A DNA stretch of 64,000 nt from Alphaproteobacteria bacterium (GCA_013316395.1 WSMU01000001.1:2393-66392), one strand, 5' to 3'; shown: positions 1 through 64,000, numbered from the stretch's first letter. Notes: generated by a model from the sequence alone, not told the origin. Numbers and translations: made by a program.

Positions 1-1020
1 CTGAAGGATATTCAGGCGGTCGGGAACGAGCTTATTCCGGCGCTTATTCGCCAGTTTGTGCCGGGTGCAAAAATTCATCCGGAAATTCCGCACATCCCCT
101 ATGATGAGGCGATGTTGAAATACGGATGTGACAAGCCTGATTTGCGCAATCCGATTGAAATTTCAGATGTGACGGAAATATTCCGCGGTTCTGATTTTGG
201 TATTTTTGCAAACGCTATTGAAAATGGTGCGGTTGTTCGTGCAATTCCGGCGCCTGCGTCCGCTGATAAACCGCGCAGTTGGTTCGATAAGCTGGGTGAC
301 TATGCGGTAAAGGAACTGGGGCTGGGGGGCTTGGGCTATATTGTTTTCGCAGACGAGGCAAAGGGGCCGGTTGCAAAGAAGCTGGACCAGGAGCGTATTG
401 AAAAATTGCGGGCGATTGCCGGCGATGGTGCGACATTGTTCTTTGTATGCGATGCGCTTGATGCCGCGGCCAAGGCGGCGGGCAAGCTGCGCATCAAACT
501 GGGCCAGGATTTGGGACTGATAGATGAAAAAGAATTCCGCCTGTGCTGGATAGAAGAATTCCCGTTCTATGAAGTTAACGAAGAAACAGGTGCAATTGAT
601 TTCGGACATAATCCGTTTTCGCTGCCGCGTGGTGAACTGGACAAGGATGATCCGCTGTCTATCAAGGCGAACCAGTTTGACATGGTTCTAAACGGTGCCG
701 AAATATGCAGTGGCGGTTTGCGTAACTATAATCCTGAGACAATGGTTCGTGCATTTGAAATTGCCGGCTATGGCGAGGAAGACGTAAAGGCAAAGTTCGG
801 TGGTATGTACGCCGCGTTCCAGTATGGTGCACCGCCCCACGGTGGATGCGCGTTCGGTATTGACCGTCTGGTTCAAATCATGCTGGGCGAGGATAACCTG
901 CGTGCGGTGGTCGCATTCCCGACAAACCAGCGCGGCCAGGATTTGATGCTGGGGTCCCCGCGTGAGGTGACCGAACAGCAACTGCGCGAGGTTCATATAC
1001 AGGTTCGTAAAAAAGGTTAA
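1..1020 (+). CDS. aspS: Aspartyl-tRNA synthetase, C-terminal part (5' end lies outside the window)
   Basis: The frame is open from base 1. The translation carries class II aaRS motif 3 (GAPPHGGCAFGIDRLV) and the AspRS-type insertion domain. The listed ORF 58..1020 is only the part downstream of an internal GTG. Confidence 0.9.
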   Translation: MKDIQAVGNELIPALIRQFVPGAKIHPEIPHIPYDEAMLKYGCDKPDLRNPIEISDVTEIFRGSDFGIFANAIENGAVVRAIPAPASADKPRSWFDKLGDYAVKELGLGGLGYIVFADEAKGPVAKKLDQERIEKLRAIAGDGATLFFVCDALDAAAKAAGKLRIKLGQDLGLIDEKEFRLCWIEEFPFYEVNEETGAIDFGHNPFSLPRGELDKDDPLSIKANQFDMVLNGAEICSGGLRNYNPETMVRAFEIAGYGEEDVKAKFGGMYAAFQYGAPPHGGCAFGIDRLVQIMLGEDNLRAVVAFPTNQRGQDLMLGSPREVTEQQLREVHIQVRKKG

Positions 1021-1038
1021 TATATACAACCCAACTGG

Positions 1039-1069
1039 CGCCCGCCCTATGGCGGGTGTCTTTATTTAA
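1039..1069 (+). terminator. Rho-independent terminator after aspS
   Basis: Hairpin CGCCCGCC-CTAT-GGCGGGTG followed by TCTTTATTT. Confidence 0.6.
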
Positions 1070-1132
1070 GAAATCAAACCTATTAACAACAATTTTTTCC
1101 CATATATAATTTTATATATGGAGAATTTCATA

Positions 1133-1495
1133 ATGAACCCGCAAATAGAAAAACTGTCCCGGATGTTGAACCTTAGCCCGTATCAGTCCCAGACCCTGGT
1201 GGGGGGCAGCGATAAGTATAATATGTCGCGCCTGGTAAAGCGCGGTGGGCTGCTGTATGCGCCATATAATATGCGTGGCGTGTTTGGGCGGGCGTCTGAT
1301 ATTTTGCGAGGGCGGCGGGCTGATTTGATTGGGTATAACAAAACACTGCTGCGGGGGCAGCGCGGAATAAAATTTTATGCGGCCGGATATCACTGTGTTC
1401 GAATTGGCCGCTTTATGTATTATGCGGATTCAACCGGTGCGGCAATATCACGCCGCGCATTTTTGCGCGGTATAAATACGTGTGACGGTCGTTAA
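1133..1495 (+). CDS. Hypothetical small basic protein (weak call)
   Basis: ATG at 1133 is preceded by GGAGA with an 8-nt spacer. The product is Gly/Arg-rich with no recognisable family. It overlaps the asmA-like gene convergently by 4 bp. Confidence 0.3.
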   Translation: MNPQIEKLSRMLNLSPYQSQTLVGGSDKYNMSRLVKRGGLLYAPYNMRGVFGRASDILRGRRADLIGYNKTLLRGQRGIKFYAAGYHCVRIGRFMYYADSTGAAISRRAFLRGINTCDGR

Positions 1496-3966
1496 AATTT
1501 CGGATGCGTCGCGATGAATTCGCGCATAAATGATGCATCAAAATCATTCATTATTTCCGATAATGAATAACGCCGTGCGCCATCGGGCAGAACCTCGATT
1601 GATATAAGCGCCGGGGCCGGTGATGTACCGCGCAATTTTAATGCAAAGTTTGCGCGCATTGCGCCGTCATTTATTTCCAGTGCACCGGTGGCGTCTGCAT
1701 GGCGCATAGATATAGTCAGCGGTGCCGTTGTTTTGAAATCACGGCCGGCAAATTCACCGGTTACATGCATTTCTTTTAAACGTGACTGGCCGCCGTCTAA
1801 TGCACGGGCGATTGCAAATTCAGCGTTAAAGGTTGTTATACTGTCGGCGGCGGCATAAAAATCATCAACACCGAAACCATAAATATAACCACCGGTGAAA
1901 ACAGCATCGATATCGCCCGCCATATTGTATGCGATATCGTGCGCGATTTTGCCCGATGTTTTGATTTGTGCCTCGCCGGTGATGCGGGCATCGGATACGT
2001 TAAGCGGCATTCGCGATGACAGCAGCATTCCGCTTAGTTTAAAGTTGCTGGCCTGGATGGAAATGTCATATTCTTTTTTATCTTTTGTTATGATAGCCAG
2101 CAGGTTGCCGCGTGCGCTGTCTGTTATGGAGTATGTTTGTGTGTCGGGTTTTAGACTATATACAAAATTGCTGTATTCATCGCCATTGTATATAAGCTTG
2201 TCGGCGCGAAGAGATATGCCAACATTTAATCCAAAGGGCAGCATTATTGGTGCGTCTGTTAAAAATTCCATTTCATCGTAGTTATCAAGAAAAGCCTGGG
2301 ATATAAAGGCATCCAGGTTAATTGTGTCAGTATGCAGCGTTATGTTTTTCCCAGATGCAGTGCCGGTCATCTCATGCCCCAGCGCCCGAATAGTCAGGTT
2401 GGATATCGCATCCCCACGACGCAGGCCCGAGATGAAGTATTCATCATCGGCGATTGCGCGCATATCCATTTTTGGGAACCAGTCGTGCAGGCTGCGGCCT
2501 GATATCACAAAGGCGTCGCCCTGGGTTGTTAGTTCCCAGCGGCCGCTATGCGGTCGGAATGTAACGCGGTCGCCACTAAGTGCGAAATCGCCTATCTCAT
2601 TGCGCATAAATTCCGGGATAAAAGTCATCTCGTCACGCAGCCATGACAATGTTTTATCACGTGCGAATTTAAATTCCGGGCGGACGGCGGGCCCTTCGAT
2701 AAACAGTGTTCCGGCCGCATCCGCAAAGATGAACTTTACAGTGCCGCGTGCCCCAAAATGCGCGATAATATCACGCAGTTCTTCATCGGATGGCATTATT
2801 GCATCGGATTTAACCGATATGACAAACGTATCCCCTTTGACGCTAATTGTTCCATTCATACCGCGGTATGAAAAGTTATCGCATGTCCAAGATTCCGGGG
2901 TGCCGGAAAAGATGCATCTGGCGATGTGATTGTTTATTTTTGTCGATATAGCCAGGTCATGGGCACCCGTTGCGGTAATGCGTCCGCCGGAAATAACAGT
3001 GTCGTCTGCAACGATTTTATTTATCTCCAGCCCGTCTTGTGTTCCTGTCGCCAGAATTATCAAACGGGAAAATTCGCGATTGCCCAGTTTTAAATGCCCG
3101 CGCAGGTTAAGGTTAAAAGATGTTTCATGAATAATCTTGGTTGGATTTAGCAGGAATGAAAAATCAAATGTTGCATCCGGCGAAGATATTTCTATGCTGC
3201 GTCGACCGTCCGGTTCCAGGTCTATGTTACCGGTAAAGTTATTGGCGTGTATGTCTGAAAAGCGAACGCCATAACCGCCGTCCCAATCGAACTTCATTTC
3301 CAGGTCAATTTCGCCCGGAATTTTTGGTTCGTTAAATTCAAACATTTCGTTTATATTATCCGTCTTTAAGGCCATTGTCCCGCGTGCCCCGCCATCGGGT
3401 GTCAGATTGCCGAACACAACCAGATTACTATTTTTATTGGCTACAAAAAATTCATCCCCGTTAAGTGTTATGTCGTATTTATGCTGGCTTGTGCGAACAG
3501 TTGCCTTTAACTCGCCACCCCCGACAAGCCCGTCTATTATCCTATATTCCTTGCCCAGGAAATCCACAGTGCAGTTATGCAATTCTATGTCATAGCGCGG
3601 CGCCACCGGTACCAGGCGCGATATTTTTACATTTGCATCGTATATGCTAATACGGCCGTCCAGATGTGCACCATCCGGATTTAGCAGCGCGCTTAGCGGG
3701 ACGCGAAACGCCGCCGCGCCGATATTACCGTCGGGGACGACTATATCACGGGCAACAATTGTTATGGCACCCAAAAGGCTGAAATGAATATCGCCACGAA
3801 TTGTTGTTATGGCCCCCGTCTGGGCCGCGATTGCAGATTCCAGTTTTGGCTTTAGCCGGTTTAGGGTAAACATCGGCGGAACAACCACGATTGCAATCGC
3901 CAAAAGGGCCATTATGGCGGCGGTTATATAAAGTATTTTGCGGCGGGTTCTGGGTTTTAATGCCAT
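1492..3966 (-). CDS. AsmA-family outer-membrane biogenesis protein
   Basis: N-terminal membrane anchor (MALKPRTRRKILYITAAIMALLAIAIVVV) followed by a large periplasmic beta-rich region typical of AsmA/TamB-like proteins. Start chosen at the internal ATG 3966 just before the anchor; the ORF extends to 4029. Confidence 0.65.
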   Translation of the reverse strand: MALKPRTRRKILYITAAIMALLAIAIVVVPPMFTLNRLKPKLESAIAAQTGAITTIRGDIHFSLLGAITIVARDIVVPDGNIGAAAFRVPLSALLNPDGAHLDGRISIYDANVKISRLVPVAPRYDIELHNCTVDFLGKEYRIIDGLVGGGELKATVRTSQHKYDITLNGDEFFVANKNSNLVVFGNLTPDGGARGTMALKTDNINEMFEFNEPKIPGEIDLEMKFDWDGGYGVRFSDIHANNFTGNIDLEPDGRRSIEISSPDATFDFSFLLNPTKIIHETSFNLNLRGHLKLGNREFSRLIILATGTQDGLEINKIVADDTVISGGRITATGAHDLAISTKINNHIARCIFSGTPESWTCDNFSYRGMNGTISVKGDTFVISVKSDAIMPSDEELRDIIAHFGARGTVKFIFADAAGTLFIEGPAVRPEFKFARDKTLSWLRDEMTFIPEFMRNEIGDFALSGDRVTFRPHSGRWELTTQGDAFVISGRSLHDWFPKMDMRAIADDEYFISGLRRGDAISNLTIRALGHEMTGTASGKNITLHTDTINLDAFISQAFLDNYDEMEFLTDAPIMLPFGLNVGISLRADKLIYNGDEYSNFVYSLKPDTQTYSITDSARGNLLAIITKDKKEYDISIQASNFKLSGMLLSSRMPLNVSDARITGEAQIKTSGKIAHDIAYNMAGDIDAVFTGGYIYGFGVDDFYAAADSITTFNAEFAIARALDGGQSRLKEMHVTGEFAGRDFKTTAPLTISMRHADATGALEINDGAMRANFALKLRGTSPAPALISIEVLPDGARRYSLSEIMNDFDASFMREFIATHPKF

Positions 3967-4015
3967 TTTCTCTTTCCTTGTATTTTTATTATAATGGATT
4001 ATATTAACAATTAAA

Positions 4016-6007
4016 ATGAAAAAGAGCATATTTGATCTTCAGAGTGATTACAAACCCATGGGCGACCAGCCGACCGCGATTGCAGAACTGGCCGGTGGTG
4101 TACGTGATGGCCGTCACAGCCAGGTCTTGCTTGGCGTGACGGGTTCGGGTAAAACCTTTACCATGGCAAACATTATCGCAGAGCTGTCACGACCGGCACT
4201 TATCATGGCACCGAACAAAATTTTGGCGGCGCAGCTGTATACGGAAATGAAATCGTTTTTTCCAAACAATCATGTCGAGTATTTCGTTTCCTACTACGAT
4301 TATTATCAGCCAGAGGCTTATATGCCCACAACCGATACATATATTGACAAGGATGCGGCGATTAACGAGCAACTGGACCGCATGCGGCACAGTGCGACGC
4401 GCGCCATGCTGGAAGAGCGTGATGTGGTTGTGATTTCATCTGTTTCATCTATATACGGTATGGGCAGCCCGGAACAATATTCCGGTATGAAGGTGGTGCT
4501 GAATGCGGGCGACAAAATGGGAATGAAAGACGTAATGCGCGCATTAGTAGATATTCAGTACAAGCGTAATGATACCGCGTTCGAGCGTGGTGATTTTCGT
4601 GTGCGTGGTGATACACTGGATGTGTTCCCGTCGCATGCACTGGACCGTGCGTGGAAGATTTCCTTTTTTGGCGATGAAATAGAAGAGATATGGGAATTTG
4701 ATACCCTAACGGGGGCAAAATTGCATCGGCTGGACCGTATTGCAATTTATCCCAATACGCACTATGCCACGCCAATGCCCAGTATTTTGCAGGCAATCGG
4801 TCAGATAAAAACCGACCTGAAGGAGCGTTTGGAATACTTTCATGAAAACATGAAGTATATAGAGGAGCAGCGCCTGCGCGAGCGTGTGAATTTTGATATA
4901 GAAATGATGGAATCAACGGGGACATGCCGGGGTATTGAAAACTATTCCAGATATCTGTCTGGGCGTGCGCCGGGGATGCCGCCGCCAACATTGTTTGAGT
5001 ATTTGCCCCGCGATGCCGTATTGTTTATTGACGAGAGTCATGTTACCGTTCCCCAGATATCTGCAATGTCACGCGGGGACCGTGCGCGCAAGGAGACGCT
5101 GTCACAGTATGGCTTTCGTCTGCCAGCGTGCATTGATAACCGGCCGCTGACGTTTGAGGAGTGGGATGCCCTGCGCCCGCAGACAATATTTGTATCTGCG
5201 ACACCCGCCGCATGGGAAATGGAGCAGGCCGGCGGTATCGTCGCAGAGCAGGTTATTCGCCCGACAGGTCTGCTGGACCCGGTATGCGAGGTACGCCCCA
5301 CCGCGAACCAGGTTGACGATTTGCTGGACCAGATAAAGAAGACCAAGGGGCGTGTACTGGTTACGACACTTACCAAAAAAATGGCGGAGCAGCTAACCGA
5401 TTATCTTAATGAAAACGGTGTGCGTGCAAAATATCTGCACAGTGATATAGAAACACTCGAGCGTATAGAACTGCTGCGTGATTTGCGCCTGGGGAAATAT
5501 GATGTGCTGGTTGGTATTAACTTGCTGCGCGAGGGGCTGGACGTTCCTGAATGTGAACTGGTTGCGATTATGGATGCCGACAAGGAAGGCTTCCTGCGCT
5601 CGACGCGTTCTCTTATCCAGACAATAGGGCGTGCGGCGCGTAATGCAAACGGGCGTGTTATTTTGTATGCCGATAAAATGACGGATTCAATGAATGCCGC
5701 CCTGACGGAAACGGCACGTCGTCGCGAAAAGCAGATGGCATATAACAAGGCGCACGGTATTACCCCAAAGACTGTTACAAAGGCGGTATTTGCAGAGGTT
5801 GGTGAAAAAGAAGAAAAAACGGATAAAAAACGTCGGTTTGTATATGACAAGGCCGGCGGTGTTATGGATGCGGATTCAATTCGCAAGCAGATAAAAGAGC
5901 TGACGCGGAAGATGCGGCGCGCGGCCGAAGATTTAGAGTTCGAAGAGGCCGGTGAATATCGCGATGCGATAAGAAAGCTGGAAGACGACTTGCTGTTGGT
6001 GGAGTAG
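4016..6007 (+). CDS. uvrB: Excinuclease ABC subunit B
   Basis: Walker A (GVTGSGKTFT), helicase motifs and the C-terminal UvrB/UvrC interaction motif (EFEEAGEYRDAIRKLE); 663 aa, full length. Confidence 0.95.
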   Translation: MKKSIFDLQSDYKPMGDQPTAIAELAGGVRDGRHSQVLLGVTGSGKTFTMANIIAELSRPALIMAPNKILAAQLYTEMKSFFPNNHVEYFVSYYDYYQPEAYMPTTDTYIDKDAAINEQLDRMRHSATRAMLEERDVVVISSVSSIYGMGSPEQYSGMKVVLNAGDKMGMKDVMRALVDIQYKRNDTAFERGDFRVRGDTLDVFPSHALDRAWKISFFGDEIEEIWEFDTLTGAKLHRLDRIAIYPNTHYATPMPSILQAIGQIKTDLKERLEYFHENMKYIEEQRLRERVNFDIEMMESTGTCRGIENYSRYLSGRAPGMPPPTLFEYLPRDAVLFIDESHVTVPQISAMSRGDRARKETLSQYGFRLPACIDNRPLTFEEWDALRPQTIFVSATPAAWEMEQAGGIVAEQVIRPTGLLDPVCEVRPTANQVDDLLDQIKKTKGRVLVTTLTKKMAEQLTDYLNENGVRAKYLHSDIETLERIELLRDLRLGKYDVLVGINLLREGLDVPECELVAIMDADKEGFLRSTRSLIQTIGRAARNANGRVILYADKMTDSMNAALTETARRREKQMAYNKAHGITPKTVTKAVFAEVGEKEEKTDKKRRFVYDKAGGVMDADSIRKQIKELTRKMRRAAEDLEFEEAGEYRDAIRKLEDDLLLVE

Positions 6008-6010
6008 GCT

Positions 6011-6409
6011 ATGACGGAATTTATATCAAACAATGTCGAAGAACTGCGTCGCTGGGCGGCGGATTTTGCCGCTGGGCTGCGTGCGCCGGTAACGGTTGCG
6101 CTGCACGGTGACCTGGGGATGGGCAAGTCAGAGATTGCACGCGCGATAATACAGACACTTTGCGGGGCGGATACCGTTGTCCCCAGTCCGACGTTTACGA
6201 TTGTGCAAAACTATGACGGAATATCACATTTTGATTTGTACCGCGTTGCAGACCCGGACGAGTTGACGGAGATAGGGCTAGATTATGCTATTGAAAATGA
6301 CATCACGCTGATTGAATGGCCTGATGTCGCGGCGGGGATGCTGCCACCGAATACTATTCATGTTTATATAGATGCCCACGGCGATGGACGCCGCATTGTT
6401 GTTAAATAG
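6011..6409 (+). CDS. tsaE: tRNA threonylcarbamoyladenosine biosynthesis protein TsaE
   Basis: P-loop GDLGMGKSEIAR and a YjeE-like size of 132 aa. Confidence 0.8.
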   Translation: MTEFISNNVEELRRWAADFAAGLRAPVTVALHGDLGMGKSEIARAIIQTLCGADTVVPSPTFTIVQNYDGISHFDLYRVADPDELTEIGLDYAIENDITLIEWPDVAAGMLPPNTIHVYIDAHGDGRRIVVK

Positions 6410-6601
6410 TAATTAGATGTGGTGCGATTGGGAAATGGCTCCTGTTGTTTATTGTGGCGATGCGCGCAATAGTTGGTATGCGGATTAACATTCGCGATGC
6501 GAACACTGCGTACACGGACTTTCTGGTCCTGAACCCATATCCCTGCGGATTTACCGGCGCCAGTGCGCGCCAAATCCAAAAACAAGCGATGTTTGCAAAA
6601 A

Positions 6602-6630
6602 AAATCCCGGGCTTTCCGGGATTTATTTTT
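6602..6630. terminator. Bidirectional hairpin between tsaE and rpe
   Basis: AAATCCCGG-GCTT-TCCGGGATTT with an A-run on one side and a T-run on the other. Confidence 0.55.
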
Positions 6631-7306
6631 TTGTACGCGGCAACAGACTTTGCACCGCCAAGGGGAAATCCGGACTGCGCGCCAGATAAGAGCCCGATAC
6701 CAACATATCCGCCCCCGCCAGCCAGCATGCCTGGGCGGTGTCGGCGTTGATGCCGCCATCGACGGATATTGTGAATTTTAAGCCGTATTTCTTGCGCGTT
6801 GCATTTAATACGGAAATCTTTTTTATGGCTTCTTTGTCAAAATGCTGGCCTGCGGCGCCGGGGGCGACCGACATTACCATTACCTCATCTATTTCGCGCA
6901 GTATCGGTTTTAATATTGCAACCGATGAATCCGGATTCAGTGCAACCGCCGCACGGCGGCCGGCGGCCTTTATCTCGCGCAGGGCCACGCGCAGGCCCGA
7001 TGTGTTCGTGGATACAACAACCGTATCCGCACCGGCCGCGATTGCGTCCGCCGCCCAGACGGACGGACTTTCCGTCATTAAGTGAACATGCAGGTGCGCC
7101 GTTGTTTTACTGCGTATGTGCTTAAGCTCCGCTATGCTGCCGGCGATGCGATCAACATAAAAGCCGTCCATTATATCGACATGAATCATCGATATCCCGC
7201 CTGATTTAAACAGTGTATATGTTTCAGGGCGGCGCATGTTAAAGCACAGTGTGCTGGGCATAATGGGGATAAAGCGTGGACGCGCCGGGCGGCGCCCGAT
7301 ATGCAT
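6623..7306 (-). CDS. rpe: Ribulose-phosphate 3-epimerase (C-terminal portion of a fused 593-aa ORF)
   Basis: Rpe motifs are present: IHVDIMDG (metal-binding His/Asp), VMSVAPGAAGQ and SVDGGIN. An N-terminal stretch MPSTLCFNMRRPE aligns with Rpe APSILSADFARLGE. There is no stop codon between this and the upstream FtsA-like part. Confidence 0.75.
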   Translation of the reverse strand: MHIGRRPARPRFIPIMPSTLCFNMRRPETYTLFKSGGISMIHVDIMDGFYVDRIAGSIAELKHIRSKTTAHLHVHLMTESPSVWAADAIAAGADTVVVSTNTSGLRVALREIKAAGRRAAVALNPDSSVAILKPILREIDEVMVMSVAPGAAGQHFDKEAIKKISVLNATRKKYGLKFTISVDGGINADTAQACWLAGADMLVSGSYLARSPDFPLAVQSLLPRTKK

Positions 7307-8404
7307 TACGCGACGCAGCCAATCGCCCCGGCGCCGCCACTTTTCCTGGCGTCGCAGTGCCGCCGCAATACGCGGCTTTTGCATGGACCAGATATGTGCC
7401 GCCAATGCACGGGCCGTTGCGTCATAGGGCAGCTTTTGTACAGGGATTGAAAAAGCGTTTTCAAAAAATTCGGTAACACCGGTCATTTCGGCCCCGCCGC
7501 CGGTCAGCATTATTTTACAAGGTCTATATTTGGCAATGGCCCCCATGGCCGATGATTTTATCAGGCCGGCTATTTCAACCATGCGCGGCAGTACAATTTC
7601 ATTTATATCCGCCCTTGAAAAGTCGTAGGCCGGGTCGGCGGGTGTAAAGCGGTCCATTTCCTGGGGCGCCAGGGATGCGACCGCGCGCTTTATAGTGTCG
7701 GCGGCATCGATGTCTATTTGCATTTTATCCGATATATCGCGCGTGATTTTAGCACCGCCAATCGGTATTTTCTTTAGCGTTACCGGACCGCGGTCCGTCC
7801 AAATGGATGCCGTTGTGAATTCATCCCCCAGGTCTATGAACATTACATTTTCGCGTGCGCGGCGCAATGTTGCGTTTAATAAAAACTGTGGGTCGAAAAA
7901 TCCGGCGGTCTGGATATGGGCGCGACGCATTGCGGCCGTGATTTTATCAAGACGGGCGCGTTCGTAAAATATTGCACCGAATGCAGATATCAGGGCATGG
8001 TCCGTATGGCCAATTGGTGATATTACATTTCGTGCGCCCGGCGTATCATATCGCAGCGGGATTATATGCATGGGATAGAAGCCGTCGGGGGGTGTGATTT
8101 GTGCAATTTGTCCGCGGACATCTGATGCGGTTATTTTATGTTCCCCGCCCCAGTTAGTGCTTTTTGCGGTCATTTCAAAATGGGCCGCGCCAAAGTCCCC
8201 CGTTACATACGCCGCATCAAAATGTGCGCCGATTTGCCGTTCCAGTTCGTCTATGACGGATTTTAAAGCATAGACGGTATCGCGGCTGTCCATTGCAAAT
8301 ATCGCTGATTTATCAATGCGTGCACTGCGTACGCGATGTGCGCATCCGCGCACGCCGGCGGCGCCTATGTCCAGGCACAGAAAAGATGAATCAAACAGGT
8401 TCAT
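7307..8404 (-). CDS. ftsA: Cell-division protein FtsA-like (N-terminal 366 aa of the fused ORF)
   Basis: Actin-like ATPase motifs: LCLDIGAAGVRG (phosphate 1), DLGDEFTTASIW, IMLTGGGAEMTGV. A basic amphipathic tail (WRRRGDWLRRV) follows. ftsQ lies immediately upstream. Confidence 0.7.
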
Positions 8405-8408
8405 TTTT

Positions 8409-9089
8409 TTATTTTACCAATATTCTGGCATCGTCACGCATGTCTATGACCGATATGTCGCGTGATAGCAGGCCGTGCTTTTCATCAAGTACCATAAGCG
8501 TGGCAATCGCCGCGGCTGGGTTATCTTCGGGCAGCATTACCGTTATTCCCCCCAGCGTCTGCATGTTCCAGCGCCGCGATTCTATCCATTCCAGGTAATC
8601 TAGTTTGCCAATCATGTTATGTGCGGATTTTGTTATTTCGGATATATCGGCCGGCAGTGTGCCGCGGAATAGTACGGATGCCGCATCGCGGGTATCTCTG
8701 GGGCGTTTGACTATTGTTCCGTCCGCCGACAGGGGAAAGTATGCCTGGCCGTCGGTCCATTGGGCGACCGCATGATGCATTTCGACCTTTACCTTTAGGT
8801 TGCCATTTGGCATGCGTCGGACCGCGCAATCGCGAACGCCGGGTGTGGCGGCGATGCGTGCGTTTTGGGCGGATAAATCAACACTGTATGTATGTGTGCC
8901 CGGTGCCACCGCGGCGGCCGCCGCAACCGGGTTTAAATCCGGGCCGCGCATGTCGGCGGATATTGATATTGTTCGCACACGCGATACCGTGCCATGACCC
9001 ATTGTTGTCATGATTATGCGCACGGCAAAGTAGGTTGCCAGAATAATTGACAGGGCAAAAAACAGCCAAAACCAGATAGAACGTTTCAT
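8409..9089 (-). CDS. ftsQ: Cell-division protein FtsQ
   Basis: N-terminal TM helix followed by POTRA/FtsQ-like periplasmic domains (KVKVEMHHAVAQWTDGQAYF...SADGTIV; C-terminal ISVIDMRDDARILV). Confidence 0.75.
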   Translation of the reverse strand: MKRSIWFWLFFALSIILATYFAVRIIMTTMGHGTVSRVRTISISADMRGPDLNPVAAAAAVAPGTHTYSVDLSAQNARIAATPGVRDCAVRRMPNGNLKVKVEMHHAVAQWTDGQAYFPLSADGTIVKRPRDTRDAASVLFRGTLPADISEITKSAHNMIGKLDYLEWIESRRWNMQTLGGITVMLPEDNPAAAIATLMVLDEKHGLLSRDISVIDMRDDARILVK

Positions 9090-9141
9090 ACCACGGATTA
9101 TAGCACAATTTTAACCGATAAAAAAGGGGGGCTGTAAAAAA

Positions 9142-9537
9142 TTACATTGCACGCAACAGATATCCGCGACGGAACATACATTTGCGGTATGAGCCCACAG
9201 ATTTTGAAGTCGTATTACGTGGTACGGACATCAGGCTGCGCTGGCCGACATCCTTGTATTCGTTTGATTGAAATGTCACCCACAGGCCGTCCCAGTCAGG
9301 CATCATCCCACTTTGGTTCGGGGCAATAAGCTTTGCCAAGCGTGAGCGCGGCAGATAAGAAGGCTTGGTTATACCCAGGCATGCCTTGTGGTCGCGAACA
9401 AACTGTTCTGTGGTTACGGCCTCATTCTCCCAGTTTAGGACAGTGGCGTTGTCAATGCTGCCGCGGTTCGGCGACGAGCATGCCGCCAGGCACATACAAA
9501 AAATTGCAGATATGCATTTTATTCTCATGTTATGCAT
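9142..9537 (-). CDS. Hypothetical lipoprotein
   Basis: Signal peptide with lipobox LAACSS; no family recognised. Confidence 0.45.
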   Translation of the reverse strand: MHNMRIKCISAIFCMCLAACSSPNRGSIDNATVLNWENEAVTTEQFVRDHKACLGITKPSYLPRSRLAKLIAPNQSGMMPDWDGLWVTFQSNEYKDVGQRSLMSVPRNTTSKSVGSYRKCMFRRGYLLRAM

Positions 9538-9601
9538 TATAATTTAATTGCGTTAGGGGGGCAATACTTTTTATAATGAATTAAATGGCAAGGGGGCGCC
9601 A

Positions 9602-9922
9602 ATGGCGATAACTGTTCAGAATTTTATAAAAATGGCAAACTTTTACAACCAGATGACGATGATGATGTCGGCTATCTGTGTGCAAAAGGGCGGCATCGCT
9701 ATTGAAAATTATGTGGGGCGTTTCTTTGCGGCCGATACTTTGGAATTTGTTTACGAATACGGTCGCCGTTTGGTAGAGGCCGGAAATGTATCGCCGGATG
9801 TGCGTGCGCTGGTGGAACGCTTTCGCATGCAGTATGAGCGTGTGCGGGATTTAACCACACCTTCACAGCGGCCGATTTACGAAATGACGTTGGAAGAATT
9901 TGAAAAGCTGATGAACATATAG
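9602..9922 (+). CDS. Hypothetical protein
   Basis: 106-aa ORF co-oriented with the downstream lipoprotein/lolCDE genes; no recognisable motif. Confidence 0.4.
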   Translation: MAITVQNFIKMANFYNQMTMMMSAICVQKGGIAIENYVGRFFAADTLEFVYEYGRRLVEAGNVSPDVRALVERFRMQYERVRDLTTPSQRPIYEMTLEEFEKLMNI

Positions 9923-9934
9923 CGGGGGCAGGGA

Positions 9935-11266
9935 ATGAAAAAAAATAGATTTATTTATATGTTAGCGGCCGCGGTGATATGTGCGGCCTGTACCCAGCGC
10001 GCATCCCGCGAGCAGGTGCCGCAATTTGATACCGTCACCGTTGTCGATAATCTGGTTATTGATGAAAACTCGGTGCCGATTTTTCCGAAAAAAGCGGCGC
10101 TGACGACAGATACGGCGCGCAGATTTTCAATTGAACTGCCCAAGCGGTGCAGTGTGGACTGGAATAACCAGAGTGTTGTTTCCGTTGTCCCGGAAGAGAA
10201 GATAGAAGTTGTTCGTCTGGATATGGGTGATGAGTTGCCCGATTTGCAGGTTTCGGATTATGAGTTTAAGCAACTGACGGTAAAGCAGGCGCTGGACAAG
10301 CTGCTGAGCGGTACGGACATTGCCGTCGTTGAAGACGACCAGGGTATAGAAAAAATAACGGGTGCCATTCAATCGGGACGCTTAAGCGATGCGGTTGAGT
10401 TAATGGCAAAAATGGGACGTACATATTTTTCCTATGATGCGGCGGCGGCCGAGTTGCATTTGACGCATCGCGCCAAGTGGATGATAAAAATGCCGCGCGA
10501 TGAAACGATAATAATGGCCCTGCTGGATGCGATGCATGGTGCCGATATGCGTAATCTGCTGGTTAACTGGCAGGACAAGACGGTCGTATTCGAAGGCAAC
10601 TATCAGACAGAACGCGAAGTGGCGCGCATCATTGCCGATATATCGTCTAAGAAATACATGATTGCATGGGATATCGATGTGTATCGTGTGTATCCAAAGA
10701 CAGATAATCCTATTATCTGGATGAATTTGCTGCCGGCATTTGGGGATAAGAATGTTCGTATGTCGATACCGGGTGTTGTTGGGCGTGCGCTGGTTGTCGG
10801 GCCAGAGATTAACACAAAAACACTGCAGGAGTTTTTATCACAGCAGTCAAATGTTGTTTTAATATCACAGGGTACTTTTTCTGTTCCAAACGGATGGCAG
10901 TCGCGTTTTGATATAGGGCAATGCGGCAAGGAAGAACGTCTGGAGACGGACCTGATTATAGGTGCAACCGGAAAATATGGTAATTTTGGCGGCTATAAAA
11001 AAATCGATGCAAAGATTGTGTTGCGTACCAGCCAGGGTGAACTATCATCGTTTACGATACCGTCTAGCATTGGTGACAACTATGTCATAATCGGTATTCC
11101 GACGCACTCTTTTGTTACAACGCCGGAAACACTGATAAGTCCGTTTGCGGAACTGGTTGTCTTTATGTCGCCGCGCATAATATCTATTGTTGATGCCGCC
11201 GATGTGCCGGATAATTCGTTTACACCGCTGGTGGGGGATGCACTGCGTGCGTTTTTGGCAGAATAA
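9935..11266 (+). CDS. Hypothetical lipoprotein, 443 aa, with a secretin-like C-terminal tail
   Basis: Lipobox ICAAC. The C-terminus (TIPSSIGDNYVIIGIP...ELVVFMSPRII) loosely resembles the end of secretin domains. It sits directly upstream of lolC/E-lolD. Confidence 0.5.
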   Translation: MKKNRFIYMLAAAVICAACTQRASREQVPQFDTVTVVDNLVIDENSVPIFPKKAALTTDTARRFSIELPKRCSVDWNNQSVVSVVPEEKIEVVRLDMGDELPDLQVSDYEFKQLTVKQALDKLLSGTDIAVVEDDQGIEKITGAIQSGRLSDAVELMAKMGRTYFSYDAAAAELHLTHRAKWMIKMPRDETIIMALLDAMHGADMRNLLVNWQDKTVVFEGNYQTEREVARIIADISSKKYMIAWDIDVYRVYPKTDNPIIWMNLLPAFGDKNVRMSIPGVVGRALVVGPEINTKTLQEFLSQQSNVVLISQGTFSVPNGWQSRFDIGQCGKEERLETDLIIGATGKYGNFGGYKKIDAKIVLRTSQGELSSFTIPSSIGDNYVIIGIPTHSFVTTPETLISPFAELVVFMSPRIISIVDAADVPDNSFTPLVGDALRAFLAE

Positions 11267-11278
11267 GGGATAAGAAAA

Positions 11279-12535
11279 ATGTTGTTTTCACGGCTGGAAA
11301 GAAAAATTGCTTTTCGATATATGTGGGCTAAGAAACGCGGATTTGGTTCCGTGATATCTTGGGTATCACTGGTTGGAATCGCGCTGGGGGTGGCGACCCT
11401 GATTGTTGTAATGTCGGTTATGGCCGGATTTCATGACACACTGCTGAATAGAATTGTTGGAATGAACGGGCATGTTGTTGTCTATCATCAGGATGGGGCA
11501 ATCGCAGATTATGATTTCCTGATAGATAAAATGCGCCAGAACAAGGTTGTAGCCGCCCGCGTGACCGATATTGTGCCAATCGCAGAAGGTCAGGTAATGG
11601 CCACCGCCGGCGGAAATAATACAGGGGCCATGATACGTGGAATACGTATGACCGACCTGCAGGCAAAGGTGGATAAGGGGACAAAAATATACGGTCGGCC
11701 GATTGCGGAAATAAAAGAAGGTGAACTGGTTGCAGGGGCTAATTTGACCCGGGCCTTGAATGTTACAATGGGGGACAAGATATCCCTGGTGTCGGCGGCG
11801 GGTGCAACACCAACGCCGTTTGGTACAATGCCGCGGATTATGGCGTATCCGGTGAAGTCTTCTTTCTTTATGGGAATGTATGAATACGACTCGGGGTATA
11901 TATTTATGCCGCTGGAAACATCGCAGAAGTATTTAAATATCGGAAATGCCGTAACGCATATAGACCTGTTCCTGGATGACCCGGAAGATACGCGTGCGGT
12001 TGCGGATGCATTGGCGCGCTTGTTGCCGGATGGTTTTGTTGTTCGTGACTGGCGTGATTTGAACCGCGGTTTTGTCGGCGCCCTGCAGGTGGAATCGAAC
12101 GTAATGTTTTTAATATTGATGCTGATAGTAATTGTCGCCGCATTTAATATAGTTTCAAGTCTGGTTATGCTGGTAAAGGATAAATCCAAAGATATTGCGG
12201 TACTGCGTACGTTTGGGGTGTCGCGCCGTTCTATGATGAAGATATTCATATTATCCGGGACCAGTATCGGTGTAATAGGTGCCCTTGTTGGAACCGTGTT
12301 GGGTGTTGTTGTCGCGATATACATAGAGCCCATACGCAAGGCGGTTCAGTTCATGACAGGTCGCGACCTGTTTCCGGCGGATTTGTATTATTTGTCGGAA
12401 CTGCCGTCAAAGTTGTCACCGGCCACGGTATTTGGGATTGCGGCGCTGGCGGTGGCGCTGGCTTTTGTGGCGACACTGTATCCCGCATGGAAGGCCGCAT
12501 CCACAGACCCTGTTGACGTACTAAGGAACGAATAA
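11279..12535 (+). CDS. Lipoprotein-releasing system permease, LolC/LolE (FtsX/MacB) family
   Basis: TM1, a large periplasmic domain, then three C-terminal TM helices; the N-terminus KIAFRYMWAKKRGFGSVISWVSLVGIALGVATLIVVMSVMAGF is typical of LolC/E. Confidence 0.8.
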   Translation: MLFSRLERKIAFRYMWAKKRGFGSVISWVSLVGIALGVATLIVVMSVMAGFHDTLLNRIVGMNGHVVVYHQDGAIADYDFLIDKMRQNKVVAARVTDIVPIAEGQVMATAGGNNTGAMIRGIRMTDLQAKVDKGTKIYGRPIAEIKEGELVAGANLTRALNVTMGDKISLVSAAGATPTPFGTMPRIMAYPVKSSFFMGMYEYDSGYIFMPLETSQKYLNIGNAVTHIDLFLDDPEDTRAVADALARLLPDGFVVRDWRDLNRGFVGALQVESNVMFLILMLIVIVAAFNIVSSLVMLVKDKSKDIAVLRTFGVSRRSMMKIFILSGTSIGVIGALVGTVLGVVVAIYIEPIRKAVQFMTGRDLFPADLYYLSELPSKLSPATVFGIAALAVALAFVATLYPAWKAASTDPVDVLRNE

Positions 12536-13245
12536 TGGCGAACATATTAAATTCTTTGTCAAAGGTATCACGCGGCGATGTTGTGTTGTCTGTGCGCGAT
12601 ATTAAAAAGACATTTATGGAAGGCGGCCAGCCGTTGCATATTTTGCGTGGTGGTGGTTTTGATTTGCACCGCGGCGAGATAATTGCACTGGTCGGACAGT
12701 CGGGCAGTGGAAAGTCAACTTTGCTGCAGTGTGTGGGACTGTTGGACCGTCCGTCGGCGGGCAGTATTTTAATAGGCGGAATCGCAGCCCAAAAGATGGA
12801 TGATGAAATGCGAACCGCAATGCGTCGCGATAAGATAGGCTTTGTATATCAGCGACATAATCTGTTGGGGGATTTTACGGCGCTGGAAAATGTGGTGCTG
12901 CCGATGTTGACGCGCGGTGTGGCAGAGGCCGATGCAAATATTCGGGCGTTAAAGCTGTTGCGGGCGGCAAATGTGGCGCATCGCGCATCACATCTGCCGG
13001 GCGAGATGTCCGGCGGCGAGCAGCAGCGAACCGCCGTTGCGCGCGCATTGGCAAACGGGCCAGAGATTTTATTAGCAGACGAGCCGACCGGCAGCCTGGA
13101 CCCGGCGCATGCCGCGGCTGTATTTGACCTGCTGCTTGACTTGGTGCGAAAGAATAAGATGGCGATGCTGTTTGTAACACATGATATGAATTTGGCCGCA
13201 CGCGCCGACAGAACAATTACAATAAAAGACGGAATAGTTAAATAA
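12535..13245 (+). CDS. lolD: Lipoprotein-releasing system ATP-binding protein LolD
   Basis: ABC Walker A GQSGSGKST, signature LSGGEQQR, Walker B ILLADEPT. Its start codon overlaps the permease stop (TAATG). Confidence 0.85.
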   Translation: MANILNSLSKVSRGDVVLSVRDIKKTFMEGGQPLHILRGGGFDLHRGEIIALVGQSGSGKSTLLQCVGLLDRPSAGSILIGGIAAQKMDDEMRTAMRRDKIGFVYQRHNLLGDFTALENVVLPMLTRGVAEADANIRALKLLRAANVAHRASHLPGEMSGGEQQRTAVARALANGPEILLADEPTGSLDPAHAAAVFDLLLDLVRKNKMAMLFVTHDMNLAARADRTITIKDGIVK

Positions 13246-13270
13246 ACAATAAAAAACGGAGGGAGAAGAC

Positions 13271-14014
13271 ATGGTAAAACAAAATACTACAAAGGTGGCA
13301 TGCTGTTCTCGGCGCCAGAAAATCTGGGGTATTATTGCATTGGCGGGGTTGTTTGCATGCGGACTAATGGTGGGGCTTGCCTTTAATGCCGGGGACCGTA
13401 GTTCAACAGTTGAACTGGCGGGTCACACAAATGACACAGAGCCCGATACAGCCGACAAGGAAACCTGTGAGGTAATAGAAGATTTTCTGTTGCGTCGAAT
13501 TAACCCCATTGATTCCGACCAGGTGGCCGCGCATAGTATGAATGTTGAAATATATCAGATACTGATAGAAAACGGATGTCCGGAAAATTCTGAAAAATAT
13601 CAGGCACTGATGCAGCAGGAATCTGCGATATTGGATATCTTAATCAACAGACAGATGCCTGAAAATTCTCAGACATGTTCGGAAATTCAATCCCTGCTGA
13701 TGCAGCAATTACCAAATGGTAATTTGAATGACAGCCAAACTCGCATCGAACGTGCAAAAATCTATGCTAACTTGTCCGAGCGCGGATGTCCTGAAAATTC
13801 GCAGCAGTATGCGGAACTGGCGGCGAAAGAATTGGAAATTGCCCGCGCTCTGCGTGATGACTACTTTAACCATAATGAAACACTTGAAGTGGTTGAAACC
13901 TACAAGCGCCTAGAGATGAAACAAGCCGCGGCGGACGTATTGGACAAGGTTCAAAAGCTGACCGACCCGGCGATTGACTTTATTATTCAAGTACAGAAGA
14001 TAATAGAAGAATAA
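13271..14014 (+). CDS. Membrane-anchored hypothetical protein with three ~38-aa (G/R)CPENS repeats
   Basis: N-terminal TM helix (IWGIIALAGLFACGLMVGLAF). Repeats are NGCPENSEKYQALMQQE, RQMPENSQTCSEIQSLLMQQ and RGCPENSQQYAELAAKE. Confidence 0.5.
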   Translation: MVKQNTTKVACCSRRQKIWGIIALAGLFACGLMVGLAFNAGDRSSTVELAGHTNDTEPDTADKETCEVIEDFLLRRINPIDSDQVAAHSMNVEIYQILIENGCPENSEKYQALMQQESAILDILINRQMPENSQTCSEIQSLLMQQLPNGNLNDSQTRIERAKIYANLSERGCPENSQQYAELAAKELEIARALRDDYFNHNETLEVVETYKRLEMKQAAADVLDKVQKLTDPAIDFIIQVQKIIEE

Positions 14015-14017
14015 AAG

Positions 14018-14656
14018 GTGGCGTCAATGCGTGGATTTATATTTGCATTAGTAGGTATTGCCATTTCATCCGCGGCGGTGGCGGCGGATGTGGCGGCGCG
14101 CCAGTCATGTGCCGACATCAAGGGACGTATCGACACATTGGCGGCGCAGGGGGATTTAAATGATTCTGATGCGGCACTGCTGACTGACTTGCGCGCGGCA
14201 TATCGTCGTGACTGTGTGGCGCGTGCATCGGGTCGCGGGTCACGGACAATCGCCGCCACACGCACCCAGATAGCCGTACCCCAGACGCCGGCGCAAAATA
14301 CTGATGCCGCCGCCGTGGCCCCGCAAGAGCCCCTGGTCGCGGACCCATGTGATAATCCGGATGCAAATGGCTGCTGTCCCGGGGAAGAATATGCCGACAT
14401 CGGAAACGGTGTAATGTATTGCTGTAAGGGGGATGCATGCTTTCCGCCGATGCCCGTGACACCATCGGTGCCGGAAAAGTCGGAGGAGGAAATCGCCGCC
14501 GAAATAGCGGCCAATATTGAAAAAGGTCTTTGCGGTGACGGCACCAAGCCCAACAAGTTCGGTTGCTGTGCTGGCGAGATTTTTAAGGATTTAGGTAATG
14601 CCACATTTGCCTGTTGCAAGAAAGACGGCGAAGAATGTTTCCCGCCAATGCAATAA
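14018..14656 (+). CDS. Secreted Cys-rich protein with a duplicated CC-x-GE...CCK-D-x-CFPPM module
   Basis: Signal peptide MASMRGFIFALVGIAISSAAVAADV. Two repeat units: GCCPGEEYADIGNGVMYCCKGDACFPPMP and GCCAGEIFKDLGNATFACCKKDGEECFPPMQ. Confidence 0.55.
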   Translation: MASMRGFIFALVGIAISSAAVAADVAARQSCADIKGRIDTLAAQGDLNDSDAALLTDLRAAYRRDCVARASGRGSRTIAATRTQIAVPQTPAQNTDAAAVAPQEPLVADPCDNPDANGCCPGEEYADIGNGVMYCCKGDACFPPMPVTPSVPEKSEEEIAAEIAANIEKGLCGDGTKPNKFGCCAGEIFKDLGNATFACCKKDGEECFPPMQ

Positions 14657-14660
14657 AAAA

Positions 14661-14685
14661 GCAGCCCATTTCGGGCTGTTTTTTA
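14661..14685 (+). terminator. Rho-independent terminator
   Basis: GCAGCCC-ATTTC-GGGCTG followed by TTTTTT. Confidence 0.7.
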
Positions 14686-14725
14686 CTATATAAATATATA
14701 TGGATGTCAAAATAATAATAAATAC

Positions 14726-14753
14726 TTGCATCTGGAGTAAATTGGTATATAAT
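14726..14753 (+). promoter_or_regulatory. Sigma70-like promoter for the tRNA-Gly/tRNA-Tyr locus
   Basis: TTGCAT (-35), 16-nt spacer, TATAAT (-10), about 20 nt upstream of the tRNA-Gly 5' end. Confidence 0.55.
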
Positions 14754-14773
14754 CACTGGGCCTTAGATTTGTT

Positions 14774-14848
14774 GCGGGCATAGTACAAAGGCTAGTATGC
14801 AAGCCTTCCAAGCTTGAAATGCGGGTTCGATTCCCGCTGCCCGCACCA
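14774..14848 (+). tRNA. tRNA-Gly (anticodon UCC)
   Basis: Perfect 7-bp acceptor stem GCGGGCA/TGCCCGC, D-stem GTAC/GTAT, anticodon stem CAAGC/GCTTG around loop CTTCCAA, T-arm GCGGG-TTCGATT-CCCGC, CCA encoded. Folded by hand. Confidence 0.9.
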
Positions 14849-14878
14849 AGATGTATAACTTCATCTTGGATAAAGATT

Positions 14879-14965
14879 GGGCGTGCGCCGGAGTTGGAGA
14901 GCCGGGGCAGACTGTAAATCTGTTGGCTTAAGCCTGAGCTGGTTCGAATCCAGCCACTCCCACCA
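14879..14965 (+). tRNA. tRNA-Tyr (anticodon GUA), long variable arm
   Basis: Anticodon arm GCAGA-CTGTAAA-TCTGT, variable arm TGGCTTAAGCCTGA, T-arm GCTGG-TTCGAAT-CCAGC, 3' CACTCCC-A-CCA. The acceptor stem GGGCGTG/CACTCCC has one C4-U69 mismatch, so the 5' boundary is +/-1 nt. Confidence 0.75.
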
Positions 14966-14972
14966 AAACACA

Positions 14973-15000
14973 AACCGACCGAATGGTCGGTTTTTGTTTT
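14973..15000 (+). terminator. Terminator after the tRNA pair
   Basis: CCGACC-GAAT-GGTCGG followed by TTTTTGTTTT. Confidence 0.6.
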
Positions 15001-15152
15001 GACAACGTGGCGTTGGATTTGAACCGTGCGACGAAAGTCGCCAGTTCGAAAACAAGTAGGCGAGACAAGCGACCGCACCGTCGAGCCGTTACGGTTTCCC
15101 CGCAGGCGCATCGCGACGAGGGAATCAGCCACTCCCACCAAAATAAAAATGC

Positions 15153-15180
15153 CGGTTTTTACCGGCGTTTTTATTTTATT
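15153..15180. terminator. Hairpin terminator, probably bidirectional
   Basis: GCCGGT-TTTTA-CCGGC followed by GTTTTTATTTTATT. It lies at the 3' end of the minus-strand lipoprotein gene. Confidence 0.5.
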
Positions 15181-15544
15181 CCACGCAGCTGTAGGTGTAG
15201 CTTTTTGGCATGCGGTACAGGTTGTTGGTTATTGCATCAATCGCAATTGGTACAATCCCGAAAATGATTCCGGGGAATATGTCAAAGAATATCGCCGGAC
15301 CGTTCGGACGCCGCGTTACAATAGGCTGCGGACAGTTTTCATTAAGGTTTGATATCGCAATGCCGTTGTTTGACTGAATCCGGAGATGGCTGTCGGGTTT
15401 TATTTTGAATATACCACTGTCCGAAGATGCGCTGATTGTATCGGATGAGTTATTATAAATCATTGTTTCATGATTACTGCCGATGCCAATTGTTCCGCAG
15501 GATGCTATTCCTAGTATTAGGGTAAATGCAAACATACGTTTCAT
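15176..15544 (-). CDS. Hypothetical small lipoprotein
   Basis: Signal peptide with lipobox LGIASC; Ser/Asn-rich mature part. Confidence 0.45.
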   Translation of the reverse strand: MKRMFAFTLILGIASCGTIGIGSNHETMIYNNSSDTISASSDSGIFKIKPDSHLRIQSNNGIAISNLNENCPQPIVTRRPNGPAIFFDIFPGIIFGIVPIAIDAITNNLYRMPKSYTYSCVE

Positions 15545-15556
15545 TTATTATCTCTT

Positions 15557-17197
15557 TTATTCGTAAATTTCAACGCTGTCTATGTATGTGCGATTAACAG
15601 ATTCCAAGGCGCGCGGCTTAAAATCAGGATTGGCTACAATCTCGTCGCTGTCGTCTTCGGGCAGGATTGTGACGATATTTTGCTGTTCTGGCACGGGTGT
15701 CTGTGTTACGTTTGCACCATACGTTTTGGATTTATATTTCCCGGTCAGGCGGTCCGGAATCTGGATATATGTCAGCGGGTTTATTCCCGGTGTTTCCATT
15801 GCCATTGCGCGTGCCGGTGACAGGCTCTGCTGGTCTATATTATATACCGGCGACAGGAAACTGGTTGGTGCGGCCTTTACCTCACGCGGGGTGGGGGCGC
15901 CCGCAATTTCTACGATGCGCAGGGCGCGCTGGCTGGCGCCGTTTGGCGTCAGGCGAAACAGCCCGTCTATGCCGACATAGCCACTGGGGTCGAGCAGATA
16001 GGCCGCGTTGGATTTATCAGAATAAATCATTCCCACCGCCAGGTTGGCCGCGTCATATCCAAACGATGCCAGGCGCGACGGCGCCGTGCCGGCGATTTGT
16101 TCATATACATTTACAAATGCAGGATTCATTTCCGGCAATGCTGGATATTTTGCCCCGCTTAGCGTTATATCAGAGTCAATATTTGCGCCATCCCACATTG
16201 CGGTTCCATACAGGTGCACATCACGCGCCCCAACACCATAATAGCGCAGGAAAGACACCAGTGATTTTGCATCGTCGCCCGTCCCCAGCATCAGAACCGC
16301 ATCATAAGGCAGGCGGCCAATGGTTTCGGATTTTGATATGCGGTCCAACTGGCGCGAGAGGGATGATTTTTCAATCGCCGTCAGGCGTTCAGTGGTAAGA
16401 ATATCAGATAGTATTTCGCGTGCGCGGTTGTTTGCTGCGCTGCGCGCGGCGTATAGTGATGCGGTATGTGCCGTGTTTTTAATAGAGTCTGTATCTTTCT
16501 CGCGGTAAAAGACAACACCGGCAACGGGGATGTCGTAGTTTGTTGCCGCCGCACGTGCCGCCGCAGCCATAAGACGCCCGGAGCTCGTTTCCGGTGCCAG
16601 GATTACCATAGCGCGGCTTTTGTCTGCGGATATCTCACGCACAATGGCCTCGACCCCGTTGGTAGGCATCAGTGCCATTGTCATAACACCGTCGCCGATT
16701 GCTGTGGCGTCGGATGTGAAGGATATTGCAGGCATTTCAGACGGCTTCATAGAGCGCAGCATCCGCGCATCGGCCGCAAACAAGGGCCCGACTATTATTT
16801 CCGGATTTTGTGACAATGCATTGTTTATTGCCGCGGCGGTATTCGCACCGGTATCAAAGAACGATACCGACAGGCTTTGCGGGGCGCGTTGCAAGACGGC
16901 TGTTTCGATTGATGTTTTTATTACGCGTCCGGTGGCGGCGTTGTTGCCCGACAATGGCAATAAGACCGCCATGCGATGTGGTGCGTTGTCTGTTTCGGTA
17001 TGTGTGCCATACATCGTCTGGGCCGGGCCGGCGGGTGCCAGTGTGCCGTATTCCCCGTGCCATGTGTTACGGGTCGCGGTCGTGGCGCATCCGGTTAACA
17101 GCACGCATGTACTTAAGAAGCCTAAAATTTTATTCATATGCATTGAAAAATCCATTTTATTCTGTATCATTTTACTATAAAAGGATTTTGAATGCAA
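15557..17197 (-). CDS. lpoA: Lipoprotein of the LpoA (YraM) / periplasmic-binding-protein type 1 family
   Basis: Lipobox LLTGC after the internal start MNKILGF (a start at 17137 is more likely than 17197). C-terminal PBP-type-1-like fold. Divergent from rsmI, as E. coli yraM is from yraL. Confidence 0.55.
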   Translation of the reverse strand: MHSKSFYSKMIQNKMDFSMHMNKILGFLSTCVLLTGCATTATRNTWHGEYGTLAPAGPAQTMYGTHTETDNAPHRMAVLLPLSGNNAATGRVIKTSIETAVLQRAPQSLSVSFFDTGANTAAAINNALSQNPEIIVGPLFAADARMLRSMKPSEMPAISFTSDATAIGDGVMTMALMPTNGVEAIVREISADKSRAMVILAPETSSGRLMAAAARAAATNYDIPVAGVVFYREKDTDSIKNTAHTASLYAARSAANNRAREILSDILTTERLTAIEKSSLSRQLDRISKSETIGRLPYDAVLMLGTGDDAKSLVSFLRYYGVGARDVHLYGTAMWDGANIDSDITLSGAKYPALPEMNPAFVNVYEQIAGTAPSRLASFGYDAANLAVGMIYSDKSNAAYLLDPSGYVGIDGLFRLTPNGASQRALRIVEIAGAPTPREVKAAPTSFLSPVYNIDQQSLSPARAMAMETPGINPLTYIQIPDRLTGKYKSKTYGANVTQTPVPEQQNIVTILPEDDSDEIVANPDFKPRALESVNRTYIDSVEIYE

Positions 17198-17992
17198 ACC
17201 GGGCTTTATATTGTGGGAACACCCATTGGAAATTTATCTGATATGTCGCCGCGTGCGATAGAGGTACTGCGCAGTGCGGACCTGATTGCCGCCGAAGATA
17301 CGCGTGTGTTTGGAAAGCTGGCGTCGCATTTTGATATTAAAACACCGCGCTGTGCGATGCATGACCATAACGAACGGGATGTTGTTCCTGATTTGATTGA
17401 AAAGATGCAGCACGGCATGACCGTCGCCGCCGTATCTGATGCCGGTATGCCCGGGGTTAGCGACCCGGGATTTCGCCTGGTGCGTGAATGCCGTGCGGCG
17501 GGTGTGCCGGTATTTGTGGTTCCCGGGCCAACGGCGGCTGTTTCCGCGCTGGTGTTGTCCGGATTTCCCACGGACCGCTTTACGTTCTGCGGATTTTTTG
17601 ATGAGAAAAAAGTGCGTGATGACAATAAAATCAGGCATACAATTATTTATTACGAAAGCCCAAACCGCATTATGTCAACAATTGCATTGCTGGCACGTGT
17701 CATGCCAGAGCGGCAAATCGCCATCGTGCGCGAGATTACAAAGATTCATGAAGAAACGATAATCGGATATCCGGCGGAACTGGTCGGTATTACGCCGCCG
17801 CGTGGTGAAATAGTTTTGGTTGTTGCGCCGGCCCCTGAATACAAGATGACAGATGCCGAAATACGGGAGATTGTAAACGACGTTGTCGGTGCATCTACCA
17901 AGGATGCGGCCGCGGATTTGGCTGCGCGCACCGGTATTTCAAAGAAAGAGGCGTATCGTCGTCTGCTGGAAAAACAAGAGGAACAGGCATGA
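17192..17992 (+). CDS. rsmI: 16S rRNA (cytidine1402-2'-O)-methyltransferase RsmI
   Basis: N-terminal LYIVGTPIGNLSDMSPRAIEVLRSADLIAAEDTR tetrapyrrole-methylase fold, typical of RsmI. Confidence 0.9.
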   Translation: MQTGLYIVGTPIGNLSDMSPRAIEVLRSADLIAAEDTRVFGKLASHFDIKTPRCAMHDHNERDVVPDLIEKMQHGMTVAAVSDAGMPGVSDPGFRLVRECRAAGVPVFVVPGPTAAVSALVLSGFPTDRFTFCGFFDEKKVRDDNKIRHTIIYYESPNRIMSTIALLARVMPERQIAIVREITKIHEETIIGYPAELVGITPPRGEIVLVVAPAPEYKMTDAEIREIVNDVVGASTKDAAADLAARTGISKKEAYRRLLEKQEEQA

Positions 17993-18543
17993 TAAAATTC
18001 GTTGGCAGTTTTGAAAAAGTAAGTGCGTTGCCGAATACTCATTTTCCCGAATTCGCCTTTGTCGGGCGCAGTAATGTTGGTAAATCATCACTTATAAATG
18101 CGGTTTTGGGGGCACCGGTGGCGCGTACATCCAATACACCGGGACGAACACAGTCGCTGAATTTATTTAATATAGACGACCGCGTTATGATTGTGGATTT
18201 GCCGGGATACGGATATGCACGTGTCGCGCGCAGCCAGGCGATGGAATGGCTGGGGCGGTTGGAGCAATATTTGCTGACGCGAAGACAGCTAAAGCGGCTA
18301 TTCATTTTGATTGATTCGCGTATCGGGCCGCGTGATTCAGATTTGGATTTAATGGACTTTTGCGATGCGAACGCAATTCAGTATCAGATTATATATACAA
18401 AAAAAGACAAGCGTATCCGCGAGGAAAAGCAGCATAGCATAGAACACATAGAACATGGTGCCATGGTGCCGGAAATACTGCAGACATCCGCTGAAAAGAA
18501 AACGGGGTTGGAACCGATAAGGGCAACGCTTGGAATTAAATAA
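17989..18543 (+). CDS. engB: Ribosome-biogenesis GTPase EngB (YihA/YsxC)
   Basis: G1 GRSNVGKSSLIN and G3 DLPGYG. Its start overlaps the rsmI stop (ATGA). Confidence 0.85.
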   Translation: MIKFVGSFEKVSALPNTHFPEFAFVGRSNVGKSSLINAVLGAPVARTSNTPGRTQSLNLFNIDDRVMIVDLPGYGYARVARSQAMEWLGRLEQYLLTRRQLKRLFILIDSRIGPRDSDLDLMDFCDANAIQYQIIYTKKDKRIREEKQHSIEHIEHGAMVPEILQTSAEKKTGLEPIRATLGIK

Positions 18544-21055
18544 AAATATCTTTTGTGCATCGAATCCTGCGCGCATGGCGGATGCCCTGTGGCATGTTAT
18601 CAGCCATGGGGATGCCGATATTTCAGATATGCTTATTTTTCTGCCCAGTCGTCGCGCCGTGCGAACGGTTGAAAAAATGATTGCCGACAAAATGGGGGGG
18701 GCGGCGCTGTTGCCGCGTTTGGTTGCCCTGGGCGAAGGGACAGACGACGAATATGCGGACAATGATGACGGTTGTGGTGATGATGTTGTACCAGATATTT
18801 TGCGTGTGTGTGTGGCGGCAAAGCTGCTGGCGGCGGATGCAAATATAGGCAGTGTTGGCGCCGCGCTGCCGGTGGCGCGTGATTTGATACGTATGACCGA
18901 CTATCTGGAAAACGAGGGAATAAATGTTGCCGATATGGACTGGTCGTCGGTCGTAGATGATAAGTATGCCGCACACTTTCAGGCCAAGGCCCAAATGCTA
19001 AATATTATCGCGCGTGTTATGCCGCTGTGCGGCGGCGGGCGCCAGACGGCCACCGCGCGTCGCAACAGTGATATTCGCGCATGGATTGATGTTATTCGTC
19101 GTCATAATTTTTCACGCGTTATTGTATGCGCATCGACGGCATCGGTTCCGGCCACCGCGGATTTAATGGCGCAAATCGCACAATTGCCCCATGGGCGGAT
19201 AATATTGTCGGGATGTATTTCCGGTGATGCGGCGGATATTGCGTTGGATACTAATCCATATAATTCCGAATACAAGTTTTTGTCACGTTTGGGGTATGTG
19301 CCCGAAGATGTAATAAAGATTGATGTTGGGCCGTCCGCAATGACTTTTTTCAACACGGCGTTTGGTAATAATGTTTCGGCCGATGTTTTAGCGGATATAT
19401 CGCATTGCACGCTGGTTGAATGTATGCGCGAGTCGGAAGAGGCCGCCGCCGCGGTTGAAATTGCATCACGTGCCACCGCCGCCGGTCAAAGTGTGTTGAT
19501 AATAACGCCCGATGCGGCCGCGAATCAGCGTCTGTGCGCATTGTTTGCTGCGCGTGGCATCACGGCCGATTTTTCAGGCGGCATATCCGGTACTATGACG
19601 GCGGCAGGTCGTGCGATTTTAAACTTGCTTGATGACTGGATAGAGCGCGCTGACAATAGTTTCGAACATGCCTATGCCGCGGCATCGGGAAATTTGTTAC
19701 GCATGATTTCCAATTTGATAGAGGCCGCGCCCGACGCCATGCGGCCCGTGTTTGATTTAAGCGACGATGAAGCGGGGCCGGTTTGGACGGCACTGGCCGA
19801 TTTGTCGGCGGCGCTGGATTCAGCGGGGATAGTGCTGAGTGCGTCGGATGCGCGTGCCTTTGTCGCGGACAGTTTGGCCGGGGTTTCCGTTCGACCCCAG
19901 ATGCAGGCCGATGCGCGTATATGCGTGCTGGGGACGATTGAATCGCGTATGCAGACGGCCGATGTCGTTATATTAACGGGCCTGAACGAGGGGATGTTCC
20001 CCGCGCGCGGGTATGAGAATGCGTGGCTGCCGCGGGCGGTGGCGCGGCGTGTGGGGTTGCCGTCTGCGGACCGCAAGGTATCGCTGATGGCGCTGGACTT
20101 TATGAATCTGTCTTGCGGGAAGAGGGTGTACTGGCTGCGCAGTAAGATGTCGGGGGGGACCCAGACAACGGAATCACGGTTTTTATCCCGCGTTATGGCG
20201 CACCGCGGTCTGTTTGATACATGCGCCGCATCAGATATATTAAACGCCGTGCGTGAGCGCGATATGCCGCCCGCCCGGCCTTTGAACTTTGGTGTCGCCG
20301 CACCGGGGGCCGATTGGTCTGATGTTTATGTGACGGAGCTGGAACTGCTGATACATAATCCGTATGCATTTTATGCGCGGCATATATTGCGCCTGTATCC
20401 CATGGACGACTGGTGGGCAGGACCCGATGCGCGGACGTTTGGAAATCTGGTTCATGGGGTAATAGAAAACGCAACTGATTTTACGCCCGCCTCTTTGATT
20501 ACGCAAATGGATGCGCGTGCCCGCCAAGAGGTTGGGGAGCATTCCGTGCTGTATCATTTCTGGCATCGGCGCTTTGAGGAGATTGCCCCAATTGTTGCCG
20601 ATGTTTTTGGAAAAAATCCCGGGCGTGCAGAGATTGCCGGTGCCGTTCGCGTTCCTGTGGGCAGCGGTGGCGCACGCACGGTGCGTGCGCGTGCGGACCG
20701 CGTCTGTGGTGATGTTGTGGTTGATATCAAGACAGGTGCCGCGCCGTCGAAGAAGCAACTGTGCGACGGCACCATGCCACAGTTACCGTTGGAGGCGCAT
20801 ATGCTGCGTTCGGGTGGATTTGGCGCGGCGGCGCGGACGGATTCGCCCCAGATGATGTTTTTGCAACTGCGTGGTGGCGATGTGCGGGCGATTTCATATG
20901 ACGCGGCCGAGACGAAAGAAATGATAGATGCGGCCCTGGATAAGGTTACGGAACTGTTTAACCAATACACCGCCGGCGCCGCCACGTACGAGTACAGATT
21001 ACAAAACGAGATTAAATATCGTGCCTATGACGATTTGGCACGCGTGGACGATTAG
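18530..21055 (+). CDS. addB: AddB-like double-strand-break repair protein (degenerate helicase N-terminus plus C-terminal PD-(D/E)XK nuclease)
   Basis: The N-terminus LIFLPSRRAVRTVEKM...ALLPRLVALGEGTDDE matches the alphaproteobacterial AddB N-terminus, with no Walker A. The C-terminus DRVCGDVVVDIKTG is a RecB-type nuclease motif. Confidence 0.55.
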   Translation: MELNKNIFCASNPARMADALWHVISHGDADISDMLIFLPSRRAVRTVEKMIADKMGGAALLPRLVALGEGTDDEYADNDDGCGDDVVPDILRVCVAAKLLAADANIGSVGAALPVARDLIRMTDYLENEGINVADMDWSSVVDDKYAAHFQAKAQMLNIIARVMPLCGGGRQTATARRNSDIRAWIDVIRRHNFSRVIVCASTASVPATADLMAQIAQLPHGRIILSGCISGDAADIALDTNPYNSEYKFLSRLGYVPEDVIKIDVGPSAMTFFNTAFGNNVSADVLADISHCTLVECMRESEEAAAAVEIASRATAAGQSVLIITPDAAANQRLCALFAARGITADFSGGISGTMTAAGRAILNLLDDWIERADNSFEHAYAAASGNLLRMISNLIEAAPDAMRPVFDLSDDEAGPVWTALADLSAALDSAGIVLSASDARAFVADSLAGVSVRPQMQADARICVLGTIESRMQTADVVILTGLNEGMFPARGYENAWLPRAVARRVGLPSADRKVSLMALDFMNLSCGKRVYWLRSKMSGGTQTTESRFLSRVMAHRGLFDTCAASDILNAVRERDMPPARPLNFGVAAPGADWSDVYVTELELLIHNPYAFYARHILRLYPMDDWWAGPDARTFGNLVHGVIENATDFTPASLITQMDARARQEVGEHSVLYHFWHRRFEEIAPIVADVFGKNPGRAEIAGAVRVPVGSGGARTVRARADRVCGDVVVDIKTGAAPSKKQLCDGTMPQLPLEAHMLRSGGFGAAARTDSPQMMFLQLRGGDVRAISYDAAETKEMIDAALDKVTELFNQYTAGAATYEYRLQNEIKYRAYDDLARVDD

Positions 21056-21130
21056 CACGAATTTGCGCGAATAAAAAATTTATGATAAAATTCGCGCGCA
21101 AGTGAGAGTTTATCAGGGGGGGATAGCAAA

Positions 21131-22318
21131 GTGGCAAAAGATAAATATTTATCCATGCGTAATTTTGTTAGCGGATTTTCATTCGCAAATTTCGGACTAT
21201 TTACCGGTTTCGCGGACGGAATTTATAATGCCGTTTATTCACTGGTTATTTTGGAGATATTTCGCTCGTCTGCGGTGGTTGGTGTTTATGTTGCCATATA
21301 TGCGGCATTTTGCATGGTTGTAGGATTGTTTGCAAACGAGCTGCTGCGTCAGTTTTCAAAGGCTAAGCTGTTTTATTTTTCAATGCTGATGCTGGCCGTG
21401 TGTTATGCCATGATGAGCTTTTCCATAAAACCGTTTACTTTTATCGCACTGGACTATACAACGGGTATTGCGATTACGCTGGTAGGTGTATTGATACCTT
21501 TGTTTATGTCCGACTTTTCAAAAAATATAGGCATGGCAAAGCTGAATGCGCGCTATCACCTGTGGTTAAATGTCGGGGCGTTGTTTGCACCGATGATAGC
21601 TGTTGCGATTGCGGGGCATTTTGGAAACAGGGCTGCGTTTTTTGCATCCGCGCTGATATACCTGGCCGGGTGGATGTTCTTTAAGTTTTGCGGAATAGTG
21701 CAGGAGGATAAAAAAATCCGCCCCGTTAATACGCGTCGTACAATTCGTGCGCTGGCACGTAATACGCGAATGTTCTTTCGTGCGCCCGGGATGGCACGCG
21801 CGTATGCGATAAATTTTGGGTACTACTCTTTGCGGGCGATGCGATATCTCTATGTTCCAATTGTTGTTATTGAAAACGGTTTTTCTAAGGATGCGCTGGG
21901 GTGGGTATTGACCCTGGGGATTATTCCATATCTGGTGCTAAGCGAATTTATGGGGCGTGCGGTTCGCCGCTATGGCAAGTCGATATGGCTGATGCTGGGG
22001 TTCGGTTCATTTGCACTGTTTTCGGCCGGGGCAACCGTGATTACGGGTGTGCCGCTGTTGGCAATATTCGTTTTATGGCAGATATCGGGGGCCTTAATGG
22101 AATCTGTGCATGACCTGATGTTCTTTGATACGGTAAAAAAATCCGACCAGGCCCGTTTCTATGGGATATTTAGAACGAGTGTTAACCTGCCTAATGTTGT
22201 GGCGCCAATTCTGGGGGCGGCATGTATTGCGATATATGGCACGACGGCCGCTGTATGGGGGGTAACGGCCGCAATTGGTGCAATGTCGGTGGGTGTGCTG
22301 ATAGGCGGGCGCCGTTAA
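21131..22318 (+). CDS. MFS-type transporter
   Basis: About 12 predicted TM helices in a 6+6 arrangement; no closer family assignment is possible. Confidence 0.65.
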
Positions 22319-22348
22319 ACTATTTCAGTTGCGTCCGGGCTATTTTCC

Positions 22349-22367
22349 TTGTATGATTTTCATACAA
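22349..22367 (+). promoter_or_regulatory. Perfect 19-bp palindrome in the recA leader (candidate operator)
   Basis: TTGTATGA-TTT-TCATACAA, 16 nt upstream of the recA ATG and overlapping a TACAAT -10-like hexamer. Confidence 0.45.
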
Positions 22368-22382
22368 TTAAAAGGGGAAAAT

Positions 22383-23465
22383 ATGGCAAAGAAAGAAGTG
22401 GTAAAAGATACGAGCGCAGGGGCCAAGAATCCGGCTTTGGAATCGGCGCTGGCCCAGATTCAAAAACAATTCGGAAAAGAAGCAATCATGAAAATGGGCG
22501 ACGGGTCGCAGCAGAACATAGAGGCGATATCGTCGGGCAGTCTGGGGTTGGATATTGCGCTGGGGATTGGCGGATATCCGCGTGGGCGAATTGTTGAAAT
22601 ATATGGCCCGGAAAGCAGTGGTAAAACAACACTGGCACTGCATGCGGTGGCAGAGGCTCAAAAGAAAGGCGGAACATGTGCATATATTGATGCGGAAAAT
22701 GCTCTGGACCCGAGTTATGCTAAAAAGCTGGGGGGTAATGTTTCTGATTTGATTATATCTCAGCCTGATTCCGGTGAACAGGCATTGGAAATTGCAGATA
22801 CATTGATAAAATCCGGTGCGGTTGATGTTGTTGTTATCGATTCTGTTGCGGCATTGGTGCCCAAGGCCGAGTTAGAAGGAAATATTGGCGATTCTTTTGT
22901 TGGTACGACCGCACGACTGATGTCGCAGTCTTTGAAAAAGCTGGCCGGGTCGGTATCGCGCAGCAATACACTGCTGATATTCATTAACCAGATTCGAATG
23001 AAAATAGGTGTTATGTTCGGTAATCCGGAAACAACATCCGGTGGAAACGCTTTGAAGTTCTATGCGTCTGTTCGACTTGATATTCGTCGTACGGGCCAGA
23101 TAAAGGACAAAGAAAACGTTATCGGAAACGAAACACGTGTAAAGGTTGTAAAGAACAAAGTAGCGCCGCCTTTCCGTACGGTTGACTTTAAAATCATGTA
23201 TGGCGAAGGAATAAGCCGCATTAGTGAAATTTTGGATATGGGTGTGAAATATGACCTGATTGAAAAAGCAGGCAGCTTCTACTCATACAATAATGAACGC
23301 ATGGGCCAGGGTGAGGCGAACGCCCGCGCATGGCTAAAAGACCATGAAGAAGTTCAGCAACAGCTGTTGGATAAAATCATGGCGCGTGCGGCGGGTATTG
23401 CCGAAGAAATGACGACAGGGCCGGCCGATGATGCCGATTCTGACGACAATATTATGGCAGAGTAA
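22383..23465 (+). CDS. recA: Recombinase A
   Basis: Walker [10 protein letters not shown]; L1/L2 loop region ([26 protein letters not shown]). The start MAKKEV at 22383 is preferred over the ORF-track start. Confidence 0.95.
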
Positions 23466-23483
23466 AGATAAAAAAGAGGTAAT

Positions 23484-24401
23484 GTGATGAACTTGTCACG
23501 AATGGTCGCGATGTCCGATGTTATTATGAACGGGCATGTATTAAACTGGTTCTGGCGCGACCGCGAGCATAGACGCGCCGTGCGCAGTGATGTTATTGCG
23601 CGTGTGATACCGCGATATTTTAAGCGGTATCTGCCGGCGGCGGCCGCGGTAAAAGAGTCGGCGCCCATTCGTGATGATAAGGGTGAGAAGATTTTTTCTA
23701 TATGGCTCCAGGGCGAAGAAAACGCACCCGCGCTTGTAAAGGCATGTTTTCGCAGCATTCGCGCACATTGTACCCAGGAATTGGTTGTTCTGGATGAAAA
23801 GACGCTGTTTGAATATATCAAGCTGCCCGATATTATCATGGAAAAACGCAAAAAGGGCATGATAAAGAATGCGCATTTTGCGGATATTTGCCGTGTGGAA
23901 TTGCTGTATCAATATGGTGGTTTTTGGCTGGATTCAACCGGCTTTGTCACATCACCCATACCACAATGGATAGTAGATCAGGATTTCTTTGTTTATCTGA
24001 CGGGCCAGCGCGTAGGCAGTCCGTATAGCTTTATGCAGAACTGCTTTATCCGTGCACGCAAGGGGGCATATCTGCTGGCGGCATGGCGGGCGATGATACT
24101 GGATTATTGGAGCCATGAAAACAGCAGCTTTGACTATTTCATGCATCAGTTGCTGTTCAAAGCACTGGTTACGGGTGATGCGCGTGCAAAGAAATATTTT
24201 AATGCCATGCCACATGTTGACCAGGACCCGACCCATGCGGTCTGGTGGGATATTGCCGACAAGCCGTTTAATAAAAAAGACTTTGATAAACATACCGCCG
24301 GCGCATTTTTCCAAAAGACGGCGTATAAAAGTCCCTATGCGGAAAACCCTGCGGCTGGGACGACGGCGGATGTAATGATAAACAAAATGAACAAAGATTA
24401 A
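23484..24401 (+). CDS. Glycosyltransferase, capsular-polysaccharide-synthesis (Caps_synth/GT32-like) family
   Basis: FSIWLQGEENAP... and AHFADICRVELLYQYGGFWLDSTGF match Caps_synth hallmarks. Confidence 0.6.
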   Translation: MMNLSRMVAMSDVIMNGHVLNWFWRDREHRRAVRSDVIARVIPRYFKRYLPAAAAVKESAPIRDDKGEKIFSIWLQGEENAPALVKACFRSIRAHCTQELVVLDEKTLFEYIKLPDIIMEKRKKGMIKNAHFADICRVELLYQYGGFWLDSTGFVTSPIPQWIVDQDFFVYLTGQRVGSPYSFMQNCFIRARKGAYLLAAWRAMILDYWSHENSSFDYFMHQLLFKALVTGDARAKKYFNAMPHVDQDPTHAVWWDIADKPFNKKDFDKHTAGAFFQKTAYKSPYAENPAAGTTADVMINKMNKD

Positions 24402-24413
24402 AAAGGTGCATAT

Positions 24414-25445
24414 ATGGCTGCTATTTCGGTAATTATACCCGTATATAACGTTGAAAAATATTTGCGGCGGTGTCTGGATAGTGTTTTAAATCAGACTTTT
24501 TCCGACTGGCAGGCGATATGTGTAAACGACGGCAGTCCGGATGCGTCGGATAAAATCCTGGCTGAGTATGCCGCGCGTGACCCACGATTTGTAGTTGTTA
24601 CAAAAGAAAACGGTGGCCTGTCCGATGCGCGAAATGCCGGGATGGAACATGCAACGGGCGAGTATATTATGTATCTGGACAGTGATGATTTTATTCATCC
24701 CCAGACCATGGAAATAGCATATCACATGGCACGTCGTGACAAGTCCGACATAGTTTCTTTTACATACGACAGAATTTACAGACCACAACTTATGGTGCGT
24801 CATAAACTGGGGCTTGATACCGACAGTGTTGTGCCGGGGCGCATGCATAAAAAGTACAATGTTGATAAAATCAAAACCCGTGTTACAAACGATGTTTATC
24901 AGTATGCGACAGAATATGCACATAATGCATTTAATCCAAAGCGTCGCTGGCTGATAAAGCATTGCCAGGTTTGGAAAAATATGTATCGACGTGATTTGAT
25001 TGCGGATACACCTTTTATCAAAGGCATTTTGTTTGAAGATTTCCCGTGGTGGAGTGCCGTTATGCTTAAAAATCCACGTGTTACGATAACTGCGCTGCCA
25101 CTTTACTTTTATGTGCCGAACTTTGGCGGAATTGTTTTATCGGCAAAGCAACTGCGTATTATGCAAAGCCTGTGCACAGGGATAGAAAGCGCATACAAGC
25201 TGTATGCGGGCCGCGCGAATGAATATCAAATGACACAGTGGTCACGAAAGTTTTTGTGGCTGTTTATAAAGTGGGCCTGGCGCAAGGTGCGCTATCTCGA
25301 CAATGATGCGGACCGTGATGTGGCGCGCGCATGTTTGTGCGGGCTGAAAAAAACAGGGGCGCTGCAAAATCCGCCGACGCGTCGTGCACGGCGTATGCGT
25401 CATGACATTTATGACTTTATCAAAGGCGGGTGCAAGAATTCATGA
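24414..25445 (+). CDS. Family 2 glycosyltransferase
   Basis: ISVIIPVYNVEKYLRRCLDSVLNQT...NDGSPD...YLDSDD (GT-A fold with DxD). Confidence 0.75.
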   Translation: MAAISVIIPVYNVEKYLRRCLDSVLNQTFSDWQAICVNDGSPDASDKILAEYAARDPRFVVVTKENGGLSDARNAGMEHATGEYIMYLDSDDFIHPQTMEIAYHMARRDKSDIVSFTYDRIYRPQLMVRHKLGLDTDSVVPGRMHKKYNVDKIKTRVTNDVYQYATEYAHNAFNPKRRWLIKHCQVWKNMYRRDLIADTPFIKGILFEDFPWWSAVMLKNPRVTITALPLYFYVPNFGGIVLSAKQLRIMQSLCTGIESAYKLYAGRANEYQMTQWSRKFLWLFIKWAWRKVRYLDNDADRDVARACLCGLKKTGALQNPPTRRARRMRHDIYDFIKGGCKNS

Positions 25446-26437
25446 TTTCCGTTGTTGTGCCCGTTTATAATGTTGCCAAATACCTGCGCAGATGTATCGA
25501 CAGCGTGCGTGCCCAGACATATACTGACTGGGAAATGATATGCATAAACGACGGCAGTACTGATAAATCGTCTGAGATTTTAAGTGAATATCTGGAAAAA
25601 GATTCCCGAATCCGTGTTATAAACAAGCAAAACGAGGGTGTGTCCGCCGCCAGAAATGACGGTGTCGCCGCCGCGCGTGGTGATTGGATTTTATTTTTGG
25701 ATAGTGATGATTTTATCCATCCTCAGACGCTGGAGATAACGCACCGCATTGCGGCCAAGGCTGGGGTGGATATTGTATCTTTTCGACATGATGCGCGCAT
25801 GCATCGGCGCGTACGTGCTGGAATGCTTGTCGGTATCAGGATTGCTCCCAGTGTTCGTCAAAAGAATTATGATGTAGAGCGGGTAAAATATAAAACAACG
25901 GGAAATCTTATAAAATATACGACCGAGCGCAATCATAGCTTTGGCCGTTGGCGTGTACGTCATTGTTATCCTGTAATGCATTTGTATCGTCGGGCGCTGA
26001 TTTCAAACATTGGATTTGATACGGATATAAAAATCACCGAAGATTTTCCATGGTGGACGCGTGTAATATTCGCGCATCCGCGTGCGGCTATAACCCGTTT
26101 ACCGTTGTATTATTATGTGCCGCATTGGTCCAGTGCACTAAATAGTGCCCACGCCCAGCGGATGTATGAAAATGTCGGCATGTCGATAATGCGTTCTTAT
26201 TCTGTGGCGGCCGATGCCGCAACGCCGCATGAAATGCGCTGGTGGCAGCGTGAATTTTTATGGCCCTTTATAATAACATGTGTACGCGCTGTGCGTCGTG
26301 CGGGGGATGAAATAGATAAGTCTGGGGCGGCGACGCGCCTGGCATGTATGGAAAAAATGGGATGCTTTGATAACCCGTCCGGTTTTCGTGCACGCAAATA
26401 TCGCCGCTGGATTCGCAGATTTATCGCGGATTCATAA
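25430..26437 (+). CDS. Family 2 glycosyltransferase, tandem paralogue of the preceding gene
   Basis: ISVVVPVYNVAKYLRRCIDSVRAQT...NDGSTD...FLDSDD, clearly similar to the upstream GT2 along its length. Start overlaps the upstream gene. Confidence 0.75.
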   Translation: MQEFMISVVVPVYNVAKYLRRCIDSVRAQTYTDWEMICINDGSTDKSSEILSEYLEKDSRIRVINKQNEGVSAARNDGVAAARGDWILFLDSDDFIHPQTLEITHRIAAKAGVDIVSFRHDARMHRRVRAGMLVGIRIAPSVRQKNYDVERVKYKTTGNLIKYTTERNHSFGRWRVRHCYPVMHLYRRALISNIGFDTDIKITEDFPWWTRVIFAHPRAAITRLPLYYYVPHWSSALNSAHAQRMYENVGMSIMRSYSVAADAATPHEMRWWQREFLWPFIITCVRAVRRAGDEIDKSGAATRLACMEKMGCFDNPSGFRARKYRRWIRRFIADS

Positions 26438-26445
26438 ATTCCGAC

Positions 26446-27285
26446 TTATATTCCTGTTTCCTCGAAGCGTGCGGGGATTGTTGTAACCCACTTTAGTCCC
26501 AGCATACCCGGTTTATTCAAATCATATATTGGACGAAATATACGCTGCATTATGCGTGCCAATGTGCGCGGCATGTTTTTATTACGCGCGCGCGTTATGA
26601 TTTCTATCGTGCGCGCACGTTTTTTTAAATGACGTGCCCACGACGGATTTCTGTCGCCAATTTTGTTCTTTATCATATCCAAATCTGCACCGCCAAAGTG
26701 AAGCAGGTAAAGATTTTTATCTATATGAAAATTATGACCCTTTACGCTGTGAAAGCCGCTGCCCCAGGTGGCGGGGCGGCTTAGCACCACGGGTTTAGTA
26801 TAGCGGGTCGACATTAAGGCATATTTACGCTGGGGCAGCATTGGCATGTCTGGGTCCAGTGGCGCCTCAGAGTTTAAATCCATTCCCACATCCAGCCCCA
26901 GGCCCGATAGCGATGTGTTAATTTTTTTGTCCGACAAATACTGACGCAGCGTCATACCCAATTCCGGGTCAACAACAAGAAATTCATCACAGTCACAGCC
27001 CACAACAATATCATAACCGTCATCGAATAGTTTTTGTGCCAAATCCGACAGCAGCAGTATGCGTGTTTTATCGCCTTTTTGAACCGCCTGGTCGCGGTGG
27101 GGCAGGCGCGTTATATTCGTGCGCCCTGCGCGTGCAGGAATTGCCTGGTCCAGGCCGTCAAGGTAGATATATAGGTTTTCTTCGCCGAACTGTTCCCCGT
27201 AATATGATATCCAGCGGTTTAGAAAAAATTCGTCATTGCGAGCCATTGTTATTGCCGCAATGCGCTTGGTACTTATGTGCTTCAT
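26446..27285 (-). CDS. GT-A-like glycosyltransferase (GT2/GT92-like hypothetical)
   Basis: AAITMARNDEFFLNRWISYY...GCDCDEF resembles the MxKNE...DxD arrangement of a GT2-related family. Confidence 0.45.
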   Translation of the reverse strand: MKHISTKRIAAITMARNDEFFLNRWISYYGEQFGEENLYIYLDGLDQAIPARAGRTNITRLPHRDQAVQKGDKTRILLLSDLAQKLFDDGYDIVVGCDCDEFLVVDPELGMTLRQYLSDKKINTSLSGLGLDVGMDLNSEAPLDPDMPMLPQRKYALMSTRYTKPVVLSRPATWGSGFHSVKGHNFHIDKNLYLLHFGGADLDMIKNKIGDRNPSWARHLKKRARTIEIITRARNKNMPRTLARIMQRIFRPIYDLNKPGMLGLKWVTTIPARFEETGI

Positions 27286-28130
27286 ATTTGTCCCTTGCGC
27301 GCTTTCCCCAGGGCGTATTTTACCCCGCGCATAAGTATTTTAACCGGATTGTTTGTCAAAAGCCAGTCTATATATTCAGCGCCCCATGTACGTCGCGCGT
27401 TTTCCAATATTGATGCACGGGCATCGGGGGCAATGTGATTTAGAACATATAATATCTGGCGCCCCAGGCGGCCGCCATGACGTGAAAAGGCGACTTTTTT
27501 CATAAAGGGCAGGCCGCCACGATACAGCTTTTTTATCTGATTATATATCCCGCGGTTTTCAACCGTATATATGCATCCCCACGCCAGGCCATGTTTTGAT
27601 ACCAGTGCGGTAAACCCCTGTTCATATAGTTTTGTGACGCTGCCTTTGTCTGTTTGCTTGCGTACGGATTGTATAAACTTCTTAAACCAGGGGGCTAAGA
27701 ATACTGTTGCCCGCATACCTATGAACCATGACTGGATATGGGGATGGGCGGGGTTGGGATTGCATACAGGGCCAAAGGCATCCACGTCCAATGATTCCAT
27801 TTCATTTAATATTTTTCCAATATCCGCCAGTGGACCATAGATGGAATCATTTGCCAGATATACAAAATCGTAATCGCTTAGAATGCCAGCTTTGCTGGCA
27901 TACATGTATGCCCGTTTATAAGAACCAAAGTCATATTCGCCATGACGCGCGGCGGTCGCCGCAACAGTAAATGGCGCCAGCTTTTTTATTGACCCGTCGT
28001 CGCAGTCGTTATCCATGTGTACGATAACATCGCCGTATTGGGACAGTTCGCGCACATAGTATTCCAGTGATGCGTCAACATGTCCCATGCGGTCGTATGC
28101 TGCGACCAGAAACAGTCTTTTGATAGACAT
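27282..28130 (-). CDS. Rhamnan-synthesis-F (RgpF)-like glycosyltransferase
   Basis: LFLVAAYDRMGHVDASLEYYVREL...DNDCDDGS...DFGSYKRA resembles the PF05045 N-terminus. Start overlaps the downstream gene. Confidence 0.4.
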   Translation of the reverse strand: MSIKRLFLVAAYDRMGHVDASLEYYVRELSQYGDVIVHMDNDCDDGSIKKLAPFTVAATAARHGEYDFGSYKRAYMYASKAGILSDYDFVYLANDSIYGPLADIGKILNEMESLDVDAFGPVCNPNPAHPHIQSWFIGMRATVFLAPWFKKFIQSVRKQTDKGSVTKLYEQGFTALVSKHGLAWGCIYTVENRGIYNQIKKLYRGGLPFMKKVAFSRHGGRLGRQILYVLNHIAPDARASILENARRTWGAEYIDWLLTNNPVKILMRGVKYALGKARKGQI

Positions 28131-28202
28131 TTGTATTCCTATTTATTTAATATATGTATATAATAAACGTAAAGTCCCACTTTTTCAATATAGGAGTGTA
28201 GA

Positions 28203-29414
28203 TTGCAGTGTGATATTTATACCAGCGATAAATATAAAAAATATTTCCATAGCGATATCGCCGCGCGTCAAATATGTGGTGCGCCTTTTGATGATAGTGC
28301 GCTGGATATAGACTGCATAGATTCCGGGTTGGTCGCGGTCGATTGTGCGACGGGGGCCTTTGGAATATTTGACGTTGATAACAAATTTGTGAAATCTTCG
28401 CTGCAACTGCGCGGCAAAATGGGGCAATTTATCCCGGATGTAAAAAAACTGTGTGTGGAAAACTGTGCTGATACGGCCATATTCTTAGGCAATATATATC
28501 CGCATTTTGGACATTTTTTGCTGGAACATTTAAATCGCGCATGGGGGCTGGGGCGCGTATATAAAAAGGGAATGAAGGTAATCTTTATTGATAATAAAAA
28601 CATCGGGGCCCAAAAGTTTGTTTTCGACTTTACCGATATGCTAAATATTCCAAGACGTGATGTTGTTATATTAACCAAGTCTGTGCGGTATAAGAAAGTC
28701 TATATACCGGCCCAATCTTGGGTAACCCAGCATCGTGCGCATACAGACTTTTGCAAGGCGTTTGACGCTATGGGCGCGGGTGTTTCGGGGCCGGGTGTCG
28801 GCGACAAGGTATATGTTTCGCGTGCCGCATTACCCGCCGATATGAAGGTGTTTGGTGAGGAGCGGATTCAAAATATATTCAAAAAAAATGGATATGCGAT
28901 AATTTATCCTGAAAAGATGCCACTGGCACATCAAGTGGCGGCTATAAAGAATGCCAAAGTTTTGGCGGGGTGCGGGGGGACTGCACTGCATTTGGCGCTG
29001 TTTATGAAACCGGGCGGGCGCGTAGTGCAGATAAAAAGAAATACAGGGATAAAGGATAATGGCCCGATACAGTGGATGCTGAACCAGGTGCGCGGTTTGA
29101 ATAGTGTGTTTATAGAGGCGTCGGTTGAAAAGCGCAAGTCAGAGCATCAGTCCAAGCTGCCTCAAATAATAGGCGTAACAGAACACTTGCAACGCTTTTT
29201 CGATGACAACGGATTTAAGTATTCGGCTCGTGATGTGGAACAAGACAAAGCGGCGTTTGCCGAATATGAAATTGCGCTGGCCGCGGCCAGCGCCGCCCAT
29301 GGCGGCGCAATATATATGCGTTTAAAGCGTTTTATAATCAAGTTTGTGACATGCTTTGTACCCGGTCGCGTACGGCGCGGGCGTGTTCGCGCATGGCTAA
29401 AGGAAAGGCTGTAA
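28203..29414 (+). CDS. DUF563/GT61-like glycosyltransferase
   Basis: FGHFLLEHLNRAWGL is the hallmark motif of the DUF563 capsular glycosyltransferases. Confidence 0.55.
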   Translation: MQCDIYTSDKYKKYFHSDIAARQICGAPFDDSALDIDCIDSGLVAVDCATGAFGIFDVDNKFVKSSLQLRGKMGQFIPDVKKLCVENCADTAIFLGNIYPHFGHFLLEHLNRAWGLGRVYKKGMKVIFIDNKNIGAQKFVFDFTDMLNIPRRDVVILTKSVRYKKVYIPAQSWVTQHRAHTDFCKAFDAMGAGVSGPGVGDKVYVSRAALPADMKVFGEERIQNIFKKNGYAIIYPEKMPLAHQVAAIKNAKVLAGCGGTALHLALFMKPGGRVVQIKRNTGIKDNGPIQWMLNQVRGLNSVFIEASVEKRKSEHQSKLPQIIGVTEHLQRFFDDNGFKYSARDVEQDKAAFAEYEIALAAASAAHGGAIYMRLKRFIIKFVTCFVPGRVRRGRVRAWLKERL

Positions 29415-29440
29415 AAAAATCCCCAAACGGGGATTTTTTT
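29413..29440. terminator. Bidirectional terminator between the GT island and typA
   Basis: AAAAAA-ATCCCC-AAAC-GGGGAT-TTTTTTT. Confidence 0.7.
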
Positions 29441-31271
29441 ACATTTCTGTATTACGGCGCATTTTTTTACGCATATTACTGTCTAGCTCTTTCTTGCGCA
29501 GACGTATTGTCGCCGGTGTTATTTCAACCAGTTCATCGTCCTGGATGTATGACAGTGCTTCTTCCAGGGTGATTTTACGCGGCGGCGCCAAGAACAGCTT
29601 TTCGTCCGCCGTGACCGAGCGCATGTTTGTCAGTTCTTTGCCTTTTATCGGATTTACTTCCAAATCATTTTCTTTTGTGTGTTCGCCGATAATCATGCCC
29701 GAATAAACTTCTGTCTGGGGGCCGATAAACAGTGTGCCGCGCGGCTGCAGGTTAAAGAGCGCATACGTCGCCGCAGAGCCGTTTTCCATTGATACAAGCA
29801 CGCCCGGGCGATACTGTACAATGGGGCCGCGGTATGGACCGTATTCGGCAAATACGCGGTTCATAATGCCGGTGCCGCGCGTGTCTGTACGGAATTCGGA
29901 CAGATAGCCAATAAGGCCGCGTGACGGTGCGGAAAATACAATACGTGTTTTGCCAATGCCCGATGGCTTCATTTCAGTAATTGTTGCCTTGCGCTTGGTC
30001 ATCTTTTCAATTACAACACCCGAGAATTCGTCATCAACGTCTATTACAACATCTTCGATAGGTTCCAGCTTTTCGCCATTTTCGCCATCTATCATTACAA
30101 CGCGTGGACGTGATACGGACAGTTCAAAGCCTTCGCGACGCATTGTTTCAATTAAGATACCAAGCTGTAATTCACCACGGCCGGATACTTCAAATGCTTC
30201 GTTATTTGCGCTTTGGCTTACTTTTAGGGCGATGTTTGTTTCCGCTTCTTTGAACAGTCGTTCGCCAATCATGCGCGATGTCAGCTTTTTGCCGGATTTT
30301 CCAGCCAGCGGCGATGTATTAACAAAGAAGGTCATCGTCAGGGTCGGCGGGTCAATCGGCAGTGCGGGGATGGGTTCTGTTACCTCGGGCGCGCACAGGG
30401 TGTCGGCCACAGTCGCCTTTGAAAAGCCCGCGACAACGACAATATCGCCCGCAGATGCTTCTTCTCGGGATACTTTTTCAACACCACGATGTTCAATGAT
30501 TTTTGTGATTTTAGCGTTTTCTATGAATTCGCCCGACATTGATATTGCCTTTACCGCCTGGCCCACGCGAACGGTGCCGGATTCAATCTTGCCTGTCAAT
30601 ATACGACCGACATAGGGGTCCGCCTCCAGTGTGGTGGCCAGCATGCGGAATGGTGCATTCAACTGGCAGCGTTCGCCATTGCAGTCGGGGGCTGGAACAT
30701 GATCGACTATCAACTGGAACAGTGGGGTCAAATCGGTATGCGGGTCGTTTAAGTCACGCACAGCCCAACCGTCACGGCCGACCGAATAAAGATATGGGAA
30801 ATCCAACTGCGAGTCGTTTGCACCCAGCTTGTCGAATAAGTCAAATGTTTCTGTTAATACTTCGTCTGGGCGTGCATCTGCGCGGTCAACCTTGTTAATG
30901 CATACAATCGGGCGCAGCCCCAGCTTTAATGCCTTTGATAGTACGAATTTTGTCTGGGGCAGGGGACCCTCAGCGGAATCGACCAGCAATACTACGCCGT
31001 CAACCATGGACAGAATACGTTCCACCTCGCCACCGAAATCGGCGTGCCCGGGCGTATCTACTATATTGATTTTATAATCGCGCCATTGAATCGACGTGGG
31101 TTTTGCAGATATTGTAATACCGCGTTCACGTTCGATATCACCGCTGTCCATGACGCGGTCTTCGACTTTTTCGTTTTCGCGGAATGTTCCGGATTGTTTA
31201 AGCATGTTATCAACCAGGGTGGTTTTACCATGGTCAACGTGCGCAATGATTGCAATGTTGCGAATTTTCAT
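29439..31271 (-). CDS. typA: Translational GTPase TypA/BipA
   Basis: G-domain AIIAHVDHGKTTL, DTPGHADF, NKVD; 610 aa with the BipA-specific C-terminal domain. Confidence 0.9.
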   Translation of the reverse strand: MKIRNIAIIAHVDHGKTTLVDNMLKQSGTFRENEKVEDRVMDSGDIERERGITISAKPTSIQWRDYKINIVDTPGHADFGGEVERILSMVDGVVLLVDSAEGPLPQTKFVLSKALKLGLRPIVCINKVDRADARPDEVLTETFDLFDKLGANDSQLDFPYLYSVGRDGWAVRDLNDPHTDLTPLFQLIVDHVPAPDCNGERCQLNAPFRMLATTLEADPYVGRILTGKIESGTVRVGQAVKAISMSGEFIENAKITKIIEHRGVEKVSREEASAGDIVVVAGFSKATVADTLCAPEVTEPIPALPIDPPTLTMTFFVNTSPLAGKSGKKLTSRMIGERLFKEAETNIALKVSQSANNEAFEVSGRGELQLGILIETMRREGFELSVSRPRVVMIDGENGEKLEPIEDVVIDVDDEFSGVVIEKMTKRKATITEMKPSGIGKTRIVFSAPSRGLIGYLSEFRTDTRGTGIMNRVFAEYGPYRGPIVQYRPGVLVSMENGSAATYALFNLQPRGTLFIGPQTEVYSGMIIGEHTKENDLEVNPIKGKELTNMRSVTADEKLFLAPPRKITLEEALSYIQDDELVEITPATIRLRKKELDSNMRKKMRRNTEM

Positions 31272-31378
31272 TAAGTTGCCTTTTTAGTATCGGGAACAGG
31301 GTATAACAAAAAATCAAAATTTCAAGAAATAAGGTTGTTTTTATGATAAAATATAAAAAATCTAAGGTGAGGAGAGTC

Positions 31379-31777
31379 ATGAAAAAAATATTGCCGATAA
31401 TTATGTGCTTGCTGGGTGGGGGTGCGTACGCAATGAACGAGACGGCCGATATGCTGCGCCGATGCGAAGGGGTAAGTGTCACAAACGCTGATAATTACAT
31501 ATTGCGATGTGCGCGCGATGAAAAGATAATCGATACCATGAAGCAGGGCCCCGAGCAGTTTTTCAGCGCCGACAATGACGGCGATATAAGTGGCAGTTTT
31601 TTGGATTCTATCCCGGAAAACAGCGATTATATATATGTAAATGTTATCAGAAATTCGCCCGATACACGATATAAGGACCAGACGTGCTATCGCTTTATCA
31701 GTGAAAAAGACATGCGTCGTGACGGATATTATGCGACCGAAGTTTGCGAGTATGAAAGGGCGGACTTTTATTTATAA
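31379..31777 (+). CDS. Hypothetical small secreted protein
   Basis: Signal peptide MKKILPIIMCLLGGGAYA; four Cys in the mature part. Start taken at the internal ATG. Confidence 0.45.
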   Translation: MKKILPIIMCLLGGGAYAMNETADMLRRCEGVSVTNADNYILRCARDEKIIDTMKQGPEQFFSADNDGDISGSFLDSIPENSDYIYVNVIRNSPDTRYKDQTCYRFISEKDMRRDGYYATEVCEYERADFYL

Positions 31778-31838
31778 TGGCTTGACAATTAAAAATATTT
31801 GTCTATAATAGTGTGGTGAAAATAAAAGAGAGGCTATT

Positions 31839-32429
31839 ATGCAGACAAATAATAAAGAAATTGTTGTTCTGTCAATCAAAAGCGGACTGCGTGCTTTTTA
31901 TGAACTGGCGTATATGAAGGCGTATCGTGGTTCATGGTATAAAAAGCTGTCGCATTCACAGCAGTTGCAGGTAGGGCGTGCAATGTTTGCTCTGCGCGAT
32001 ATTGCGGCCGCGCCGGAAACGCATTTCTCGCGTGAGGCAACCGAGAGCCAGTGGCGCACCCGTGGCAAGGAATATGCCAAGAGTCACGGTATGGCTGAAG
32101 AATGGGCGTCATATTACATTGTCCCGTCGGCTGCCGACATGGTTCGTGAAAAGGTAGAGCCTGCGTTTTGGAATGATTATCAGATGCGCGCGCGTTTGTA
32201 CAATTTCTGTGAAAAGGTACAGGACTGGTACTATAATTCTACATCTGCCGAACCGAAAGGGAAGGCTCTGGCGCAGACTAACGGTGAAGATATTATCGCG
32301 ATGTCAAAAAGAATTACCAATGACTGCAGTATTGAAAAAGACGGTCGTGTGGTACATTATATAAACAAGTTCTTGGAAAGTTCGATGGTTCAGCGTCTGC
32401 TGATTACAGGATATTCTAAGCAGAAATAA
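31839..32429 (+). CDS. Hypothetical protein
   Basis: 196-aa ORF with no signal peptide and no recognisable motif; the terminator hairpin follows. Confidence 0.45.
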   Translation: MQTNNKEIVVLSIKSGLRAFYELAYMKAYRGSWYKKLSHSQQLQVGRAMFALRDIAAAPETHFSREATESQWRTRGKEYAKSHGMAEEWASYYIVPSAADMVREKVEPAFWNDYQMRARLYNFCEKVQDWYYNSTSAEPKGKALAQTNGEDIIAMSKRITNDCSIEKDGRVVHYINKFLESSMVQRLLITGYSKQK

Positions 32430-32439
32430 ATAAAAAAAA

Positions 32440-32462
32440 TCCGGCCGGTGCCGGATTTTTTG
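32440..32462. terminator. Bidirectional terminator
   Basis: TCCGGC-CGGT-GCCGGA with A- and T-runs on either side. Confidence 0.7.
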
Positions 32463-32463
32463 T

Positions 32464-33741
32464 TTAGTGCTTCCCGCCGATTTTCGTGCGACCCGACATC
32501 AGTGGCTGCAGCTTTTTCGGTATATTTACACTGCCGTCGGCGTTCTGGTGGTTTTCAATCACAGGTACCAGTGCGCGCGGCACGGCGATGCCGGTGTTGT
32601 TTAACGTGGCGCAAAAGCGTACGTCACCGTCGGCGCCGCGGTAACGCGTGTTTGTGCGTCGTGCCTGAAACTGGCCGATTGATGAGCAACTGCCCAGTTC
32701 GCGGTATGTGTTTTCAGATGGGACCCATGCCTCAACATCGTTCATTTTTACTTTGTTAAAGCCCATGTCGCCGGTGCAGTTTGCGATAACCCGATAGGGC
32801 AGTTCCAAGTCTTCCATGATTTCACACAGGTTCGCCAGCAGCAGTTCATGCATTTCATCGGATTGTTCTGGGGTGCAGTAAATGTACTGTTCTACTTTGT
32901 TAAACTGATGAAAGCGTACAAGTCCGCGTGTGTCGCGACCGGCGGCGCCGGCCTCTTTGCGGAAGCAAGGTGAAAAGCCCGCGTATTTTATAGGCAGGTC
33001 TTTTTCTGCTAGCATTTCGCCACTGTGCAGCGAGTTTAGTATTATTTCCGCTGTTCCCGCCAGACAGCGGTCTGTCCCGCTTAGCATGAATACATCGTCG
33101 GCCATAACAGACATATCCGAACCCATAAAGTGGCCCGCGTTAAATATTGTCTGGGGCTTTGTAATAGACGGGCATTCGACAAATCGGAATCCCTTTGATA
33201 TTAGTTTTTGAATCACGTATGTTTCAATCGCCAGTTGGAGCTCGGCGGCCTCGCCCATAAGGGCATAGGTACGTGTTCCGCAAATCTGGGCGATTTTTTC
33301 CGGCGCCCACCAGTTATTCATATCCAACAGGTCCCACTGGGCGCGCGGGGTAAAGTCAAACTGGCGCGGTGTTCCCACGCGGCGGATTTCCACATTGTCA
33401 GAATCATCACGCCCCAGGGGGGATGTCGGGCTGGGGATTTGGGGAACGCGGTGCATTAAATCATTGAGCTTTTCTTCTTTCTCCGCCAGTTCGGCCAACT
33501 CTGCCGCGATTTCTTCGCCTATCTTTTTAGATGCCGCAATCAGCGGTGCCTTGTCCGATGCAGTGGGGATTTCACGTGTGATTTTATTTTTTTCCGCGGT
33601 CTTTGTCTGGGTCAGTGTTTTTAGTTCGCGTACACGCCCATCCAGTGCCAGTATTTCATCCGTATAATCGGTAAAACCCTTTGACGCGCATGCCTGGCGT
33701 ACAATGTCGGGATTTTCACGTATAAATCTTATATCCAGCAT
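32464..33741 (-). CDS. serS: Seryl-tRNA synthetase
   Basis: N-terminal coiled coil (MLDIRFIRENPD...), class II motifs (FRKEAGAAGRDTRGLVRFHQFNKVE; GRTKIG). Confidence 0.95.
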   Translation of the reverse strand: MLDIRFIRENPDIVRQACASKGFTDYTDEILALDGRVRELKTLTQTKTAEKNKITREIPTASDKAPLIAASKKIGEEIAAELAELAEKEEKLNDLMHRVPQIPSPTSPLGRDDSDNVEIRRVGTPRQFDFTPRAQWDLLDMNNWWAPEKIAQICGTRTYALMGEAAELQLAIETYVIQKLISKGFRFVECPSITKPQTIFNAGHFMGSDMSVMADDVFMLSGTDRCLAGTAEIILNSLHSGEMLAEKDLPIKYAGFSPCFRKEAGAAGRDTRGLVRFHQFNKVEQYIYCTPEQSDEMHELLLANLCEIMEDLELPYRVIANCTGDMGFNKVKMNDVEAWVPSENTYRELGSCSSIGQFQARRTNTRYRGADGDVRFCATLNNTGIAVPRALVPVIENHQNADGSVNIPKKLQPLMSGRTKIGGKH

Positions 33742-33867
33742 TTTTATTCCTTTTTGTCTATCTAATCATAGTATCGCGCACGCCAATGCGCAATTATAAA
33801 ATGCATTTGCAGACAGACTTTTCGTATGATATGCTGGGGCAGATATGAAAGACAAAGGAAAGTTACA

Positions 33868-34776
33868 ATGAACGATGTTGTTATGTATGACGTTATTATA
33901 TTGGGGTCGGGCCCTGCGGGTTTAACGGCCGCGCTATATACGTCGCGTGCGAATAAAAAGACATTAGTGCTGGGGGGTGACCGGCTGGGGGGGCAAACGG
34001 CCGGAATCGCTGTTTTGGAAAATTATCCGGGCTGGGCCGGCAGTGGTTCCGAACTGGCTGAGTTTATGAAGAAACAGGCCGAAACCTTTGGGACGGAAAT
34101 TGTGTTTACATCTGCGAAAAGCATTGATGGCGACGCAGACAGCGGATTTAATATTCTGTGTGATAATGGCCGACGTTATGTCGGGCGCACTGTTATCATC
34201 GCGACGGGTGCATCACCGCGCAGACTGCAAATAGAAGGTGCGCGCGAATTTATGGGCAAGGGTGTTTCATATTGTGCAACATGCGACGGCTTCTTTTATC
34301 ATGAAAAAGATGTTATCGTTCTGGGCGGTGGGAACAGCGCACTGAATGATGCGCTGTATCTGGCGGATTTGGCAAAGAGCGTAAAAATAGTTTATCGCAA
34401 GGGTGCCTTTACCCGGGCCGAGGCCGTATTGCGCAATCGTGTGGCAGAGCGTGAAAACATAGAATGTCTGTTTAACACAGATTTGACAAAGATTGCCGCA
34501 ACCGATGATGAACGCCTGATTGTTACGACAACAGACGGCGCCCAGATTGTTACCGACGGACTGTTTGTTGCAATCGGACACGAGGCGAACACAGACTATT
34601 TAAGCGAGGATGTCGCGCGTGATAATATGGGGCGCCTGGCACAGGGCAGCCTGCCGGCGGGTATGTTTGTGGCCGGTGACGTTGAGTCCGGGATAAAAAT
34701 GCAAATTGCGACCGCTGTTGGCACCGGGTGCAGCGCGGGTATGGATGCGATTGCGTATTTGAATTCCAAAAGCTAA
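33868..34776 (+). CDS. trxB: Thioredoxin reductase
   Basis: FAD motif GSGPAGLTAA, redox-active CATCDG, NADPH motif GGGNSA. Start MNDVVMYDV preferred. Confidence 0.9.
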   Translation: MNDVVMYDVIILGSGPAGLTAALYTSRANKKTLVLGGDRLGGQTAGIAVLENYPGWAGSGSELAEFMKKQAETFGTEIVFTSAKSIDGDADSGFNILCDNGRRYVGRTVIIATGASPRRLQIEGAREFMGKGVSYCATCDGFFYHEKDVIVLGGGNSALNDALYLADLAKSVKIVYRKGAFTRAEAVLRNRVAERENIECLFNTDLTKIAATDDERLIVTTTDGAQIVTDGLFVAIGHEANTDYLSEDVARDNMGRLAQGSLPAGMFVAGDVESGIKMQIATAVGTGCSAGMDAIAYLNSKS

Positions 34777-34883
34777 ATATAAGCTAAAAATCCTTGCGCA
34801 GGGGGCGGGAAACTAGTACAATAGGCGTATAATTAGTATGCCTAATAAAAACCGCCGTTTTTATCGGTCCTTTTTTTGCGGTC

Positions 34884-35369
34884 ATGGTTTGTTGTGCGGC
34901 CAACGCGGGAACGACTGTCAATGGGAACTGTCTTTATAAGGATATGTATGAATGCTGGTGGTGTCCTGTTGGGGGGACAAAGCCCGGGGCGACGTGTACG
35001 GTAGGATATGCGGGTTGCCTAAACAATTCTTATATCAGTGATATCGGGGATAGTCCCGTTACAGTCCAAAACGGCAGTCAAACAACAACATATACATGTA
35101 CGGCGGCCGGCTGGGAGGCGAAAACATCAGGGGGATCGTCATCATGCGACAGGTATTCTTATTATCAGCCCGGATATGGATGCAAGACATGTCCTTTGCC
35201 GGATTTTACGTATGAAGACGGCATCGACCTGATGCCGCGTGGCGATAATTATCAGTTTTTATTAACAGGCTGCAATATCTTTCTCTCTACAGGAACTGTA
35301 TATAAGGATGACACAGGGCTTTTTGTTTATACAGAAAATGTTACCTGTTATCACTCAGGCAAGCTGTAG
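34884..35369 (+). CDS. Hypothetical Cys/Thr/Gly/Tyr-rich protein (weak call)
   Basis: 16 Cys in 161 aa (CWWCP, CTVGYAGC, YGCKTCP). No clear signal peptide from this start, so the true start is uncertain. Confidence 0.35.
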   Translation: MVCCAANAGTTVNGNCLYKDMYECWWCPVGGTKPGATCTVGYAGCLNNSYISDIGDSPVTVQNGSQTTTYTCTAAGWEAKTSGGSSSCDRYSYYQPGYGCKTCPLPDFTYEDGIDLMPRGDNYQFLLTGCNIFLSTGTVYKDDTGLFVYTENVTCYHSGKL

Positions 35370-35376
35370 CGGGGGG

Positions 35377-35880
35377 CTACTTTTTGCCAAAGTGTTTCTT
35401 TAAAATTTCGTAAGCATCGGCGATTTTTGTAAATTCTGTCGCCGCGTTTTTAATGTTATGTGCCGTGTCGGGGTGATATTTTTTTGCCAGCACGCGGTAT
35501 TTTGCACCAACATCACGCCATGTTGCCGCCGGGGTCAGGTCAAATACCCGCAGGGCAGAAACAACCGGCCCCGGTGTTTTTGAAGGTGCCGGCCGGCGGT
35601 CAAATTCCGAGCGACCGTTAATAAAATCGTTTATGAATTTTACATAATCTGATGCATCCTGGTTGGCGCTTTGCTTGTCGCGCAGTGGGGCGCCAAATGT
35701 CTGGCGTTCCCAGTCATCCTCGATTTCGTCCGCCGTCATGTTTGCGTAAAAGTTCCAGTTTTTGTTATATTCGGCGGCGTGTTCGCGGCAAAAGAACCAG
35801 TATTCTTTTAAATCGCGCGATTTGGGTGCGCGACAGGTCCCGGCCTTGGTACAGCCCGTGTGTTCGCATTTCTTTATCAT
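35377..35880 (-). CDS. J-domain protein with an N-terminal Cys cluster
   Basis: C-terminal J-domain (AKKYHPDTAHN...ADAYEILKK, HPD present). N-terminal CEHTGCTKAGTCRAP...FCREH is a putative zinc-binding cluster. Confidence 0.6.
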   Translation of the reverse strand: MIKKCEHTGCTKAGTCRAPKSRDLKEYWFFCREHAAEYNKNWNFYANMTADEIEDDWERQTFGAPLRDKQSANQDASDYVKFINDFINGRSEFDRRPAPSKTPGPVVSALRVFDLTPAATWRDVGAKYRVLAKKYHPDTAHNIKNAATEFTKIADAYEILKKHFGKK

Positions 35881-36746
35881 ATTTTCTTATCCAAATTTTG
35901 ACCGCCCAGCGGGTGGCATGTTTTTACCGTTTCAATCAAATTATCCGGCATTACGTGTGTATATATCTGGGTTGTTGCAATATCTTCGTGGCCCAGCATT
36001 GTTTGTATCGCGCGCAGGTTGGCGCCACCCGCCAACAGATGCGAGGCAAACGAATGGCGCAGTACGTGCGGACTGACCCGGTCGGGTGATATGCCCGATA
36101 GTACGGCGCATTTTTTCAATATTTTAAACAGCCCGTCGCGTGTTATATGGCCGGCCGTACTGTTGGATGGGAATACAAATTTTGAATCCGTATCACCGCG
36201 GATATTTAGCCATTTTGATAACGCATCCTGGGCGCCATCGTGCATGGGAACGATGCGTTCCTTGGCGCCTTTGCCATGTATCAGCAGGCGGCCGGGCAAT
36301 ATTGCAGATACCTGCAGCGTGCACAGTTCCGACACGCGCAGACCAGATGCATAAAGCAGTTCTATAATCGCGCGCAGGCGCGTTGCATTCCGCGTATCCC
36401 CCGCCGACGATATCAGCAGTTCTATCTCTTGCTGGGTCAGCAGCTTTGGCAGCAGCTTTTCCCGCTTTGGCAGTTCTAAATCAGCCGCTGGATTTTTTTT
36501 GATAATTTTTTCCAGCATCAGGAATTTATAGTAGCCGCGCAGGGCGCTGGCCTTGCGCGATATGGTGGATGCCTTGTCAGGCAGTGTGGATAGATAGGCC
36601 GTTAAATCAGCGTTACTGGCGCCCATTAGGCCGGCGGGCAGCGCGGCATCGGCCGCGCGCAAATCAGATGCGTATGCCCCCAGGGTATTTGTGGTGCGCC
36701 CGCGTTCCGCGGCCAGGGCCTCCAAAAACGGCTCTATATAATTCAT
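35877..36746 (-). CDS. xerD: Tyrosine recombinase XerD (XerC/D family)
   Basis: RHSFASHLL and GHEDIATTQIYTHV catalytic motifs; 289 aa. Confidence 0.85.
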   Translation of the reverse strand: MNYIEPFLEALAAERGRTTNTLGAYASDLRAADAALPAGLMGASNADLTAYLSTLPDKASTISRKASALRGYYKFLMLEKIIKKNPAADLELPKREKLLPKLLTQQEIELLISSAGDTRNATRLRAIIELLYASGLRVSELCTLQVSAILPGRLLIHGKGAKERIVPMHDGAQDALSKWLNIRGDTDSKFVFPSNSTAGHITRDGLFKILKKCAVLSGISPDRVSPHVLRHSFASHLLAGGANLRAIQTMLGHEDIATTQIYTHVMPDNLIETVKTCHPLGGQNLDKKI

Positions 36747-36896
36747 GGGTATAATACTATTTCCGTAACGTTCTGGGCCGGCGGGAATGAAATTATCATA
36801 AGTGCGACAATAGCTATAACAACGATGGCTATTATAATTCTGTTGCGAACTTTGTTATTGTTTTTCTTCTTTAAAGGCATGTGTATCCCCGGATGT

Positions 36897-37979
36897 TTAT
36901 ATTGTATCAAAGCTGGCTATAAATGCACCGGCCGCGGCAATGATGATCAGCGGCGGCGCCACCACCGCCAGCAGCGGCGGCAATGCACCGGTCGCCCCCA
37001 GTGCGTTGAACATATTCAGCATAAAGTATAATGCAAAGCATGTGATGATACCCATGCCAAACTTTACGCTAAATGAATAATTGCGGCGCTGCTTGGTCTG
37101 GGAAAACGCCACCCCCAGTGCCGCCATTGCAATCATGGTCAGTGGCAAAAACAGCAGGGTCCAAAACTGAATCAGGTGACCACGGACGGGAACGCCAATA
37201 TCATTCATTTTTTCAATAAAGCGGGGCAGTTGCCAGAAAGATATCTGGTCCGGCTGCATATAGCGGTCCAGAACGTTTTGCGGGTTTAGCAGGCTGGGGC
37301 TGTGCCAGGGGCCGGTGCGCATGCGTGCCGCAGAATCCCAAATTGTGGCCGATTTAGAATCCAGGCCATCGTTGGATAGCGTTATGCTGTCGGTCTTGAT
37401 GCGCTCGGTTATTTTAAACTCAGAATTTTGAACATATAGCGTTGCGTTTTCAAAAGTAAGCCGGCCCGGGGCGGCACGCATGTTTTCCGCCTTCATGGTG
37501 ATGTAACCGGCGGGTGATTCCTCGCGCAGCCAGATTGCATCATCTACCAGCTTTAGCTGGGCCGCACTGATGTGGCTGGTGCTGAGGCTGACGGAATATG
37601 GATTAACGACCGTGGTTGCAAAGATGCCAATCAGGGCCGCGCCAATCAATAATGGTCGCGCCGCCTGGTACGGGGACAGGCCGGCACTTGATACTATAAT
37701 GCTTTCGCTGGACTTTGTAAGGTTATAAGACGCCAGCAGTGTTCCCATAAATACCGCCAGGGGTAAAAACAGCGGCACGTATTCCAGCAGGCGCATCCAT
37801 GCATCCGCCACGGTTTCGATAACCGTTGGGTTGGCCGGCAATCGCTCAACAAACGTTACGGCCAGTATTATGCCGCATACAACCAGCATAACCAAACCCA
37901 CGCCCGAGAAGAAGCGACGCATTAAAAATCGGTTTAAAATATTGAAGCTAAACATTGCTTTTAAGTATATATCCTTCAT
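36897..37979 (-). CDS. LPS export permease, LptF/LptG (YjgP/YjgQ) family
   Basis: N-terminal FSFNILNRFLMRRFF plus six TM helices and a periplasmic beta-jellyroll region. Confidence 0.7.
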   Translation of the reverse strand: MKDIYLKAMFSFNILNRFLMRRFFSGVGLVMLVVCGIILAVTFVERLPANPTVIETVADAWMRLLEYVPLFLPLAVFMGTLLASYNLTKSSESIIVSSAGLSPYQAARPLLIGAALIGIFATTVVNPYSVSLSTSHISAAQLKLVDDAIWLREESPAGYITMKAENMRAAPGRLTFENATLYVQNSEFKITERIKTDSITLSNDGLDSKSATIWDSAARMRTGPWHSPSLLNPQNVLDRYMQPDQISFWQLPRFIEKMNDIGVPVRGHLIQFWTLLFLPLTMIAMAALGVAFSQTKQRRNYSFSVKFGMGIITCFALYFMLNMFNALGATGALPPLLAVVAPPLIIIAAAGAFIASFDTI

Positions 37980-38040
37980 TTGATAATTGCAAAATTAAAA
38001 TGAATGCTTATAATTTCTTTAAAAATACAGGAAAGATACA

Positions 38041-38511
38041 ATGGAAAAGAAACCAATTTCGCGCGCAGGATTTGATGCGTTGCTTAAAGAATTGAAGGAT
38101 TTAAAGGAAAATCAGCGGCCCGAGATTTTAAAAATAGTTCAGTGGGCCCGTTCCCTGGGGGATTTGTCTGAGAATGCTGATTACAGTGCAGCTAAAGAAA
38201 AACAGCGCCAGATAGACAAGCGGATACAGTTTATAGAAGGCGTTGTCGGAAACGCCAATGTTGTGGATGTTGAATCTTTGAGCGGTGATCGCGTCGTATT
38301 TGGCGCCAAAGTGGTCGCCGAAGACGATGATGGCAACCGGATGCAGTGCCGCATCCTGTCGGATATAGAGGCCGACGGGCGCAGTGTTATATCTTGCACA
38401 TCGCCGGTGGGGCGTGCGCTTATTGGGCGTTGCGTGGGTGATACGTGTGTGGTGCGTTTGCCATCTGGCGAGAAAGAGTATGAAATTCTGTCGGTTACGT
38501 TCAAGGAATAA
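38041..38511 (+). CDS. greA: Transcription elongation factor GreA
   Basis: N-terminal coiled coil plus FKBP-like C-terminal domain; 156 aa. Confidence 0.9.
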   Translation: MEKKPISRAGFDALLKELKDLKENQRPEILKIVQWARSLGDLSENADYSAAKEKQRQIDKRIQFIEGVVGNANVVDVESLSGDRVVFGAKVVAEDDDGNRMQCRILSDIEADGRSVISCTSPVGRALIGRCVGDTCVVRLPSGEKEYEILSVTFKE

Positions 38512-38517
38512 TTCGCG

Positions 38518-40320
38518 ATGTCTGTACGCGTTCTGCCGGATTTTTTAATTAACCAAATCGCCGCCGGCGAAGTGGTGGAGCGACCTGCGTCTGTTGTAAA
38601 GGAACTGGTGGAAAATGCGCTGGATGCCGGGGCTGACAATATTGTTATAGATGTTGCGGACGGCGGTCGGACCATGATATCGGTTATGGACAACGGCAAG
38701 GGGATGACGGCCGATGATTTAAAGATTGCCATTACCAGGCATGCGACGTCAAAATTGCCCGATGATGATTTGCTGAATATAAATTTTATGGGATTTCGTG
38801 GCGAGGCGCTGCCGTCAATTGCATCTGTGGCGGATATGACGATAGATACATTTCGCGCGGGGGATAAAAACGGCTGGCAGATAGACGCTAATACTGGGGA
38901 AGTTCGGCCGTGTGCGTGGGATTCGGGGACGCGTGTTCGCGTTAAAAATCTGTTTGGTAAGACGCCCGCGCGGTTAAAATTCCTGCGTGCGGACCGTGCG
39001 GAAATGGTTGGCGTTCTGGAGGTGGTCAAGCGCCTGGCGATGGCGCGGCCAGACGTTGGCTTTGTTCTAAACGACAAATGGTGTTTTTCAAAAAATCAGG
39101 ACCTGGAGGCGCGAATTGCCGACGTTATGGGTGATGATGTGCGGGGTAATATGCTGCGTGTGGATGCGGTATCGGCCAGTGATGCATCAATGCATTTACG
39201 TGGCTTTATCTCACGCCCGACTTTGCGTCGTGCATCCAGTGTGGACCAGTATTTGTTTGTCAATGGCCGTCCGGTCAAGGACAAGGTTTTAGTTAGCGCT
39301 TTGCGTGCCGCATACATGGATGTAATGCATGCGCGCGAGTTTCCGCTGTGCGCTCTTTATCTGACGCTGGACCCGCGAAACGTAGATGTAAATGTATCCC
39401 CCGCCAAGACAGAGGTTCATTTTTTAGAGCCGGCGCATGTCAGGGCTTTTATTATAAAATCACTGCGCAGTGTTTTGGCACAGACGATGAATGCGTCGCT
39501 TTCGCGACCGGCCGTGCCAGAAACTGTCGCGACCCCGGTTCAGCAAAATCTGACACCCAGGACGGATTTTCATCTGGGGCTGGCGCGGGCGCCTGTGGGG
39601 CGTATGCCGGAATTTAGCGCTATGCGTGTATGTGAGCCGGTGTCTGCTGCTGCGGACAATTTCGGACCCTTTGCATCTGATTTTTCGCATCGCCAGGTTG
39701 CCGGGTCGGTAAATGCCATGCCTGTTACGGAAAAGGTTTCCGATATCTTTGATGAAATGCCATTGGGGCGTGCAATAGGGCAGTTTGGGAATAAATACAT
39801 TATTGCGGCGCACAGTGACGATTTTATTATCGTGGACCAGCATGCCGCACACGAGCGTATAACATACGAGCGACTGCGTGCGCACTCTATAAAGGTTCAG
39901 CCACTGTTAACACCGATTGTCGTTACCTTGCGTGCGGAAGATGTGGCGGCGATATTATCCGTTGCGGAAGAATTGGCCGCGTGCGGATTAACACTGGATG
40001 CGTTCGGTGATGATGCCGTTGCGATTTCGGCAAAGCCCGCGGATTGGAGTTTGGACTGGGGCGCGACGCTGCGGGCGGTCGCAGACGAGGTGCGTGCGAA
40101 CGGCGCATCGGCCCAGTTGCATGAGAGATTGCATCTAAAGCTGGCTAATTTTGCATGTCATCACAGTGTGCGTGCCGGACAAAGGCTGGATATGGACAGT
40201 ATGAACGCATTGCTGCGGGATATAGAACGGACCCAGCGCGCGGGTCAGTGCAACCATGGCAGACCTGTCTATAAAATTATTCCCATGCATGAAATTGACG
40301 GCTGGTTCGAGCGCGCCTAA
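38518..40320 (+). CDS. mutL: DNA mismatch repair protein MutL
   Basis: GHKL ATPase motifs (ELVENALDAGA, DNGKGM); C-terminal dimerisation domain. Confidence 0.9.
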   Translation: MSVRVLPDFLINQIAAGEVVERPASVVKELVENALDAGADNIVIDVADGGRTMISVMDNGKGMTADDLKIAITRHATSKLPDDDLLNINFMGFRGEALPSIASVADMTIDTFRAGDKNGWQIDANTGEVRPCAWDSGTRVRVKNLFGKTPARLKFLRADRAEMVGVLEVVKRLAMARPDVGFVLNDKWCFSKNQDLEARIADVMGDDVRGNMLRVDAVSASDASMHLRGFISRPTLRRASSVDQYLFVNGRPVKDKVLVSALRAAYMDVMHAREFPLCALYLTLDPRNVDVNVSPAKTEVHFLEPAHVRAFIIKSLRSVLAQTMNASLSRPAVPETVATPVQQNLTPRTDFHLGLARAPVGRMPEFSAMRVCEPVSAAADNFGPFASDFSHRQVAGSVNAMPVTEKVSDIFDEMPLGRAIGQFGNKYIIAAHSDDFIIVDQHAAHERITYERLRAHSIKVQPLLTPIVVTLRAEDVAAILSVAEELAACGLTLDAFGDDAVAISAKPADWSLDWGATLRAVADEVRANGASAQLHERLHLKLANFACHHSVRAGQRLDMDSMNALLRDIERTQRAGQCNHGRPVYKIIPMHEIDGWFERA

Positions 40321-40392
40321 CCTTAACTATTTCCTTTACAGACGGCTGTTTTTTGTCTATTCTGGTGGCATAAAAAGACAAGGAGATTTTAA

Positions 40393-40701
40393 ATGGAAGG
40401 TGAAAATATTGCCGTGGCGACAGATGTAGTAACAAATGCCCCTAAGAATGATATGTGGGGGCTGCTGGCCTATTTGTTGGTCGTGTTCGGGATAATCTAT
40501 CTGTTCATGGTTCGCCCGCAGCGCAAGCGGATGGCGGAATATAAAAAGATGTTGGATTCCATAAAGGTTGGAAACCGCGTTATGGCGGCCGGTATTTACG
40601 GTGTTGTGAAAAAAATTGGCGAAAATACCTTGGATATTGAAATTGCCAAAGGTGTTGTAGTCGAGGTTAATAAAAACGCCGTCGCCGGTGTTCAGGAATA
40701 G
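40393..40701 (+). CDS. yajC: Preprotein translocase subunit YajC
   Basis: Single TM helix plus RPQRKRMAEYKKMLDSIKVGNRV, the YajC signature. Confidence 0.85.
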   Translation: MEGENIAVATDVVTNAPKNDMWGLLAYLLVVFGIIYLFMVRPQRKRMAEYKKMLDSIKVGNRVMAAGIYGVVKKIGENTLDIEIAKGVVVEVNKNAVAGVQE

Positions 40702-40724
40702 GTTTTCATAAAAGGTAGAATGGT

Positions 40725-42278
40725 ATGTTAAAAAAACTGGCAATAATATTCGTTGCGGTATTTTGTGTTTTGTTGGCCGTGCCAACCATGATGCCGGGGG
40801 CTGCAAAGTATTTCCCGTCATGGATTCGTCCGATACCGCTGGGCTTGGATTTAAAGGGTGGTGCGCAGCTGCTGCTGGAGGTGGATACCAACACAATGAT
40901 GCGTGAAAAGTCAGCGCAGCTATACGAAGAAACGCGCAGTGCGCTGATTGACCGCGACAAAGGTGTGGTACGTTTTTCCAATCTGCGTAATGTTGACGGC
41001 ACTGTTTCTTTTGTCGTTCGTGACGAGGCGGATGTTTCCAAGGCCAAGGGGCGCCTGAAAAGCGTTTTAGGCAACAGCGTTGACATAGATTCCGACGGTC
41101 GTACGATAACATTGTCTTATTCGGATAAGCAAAGGGAAGAAATGGTATCCGATGCATTGACGCGTAGCATAGAGATTGTGCGTCGGCGTATCGATGCGCT
41201 GGGTACAAAGGAGCCTTCTATCCAGACCCAGGGCGGAAAATATATTCTAATTCAGCTGCCCGGTGTTGATAATCCGGAACATATAAAAGAACTTATCGGG
41301 CAGACGGCAAAGATGACATTCCATCTTGTTAATGAAAATGTCCCGGCAGAACAGGTGACATCAGGTCGTGCGCCGGCTGGAACGGAATTTATGCCCTATA
41401 TGGATGCACCGGAGCAAAAGGTGGCTGTCTATTCGCGGGTAGAGGTGTCCGGTGAAAACCTGAAGGATTCTCAGGCCGACTTTGACCAGAATAACATGCC
41501 GGTTGTATCAACTGTATTTGATGCAACGGGTGCGCGTCGGTTTGCAAAACTGACAACGGAACATGTAGGCGAGCGTTTTGCAATCGTGCTTGACGGCAAA
41601 GTGTTGTCTGCCCCGGTTATACGTGAGCCGATTCCGGGTGGTCGCGGCCAGATTTCCGGTGGCTTTACACTGCAGGGGGCAAAGGATTTGGCGGTACTGT
41701 TGCGCAGTGGCGCACTGCCGGCGCCGCTGTCGGTGATAGAAGAGCGCACTGTTGGTGCGGGTCTGGGGGCGGATACGATTGAGCAGGGTAAAATCGGTTC
41801 GGCTGTTGGTGTTCTGTTCGTGCTGATATTCATGATATTCTTCTATCGTGGTTTCGGGCTGATTGCGGATATCGTATTGCTGGTTAACCTGGCGATGATT
41901 ATAGGAGTTTCCGCGCTGTTTGGGGCGACGCTGACGTTGCCGGGGATTGCGGGTATCGTGTTAACGCTGGGCATGGCGGTGGATGCAAACATACTGCCGT
42001 TTGAGCGTATTCGTGACGAAGTCCGTGCCGGGGTGCCTACTTTGCGGGCCGTTGATATCGGGTTCCATCGTTCCATGAAGACTGTTTTGGACGGAAACCT
42101 GACAAATTTGATTTGCAGCTTAATCTTGTTCCAGTTCGGTGCGGGGCCAATCCGTGGATTTGCCGTAACGCTATCGATTGGTGTTGTTACAACGCTGTTT
42201 ACATGCCTTGCATTGTCAAAGGTCCTAATCGACTGGTACATGAATGGCAAAAACAAGAAAATCGGTTATATAAAATAA
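40725..42278 (+). CDS. secD: Protein-export membrane protein SecD
   Basis: LGLDLKGG motif, large periplasmic domain and six C-terminal TM helices; secF follows. Confidence 0.9.
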   Translation: MLKKLAIIFVAVFCVLLAVPTMMPGAAKYFPSWIRPIPLGLDLKGGAQLLLEVDTNTMMREKSAQLYEETRSALIDRDKGVVRFSNLRNVDGTVSFVVRDEADVSKAKGRLKSVLGNSVDIDSDGRTITLSYSDKQREEMVSDALTRSIEIVRRRIDALGTKEPSIQTQGGKYILIQLPGVDNPEHIKELIGQTAKMTFHLVNENVPAEQVTSGRAPAGTEFMPYMDAPEQKVAVYSRVEVSGENLKDSQADFDQNNMPVVSTVFDATGARRFAKLTTEHVGERFAIVLDGKVLSAPVIREPIPGGRGQISGGFTLQGAKDLAVLLRSGALPAPLSVIEERTVGAGLGADTIEQGKIGSAVGVLFVLIFMIFFYRGFGLIADIVLLVNLAMIIGVSALFGATLTLPGIAGIVLTLGMAVDANILPFERIRDEVRAGVPTLRAVDIGFHRSMKTVLDGNLTNLICSLILFQFGAGPIRGFAVTLSIGVVTTLFTCLALSKVLIDWYMNGKNKKIGYIK

Positions 42279-42300
42279 GGCAGCAAAGGGGATTTTAGCT

Positions 42301-43164
42301 ATGAAACTGCACTTTATGAAATATAGGAAACTGTCGTACTGGATTTCTGGAATCCTGGTTGCGATTTCCATTGTGTCGTTGGCGGTACGTGGTTTGAACT
42401 ATGGCATTGATTTTGCCGGTGGTATTTCCATGGAGGTAACACCGGTGGCCGCGGATTATACAATTGATAAAATGCGTTCGGATTTATCCGCATTTAGTCC
42501 GGAGTTGCAGGCGGTCGATGGTGGTTCGATATTGTTGCGCGTGGGCCTGCCCAAGGGGGCAACCGATGCGGAGCAAAACGCACGTGTTCGCGATATAAAG
42601 CAAATACTGGGCAACAAGGTTGACTACTCCCAGGTTCAGATAGTTGGACCAAAAATCGGGAGTGAACTGGTTCGCGGTGGTATTCTGGCGATTTTGGTAT
42701 CCTTTGTTTTGATGAGTGTTTATATCTGGATTAGATATCGCGGCGGATATGCGGTTGGCTCGTTCGTGTCGCTGGTTCTGGACTTTATTTTAATGTTCGG
42801 ATTTTTCTCGGTTGTAGGGTTGGAATTTAATCAGACATCTATTGCGGTTATTTTGATGGGTATCGGATATTCCATAAACGACAAGGTTGTTAACTATGAC
42901 CGTATTGATGAAAATATCAAGAAATACCACAAGATGCCGATGACTGATTTGATAGACCTGTCTATCAATGAAATGATGCATCGTACGGTAATGACCAGCT
43001 TGTCTACAATTTTGGCAATGGTTGGACTGTACTTCTTTGGCGGCTTAATGCTACAGGATTTTGCAGTTGCGATGACGTTTGCGATTGTTATGGGTACTCT
43101 TACCAGTATTTATATCTCTAACGTTATACTGTATCACTTTAATCTGCGTGAGACTAAATACTAA
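42301..43164 (+). CDS. secF: Protein-export membrane protein SecF
   Basis: GIDFAGG motif plus the SecF TM bundle. Confidence 0.9.
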   Translation: MKLHFMKYRKLSYWISGILVAISIVSLAVRGLNYGIDFAGGISMEVTPVAADYTIDKMRSDLSAFSPELQAVDGGSILLRVGLPKGATDAEQNARVRDIKQILGNKVDYSQVQIVGPKIGSELVRGGILAILVSFVLMSVYIWIRYRGGYAVGSFVSLVLDFILMFGFFSVVGLEFNQTSIAVILMGIGYSINDKVVNYDRIDENIKKYHKMPMTDLIDLSINEMMHRTVMTSLSTILAMVGLYFFGGLMLQDFAVAMTFAIVMGTLTSIYISNVILYHFNLRETKY

Positions 43165-43182
43165 TATTACGGCGGGCGCCAA

Positions 43183-44703
43183 ATGGGGGGAATACGTATG
43201 AGACTAATAGGCTTGTTTTTATTTCTGTGTACCATTGCGGTGGCGCCCGCGCATGCCGAAAGTCTGTTTTTCGAGGATGAGCCCGTACAGCAGGGCCTGC
43301 GCGTCGCCGATGTATCGGCGACGTTTGCGGATATTTATCAAAAGCTTGACGGGGTAAAGTGGGGTGGAAAAAGCCTGAACGTGGCAATAGAAAGTCTGGA
43401 GCGGCTTAACAAAAAAGCACATATTGCCGCCACGGATGAACGTGTTGTTCTGGTTTGGGGTGATGATATTATTGCGAATTATCCACGTCCCGCCGCCGGC
43501 AACTGGGAAGGGTTTGGCGAAATAACAACGGCGTTGGTATTGAAAATGCGCGAGCGTGACGCAGATTTGCGCCGCCAATCGACAAGCGAGCTGTACCAGA
43601 CTGTCGTTGGTGCATTGATGGAAGGCGTGGATGAAAATGGCCGCTATATATATTCCCGGGCTGCCGAAATTGCAGAGGATGGGCGTCTGCTTACCAGTGC
43701 GGGTATTACAGGTACGCGCGATGAGCGTGGGAATTTTCGTGTAACGGGGATTTATAAGGGGTCCAGTGCGGATGCCGCCGGTGTTCGCGCGGGTGATTTG
43801 ATTTCGGAAATAAACGGCCGCCCGGTTGCAGAGATGACAGATGCGGACTTGGATGCTGTAATCAGCGGCTTTAATTCCGGTACGGCCAAGATAAAACTGC
43901 TGACGCCGGGTGGGGCGCGAAATGTTGTATTGCGGCGTGCGACGGTTGTGCTGGCGGATGCGGATGTTGTGCATCGCAGTGGGGCCGGGACAAACGGCGG
44001 TATATTGGAGATTATTGTTCATAATGTGTCCGACAGTGCGGTATCGATTGTGAACGAGGCGCTGGCTAAATACCCGGATGCAGAGGGGATAATTTTAGAT
44101 TTACGTGCCGCCACCGGCGATGACGAGCGTGCCGCGGCTAAGCTGGCAGGCCTGTTCGTGGGGGCGGTGCCGGTAATGAGAATTGTAGAAACAGCCCGTG
44201 ACGAGGTAGAGGTTGTCCCCGGTGGCAATGCGGTGACAAAGGCGCCGGCTGTTGTTTTGATGTCTAATCAGACGCGTGGCACGGCCGAGGCCATTGCCAG
44301 TGCGTTTTATGAAAATGACCGCGGTGTTTTGGTTGGAACGCCGACCGGTGGCATCGCCAGAATTGCGACACAGATTGATTTGAATAATGGCGGGGCGCTG
44401 GAACTGCTTAACAAGTCCATAAAGACGGGGGCGGGGCGCGTGATTGACGGACGCGGTGTTTTTCCGATTATATGTCTGTCTAATATCCGCAGCGCATCCC
44501 AGAGCGAGGCTTTCTTCCTGAATGTATTAAACGGCGACTTTCGTGCGACAGACTTTAACACAAAGGCCGAAGTTCCGGCAGAGGATATTAGACGCGGGTG
44601 CCCCGTTATTACCAGTGGTGCCGACGAGGATGCGTTGTCGTCTGCGGTGGCTATGAAAATTCTGACTGATAAAAAAGTATATAACAGGTTAATGGATAAA
44701 TAA
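43183..44703 (+). CDS. S41 (C-terminal processing/tail-specific) peptidase homologue; catalytic dyad residues apparently replaced
   Basis: Signal peptide, PDZ-like GDLISEINGRPV, and an S41 core. Where the Ser motif xSASASE is expected the sequence reads TRGTAEAIASAF; where TFGKGT is expected it reads PTGGIARIAT. Confidence 0.55.
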   Translation: MGGIRMRLIGLFLFLCTIAVAPAHAESLFFEDEPVQQGLRVADVSATFADIYQKLDGVKWGGKSLNVAIESLERLNKKAHIAATDERVVLVWGDDIIANYPRPAAGNWEGFGEITTALVLKMRERDADLRRQSTSELYQTVVGALMEGVDENGRYIYSRAAEIAEDGRLLTSAGITGTRDERGNFRVTGIYKGSSADAAGVRAGDLISEINGRPVAEMTDADLDAVISGFNSGTAKIKLLTPGGARNVVLRRATVVLADADVVHRSGAGTNGGILEIIVHNVSDSAVSIVNEALAKYPDAEGIILDLRAATGDDERAAAKLAGLFVGAVPVMRIVETARDEVEVVPGGNAVTKAPAVVLMSNQTRGTAEAIASAFYENDRGVLVGTPTGGIARIATQIDLNNGGALELLNKSIKTGAGRVIDGRGVFPIICLSNIRSASQSEAFFLNVLNGDFRATDFNTKAEVPAEDIRRGCPVITSGADEDALSSAVAMKILTDKKVYNRLMDK

Positions 44704-44720
44704 CTCTAAGGCGGGCAGGT

Positions 44721-45404
44721 ATGTTTTTAACAATAGAAAATAAAATGAAATGGCGTAGATTGGTGTTCGCTACGGTTATTGTTGCCGCTTTGATTGTTGG
44801 CGGGGTGCTGTGGTATGATGCGCCGGTATTGCTGTTCTTGCGGCAATTCGATTGTCTGTTTTGGCAAATTTTAAGTAATATTTTTGATGATAAAATTTGG
44901 GCCGCTGTATTTGCGGGGGCAGTGCTGGGGATTTATATAAGAAAATCACTGAAATCAAAGCCTAAGTTTAGAAATGGAAGAGGTAACTTTAGCTTGGGTT
45001 GTTTTGTTGACGATTTTTGGCAAAAAACAAAGCGTAGTAATGTGTTTTTGATATTTTGCTCTATCCTGGCGGCAGGTGTGGTAGTTCAGGTTTTAAAGGT
45101 ATGTTTTGGGCGCGCGCGTCCGCTGCTGTATGAGGCGTTAGAGTTTACAGGATTTTATCCGCCATCGTTTGACTGGGTGTTTAATTCGATGCCATCGGGT
45201 CATACGGCGATATCTTTTGCCGCACTGGTTATGATAGGAATGCTGGCGCCAAAGGTAAAGCCGCTGACGTGGACGCTGGCGGTGCTGATAGGTGTCTCGC
45301 GGGTATGCGTTGGCGACCATTGGCCGTCCGATGTGCTGTTCGGGGCCTTTATAGGTATGGTTGCCGCTGATTTGGTAAAGTGGTACATGCTGCGTGATAA
45401 ATAA
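44721..45404 (+). CDS. PAP2-family lipid phosphatase
   Basis: KVCFGRARP, PSGHTA and SRVCVGDHWPSDV, i.e. the three PAP2 motifs. Confidence 0.7.
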   Translation: MFLTIENKMKWRRLVFATVIVAALIVGGVLWYDAPVLLFLRQFDCLFWQILSNIFDDKIWAAVFAGAVLGIYIRKSLKSKPKFRNGRGNFSLGCFVDDFWQKTKRSNVFLIFCSILAAGVVVQVLKVCFGRARPLLYEALEFTGFYPPSFDWVFNSMPSGHTAISFAALVMIGMLAPKVKPLTWTLAVLIGVSRVCVGDHWPSDVLFGAFIGMVAADLVKWYMLRDK

Positions 45405-45457
45405 TTTGGCGTTTTATTCTTAAATTTATCCCTTTTTTGTGGTACAATTAGCTCATT

Positions 45458-47722
45458 ATGGATACGCAATCAAAATTTTTGCCGGCCAGTGTTTCTGGCG
45501 CATTGAAAAGTTTAGCCTTTCGTGCGGCGGGGGCTGCTATTTTAGTTTTGGGAATATGGATGTCTGGGGCCTTGATTTTCCACAATCCGTATCTGGACGG
45601 TTTTGCCACGGCCAGTACAATGGGGCGTCAAAGCATTATGGGAAATCTGGTCGGTGTTGTGCGATATCTGATAGGTTTTGTTCCAGCATTATTTGTTTTT
45701 TTATGTGTTGCGCGGCGGGGGCTGGTAATGCTGACCGGGGCGCGTGATGAAAATGCGCCTGAATATAATTTTATGCGCGGCTTTATAGCGGTATGCCTGG
45801 GGGCGGCCGGTTTCGGAATGATTATGCCGGGCGGTACTTTTGGGGGTATGGCCGGGGCCGTGGCGGCATCAGATGTGGCATCGCTGGTTGGGGCGTGGGC
45901 TGTCTTGCCTGGTATTTTATGTGTCGGTCTGTTCTTTGTGCTGGGGGCTATGGTATTGCATATAAAGTGGGCACATGTTCGGTCGGTTATAAATATTTTA
46001 TGGCGTTCTCTGATGTGGCTGATGTCTGTTTTTCATCTGACACGTGCGCCTTATGCGGCGCCATCTGACGCAGATGAGCAAGAGGGGGCGGAACAGGAGG
46101 AGGCAGATGTCGAAGATGATGAAGAAGAGGTTGAGATAGACGCGCCCGTTGCGCGGAAGCGTACGCGTGCAATTCGGCGCCGTGCGGCCCCCGCTGCCAC
46201 ACGCAGCGCGCCCGATGCGTCAGAGTACTGTTTCCCAGACCCTGAGTTTTTGGAAAAATCAGCGTTTGGTAAAAATGTTGTAACGCCAGAGCTGAAACGT
46301 AATGCTGCGTCCCTTGAAGACCATTTTGAAGAATTTGGCGTATATGGCAAGGTTGCCGGAATAAAGCCGGGGCCAATTGTAACCCTGTATGAGTTTGAAC
46401 CTGATACCGGCATGCGCATTGCAAAAATTACCGAAACGGTAAAGGATATGACGCGCGCCATGGCGACGGAAAATATTCGCATTGCACATATTCCACGTAC
46501 AAACTATATCGGTGTGGAAATGGTTAATCTGACCACGCAAATGGTTCGCTATAGAGGTTTGATAGAAAATCCGACGTTTGTAAATTCTAAGTATAAAATA
46601 CCGCTGGCGCTGGGTGTGGATATTGGTGGCAATCCTATGTATTACGACCTGGCAAAGATGCCGCATATGATGATTGCGGGGCGTACAGGTTCGGGTAAGT
46701 CAGTATTTGTTCAGTCTATTATAACGTCTATCGTTTATCATTTTTCGCCTGATAAATGCAAGCTGATTATTATCGACCCAAAGGGTGTTGATTTCGGATT
46801 CTGGGATGATATTCCGCACTTGATAACGCCGATTGTAAAGCTGGACCCGTCGGCGGCTGTTAATGCACTGAAATGGGCTGTCCGCGAGATGGAGGAGCGC
46901 TATAAGCAGTTACAGGTGCTAAATGCCCGTAATATAGAGAGCTATAATGAAACCGCGGCGCAAAAGCGTGCATCGGGCGAGAAGATAACGCGCCAGGTTG
47001 CCGTTGGAACGGACGAGGAAACAGGCGAGCTGCTGTTCGAAACGCAGGAAATAGATTTGTCCGATATGCCCTATATCGTGATTATCATAGACGAGGTGGC
47101 GGACCTGATGAGTTTGGCCCGCAAGGAGGTTGAGGCATGCGTTCAGCGTATCGCACAGAAGGCACGTGCGGCCGGAATTCATCTGGTTATGGCGACGCAG
47201 CGTCCCGATGCCACAACAATTACCGGTGTTATTAAGGCGAACTTTCCGACGCGTGTATCGTTTCAGGCGCGCAGTAACATCGACTCGCGTACTACGTTGG
47301 GCGAGGGCGGGGCGGAAAACCTGCTGGCGTGTGGGGATATGTTGTTTAGTGAGGCCGGCCGCGTTCCTGTGCGAATACACGGCGCCTTTATCTCTGATAA
47401 TGAGTTGTCGCAGATTGGGGACTTTCTGCGCAGCCAGGGGGCGCCGGAATATGCCTCTGGTGTTACCGATGGTGACGAGGCGGAGGATGCGTCCGCCGCG
47501 GCCCCGGCCGGTGGCGGCGCGGCCGCGTCCAAAGGGGACAAGGATGCGGATTTGTATACCCAGGCAAAGGAATGCGTTCTGCGCGATAAAAAGCCAACAA
47601 TTTCATATATTCAGCGCCGACTACAGATTGGCTATAACAAGGCGGCGACATTTATGGAGCGTATGGAGGCCGATGGAATCGTCAGTGCGCCCGATGCAAA
47701 CAACAAGCGTCATATATTATAA
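45458..47722 (+). CDS. ftsK: DNA translocase FtsK
   Basis: N-terminal TM domain, acidic linker, motor domain (GRTGSGKSV; MATQRPD) and C-terminal gamma (winged-helix) domain. Confidence 0.9.
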   Translation: MDTQSKFLPASVSGALKSLAFRAAGAAILVLGIWMSGALIFHNPYLDGFATASTMGRQSIMGNLVGVVRYLIGFVPALFVFLCVARRGLVMLTGARDENAPEYNFMRGFIAVCLGAAGFGMIMPGGTFGGMAGAVAASDVASLVGAWAVLPGILCVGLFFVLGAMVLHIKWAHVRSVINILWRSLMWLMSVFHLTRAPYAAPSDADEQEGAEQEEADVEDDEEEVEIDAPVARKRTRAIRRRAAPAATRSAPDASEYCFPDPEFLEKSAFGKNVVTPELKRNAASLEDHFEEFGVYGKVAGIKPGPIVTLYEFEPDTGMRIAKITETVKDMTRAMATENIRIAHIPRTNYIGVEMVNLTTQMVRYRGLIENPTFVNSKYKIPLALGVDIGGNPMYYDLAKMPHMMIAGRTGSGKSVFVQSIITSIVYHFSPDKCKLIIIDPKGVDFGFWDDIPHLITPIVKLDPSAAVNALKWAVREMEERYKQLQVLNARNIESYNETAAQKRASGEKITRQVAVGTDEETGELLFETQEIDLSDMPYIVIIIDEVADLMSLARKEVEACVQRIAQKARAAGIHLVMATQRPDATTITGVIKANFPTRVSFQARSNIDSRTTLGEGGAENLLACGDMLFSEAGRVPVRIHGAFISDNELSQIGDFLRSQGAPEYASGVTDGDEAEDASAAAPAGGGAAASKGDKDADLYTQAKECVLRDKKPTISYIQRRLQIGYNKAATFMERMEADGIVSAPDANNKRHIL

Positions 47723-47735
47723 AAAGCAGAAAGAC

Positions 47736-47769
47736 AAGAAGCCGGATATTTCCGGCTTCTTATTCTTTT
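47736..47769 (+). terminator. Rho-independent terminator after ftsK
   Basis: AAGAAGCCGGA-TATT-TCCGGCTTCTT followed by ATTCTTTT. Confidence 0.65.
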
Positions 47770-47890
47770 ATACTTTTACCAATACGTGTTGCAACATAAA
47801 CTAAGAAAGGTCGGACAATGTCAGTGTTTTTTATGCTTTTTTATCGACTGTGATTATGGTATAATTTATCCCAAAAGGAGAACTTTTATT

Positions 47891-49132
47891 ATGAAAAAGC
47901 AGATGTCTTTATTTATATGGGCGGCGGCTGTTTTTGGCATGGCGCCTGTTTGGGCGGCGACAAACGTCGGTATGCGCGCCGCGTCCAGTGCGGATTTATC
48001 CGGTGCGCCGGCCGTACGTGCACGCGGGAATGTTAACTATGAAAAGTATGAAACACGTTCAACAACGCGTACTTATGATGTTAAGGACGGGGCGGACCTT
48101 TATTATACACAGCCCGCCAGCCGCAGCGCGCTGTATAAGCAGTATGATAATTCGGCACGTCGCACGGGCAGTGCTACTACAACGCGTAATGTTCGCACCA
48201 CACGTGCGGAGACGGTTCGTCGCGAGTTGAAACGTAAATATTATCTGGCGCATCCGTTTTTCCAGCCGCTGAAGGGCAAGTTTGGTTCGATTACGGATAT
48301 TGCATATGATATGAATTCGTATGACATGACACTGACCCCGGCCGATGGCATGACGATATCCGATACACGTGCAAAGTGGGATATGAAATCATTCTCGGTC
48401 AAAGAAGACTTTAGTTATGGTATTACGGACCGCTTGGCGGTACTGGCCATGGCGAAATATAATTCGACCAAATATAAGTTCGACTGGTCTACTGCGCCGG
48501 ACGACAAAATGGATGATGACGGTTTTAACTTGTACGGTCTGGGTGCCCAGTGGCGCTTTATTGACAATGAACAGTGGATTGGAACATTGTCCGGTTATTT
48601 CCAGCATCAGAAGGATATCGCCAATAGCTATATCTTGGATTTGAAGGGTGGGTATAAGATTGCACGCTCTACAATCTATGGATTGGCACGCGGTTGGTAT
48701 GTTGATTTTGAAGGTAACTCGTACGGTAACGGAATAGAGGGTACAACTGCCGAAGGGCAAAAGGCGGCAATCTTTATCGCGTATGATACCGATGTAGATA
48801 ATACTTTCTATATAGAAGGCGGCTTGGGCGTATTTAGCGTTCTTGATGAAGACTGGACGTTGAATCTGGAGGCTGTGTTCGGCAACTATGATTGGCATAA
48901 CCAGGCATCTATAAAGGGTGCAATCGGTTGGCAGCCCAATGATTGGGTCGCGCTTAACCTGTATGCAAAGACCGCGTTCTATGACAGTGCCGATGATAAA
49001 AAGCTGGGCTACTGGTCTTATGGCGCAGTTGGCGAAGATGGGAACCAACTGGGCTGGATGAAGCATGGCGAGGCAAAGCTGTCCGACTATAAGGAAACAT
49101 CGTTCGGGCTGCAGGCGATATTCCAGTTCTAA
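47891..49132 (+). CDS. Outer-membrane beta-barrel protein (hypothetical)
   Basis: Signal peptide MKKQMSLFIWAAAVFGMAPVWA, alternating amphipathic strands, C-terminal F (AIFQF). Confidence 0.5.
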   Translation: MKKQMSLFIWAAAVFGMAPVWAATNVGMRAASSADLSGAPAVRARGNVNYEKYETRSTTRTYDVKDGADLYYTQPASRSALYKQYDNSARRTGSATTTRNVRTTRAETVRRELKRKYYLAHPFFQPLKGKFGSITDIAYDMNSYDMTLTPADGMTISDTRAKWDMKSFSVKEDFSYGITDRLAVLAMAKYNSTKYKFDWSTAPDDKMDDDGFNLYGLGAQWRFIDNEQWIGTLSGYFQHQKDIANSYILDLKGGYKIARSTIYGLARGWYVDFEGNSYGNGIEGTTAEGQKAAIFIAYDTDVDNTFYIEGGLGVFSVLDEDWTLNLEAVFGNYDWHNQASIKGAIGWQPNDWVALNLYAKTAFYDSADDKKLGYWSYGAVGEDGNQLGWMKHGEAKLSDYKETSFGLQAIFQF

Positions 49133-49211
49133 GTCTTATTGCACGCGCCCCGGAATTTTTTCCGGGGTGCCTTTGTGTATGTAAAGGAAGTTAGCAAGGA
49201 TAGAGGAAGGA

Positions 49212-49934
49212 ATGTTTTATAAAAAGATTATTGTTGCATTTTTATGTTTGACCGCCGGTGTTTGTTCCGCATCACATGCGGGCGCATTGGAATTTGATAC
49301 GTCTGACCCGCTCTATATGCAGGGAACCGGGGAAATTTTATCAACATCTAATATTACATATTATGACAGCGTACTGCGTATCGGTCAGGCATTGTCATAC
49401 GGTTTTAGCGAGCGGTTTACCGCCGGTGTTAATCTGCATTACCAAAATGATTTTGCGGGCGACGAGGACGGATTTTCCAGCTTTGACCTGGGTGGTGTTT
49501 ATCGTCTGATGACCCCGGCTGAGAATAATCATCACATAATATCAGATGTTTTGTTCGGATTTAAATTTGGTGGCTCGTCCCATGTGCGAACACCATGGTT
49601 CGCAGATTCCACATATTATGCCGGCTTGCGCTTTGGGCGTCAGTGGGCGGGCGTAACCCTGGCCGGTACTATAAAGTCCAGCTGGATTTTCGATGATGAC
49701 CGCGGGATGTCTTATATAGACTTTATCCCAGAGGCGTATTTTAGATTGCGTGGCGCATGGCGTGCCGGAATAGGGGCGGATTTCCGCAAGGCTACGAATC
49801 CCGATTACGACCAGGAATGGATAAACGCCAAATTGGTGCGTCAATACGGACGGACGCAGTACATAGGGCATATAGATTATGAATTCGAAGGCGATGAATT
49901 TCAAATCGGGGTCAAACTGAATATCTTGTTTTAA
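49212..49934 (+). CDS. Small outer-membrane beta-barrel protein (hypothetical)
   Basis: Signal peptide with AHA cleavage site; C-terminal aromatic residue (NILF). Confidence 0.5.
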   Translation: MFYKKIIVAFLCLTAGVCSASHAGALEFDTSDPLYMQGTGEILSTSNITYYDSVLRIGQALSYGFSERFTAGVNLHYQNDFAGDEDGFSSFDLGGVYRLMTPAENNHHIISDVLFGFKFGGSSHVRTPWFADSTYYAGLRFGRQWAGVTLAGTIKSSWIFDDDRGMSYIDFIPEAYFRLRGAWRAGIGADFRKATNPDYDQEWINAKLVRQYGRTQYIGHIDYEFEGDEFQIGVKLNILF

Positions 49935-50000
49935 GAAGGCGCCGGTAGTGTAATTTTGCCTTTGTTCAAACATGTGGTTATGGTATAATTAACGGTAAGA

Positions 50001-52430
50001 ATGAAGAAAATCATTTCATGGATTTTTATCGTATTTGCTGCCTCGGCGTCTTATGGCGCGGATTCGGGGGCGATATCGCGTGCATTGCCATCGGCCACAT
50101 CAAATAATGACGCGGATGCGCCCGCACGCACAACCGCCGCCGCGGCCAGCGCGCGCAGCACATCGCGTACGACGGTTCGTCGTGATGTTGGCACCGCCAC
50201 AACCGTGCCCGCCACGGGGGCGGTATCGGCGCGGACTACGACCCGCGGGACAACCGCAGCAACGCCAACACCCACGCGCAGTGTCACGCCATCGCGCGGT
50301 GCGGCGGCGCGTACGGCGGCCGGTGGTGAAATGTCGGTGCGCGATAATTTGGATGCGGCGGTAAATACCGTTGGGCGGAATGCACGTGTGACGGCGGCAT
50401 CTGTTAACAGTGACCCGGCGGTGCGTCGGGCGGGAATGTCGCTGCGCCCCAGCACGGCAGAGGTTGGCGGCCGCGCAACCATTGCCGGAACAAATATTCA
50501 AACTGGCTCTAATATAGGGGAATCTGTACGTGCCCTGCAATCGCGGGCGGCATCTACAACGACGCAACGTGAAACTATATCAGAGGCCAAAGAGCGTCTG
50601 GAGCAGACGGCGGAACTGAACAAATCCTGCCAGGAGCAGTATAACGACTGTATGGACCAATTTTGTGCGGTGATTGACAATAATCAAAAGCGCTGCAGTT
50701 GCAGTGCGAATCTGGCGCGCTATACCAAGGTTGAAAGTGCTGTAAAAGATGCCAATACGCAGTTAAATGATGTGGCGCAAAGAATTCGTTACGTCGGATT
50801 ATCGGCGGATGAAATTCGGGCCATTATGTCCGCAACCGAGGCAGAAGAGGCACTGTCGGGGGCGCGTGACACAACAGAAACGCGCAGCATGCTGGAAGAC
50901 ATAGAGGCGTTGATTAAAAATCCCGCCAGCACGACCACCGGTGGTACGGATACATATTCCACGCTGGACCTGAATTTGGATTTTTCCGATACGTCCGATA
51001 TGTTTAATCTGGACTTTCTAAACAATAACAGCGGCAGCCTATCAAACCTGCGTGGGGCTGATTTATATAATGCGGCGAAGAAGCGCTGTAATACCATTTT
51101 GACCCAGTGCAAGGATGCCGGCGCGACAAGTCAGCAGATTACTGCAAATTATGACCTGGCGATTGACAAGGATTGTATCGCGTATGAGCAGGGGCTGACT
51201 AAAATGAATGAAACGTTGGTCTCGAATGTGCGCAGTGCGAATCTGATGCTGCAAAAGGCGCGTTTGGCCGTTTTGCAGAATAAAAATGAATACGATGCAA
51301 AGGGTTGTATCGCGGCCTTGGATTCGTGTATGACCGATGAAATGGTTTGTGGTGAAGATTATGTAAAGTGTCTGGACCCGACCAAGAAGTATATAGACGA
51401 AAACGGCAAGGTCGTTCTGGGGCAGGATATTACAGATATTCTCTCTTTTATGAAAAAGTATGATAATTCAAATATTAAAACAGAATTTTTACAATCTGCT
51501 GCGCAGAGGTCTATCTCAGGCGATGCCTGTGCCAAGTCGGTCGAGGGTGAAGCTGGTGGTGGCGACGGGTGGTGCGCGGTTAAATATTTGCTGCAGAAAA
51601 TCGGAACGGGTGTGCGGGTCACCGATGGCGGTTTGTGTCGCGCGGTACTGGACAAGTGTCAGCGGTATACGTATGACAGCAATAATAAGTATCAGCCTTA
51701 TAATGATGTTGTTGTTAATTATATTCAGCGCGCAATGGTAAATATAAAATCGGGCCAGTCAAAAGTAATATCAGATTATGCATCCAGCTGTATGGTTGAC
51801 GTTGCAACATGCTATAACCAGCAGGTAACGCAGGTAAATGCATGGAGCTCGTCCGCCAATGTAAGCAGCATCCGCAAAGTTATGAGTGGTGCCTGTCGGA
51901 ATGTGGCGCTGACATGCGGATACGCCATCTTTGGTGAGGTATGCGAAAGCGACACAAATAGCAACTTAAATAAGGTTGGAACTCTGTCCGTCAGCGGAGA
52001 GGTCGCCGGACAGGATACCAAACCTGTGGGGCCGCCATCTGTGCTAAATCAGGGTACTTTACAGCCGGGTAATGCAGGTCAGACTTCCTTGTCAGATTTG
52101 ATAAATGCAGCTGTTGTGCCAGAAGATTGCAGTGACAACGGTATAATAGAAGAGATATCGACCATGTTCTATAACAGCATGTTGTGTCCGGATAACTCGA
52201 CATATACCGGAACAACAAAAGAACACGCTAATGAAGCCGATAAATCTAAGTATGTAAATGATTTATGCGTGTGCAATACGAATTATGAGCCATGGGGTGG
52301 GCAGTGTATGAATAAATGCCCGACAGATGCTGAGAATGGTGCGGGTCGTAATTCTTATGGAACATGTACATGTAAGACCGGCTATACATATAAAAACGGC
52401 GTATGTACGGAAAACACTACGACGCAATAA
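50001..52430 (+). CDS. Large secreted Cys-rich protein with a Thr/Ala/Arg-rich low-complexity region and an EGF-like C-terminus
   Basis: Signal peptide MKKIISWIFIVFAASASYGA. Residues ~30-165 are TTAAA/RTT low complexity. About 40 Cys follow. The C-terminal CTCKTGYTYKNGVC matches EGF-like spacing. Confidence 0.5.
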   Translation: MKKIISWIFIVFAASASYGADSGAISRALPSATSNNDADAPARTTAAAASARSTSRTTVRRDVGTATTVPATGAVSARTTTRGTTAATPTPTRSVTPSRGAAARTAAGGEMSVRDNLDAAVNTVGRNARVTAASVNSDPAVRRAGMSLRPSTAEVGGRATIAGTNIQTGSNIGESVRALQSRAASTTTQRETISEAKERLEQTAELNKSCQEQYNDCMDQFCAVIDNNQKRCSCSANLARYTKVESAVKDANTQLNDVAQRIRYVGLSADEIRAIMSATEAEEALSGARDTTETRSMLEDIEALIKNPASTTTGGTDTYSTLDLNLDFSDTSDMFNLDFLNNNSGSLSNLRGADLYNAAKKRCNTILTQCKDAGATSQQITANYDLAIDKDCIAYEQGLTKMNETLVSNVRSANLMLQKARLAVLQNKNEYDAKGCIAALDSCMTDEMVCGEDYVKCLDPTKKYIDENGKVVLGQDITDILSFMKKYDNSNIKTEFLQSAAQRSISGDACAKSVEGEAGGGDGWCAVKYLLQKIGTGVRVTDGGLCRAVLDKCQRYTYDSNNKYQPYNDVVVNYIQRAMVNIKSGQSKVISDYASSCMVDVATCYNQQVTQVNAWSSSANVSSIRKVMSGACRNVALTCGYAIFGEVCESDTNSNLNKVGTLSVSGEVAGQDTKPVGPPSVLNQGTLQPGNAGQTSLSDLINAAVVPEDCSDNGIIEEISTMFYNSMLCPDNSTYTGTTKEHANEADKSKYVNDLCVCNTNYEPWGGQCMNKCPTDAENGAGRNSYGTCTCKTGYTYKNGVCTENTTTQ

Positions 52431-52432
52431 AA

Positions 52433-52455
52433 AACCGGGAATTTCCCGGTTTTTT
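52433..52455. terminator. Bidirectional terminator
   Basis: ACCGGGAA-TTTCCCGGT perfect palindrome, flanked by A- and T-runs. Confidence 0.7.
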
Positions 52456-53155
52456 ATCCTGTGATTTTGGCCATAAATGCGTTATGGGTCGCGCGTTCCT
52501 GGGGTGGGGCCGGGAATTCACGACGGGGAAAGTTCGCCCCGATTTTAGGATGGTTTAGCATTGCCTGGTGCTGCTGGGCGATTATTTCGGATATATCCGG
52601 TGCCGGCGCCGTGTTTTCCAGTTCCAGGTAAACCTTTGCTAAAATTTCAGAGTCGATTAAAGCCCCGTGTGCGTCTGCACGTGCCGTCAGTGATATGCCA
52701 TACCATTTTGCCAGTGCATCCAATGTAAAAAGTTTTGGGCCAAAAAGACGGTTGCGCGCCAGGACAAGTGAATCTATCTGCTGGCTGCGTGGAATCTGGG
52801 GCAGGCCAAGTTTTGCAAGCTCATGATTTACAAAAGGAAAGTCAAAGTCCTGGCCGTTGTGTGCAACAATAGGGGAATCGCCAACAAACTCCAAAAAGCG
52901 CGGCGCAATAACATTCATTTTGGGCTTGTCTTCTAGGAAGGCGTTTGAAATTTTATGAACCATATATGTTTCTGGGGGAATAATTTTTCCCTCCGGATTT
53001 ATGTATTCATGGAACGAGTTATCGGTTATAACGCCGTCAATGATTTCTACTGCACCGATTTCGATACATCTGTCGCCGCGCAGATATTCAAATCCGGTCG
53101 TTTCAATGTCAAAGCAAATAACGCGTTTCATCTTCCATTTCCCTTTGATAAGCAA
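52454..53155 (-). CDS. DnaQ-like 3'-5' exonuclease (DNA polymerase III epsilon family)
   Basis: Exo I CFDIETTG, Exo II and Exo III (HGALIDSEIL) motifs; 233 aa. Confidence 0.7.
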   Translation of the reverse strand: MLIKGKWKMKRVICFDIETTGFEYLRGDRCIEIGAVEIIDGVITDNSFHEYINPEGKIIPPETYMVHKISNAFLEDKPKMNVIAPRFLEFVGDSPIVAHNGQDFDFPFVNHELAKLGLPQIPRSQQIDSLVLARNRLFGPKLFTLDALAKWYGISLTARADAHGALIDSEILAKVYLELENTAPAPDISEIIAQQHQAMLNHPKIGANFPRREFPAPPQERATHNAFMAKITG

Positions 53156-53188
53156 ACTTTGGTGTATTATAATGTGTGCGTGAATTTA

Positions 53189-55267
53189 ATGCTAGAAAAT
53201 CTTAATGAAGACCAGCGGGCCGCTGTTACCACAACCCAGGGGCCGCTGTTGGTGCTGTCGGGGGCAGGAACAGGCAAGACGCGTGTGCTGACCACACGCA
53301 TTGCATATATTTTGGAACAAAACCTGGCGATGCCGTGGCAGGTGCTGGCCTTGACGTTTACTAATAAGGCCGCAAATGAGATGAAGGCACGAATTACGGC
53401 ATTTGGTACAGAGGGCGAGTTTAATGCGCGCGATCTGTGGTGCGGTACGTTTCATTCCGTTGCGTTGCGAATATTGCGGGCGAATGCCGATGCGGCCGGA
53501 TTGCGTCGTGATTTTATTGTCTTTGGGGATGACGACCAAAAGGCGGTGATAAAAAATATTCTGGCATCGCTGGGGATGTCTGTGAAAACGCCCGCCGACT
53601 ATGTGGACCAATTTTCGTCCGTAAAGGACCGCGGTCTGCGCGCGTTGGAGTATAAGGATAAGATTTTCGATGCATATAATGCCGAACTGGCCCGGTTAAA
53701 TGCCGTGGATTTCGGTGATATTATACTAAAGGTTTTGCAGTTATTTGACACAAACCCTGATATTTTGGCCCGCTATCAGAATCAGTTTAAATATATTTTA
53801 GTTGACGAGTTTCAGGATACAAATCATGCCCAGATGGAACTGCTGGAGATGTTAACACGCGGCCAGGAGGCGCCTAATATTTGCTGTGTCGGTGATGACG
53901 ACCAGTCTATTTATTCCTGGCGCGGGGCAGAGATAAAGCATATCTTGAATTTCGATAAGACTTTTCCGGCGGCGCGTGTTATTCGTCTGGAGATAAATTA
54001 TCGCAGTACGGCCAATATACTGGGGGCGGCAAATTCGCTTATACGACATAATCGCGGGCGACTGGGCAAGGATTTGCGCAGCGTGTCCGCCGAACATAAG
54101 GGCGAGCCTGTATATGTTTTAACTGTTCCATCCGATTGGGACGAGGCACGCGTTGTCGCGGATGCGGTGCTGCGCGATGCGGCGGACTTTGGAAAGTTTG
54201 CGGTGCTAATTCGCGCCGGTTCTTTATCGCGTTTGTTCGAAGAAGAATTTGCGCGCCGTGGAATTCCTTATCGCCTGATTGGTGCTACCAAGTTTTATGA
54301 CCGAACGGAAATACGTGATGCGATTGCATACATAAGACTTATGGCCTATCCATTCGACGATGTTTCTTTCCAGCGCATAATAGGGCGGCCGCGTCGCGGA
54401 TTTGGGGCGGCCGCGATTGAAAAGCTGCGTGAGGCGGGGCCGGATTTAATGTCGGGGCTTATTAACGCCAATCTGTCCGCAAAGCAGCGCTTGGCCGCAG
54501 ACGAGTTTTTGGCCGCGTTTGACTTTGACTGGGCCGCGATGGCGCCAGCTGATGCGGCGCAGACACTGCTGGAGCGGTCGGGATATTTGAAAATGTGGCG
54601 CGAATCCAAAGAGGCGGATGCATCTGATAGATTAGATAACCTGCGCGAGTTGATAACAAACGTTATTTCCAAATATGGCACCATTGCCGAATTTTTAGAG
54701 CAGGCCGCCCTGATGATGACAGACGATGATGCGGATGCGGCGGCACTGTCCGGGGGGGCGGTATGTATTATGACAATTCATGCCGCCAAGGGACTGGAAT
54801 TTGATACGGTATTTCTGCCCGCATGGGAAGAGGGGATTTTTCCCAATGAAAAGACCGTGGATGAGGGGGCGCTGGAAGAAGAGCGGCGTCTGGCCTATGT
54901 TGCGATAACGCGTGCGCGGTGTCGCGCGGTTATTATAAACACTATGTCACGGCGTCTGTTTGGGGAACAAAAATTTAATTCCCCCAGTCGCTTTATAGCA
55001 GAGATGGATAATCGCTTCTTGGATTTCCAGGGCGGGGCGCCGCGGCCGGCTTATTCGGCGACGCGTGGTATTCCGACATTGTATGAATCGCGACCGGTTC
55101 GGCGTGTGGCCCCTGCGCCAAAGGCCAATTCTGTGGGGCGTTTGGTATCTCATCCTGAGATGGGGCGCGGCGTCGTCATAGAAGATGCTGGTGATATTTT
55201 AACCGTTGCATTTAAAGAGCGCGGAATTAAAAAAGTTGCGCGGGGCTACCTGATGTTTGAATCCTGA
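53189..55267 (+). CDS. uvrD: UvrD/Rep-family DNA helicase
   Basis: Motif I AGAGTGKT, motif II DEFQDT, UvrD C-terminal Tudor-like domain. Start MLENLNEDQRAAV chosen; the ORF-track start at 52955 would overlap dnaQ. Confidence 0.85.
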   Translation: MLENLNEDQRAAVTTTQGPLLVLSGAGTGKTRVLTTRIAYILEQNLAMPWQVLALTFTNKAANEMKARITAFGTEGEFNARDLWCGTFHSVALRILRANADAAGLRRDFIVFGDDDQKAVIKNILASLGMSVKTPADYVDQFSSVKDRGLRALEYKDKIFDAYNAELARLNAVDFGDIILKVLQLFDTNPDILARYQNQFKYILVDEFQDTNHAQMELLEMLTRGQEAPNICCVGDDDQSIYSWRGAEIKHILNFDKTFPAARVIRLEINYRSTANILGAANSLIRHNRGRLGKDLRSVSAEHKGEPVYVLTVPSDWDEARVVADAVLRDAADFGKFAVLIRAGSLSRLFEEEFARRGIPYRLIGATKFYDRTEIRDAIAYIRLMAYPFDDVSFQRIIGRPRRGFGAAAIEKLREAGPDLMSGLINANLSAKQRLAADEFLAAFDFDWAAMAPADAAQTLLERSGYLKMWRESKEADASDRLDNLRELITNVISKYGTIAEFLEQAALMMTDDDADAAALSGGAVCIMTIHAAKGLEFDTVFLPAWEEGIFPNEKTVDEGALEEERRLAYVAITRARCRAVIINTMSRRLFGEQKFNSPSRFIAEMDNRFLDFQGGAPRPAYSATRGIPTLYESRPVRRVAPAPKANSVGRLVSHPEMGRGVVIEDAGDILTVAFKERGIKKVARGYLMFES

Positions 55268-55272
55268 TTTAA

Positions 55273-56574
55273 TCAGGATTTTTTACTGTCTTTATATAGC
55301 TTCCAGTATTTTTTCGACTGGTCACGAATGTTTTTAGCAAGCTTTGTTATGTCTTTGCCAAATTGCTGACCCAGGGAGTCATCAATACTGCCGCCCAGGT
55401 CTTTTGCAATTTTCATTGCCTTGTCCGCCAGATATGCAACCAGGCATCCGATAAGCAAGGTTATCATGAACCCTTCGTTGTCTATTGTCGGAACCTGGGC
55501 CGCCAGGTTGGTGTCAACAACACCGGACAATATCGCCGCGCACAACGCCACAACAATGGACAGCGATACAAAATAAATAGCCGCGTTTATAAAGCGTGTT
55601 ATTTGAGCCGACAGGTTTTCTGTTTTAAACAACCCTAAGAGTCCGTTGAATATTGTGCCGGCTATTCCGGTGTATGATGTTTTCCCGACTGTTTCCGCAA
55701 TCGCTGTAAACGGCAGCATAAATATCGCCAGGAATAAATCCGCAATAACACCCAATGCCATTAACGCAAATTTCCATATATTGATTAGGAATATTATTAT
55801 GAATGCGACACCTATAATAAATGTAAACATGCTGTGACCTATGCCGGCCAGCATCCATTTCCAGCCCGCCGCCACCGCGGTATAGAAAAATCCGGACAGG
55901 CGTGTCGGAACACACATAATGTCTGCGGCGGCATTGGCATCGATAATTGCATCGGGTGATATATGTGCCGCGGCATAGTCGCGTATTGCCGCACATGTGT
56001 CGGGCAGGGTGGCGCCCGCCGTTTGTGCCACGGCATTTAATATCAAATCAGACATATATGTACCGACAGTGATAATCGGACCCGCAACCAGCATAAATGT
56101 TTCGGCGGGACCGTATTCGATTACAAATACCCATATCGCGATTGTAAAACCTTTTTTAACAATGCCTTCGATTGTTTTTCTGACCTCGGCGGCGCCTATT
56201 ATCATTTGATATGCCTCGAACCCCATCCAGAACATAAAGGCTATGGCGATAAATATTGTTGCAAAACGCACCAGCGAACTGTCCAGAATACGGCCCAGAT
56301 ATGTCATCGCGTTGATAAACGCCAGACCTATCTTTGCCTCGACAGGGACATAGTTTTCGACCAACTGGTTTTGAAAGTCCGATTGAAAAAAGTCTATGTC
56401 CTGGGATAAGTCGGTTGTAAAAGATTCCAGATTATGCGGTGTAGTCCACGCGCCATAGTCGCTGATGTCCCCAGATGCGGAGGGAATATTTGTCGCCGCG
56501 CTTGCGCCGGGCAAAACAAGAATCACACCCAGCGCGCAGACAATAATTTTTGAAAATAGCTTTTTTACTAACAT
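55273..56574 (-). CDS. Polytopic membrane protein, VirB6/TrbL-like (paralogue 4 of 5)
   Basis: Signal peptide, periplasmic segment, at least 6 TM helices, Lys-rich C-terminal tail. One of a tandem array of similar proteins. Confidence 0.45.
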   Translation of the reverse strand: MLVKKLFSKIIVCALGVILVLPGASAATNIPSASGDISDYGAWTTPHNLESFTTDLSQDIDFFQSDFQNQLVENYVPVEAKIGLAFINAMTYLGRILDSSLVRFATIFIAIAFMFWMGFEAYQMIIGAAEVRKTIEGIVKKGFTIAIWVFVIEYGPAETFMLVAGPIITVGTYMSDLILNAVAQTAGATLPDTCAAIRDYAAAHISPDAIIDANAAADIMCVPTRLSGFFYTAVAAGWKWMLAGIGHSMFTFIIGVAFIIIFLINIWKFALMALGVIADLFLAIFMLPFTAIAETVGKTSYTGIAGTIFNGLLGLFKTENLSAQITRFINAAIYFVSLSIVVALCAAILSGVVDTNLAAQVPTIDNEGFMITLLIGCLVAYLADKAMKIAKDLGGSIDDSLGQQFGKDITKLAKNIRDQSKKYWKLYKDSKKS

Positions 56575-56585
56575 CTGGTCTCTTG

Positions 56586-58022
56586 TTATTTTTTGCCGAA
56601 AGACTTGGATAGTGCCCCGAATATCTGTGTTGGTGCGGACCAGATTTTCTTGCCTAAATCCTTGGTCCAGGCGCCAAAGTCGAATTCTTCTTTTGATGGC
56701 GCGGCCAGTATCTTGTTAACGCGCGGCGCCACAACATAATAATATAACAGGAACAAGCCTATCATTAGCATCAGGAAATCCCAGCCGTCCGACATAAAGT
56801 CAAATGCACCCGGATAGTGGCGTTCAACCTCGGCACGGCGTGCGGTAAAGCAGGCCTTGAAGCGGGCGGCATCCATTTCGCCATCGGCCAAGGCAACGCG
56901 TTCGCAGTCTGAAAATACGCGCATTACCGACAGTGTTTGGGCATCCGGGTTTTCAGGCGCCACCCCCAGCATCGGCGGCAGTATCGCACTGTAGCCATCG
57001 GCGGGGCCGGGGAAGAATTCATCGGCTGCGTATGATATGGTTGCATACAGGATAACTATTTTAAGTGTGATAGCGACTATTTGAATTGCAGATTTTACCA
57101 GCATATTGACTGCATTACCGGTAAGGCCCGATGCCAGTTTCCATGTCTTTTCAAATGCCGCGGCCGCTAATAAAAATGGCAGGAATATTATTAGGAACAC
57201 CAACTTGAACACGACAGAGAGCACCTGGAAGAATAGGTCAAAGCCGATTATTAAAAACATTAGCACCAGCGCCAGTCCCGCCAGCCATGTAAACAATCCG
57301 CCCCCCAGCCCCAGCCATGCATAGTTCATCAGCGCAAAACCGCCCGCCGCCCCGGCGAGCATTACACTATTTAAATTGCCCATAACACACATAAAGGGGC
57401 CCATAACAGGATTTAATATATCGTCAGAGTTTTCGGCCGTCTGTTCCAGTACGTGACACTGTGACGCCTCCGATGTGCCGGTGGCGGCCATAGACAGCTC
57501 GGCCCCGACAAACATTACCGGTGTTATTGTAATTGATGCGACTGTTTTTAGGGCCGCCGTGCCGCCCATTCCCAGCACGCCCATCATTGCGCCAACAATC
57601 ATAATTCGTGCGCCTTGGCGCCAGACTTTGTCGAACCATGATGTGAAGTCTAGCTTTTTTTCAGATGTATCCAGTGCGGTTGTTTTTTGCGCCGCGCCAT
57701 AGATATGCCTTATGGCTTCGATAAATAAAAATATGCCAAAGCCCACGGCCATAAGTATCCACAGCCATTGAACAATGGCATCCCAGAACATTTCCGTGGC
57801 ACGTCCGATGACGGCAAACAGGTCTGAGATATAGCCGCACATAAAGCACCCGGATGCATCGGCGATGTTATCCGATGCACCGATTGCCCCCATAAAGCCT
57901 TCCATGCTGGTATATGTCAGCGCGGCGCCCCCGATTGATGACGACAGATACCAAATACCAATCCCCAGGGCGACGGCACCCATTAAAAAACGTATGGCAA
58001 TCAAGATTAGTTGCGCTTTCAT
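56586..58022 (-). CDS. Polytopic membrane protein, VirB6/TrbL-like (paralogue 3)
   Basis: Same architecture as its neighbours. N-terminal CFMCGYISDLF motif shared with paralogues 2 and 5. Confidence 0.45.
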   Translation of the reverse strand: MKAQLILIAIRFLMGAVALGIGIWYLSSSIGGAALTYTSMEGFMGAIGASDNIADASGCFMCGYISDLFAVIGRATEMFWDAIVQWLWILMAVGFGIFLFIEAIRHIYGAAQKTTALDTSEKKLDFTSWFDKVWRQGARIMIVGAMMGVLGMGGTAALKTVASITITPVMFVGAELSMAATGTSEASQCHVLEQTAENSDDILNPVMGPFMCVMGNLNSVMLAGAAGGFALMNYAWLGLGGGLFTWLAGLALVLMFLIIGFDLFFQVLSVVFKLVFLIIFLPFLLAAAAFEKTWKLASGLTGNAVNMLVKSAIQIVAITLKIVILYATISYAADEFFPGPADGYSAILPPMLGVAPENPDAQTLSVMRVFSDCERVALADGEMDAARFKACFTARRAEVERHYPGAFDFMSDGWDFLMLMIGLFLLYYYVVAPRVNKILAAPSKEEFDFGAWTKDLGKKIWSAPTQIFGALSKSFGKK

Positions 58023-59218
58023 TTACCGTCCGATTTGCTGTCTTTTGTGTCGCCGCCGCTGATTACGATGCCACCGATTTTTTTCGCTGTTTGTGCAATC
58101 GCGGATGTCAGTTTCATTGCATCGTTTGCCAACTGTTCGCTAAGTTCGGTTTCCGTGCTGACTTCAAATGCCCCCAGAATCATTTTTGTAACCTGGGGTA
58201 TTTGGTCGTATATATAGTTTAGAACATACACCAGAACAATTGCCCCCCCCAGGGTCATCTGCGCCAGGTTATCCTGGCTAAGGTCTGATGCAAATACTTC
58301 GCCGTTTGTAATCAGCGTCATTAAATCCGCCGCTGATTCGCCCGGGGTTGAAAAGAACTTTGCGATAATTACCATTATAACGGTATATGTAATCACCGCC
58401 GCCGCCAGGCCGATAATGGCACCGATGACTTTTTTAAACTGTTCCGCGCCGACGTTTTTCCCCAGTGATGACAGCCACTTTGGCCCGTCTGCGCCCTTGA
58501 ATGCGACCAGTGTCAGCGACAGCGGAAACAAAAACGCAAAAAATGTCATGGCGACAATGATGTCGGCAAAGTAAAAACAGAAACGCACAAAGAGCTTAAA
58601 GAAGCCATAGAAAAGATAAAGCCCGATAGCAAATAGTATTATATGCTTTATAACCGCGCCAACCCCCAGCAGGGCGGACCATGAAAACGCGTTGTCCATT
58701 ATGGCGATGCCCAGCTTCATGTATGCCTGGAACTGTGTAATGGTTGTCTTCATAATATTGATGACAGTATCGCGCAGTTCGGGACGATAGAAGCCGTCAT
58801 CAGACATTGGCATCGGCTGGTAGGTAACACGTTCTGCGACGGTTTCTTCGTCTATTTGCAGCATGTTTTGCGTATATGCGGCGGTTATCTGGGCGACGGG
58901 TTCAAACGTTATTGTTGTAACAAACCGGGGCAGCATTACCCCCAGCGACAGAAATGCAAACGCCACCAGTGAATTGATTATAACCGGCTGAATAGATTTG
59001 GCATAAAACGGGTCGGTGCCGCCGCCTTTGATGTTTTTCCATACGGCGCTTATGGCAAAAAACGCAAACAGAACACAAAACAGCACCGCGCAAAACAAAA
59101 CGAATTTATCATAGACCGATGCGGCGGCGGCGGATATTACCTGGAACAGTCTGTCAAAGACAGGGCAGCCCCAGCACTGCACGCTATCTTCGATTAAAGG
59201 GTTTATCCATTGGTTCAT
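58019..59218 (-). CDS. Polytopic membrane protein, VirB6/TrbL-like (paralogue 2)
   Basis: CWGCPVFDRLF motif after the first hydrophobic segment; multiple TM helices; hydrophilic K/D/S-rich tail. Confidence 0.45.
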   Translation of the reverse strand: MNQWINPLIEDSVQCWGCPVFDRLFQVISAAAASVYDKFVLFCAVLFCVLFAFFAISAVWKNIKGGGTDPFYAKSIQPVIINSLVAFAFLSLGVMLPRFVTTITFEPVAQITAAYTQNMLQIDEETVAERVTYQPMPMSDDGFYRPELRDTVINIMKTTITQFQAYMKLGIAIMDNAFSWSALLGVGAVIKHIILFAIGLYLFYGFFKLFVRFCFYFADIIVAMTFFAFLFPLSLTLVAFKGADGPKWLSSLGKNVGAEQFKKVIGAIIGLAAAVITYTVIMVIIAKFFSTPGESAADLMTLITNGEVFASDLSQDNLAQMTLGGAIVLVYVLNYIYDQIPQVTKMILGAFEVSTETELSEQLANDAMKLTSAIAQTAKKIGGIVISGGDTKDSKSDGK

Positions 59219-60507
59219 TATTTTTTCTTTATCCAGCCGGCGGCCTTGCCGATTGATTTACCCCAGTTCTTTGCACCGGCCCATGTCTTTTTCGCATCGC
59301 CCGTCACACGGTTATATAGCGCATCAGACGCCGGTGCATACATCTTTAGCCGTTCGCGTGTTAAATCAAAAATCCGCAGCATCAGATAGAATGTCAAGAT
59401 AGCGGACATCCACATTACCGAGTGGCCGCCAAAGCCCATGTCGGTATTTGCCACGGTTGGGATGTTTGATGCCGCGCTGCCGCCGGCGGCGACAACAAAT
59501 ACCGAAGAGTTCCAGTTAAACAGCGCGCGCACGATTGCAACGTTAATGGTTAATATGAACGCGCATGCAATCATTGTTATAATTAGCGTCTGTAGCGCCT
59601 TGGTTATGCCGGAGAATGCGGGCCATATATCGAACCACTTGTCGGGATTCTTTGGCTTTGCGACCCAGGTCAGAACCTGAAACGGGTAGAGAATCAGTGC
59701 CATTCCGAATTCAAAAATCGCCTGAATAATCAGCAGCGCCATAAACAGGTTACAGCCGACGAATGTGGTTACCAGCAATATTCCAGATATTACGTTCATA
59801 AAGTCTTCGCCGCCGTGCGGTATCAGTGTAATCAGCCCGCGCAGTCCGCGATGAATAAATTCAAAGCCGCGTTTTATCATTTGGTTGTTTGTGTGGCTGA
59901 TGTCGGCAACAGGCTGGGTCAGGAATTCGCAACTGCGTTCTGATATCCAGCCGTGTTCAAGTATGTCGGGCGGGCAGGGAACCTGAGGGGCGGCGGATGC
60001 AACGATGCCGCCTGTATTTATTCCATCCGTAATGGCGCGGGTGTAAATTGCGCCGAATTCCAGAAACGGGTTAACCAGCCATTCTGTTACATATACCGGC
60101 TTTAACTGAAGCAGTACAACCGCGGCGATAATGGCGCGCATGCCGGGTTTTAGCATGTTTTGTGCGATTGTCATTGCATCGGCCTTTCCGGTAGCCATTT
60201 CCCCGCCGCCGGAAAATCCAAAGAACGACACCCACTTGGCCGGAAAGTACATTTTCACCAGGTATAGCGCCATTGATATTCCCAGGAACAGCCATACCAG
60301 CATGTATATAATACCGTTGCCGCGGCCGACAAAAAATTCATAGCCGCCGGTTGCAACCGTCATAAATGCGTCAAGTACCATTGGCACGAACGGTGCCAGG
60401 TTAAAGCTGTCCACGATGCCCCACGCGGCATGTGCAGACATTGGCGCAAACATGACGCATAATGCGGCCAGGGCGGGTAAAAATTTTTTAATCAGATGCA
60501 TAGACAT
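59218..60507 (-). CDS. Polytopic membrane protein, VirB6/TrbL-like (paralogue 1)
   Basis: Signal peptide (AAWG), multiple TM helices, Lys-rich tail. Its start codon overlaps the next gene's stop. Confidence 0.45.
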   Translation of the reverse strand: MSMHLIKKFLPALAALCVMFAPMSAHAAWGIVDSFNLAPFVPMVLDAFMTVATGGYEFFVGRGNGIIYMLVWLFLGISMALYLVKMYFPAKWVSFFGFSGGGEMATGKADAMTIAQNMLKPGMRAIIAAVVLLQLKPVYVTEWLVNPFLEFGAIYTRAITDGINTGGIVASAAPQVPCPPDILEHGWISERSCEFLTQPVADISHTNNQMIKRGFEFIHRGLRGLITLIPHGGEDFMNVISGILLVTTFVGCNLFMALLIIQAIFEFGMALILYPFQVLTWVAKPKNPDKWFDIWPAFSGITKALQTLIITMIACAFILTINVAIVRALFNWNSSVFVVAAGGSAASNIPTVANTDMGFGGHSVMWMSAILTFYLMLRIFDLTRERLKMYAPASDALYNRVTGDAKKTWAGAKNWGKSIGKAAGWIKKK

Positions 60508-60564
60508 ATATTTATTGTTTTCAATTATATCACATTTGGGGGAAAATGTGATATAGTTAAAGCA

Positions 60565-61860
60565 ATGGGGCGCCTAAAAAAATTTTGGATAGTGTTTTTG
60601 TCTTTCCTGCCGCTGTCGGCGGGTGCGGTGGCGCCGTTTGTTGTTGGTGGCATCGCGGGTGCGGTGGGAATTGTGGGCTTTTCCATATTTCGTACGGCCG
60701 CGCCGGTTAATATGTCGGATGCGCTTACGTTTTTCAGCAGTTGCTGGACATGCGACATGTTCGGCAGTGTTATGTCCACGATGTCTATATTATTGCCAAA
60801 GGCGTTTCATGCAATCGCGGGTGTGGTAATACCTTTTGCGGCGGTTTTAACAGCGGTTTGGTTTGCGTGGAAAATTTTTTCAGGATTTTTAAATGCCAAG
60901 ATTGACGACCCCTGGTCGATTACAGGCCTGTTTGGTACGCATCTTATAAAGCTTTGCTTTGTATGCGCGCTGCTGGCATTGCCGTTGCCGCGGTTGATAT
61001 CTCAAATCGCGATAGAGCCGATATTTACAGTTGGTCTGTCGGTAAATCATATTGCGGCGGATATGGCGGGTGAAAACAAATTTAACGAATGTGTTGTTGC
61101 GACCGCGCTGGCCGATGCCACGATTACCGATTCGCAGGCCGCCGATGCGGGCGCGTTTTCGCCAAATCTGCGTCATAATTTGGCGTGCGAGGTTGGAAAT
61201 GTTCACCAGATGACAGGTCTGGGGATGACGGTGGGTTGGACCATGATGAATATGGCCTTTAACGCCCAGTACATGCACAAGATTATGTGGGATGTTCCTA
61301 TTTTTCCAAATGTTCCGATATTCTTTTGCGGTTTGATGATAATAGTGCTGTTCTTTTTCGCACTGCTGCCGATTCCGATTTATTTCCTGGAGATATTTAT
61401 AAAGCTGTCGATGGATTTAATCATGCTGCCGCTGATGCTGCTGGGGTGGTTGTTTAAGGGCTGGCCGATATTCCCCCAGGGTGGGCGCACAATAAAAAGC
61501 ATGATAGATGATGTAGTCCAGGGTACAGTCGGTATCGCGATGACGGGTGTGTTTTTAACATTTGCGATAATGTTTTTAAATGCGGTATTTGGCAGTTGGA
61601 GTGGGGCGACGCGATTGGCGGCGGCGCTGCGTGAAAACGATTCGACGCTGCTGATGGATGGTCTGCTGATGCGTAACGACAGTATTGTTACAATAATCCT
61701 TATGGGAATTTTTATCGCGATGTTCATGACAATGATACCTGCACTGGTTAAGACGCTGTTTAATGTCCAGATATCGGATAAATATTACGAATCGACGAAA
61801 AAGAATTTAAATATAATGTGGGGAAATATGAAAAAATGGTACGCCGCGTTAAAAAAATAA
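60565..61860 (+). CDS. Polytopic membrane protein, VirB6/TrbL-like (paralogue 5, opposite strand)
   Basis: Signal peptide MGRLKKFWIVFLSFLPLSAGA, CWTCDMF motif, multiple TM helices, K-rich tail. Divergent from the other four. Confidence 0.45.
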   Translation: MGRLKKFWIVFLSFLPLSAGAVAPFVVGGIAGAVGIVGFSIFRTAAPVNMSDALTFFSSCWTCDMFGSVMSTMSILLPKAFHAIAGVVIPFAAVLTAVWFAWKIFSGFLNAKIDDPWSITGLFGTHLIKLCFVCALLALPLPRLISQIAIEPIFTVGLSVNHIAADMAGENKFNECVVATALADATITDSQAADAGAFSPNLRHNLACEVGNVHQMTGLGMTVGWTMMNMAFNAQYMHKIMWDVPIFPNVPIFFCGLMIIVLFFFALLPIPIYFLEIFIKLSMDLIMLPLMLLGWLFKGWPIFPQGGRTIKSMIDDVVQGTVGIAMTGVFLTFAIMFLNAVFGSWSGATRLAAALRENDSTLLMDGLLMRNDSIVTIILMGIFIAMFMTMIPALVKTLFNVQISDKYYESTKKNLNIMWGNMKKWYAALKK

Positions 61861-61928
61861 AAAATCAAGTGCTTTATTTAATGCCGGCCCCTTTTTTGAA
61901 TATTCCGAATCTGATATAATTCATACCG

Positions 61929-62438
61929 ATGAAAAAGTTTCCGATTCTTTACTGGCCCCGAAACACAAAGGGTGACGAAGAATATCGCCTGGCGCGTAAG
62001 GTGATTAGCAATGCGACCGGCGTTATGCCCCGGCTGTGGGCCGAAGACCTGGATTTGGGTCGTATATTTTCGGAAAATCCGGATGCGGCGGTTTATTATC
62101 CCGTATTTTGTGAAAGCACGGGCTGGTGGGGCGAGCTGCTGGGGGGTGATGCGGTTGTTACGGACAAGGTTATTATTTCCCCGGAATGTCAGCTAATGGT
62201 GATAGAGGCCGCGCATCATGCACGCAGTCGCGGCGGGACGCAGCTGCTGGCGGCAGAGATATATCCGGCCAGCGGCTTTTTCAAGAAGATGAACAGCGGC
62301 ATCGCCACGGTGGCGGACATGCTGGCGACGGATACGGGAACAATACTGGCACTGTTTTCAGGGAAAAGTTCCGCGTCATTTATAAATGTATTGGAATCGA
62401 CGGGTAATTCGTATCTGGGGTGCATTGGGCGATACTAG
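61929..62438 (+). CDS. Hypothetical protein
   Basis: 169-aa ORF with no confident family assignment. Confidence 0.4.
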   Translation: MKKFPILYWPRNTKGDEEYRLARKVISNATGVMPRLWAEDLDLGRIFSENPDAAVYYPVFCESTGWWGELLGGDAVVTDKVIISPECQLMVIEAAHHARSRGGTQLLAAEIYPASGFFKKMNSGIATVADMLATDTGTILALFSGKSSASFINVLESTGNSYLGCIGRY

Positions 62439-62505
62439 AATATCGCTTGATTTCTGTAAAAATCCTTGTATAATCTGCACGCTAAAAATATAAAAGGGTA
62501 TTGCT

Positions 62506-62718
62506 ATGAAAAAAGGTATTCATCCCGCGTATCATGAAATCAACGTCACAATGACGGACGGGAAGACTGTAAAAATGTATTCTTCGGTTAAGAAAGATTT
62601 GATTCTGTCGACCGATAATTTGAACCATTCCGCCTGGACCGGCCAGCGCAGCAACGCCGGCGACAAGGGTCAGCGTGCCAGCCAGTTCAAGAGCAAGTTC
62701 GCAGGCTTTAAGTTTTAA
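62506..62718 (+). CDS. rpmE: 50S ribosomal protein L31 (non-zinc-ribbon type)
   Basis: MKKGIHPAYHEI... N-terminus and 70-aa length typical of L31. The zinc-binding CxxC pairs are absent. Confidence 0.8.
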   Translation: MKKGIHPAYHEINVTMTDGKTVKMYSSVKKDLILSTDNLNHSAWTGQRSNAGDKGQRASQFKSKFAGFKF

Positions 62719-62748
62719 TAATTATTGCGGGGCGGGGGCGCATATACT

Positions 62749-63456
62749 ATGGATTTGCTGTTAAAAGGTTCCACTGAGTTAAATAAGATGTTTGCCGCGC
62801 TGCAACGTACGGCGGACGGTTTGCGCCGTGATTTCGGTGAGGTGGAAAATCTGCAGCAGTCACTGCGTGGTGCGCGCGATTTTGTGGCCAAGGCGGCCGC
62901 CCGCATAGAAGAGAGCATTCTGTCAGACCTGTTGCTGGTTCGGCCGGCGGCGGGGCTGCTGACGCCGAACGTCAGCCGTGATGGCGACGGTCGCGATGAA
63001 TTTGTTTTGGCTATATCCGGTGCGGCAAACTTTGTGCGTGCCAATCCGCGTTTTGCGATTTCGTTGGCGTTGCGCTCTAATGACGAAACGAAGATTGCAC
63101 TGATTTATTCCCCGATTGACGAAAGGCTGTATTATGCGGAGGCCGGCAATGGCGCATATATGTTTTCCGCGTTCCATTCCGCCAGAATAAAGGTATCTAA
63201 TCTGGCCGACCCGGCGGATTTGACAATCGCATATAATACGTCTGATATTCGTGCGCCGCGCTGCGCTAATCCCCGGCGGACGGGTTGTCCGGCAATGGAT
63301 TTGGCGTGGGTTGCCGCGGGCAAGTTTGATGCGTTTGTGTCCGATGCGCTGGATTGGGCCGAAATTGCGGCGGGCGACCTGATTATACGCGAGGCCGCGG
63401 GTCATATCGAAATGGGCGCCGATTTAATCGCAACAAACGGAAAGGTTGCGCTGTAA
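62749..63456 (+). CDS. Inositol-monophosphatase family protein (SuhB-like)
   Basis: C-terminal WDxAAG motif (AWVAAGKFDAFVSDALDWAEIAAGDLII). Start MDLLLKG chosen. Confidence 0.7.
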   Translation: MDLLLKGSTELNKMFAALQRTADGLRRDFGEVENLQQSLRGARDFVAKAAARIEESILSDLLLVRPAAGLLTPNVSRDGDGRDEFVLAISGAANFVRANPRFAISLALRSNDETKIALIYSPIDERLYYAEAGNGAYMFSAFHSARIKVSNLADPADLTIAYNTSDIRAPRCANPRRTGCPAMDLAWVAAGKFDAFVSDALDWAEIAAGDLIIREAAGHIEMGADLIATNGKVAL

Positions 63457-63484
63457 CGCGCCGCCGGTGATATAAAAAATAAAA

Positions 63485-63509
63485 CCCCCGCGTTTCGCGG
63501 GGGTTTTTT
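63485..63509 (+). terminator. Rho-independent terminator
   Basis: CCCCCGCG-TTT-CGCGGGGG followed by TTTTTT. Confidence 0.75.
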
Positions 63510-63893
63510 CGCGCAATTTATATTCGTGATTGTTAGAAGGTCGTGGTGGGCGGCAATGAATAATGAGAAGGCGCACATACATCATATGCAAAGGGCCGCC
63601 CACTATAAAAAGGAAAAGACCACTTAAGAAATAAGCGGTCGGGGTGTTTACAAATCAACAAGTAAGTGACCCTGTTGGCCTTCGGCGAACCTTATAACCA
63701 ACAGCACCCCGACCACGATGTCAAGGCGTAACGGTGCAAATATGCGCCGCACTAATATATTGTTATCGATGCAATTCGCACCGTACTTGTTGGGCTTGTA
63801 ACGGCCCCGAACCCAAATTCCCATCCGGATTCGGTTATTATTATGTATCACCCGGCGCCGAAATACAAGAATATATTCGTGATGGATATTTGT

Positions 63894-63921
63894 TGACAAA
63901 TGGGTGGGTTGGGGTAAACTA
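63894..63921 (+). promoter_or_regulatory. Sigma70-like promoter upstream of fabD
   Basis: TTGACA, 16-nt spacer, TAAACT. Confidence 0.45.
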
Positions 63922-63930
63922 GTGTCCATT

Positions 63931-64000
63931 ATGAAAGAACGCAGTGTATTTGTTTTCCCAGGCCAGGGCGCACAGTATGTGGGCATGGGCGCGGGTTTAT
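63931..64000 (+). CDS. fabD: Malonyl-CoA:ACP transacylase, N-terminal 23 codons (runs off the window)
   Basis: The translation MKERSVFVFPGQGAQYVGMGAG matches the FabD N-terminus (FPGQGSQ motif). Confidence 0.7.
   Translation, partial: MKERSVFVFPGQGAQYVGMGAGL

Follow-up and report, generated by a model that had tools for sequence, protein, structure and literature searches.

The 64-kb stretch of chromosomal DNA analyzed here (the window) belongs to Candidatus Enterousia, a gut alphaproteobacterium of the order Rs-D84 that is uncultured and has a genome size of ~0.9–1 Mb. Five consecutive genes of the window, E and the divergently transcribed D-C-B-A, constitute a core module that probably encodes a heteromeric, putatively pentameric platform of the VirB6 type. 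Their products appear to be paralogues with the VirB6/TrbL fold that are of ancient origin and not redundant. They form a divergent subfamily, distinguished by a periplasmic CxxC motif near the N-terminus and a pair of cysteines in the central loop.

Genes and proteins of the array

The five open reading frames of 399–478 codons reported in an earlier note, four on the minus strand and one on the plus strand, were confirmed. Paralogue A (positions 55273–56574, minus strand, 433 aa) is the last gene of the D-C-B-A operon, and its product has a cleavable-looking signal peptide. It is preceded by paralogue B (56586–58022, minus strand, 478 aa), paralogue C (58019–59218, minus strand, 399 aa), and paralogue D (59218–60507, minus strand, 429 aa, or 427 aa if translation begins at the second methionine), which opens the operon and also has a signal peptide. 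Paralogue E (60565–61860, plus strand, 431 aa) is divergent from D. The longest open reading frame of E, from position 60496, comprises 454 aa; however, the true start is most likely M24 at position 60565, because orthologues are conserved from this residue onwards and a protein of 431 aa is called in two of four public assemblies (454, 431, 410, and 431 aa).

The N-terminal cysteine motif is present in three of the proteins as previously quoted: CWGCPVFDRLF at residues 15–25 of C, CFMCGYISDLF at residues 59–69 of B, and CWTCDMF at residues 83–89 of E. The cysteines of these motifs (C15/C18 at the extreme N-terminus of C, C59/C62 in B, and C83/C86 in E) are invariant in orthologues, and the pattern C-W-G-C-x-x-F-D-R-L-F of paralogue C does not vary among its orthologues. 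The CxxC motif is absent from A and D. The conserved cysteine pairs are C194/C221 in the central loop of A, C178/C193 in D, and, in the loops of B and E, C189/C212 and C199/C231, respectively (residues of E are numbered according to the 454-aa open reading frame). Paralogue B is the member with the highest conservation, and its loop pair is unvarying over the entire extended family. A CxxC motif and a loop cysteine pair are not known to have been reported for VirB6.

Each of the five proteins contains four to nine strongly hydrophobic segments of 19 residues, and six to ten of its last 40 residues are lysines or arginines. The common architecture previously ascribed to the five proteins holds for these hydrophobic segments and basic tails, but neither a signal peptide nor a transmembrane helix is predicted N-terminal to the CxxC motif of C.

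Relationship to VirB6 and TrbL

None of the five proteins reaches the gathering threshold of the TrbL/VirB6 family PF04610, which is 25.9 bits for the whole protein. Paralogue B scores 16.1 bits (E 0.0099), with residues 217–334 aligned to positions 75–189 of the profile, which form the conserved TrbL core. No match to PF04610 was found for A, C, D, and E, or for their orthologues at E ≤ 0.1 (A 0/27, C 0/27, D 0/26, and E 0/26; 0/106 in all), and a search of NCBIfam with A–E returned nothing. The earlier note had held that the failure of all five proteins in this search would remove the secretion-system interpretation, and technically it does so, because none of them passes. However, that standard is too strict, as kinship to VirB6/TrbL emerges from more sensitive comparisons. 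The profile of B reaches the proteins P0173 and P0166 (E 8e-15 and 1e-17), both of which pass PF04610 (35.7 and 27.6 bits, respectively), and TrbL is matched by 6 of the 25 members of the extended B family. When compared with this family using hhalign, A (99.2%, E 6.9e-20, 347 columns), C (99.6%, E 1.5e-23, 285 columns), D (96.7%), and E (99.5%, E 3.6e-23) gave collinear matches over 249–347 columns with E-values of 4.5e-10 to 1.5e-23. The cysteines C194/C221 of A align to C189/C212 of B, the CxxC motif of C is in register, and so are both the CxxC motif and the loop cysteines of E. The transitive profile search thus supports the assignment of all five proteins as VirB6/TrbL-like and homologous to bona fide members.

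Structure prediction points in the same direction. For the models of B and D, TrwI/VirB6 is the top match among 48,164 PDB chains, well ahead of the first unrelated structure. The Foldseek E-values are weak (0.19), and the model of D is of only moderate confidence (pLDDT 63). B and D are predicted to adopt the VirB6 fold as in TrwI (PDB 7O3V). The VirB6 protein of A. tumefaciens has an essential invariant tryptophan in its TMS-cytoplasmic core region. In the alignments of the array proteins, the core helix is immediately preceded by invariant tryptophans, which are possible counterparts, in A (W240), B (W236 and W246), and E (W248), whereas none is aligned in D.

The five proteins resemble TrwI of plasmid R388 (PDB 7O3V, 8RT9, and 8RTD) in that a predicted periplasmic N-terminal segment is followed by hydrophobic helices and the C-terminal tail is basic. 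In contrast to the usual VirB6, which is encoded by one gene, the array consists of five fixed paralogues, all below the Pfam threshold, which belong to the core of their lineage, are located in a housekeeping chromosomal setting, and have no neighboring VirB2, B3, B4, B5, or B8–11. DotA, from the type IVB (Dot/Icm) system of Legionella (PDB 9NGY), has 857 or more residues, works with IcmX, and is encoded within a complete Dot/Icm locus; its sequence showed no detected similarity to the array proteins.

The proposal that the five proteins are paralogues proved correct, but the duplications are ancient. Direct BLASTP comparison connects only A with B (23.5% identity over 234 aa) and C with E (22.5% over 249 aa), whereas profile-profile comparison joins all five. 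The C–E pair scores 96.5% in hhalign, and the B–D and C–D comparisons are poor on narrow alignments.

Conservation and organization of the locus

The array occupies one chromosomal position in one order in ~80 species. The order W-E|D-C-B-A, in which W is the gene beyond E, is common to 78 of 84 loci, orthologues of A are present in all 84, and orthologue identities range from 44 to 100%. Values of ω are 0.04–0.16 over all five genes and 0.05–0.16 for A. Locus L096 contains E-D-C-B-A with one-to-one orthology and a matching CxxC pattern, loci L086 and L093 contain five paralogues that are orthologous position for position, and locus L091 has four paralogues and a truncated fifth. The best matches of the A profile are at position 5 of the arrays outside the lineage. 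Across lineages, the paralogues number exactly five and are short (350–480 aa), and the lineages with one-to-one orthologues span GC contents of 21 to 58%. These comparisons indicate that the array is a core, vertically inherited block under strong purifying selection. It had been singled out as the most accessory-looking block of the window, a description that does not hold, because its GC content (0.47–0.50) is that of the window and its gene order is conserved across ~80 species.

A search of 1.84 billion representative proteins with the B profile yielded only 82 relatives, and every context examined was a similar array without a nearby gene of a type IV secretion system (T4SS). Neither the 72,556 plasmids nor the 50,697 phages searched by tblastn contained a match to B. 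Single-copy VirB6-like genes of the CxxC type are present on megaplasmids of Sphingomonadales (Erythrobacter aureus WP_115418074.1 and Sphingosinicella WP_129392706.1). They share the CW-x-C motif and the core with the array (57.5 bits with the A2 profile), have a small two-transmembrane open reading frame upstream, as in L086 and L093, and a convergent UvrD-like helicase gene downstream, as in the window, and are likewise devoid of an adjacent VirB4. Unlike the array, they are positioned amid DNA-metabolism genes on large plasmids of free-living bacteria.

Within D-C-B-A, the most frequent spacing at each of the three junctions is an overlap of stop and start by 4 or 1 nt; in 52 loci, the end of C and the start of B share 4 nt. 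The 58-bp region between D and E contains a perfect palindrome, TATATCACATTT-N6-AAATGTGATATA (60526–60555), which is unique in the window, where none is expected by chance. Each arm combines the extended -10 element (TGnTATAAT or TGnTATAGT) of one divergent promoter with the -35-like hexamer of the other. The palindrome occurs once per locus, always in the E–D gap, in 60 of the 84 Enterousia loci, including species in which the identity of B is as low as 62–65%. Judging by the promoter matches, it is a probable shared control region of E and D-C-B-A and possibly an operator. The inversion noticed earlier is real, as E is on the plus strand and D-C-B-A on the minus strand, but it is no sign of scrambling: the E orthologue of L096 is upstream of and co-directional with D. 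Gene order thus indicates that the ancestral arrangement was a single operon E-D-C-B-A and that the inversion of E is local and derived in Enterousia.

The flanks agree with the previous description, with a dnaQ-like exonuclease gene and uvrD on one side and a small hypothetical gene on the other. The latter, W (61929–62438, plus strand), is 68 bp 3' of E, co-directional with it, and encodes a 169-aa soluble protein of unassigned function that matches no Pfam or NCBIfam family. It was found in 78 loci (identity 69–100%) and is not beside the array in L096 or L095; W is a conserved neighbor in Enterousia only and probably no obligatory part of the module. A hairpin with a 10-bp stem (55259–55281) between the convergent stops of uvrD and A, identified by consensus match only, is a possible bidirectional terminator closing the D-C-B-A operon. 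Upstream of D, the Enterousia order is inverted E, then W, then rpmE. An acyltransferase gene is positioned upstream of E in L096, and a gene for an 85–95-aa protein, which does not match VirB3, upstream of the array in L086 and L093.

The absence of T4SS core genes reported earlier was corroborated: no core family of Pfam was detected in the 64-kb window, and no core genes were present within ±10 kb of the array in related Enterousia loci and in loci outside the lineage. VirB4, VirB5, VirB8–11, and VirD4 were not found in the window or any flank.

Possible functions of the module

The array could be the VirB6 islet of a scattered rvh-like T4SS, with VirB3, VirB4, VirB8–11, and VirD4 encoded in other islets of the genome and the five proteins acting as inner-membrane or stalk subunits; this is a tentative possibility. 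The precedent is Rickettsia, in which the T4SS is dispersed in five islets and VirB6 is present as five highly divergent paralogues (PMC2653234). Four copies are known from Anaplasmataceae and Wolbachia, and the retention of four to five very divergent VirB6 copies in Rickettsiales has been called "a mystery" in the literature. Enterousia is likewise a reduced-genome alphaproteobacterium, at times labeled Rickettsiales in NCBI, all known VirB6 proteins act within a T4SS (PMC12857230), and the portion of the genome inspected is ~70 kb. Both systems have tandem, vertically inherited sets of four to five extremely divergent VirB6 paralogues. However, the earlier suggestion of a displaced rvhB6-like cluster was not borne out. 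The Rickettsia array is directly 3' of virB3-virB4a in rvh islet A (PMC2653234), whereas virB3 or virB4 precedes the array in none of ~90 loci from at least five lineages. RvhB6a–e are "extended" proteins of 674–1154 aa with large hydrophilic flanks, and all match PF04610 (PMC2653234), whereas A–E have 399–478 aa and none passes. The Enterousia array also differs in its inverted gene and predicted palindromic shared promoter. A sequence-level link to RvhB6 did not emerge, and among the B-profile relatives examined none belonged to an array linked to virB4. The surroundings of these relatives argue against a scattered T4SS as well, as does the metabolic reconstruction of Rs-D84, which has 0 occurrences of "secretion" (PMC12306168). 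An equally tentative possibility is that the genome encodes no VirB4-type ATPase and that the VirB6 fold is reused in a T4SS-independent membrane complex, such as a channel or scaffold that takes up nutrients or lipids, contributes to the biogenesis of the envelope, or attaches the cell to others. Rs-D84 genomes are smaller than 1 Mb, lack standard uptake transporters, encode many hypothetical membrane proteins, and are inferred to be partner-dependent (PMC12306168). This explanation is favored by the lack of T4SS genes near the module in any lineage, by the accessory genes of L086/L093 (the 85–95-aa two-transmembrane protein and proteins of 207/181 and 327/325 aa), which match no T4SS family, and by the Sphingosinicella megaplasmid, typed by MOB-suite as mobilizable only, i.e., with no mating-pair-formation system detected. 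However, the absence of T4SS genes refers to a local search of the window and flanks, and the automatic annotations of PGAP and UniRef label relatives as T4SS proteins, the Erythrobacter protein being named "type IV secretion system protein" by PGAP. No protein with the VirB6 fold is known to act without VirB4, which also counts against such a complex.

That the array consists of generic polytopic membrane proteins with no common origin, which resemble each other and VirB6 only in the composition of their hydrophobic helices, is very improbable and largely refuted. The mostly non-significant BLASTP pairs, the poor narrow-alignment comparisons of B–D and C–D, and the Foldseek E-values would fit such an origin, but the collinear profile matches with cysteines in register, the two independent models that place TrwI first, and the one-to-one orthologues in other lineages contradict it. 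Even less credible is that the block is what remains of a plasmid T4SS or an integrated conjugative element in decay. Conjugative elements typically carry TrbL/VirB6 genes, and a tyrosine recombinase gene (35877–36746) is ~20 kb away. However, the conserved order in ~80 species and the ω of 0.04–0.16 refute decay, the GC content is native, the tblastn search of plasmids and phages gave no match, and no relaxase, coupling protein, VirB4, repeats, or integrase is present at the borders.

In the favored explanation, a heteromeric VirB6-type platform, the five paralogues would be made in similar amounts, although equal dosage is not assured because E is a separate transcription unit. One copy of each may assemble into a hetero-pentameric platform or protochannel, anchored in the inner membrane and reaching into the periplasm, by analogy with the TrwI/VirB6 homopentamer and the DotA pentamer (PMC12857230). 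Disulfides would stabilize the periplasmic part, and the platform may serve contact-dependent exchange with a partner cell, needed by the metabolically dependent bacterium. In the known machine, the VirB6 pentamer is positioned below a pentamer of VirB5. There are as many genes in the array as VirB6 subunits in that machine; this could be a coincidence, given the four copies of Anaplasmataceae and Wolbachia. It is more doubtful that the module represents a new envelope machine without a VirB4-type core, in which five obligatory VirB6-fold paralogues form a hetero-pentameric channel or platform with periplasmic disulfides, as a core system for the survival of partner-dependent gut Alphaproteobacteria with reduced genomes, in Rs-D84 and related lineages.

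Among the core subunits of the T4SS, VirB6 is understood least; its central pentamer was recently shown, and its opening into a channel is still debated. The module is a compact natural version of the multi-VirB6 puzzle of Rickettsiales. Because it consists of exactly five short, one-to-one orthologous, co-regulated core genes, the hetero-pentamer idea is directly testable by multimer prediction and heterologous expression, tests that are hard with the rickettsial VirB6 proteins of ~1000 aa. Should VirB4 prove to be missing from the genome, the module would be the first example of a system with the VirB6 fold that is not coupled to a T4SS. Candidatus Enterousia is widespread in the human and animal gut and has a genome smaller than 1 Mb with no obvious nutrient importers. 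This makes the conserved apparatus of the VirB6 type a concrete candidate for the means by which the bacterium exploits a partner cell, and it may be likened to the T4SS that is essential in epibiotic Patescibacteria.

Relationship of the five proteins to each other and to VirB6

The array at 55273-61860 is a divergent, CxxC-marked VirB6 subfamily organized as a fixed core operon of five paralogues, with no neighbouring type IV secretion system (T4SS) genes. Its five consecutive open reading frames, which are positioned exactly as the earlier note described, are A (55273-56574, 433 aa), B (56586-58022, 478 aa), C (58019-59218, 399 aa), and D (59218-60507, 429 aa) on the minus strand, and E (60496-61860, 454 aa as the longest open reading frame) on the plus strand. 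The start of E is most likely M24 at position 60565, giving a protein of 431 aa. Of the five, B (C59/C62), C (C15/C18), and E (C83/C86) contain the cysteine motifs quoted in the note, and none of these cysteines varies among orthologues; A and D lack the CxxC motif. In line with the shared architecture proposed in the note, each of the five proteins has several segments of strong hydrophobicity and ends in a tail rich in Lys/Arg, but C has neither a signal peptide nor a transmembrane helix ahead of its CxxC.

Direct pairwise comparison detects similarity only between A and B (23.5%, 234 aa) and between C and E (22.5%, 249 aa). Profiles built from approximately 75-80 orthologues each link C-E (96.5%), A-D (94.1%), A-E (87%), and A-B (79%), and provide no link for B-D and C-D. 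The comparison was extended with a wider alignment of the B family (A2), to which a search through 1.84 billion representative proteins contributed distant members. A (99.2%, E 6.9e-20, 347 columns), C (99.6%, E 1.5e-23), E (99.5%, E 3.6e-23), and D (96.7%, E 4.5e-10) all align to A2 collinearly. In these alignments, the CxxC columns of C, E, and B are in register, as is a pair of loop cysteines (C194/C221 in A, C189/C212 in B, and C199/C231 in E). C189/C212 are invariant across A2. In D, two loop cysteines are also conserved (C178/C193), but their alignment with this pair is only approximate. The collinear alignments and the cysteine columns in register indicate that A-E are ancient paralogues, and the profile comparisons thus bear out the description of the array as five paralogous genes.

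None of the five proteins passes the threshold of the TrbL/VirB6 family PF04610 (25.9 bits): B reaches 16.1 bits, whereas A, C, D, and E have no score, and neither does any of their 106 scanned orthologues (26-27 for each protein) match the family. A scan of the five proteins against NCBIfam gives nothing above threshold. When the PDB is searched with a sequence profile of the extended B family, TrwI, the VirB6 of plasmid R388, is not recovered, the sole match being spurious (E 6.9). The B profile has only 82 relatives among the 1.84 billion representatives. Of these distant relatives, P0173 (35.7 bits) and P0166 (27.6 bits) exceed the PF04610 threshold, and a further four give weak matches to the same profile region, at positions ~75-189. 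In public annotation, a D orthologue in UniRef is named "TrbL/VirB6 plasmid conjugal transfer protein", and the PGAP name of a single-copy CxxC-type relative in Erythrobacter is "type IV secretion system protein". Predicted structures were made for B and D, and two of the five paralogues have the TrwI fold. Three independent lines of evidence, transitive homology and public annotation among them, indicate that it is too strict to dismiss the VirB6 relationship for want of a PF04610 match, as the earlier note would have done. Support for the VirB6-like identity of A-E comes from remote homology and fold, not from the Pfam threshold.

Chromosomal setting and conservation of the array

The window belongs to an uncultured gut alphaproteobacterium in the candidate genus Enterousia (GTDB order Rs-D84), for which metagenome-assembled genomes measure about 1 Mb or less. 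A published analysis (PMC12306168) infers that Rs-D84 bacteria depend obligately on a partner and lack standard uptake transporters; it does not mention secretion, and no statements on T4SS in Rs-D84 or Enterousia were found in the literature searched. The 64-kb window is ordinary chromosome. It contains aspS, uvrB, ftsA/Q, lolCD-like genes, recA, glycosyltransferases, typA, serS, trxB, a xerD-like gene, lptFG, greA, mutL, secDF, a ctpA-like gene, PAP2, ftsK, a dnaQ-like gene, and uvrD, among others. FtsK (45458-47722) was ruled out as a coupling protein because its alpha and gamma domains make up the complete housekeeping architecture.

Several other features of the window were recorded. Six glycosyltransferase and polysaccharide-synthesis genes (Caps_synth, two GT2, GT2_4, RgpF-like, and GT61-like) are clustered at 23484-29414, which indicates that the genome, otherwise very reduced, has a locus for surface polysaccharide. 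The proteins X (47786-49132, plus strand, 448 aa) and Y (49212-49934, plus strand, 240 aa) combine a signal peptide with beta-strand-like alternation in sequence and end in phenylalanine, as outer-membrane beta-barrels do. Neither has a Pfam match. Only 8 of the 84 related loci contain them, so they evolve rapidly or are strain-specific. The longest uvrD reading frame (52955-55267, plus strand, 770 aa) overlaps the dnaQ-like exonuclease gene (52454-53155, minus strand) by ~200 nt. UvrD is 692 aa long in public gene calls, which places the true start downstream and makes the overlap a longest-ORF artefact. A 443-aa reading frame without a Pfam match (9935-11266, plus strand) is positioned upstream of the lolC/lolD-like ABC transporter, and its homologue in locus L091, outside Enterousia (12473-13693; 29% identity, E 1.7e-56), lies a few genes downstream of the array there.

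A-E are present in 81-84 of the 84 related loci, 80 of which are GTDB species representatives, with identities of 44-100%. The order and orientation W- E- | D+ C+ B+ A+, in which W is a neighbouring 169-aa reading frame, are identical in 78 of the 84 loci, and the others are interrupted by contig ends. At all three D-C-B-A junctions the commonest spacing is a stop/start overlap of -4 or -1 nt, a hallmark of operons with translational coupling. The ratio ω (Nei-Gojobori) is 0.04-0.16 for all five genes, values that are rough because dS is near saturation. The GC content of the block, 0.47-0.50, is the same as that of the rest of the window. The block is core, not accessory, and its conserved order, low ω, and window-like GC contradict the earlier impression of an accessory element.

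The 58-bp intergenic region between D and E contains a perfect palindrome, TATATCACATTT-N6-AAATGTGATATA, with 12-nt arms (60526-60555). Two divergent promoter matches overlap here, and each arm forms the extended -10 element of one and the -35-like hexamer of the other. The palindrome is unique in the window, where zero matches are expected by chance. Of the 84 Enterousia loci, 60 contain a single copy, without exception at the E|D junction, and the palindrome is kept even where the B proteins are only 62-65% identical. Such strong conservation of intergenic sequence speaks for selection to co-regulate E with D-C-B-A, and possibly for an operator to which a dimeric factor binds.

Related arrays and single-copy relatives outside Enterousia

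Locus L096 (GC 0.47) contains E-D-C-B-A in one direction. Its genes are unambiguous one-to-one orthologues of those in the window (E 1e-63 to 1e-88) and share their motif pattern, with CxxC in E, C, and B and none in D and A. The co-directional order indicates that the ancestral state was a single operon. Hence, E is inverted in Enterousia as the note stated, but the inversion is local and derived rather than a sign of a displaced, rearranged cluster. In the much more distant lineages L086 (GC 0.57) and L093 (AT-rich, GC 0.27), five co-directional paralogues are larger (474-843 aa), all contain CxxC, and are position-by-position orthologues of each other with 28-32% identity. The window profiles of D, B, and A match positions 1, 4, and 5 in both, and that of C matches position 3 in L093 only. 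L091 has four paralogues and a fifth interrupted at a contig end. The count of five is old and fixed.

Both L086 and L093 additionally encode an 85-95-aa protein with two transmembrane helices just upstream of the array, together with two divergent genes for proteins of 207/181 aa and 327/325 aa. These genes have no counterpart in the window or any Enterousia locus, and belong to no T4SS family in NCBIfam. The divergent accessory operon beside the L093 array includes a YrhA-family protein (861-1274, minus strand; NCBIfam NF038335, 46.9 bits, cutoff 55). YrhA-type proteins are often immunity proteins of polymorphic toxin systems.

A tblastn search with B gave no match among plasmids and phages, and P0173 gave one weak plasmid match, to an Erythrobacter gene. 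A syntenic mini-module, in which a single VirB6-like gene of the CxxC type comes after two small reading frames, one with two transmembrane helices, is present on the Erythrobacter aureus plasmid NZ_CP031358.1 (10640-12651) and Sphingosinicella p1 NZ_CP035502.1 (12720-16215). These 350-410-kb megaplasmids are rich in replication and nucleotide-metabolism genes (RNR, ligase, RNase HII, primase, topoisomerase, and SSB). No VirB4 gene adjoins either VirB6-like gene, and an SLT transglycosylase is encoded near the Sphingosinicella module. The VirB6-like gene is directly followed by a convergent UvrD-family helicase gene in Enterousia (52955-55267, plus strand, in the window), Erythrobacter (12804-14948), and Sphingosinicella (16296-18416), and an AddA-like UvrD/PDDEXK gene (17249-20443) is located ~4 kb downstream of the L086 array. 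The recurring neighbour may be a coincidence.

Proposed assembly and the question of type IV secretion

In the R388 T4SS, TrwI forms a central pentamer that is anchored in the inner membrane by two N-proximal helices only, and the bulk of the protein is periplasmic, under the VirB5 pentamer; DotA and IcmX form a pentameric protochannel (PMC12857230). By analogy, A-E may assemble into a hetero-oligomer with one copy of each protein, most simply a hetero-pentameric VirB6-type platform. Five non-redundant paralogues, their deep orthology, coupled expression, and the two TrwI folds make a hetero-oligomer the best explanation. The conserved CxxC and loop cysteines fall in segments predicted to be periplasmic, where they could plausibly pair as stabilising disulfides.

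RvhB6 proteins, the VirB6 paralogues of the Rickettsiales rvh T4SS, follow virB3-virB4, are extended in size, and match PF04610, whereas the module differs on all three counts. By these criteria it falls outside the rvhB6 set, and the suggestion of a displaced rvhB6-like cluster is not supported. No VirB3, B4, B8, B9, B10, or B11 family is detected anywhere in the 64-kb window, in agreement with the note, nor is any VirD4, relaxase, or coupling-protein family; T4SS core genes are likewise absent within 10 kb of the L096, L086, L093, and L091 arrays. It is possible, but doubtful, that the array belongs to a T4SS scattered in Rickettsiales style over the ~0.9-Mb genome. A T4SS-independent membrane complex built on the VirB6 fold is a similarly tentative proposal. 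Both are compatible with the hetero-oligomer model.

The hetero-oligomer may function as a contact-dependent exchange apparatus, which is reasonable because the organism depends on external metabolites. What the four or five VirB6 paralogues of Rickettsiales do has not been settled in the literature, and the module offers a tractable system for this question. It is also a candidate interaction apparatus of a common uncultured gut symbiont, and its significance would be high if Enterousia genomes lack a T4SS core.
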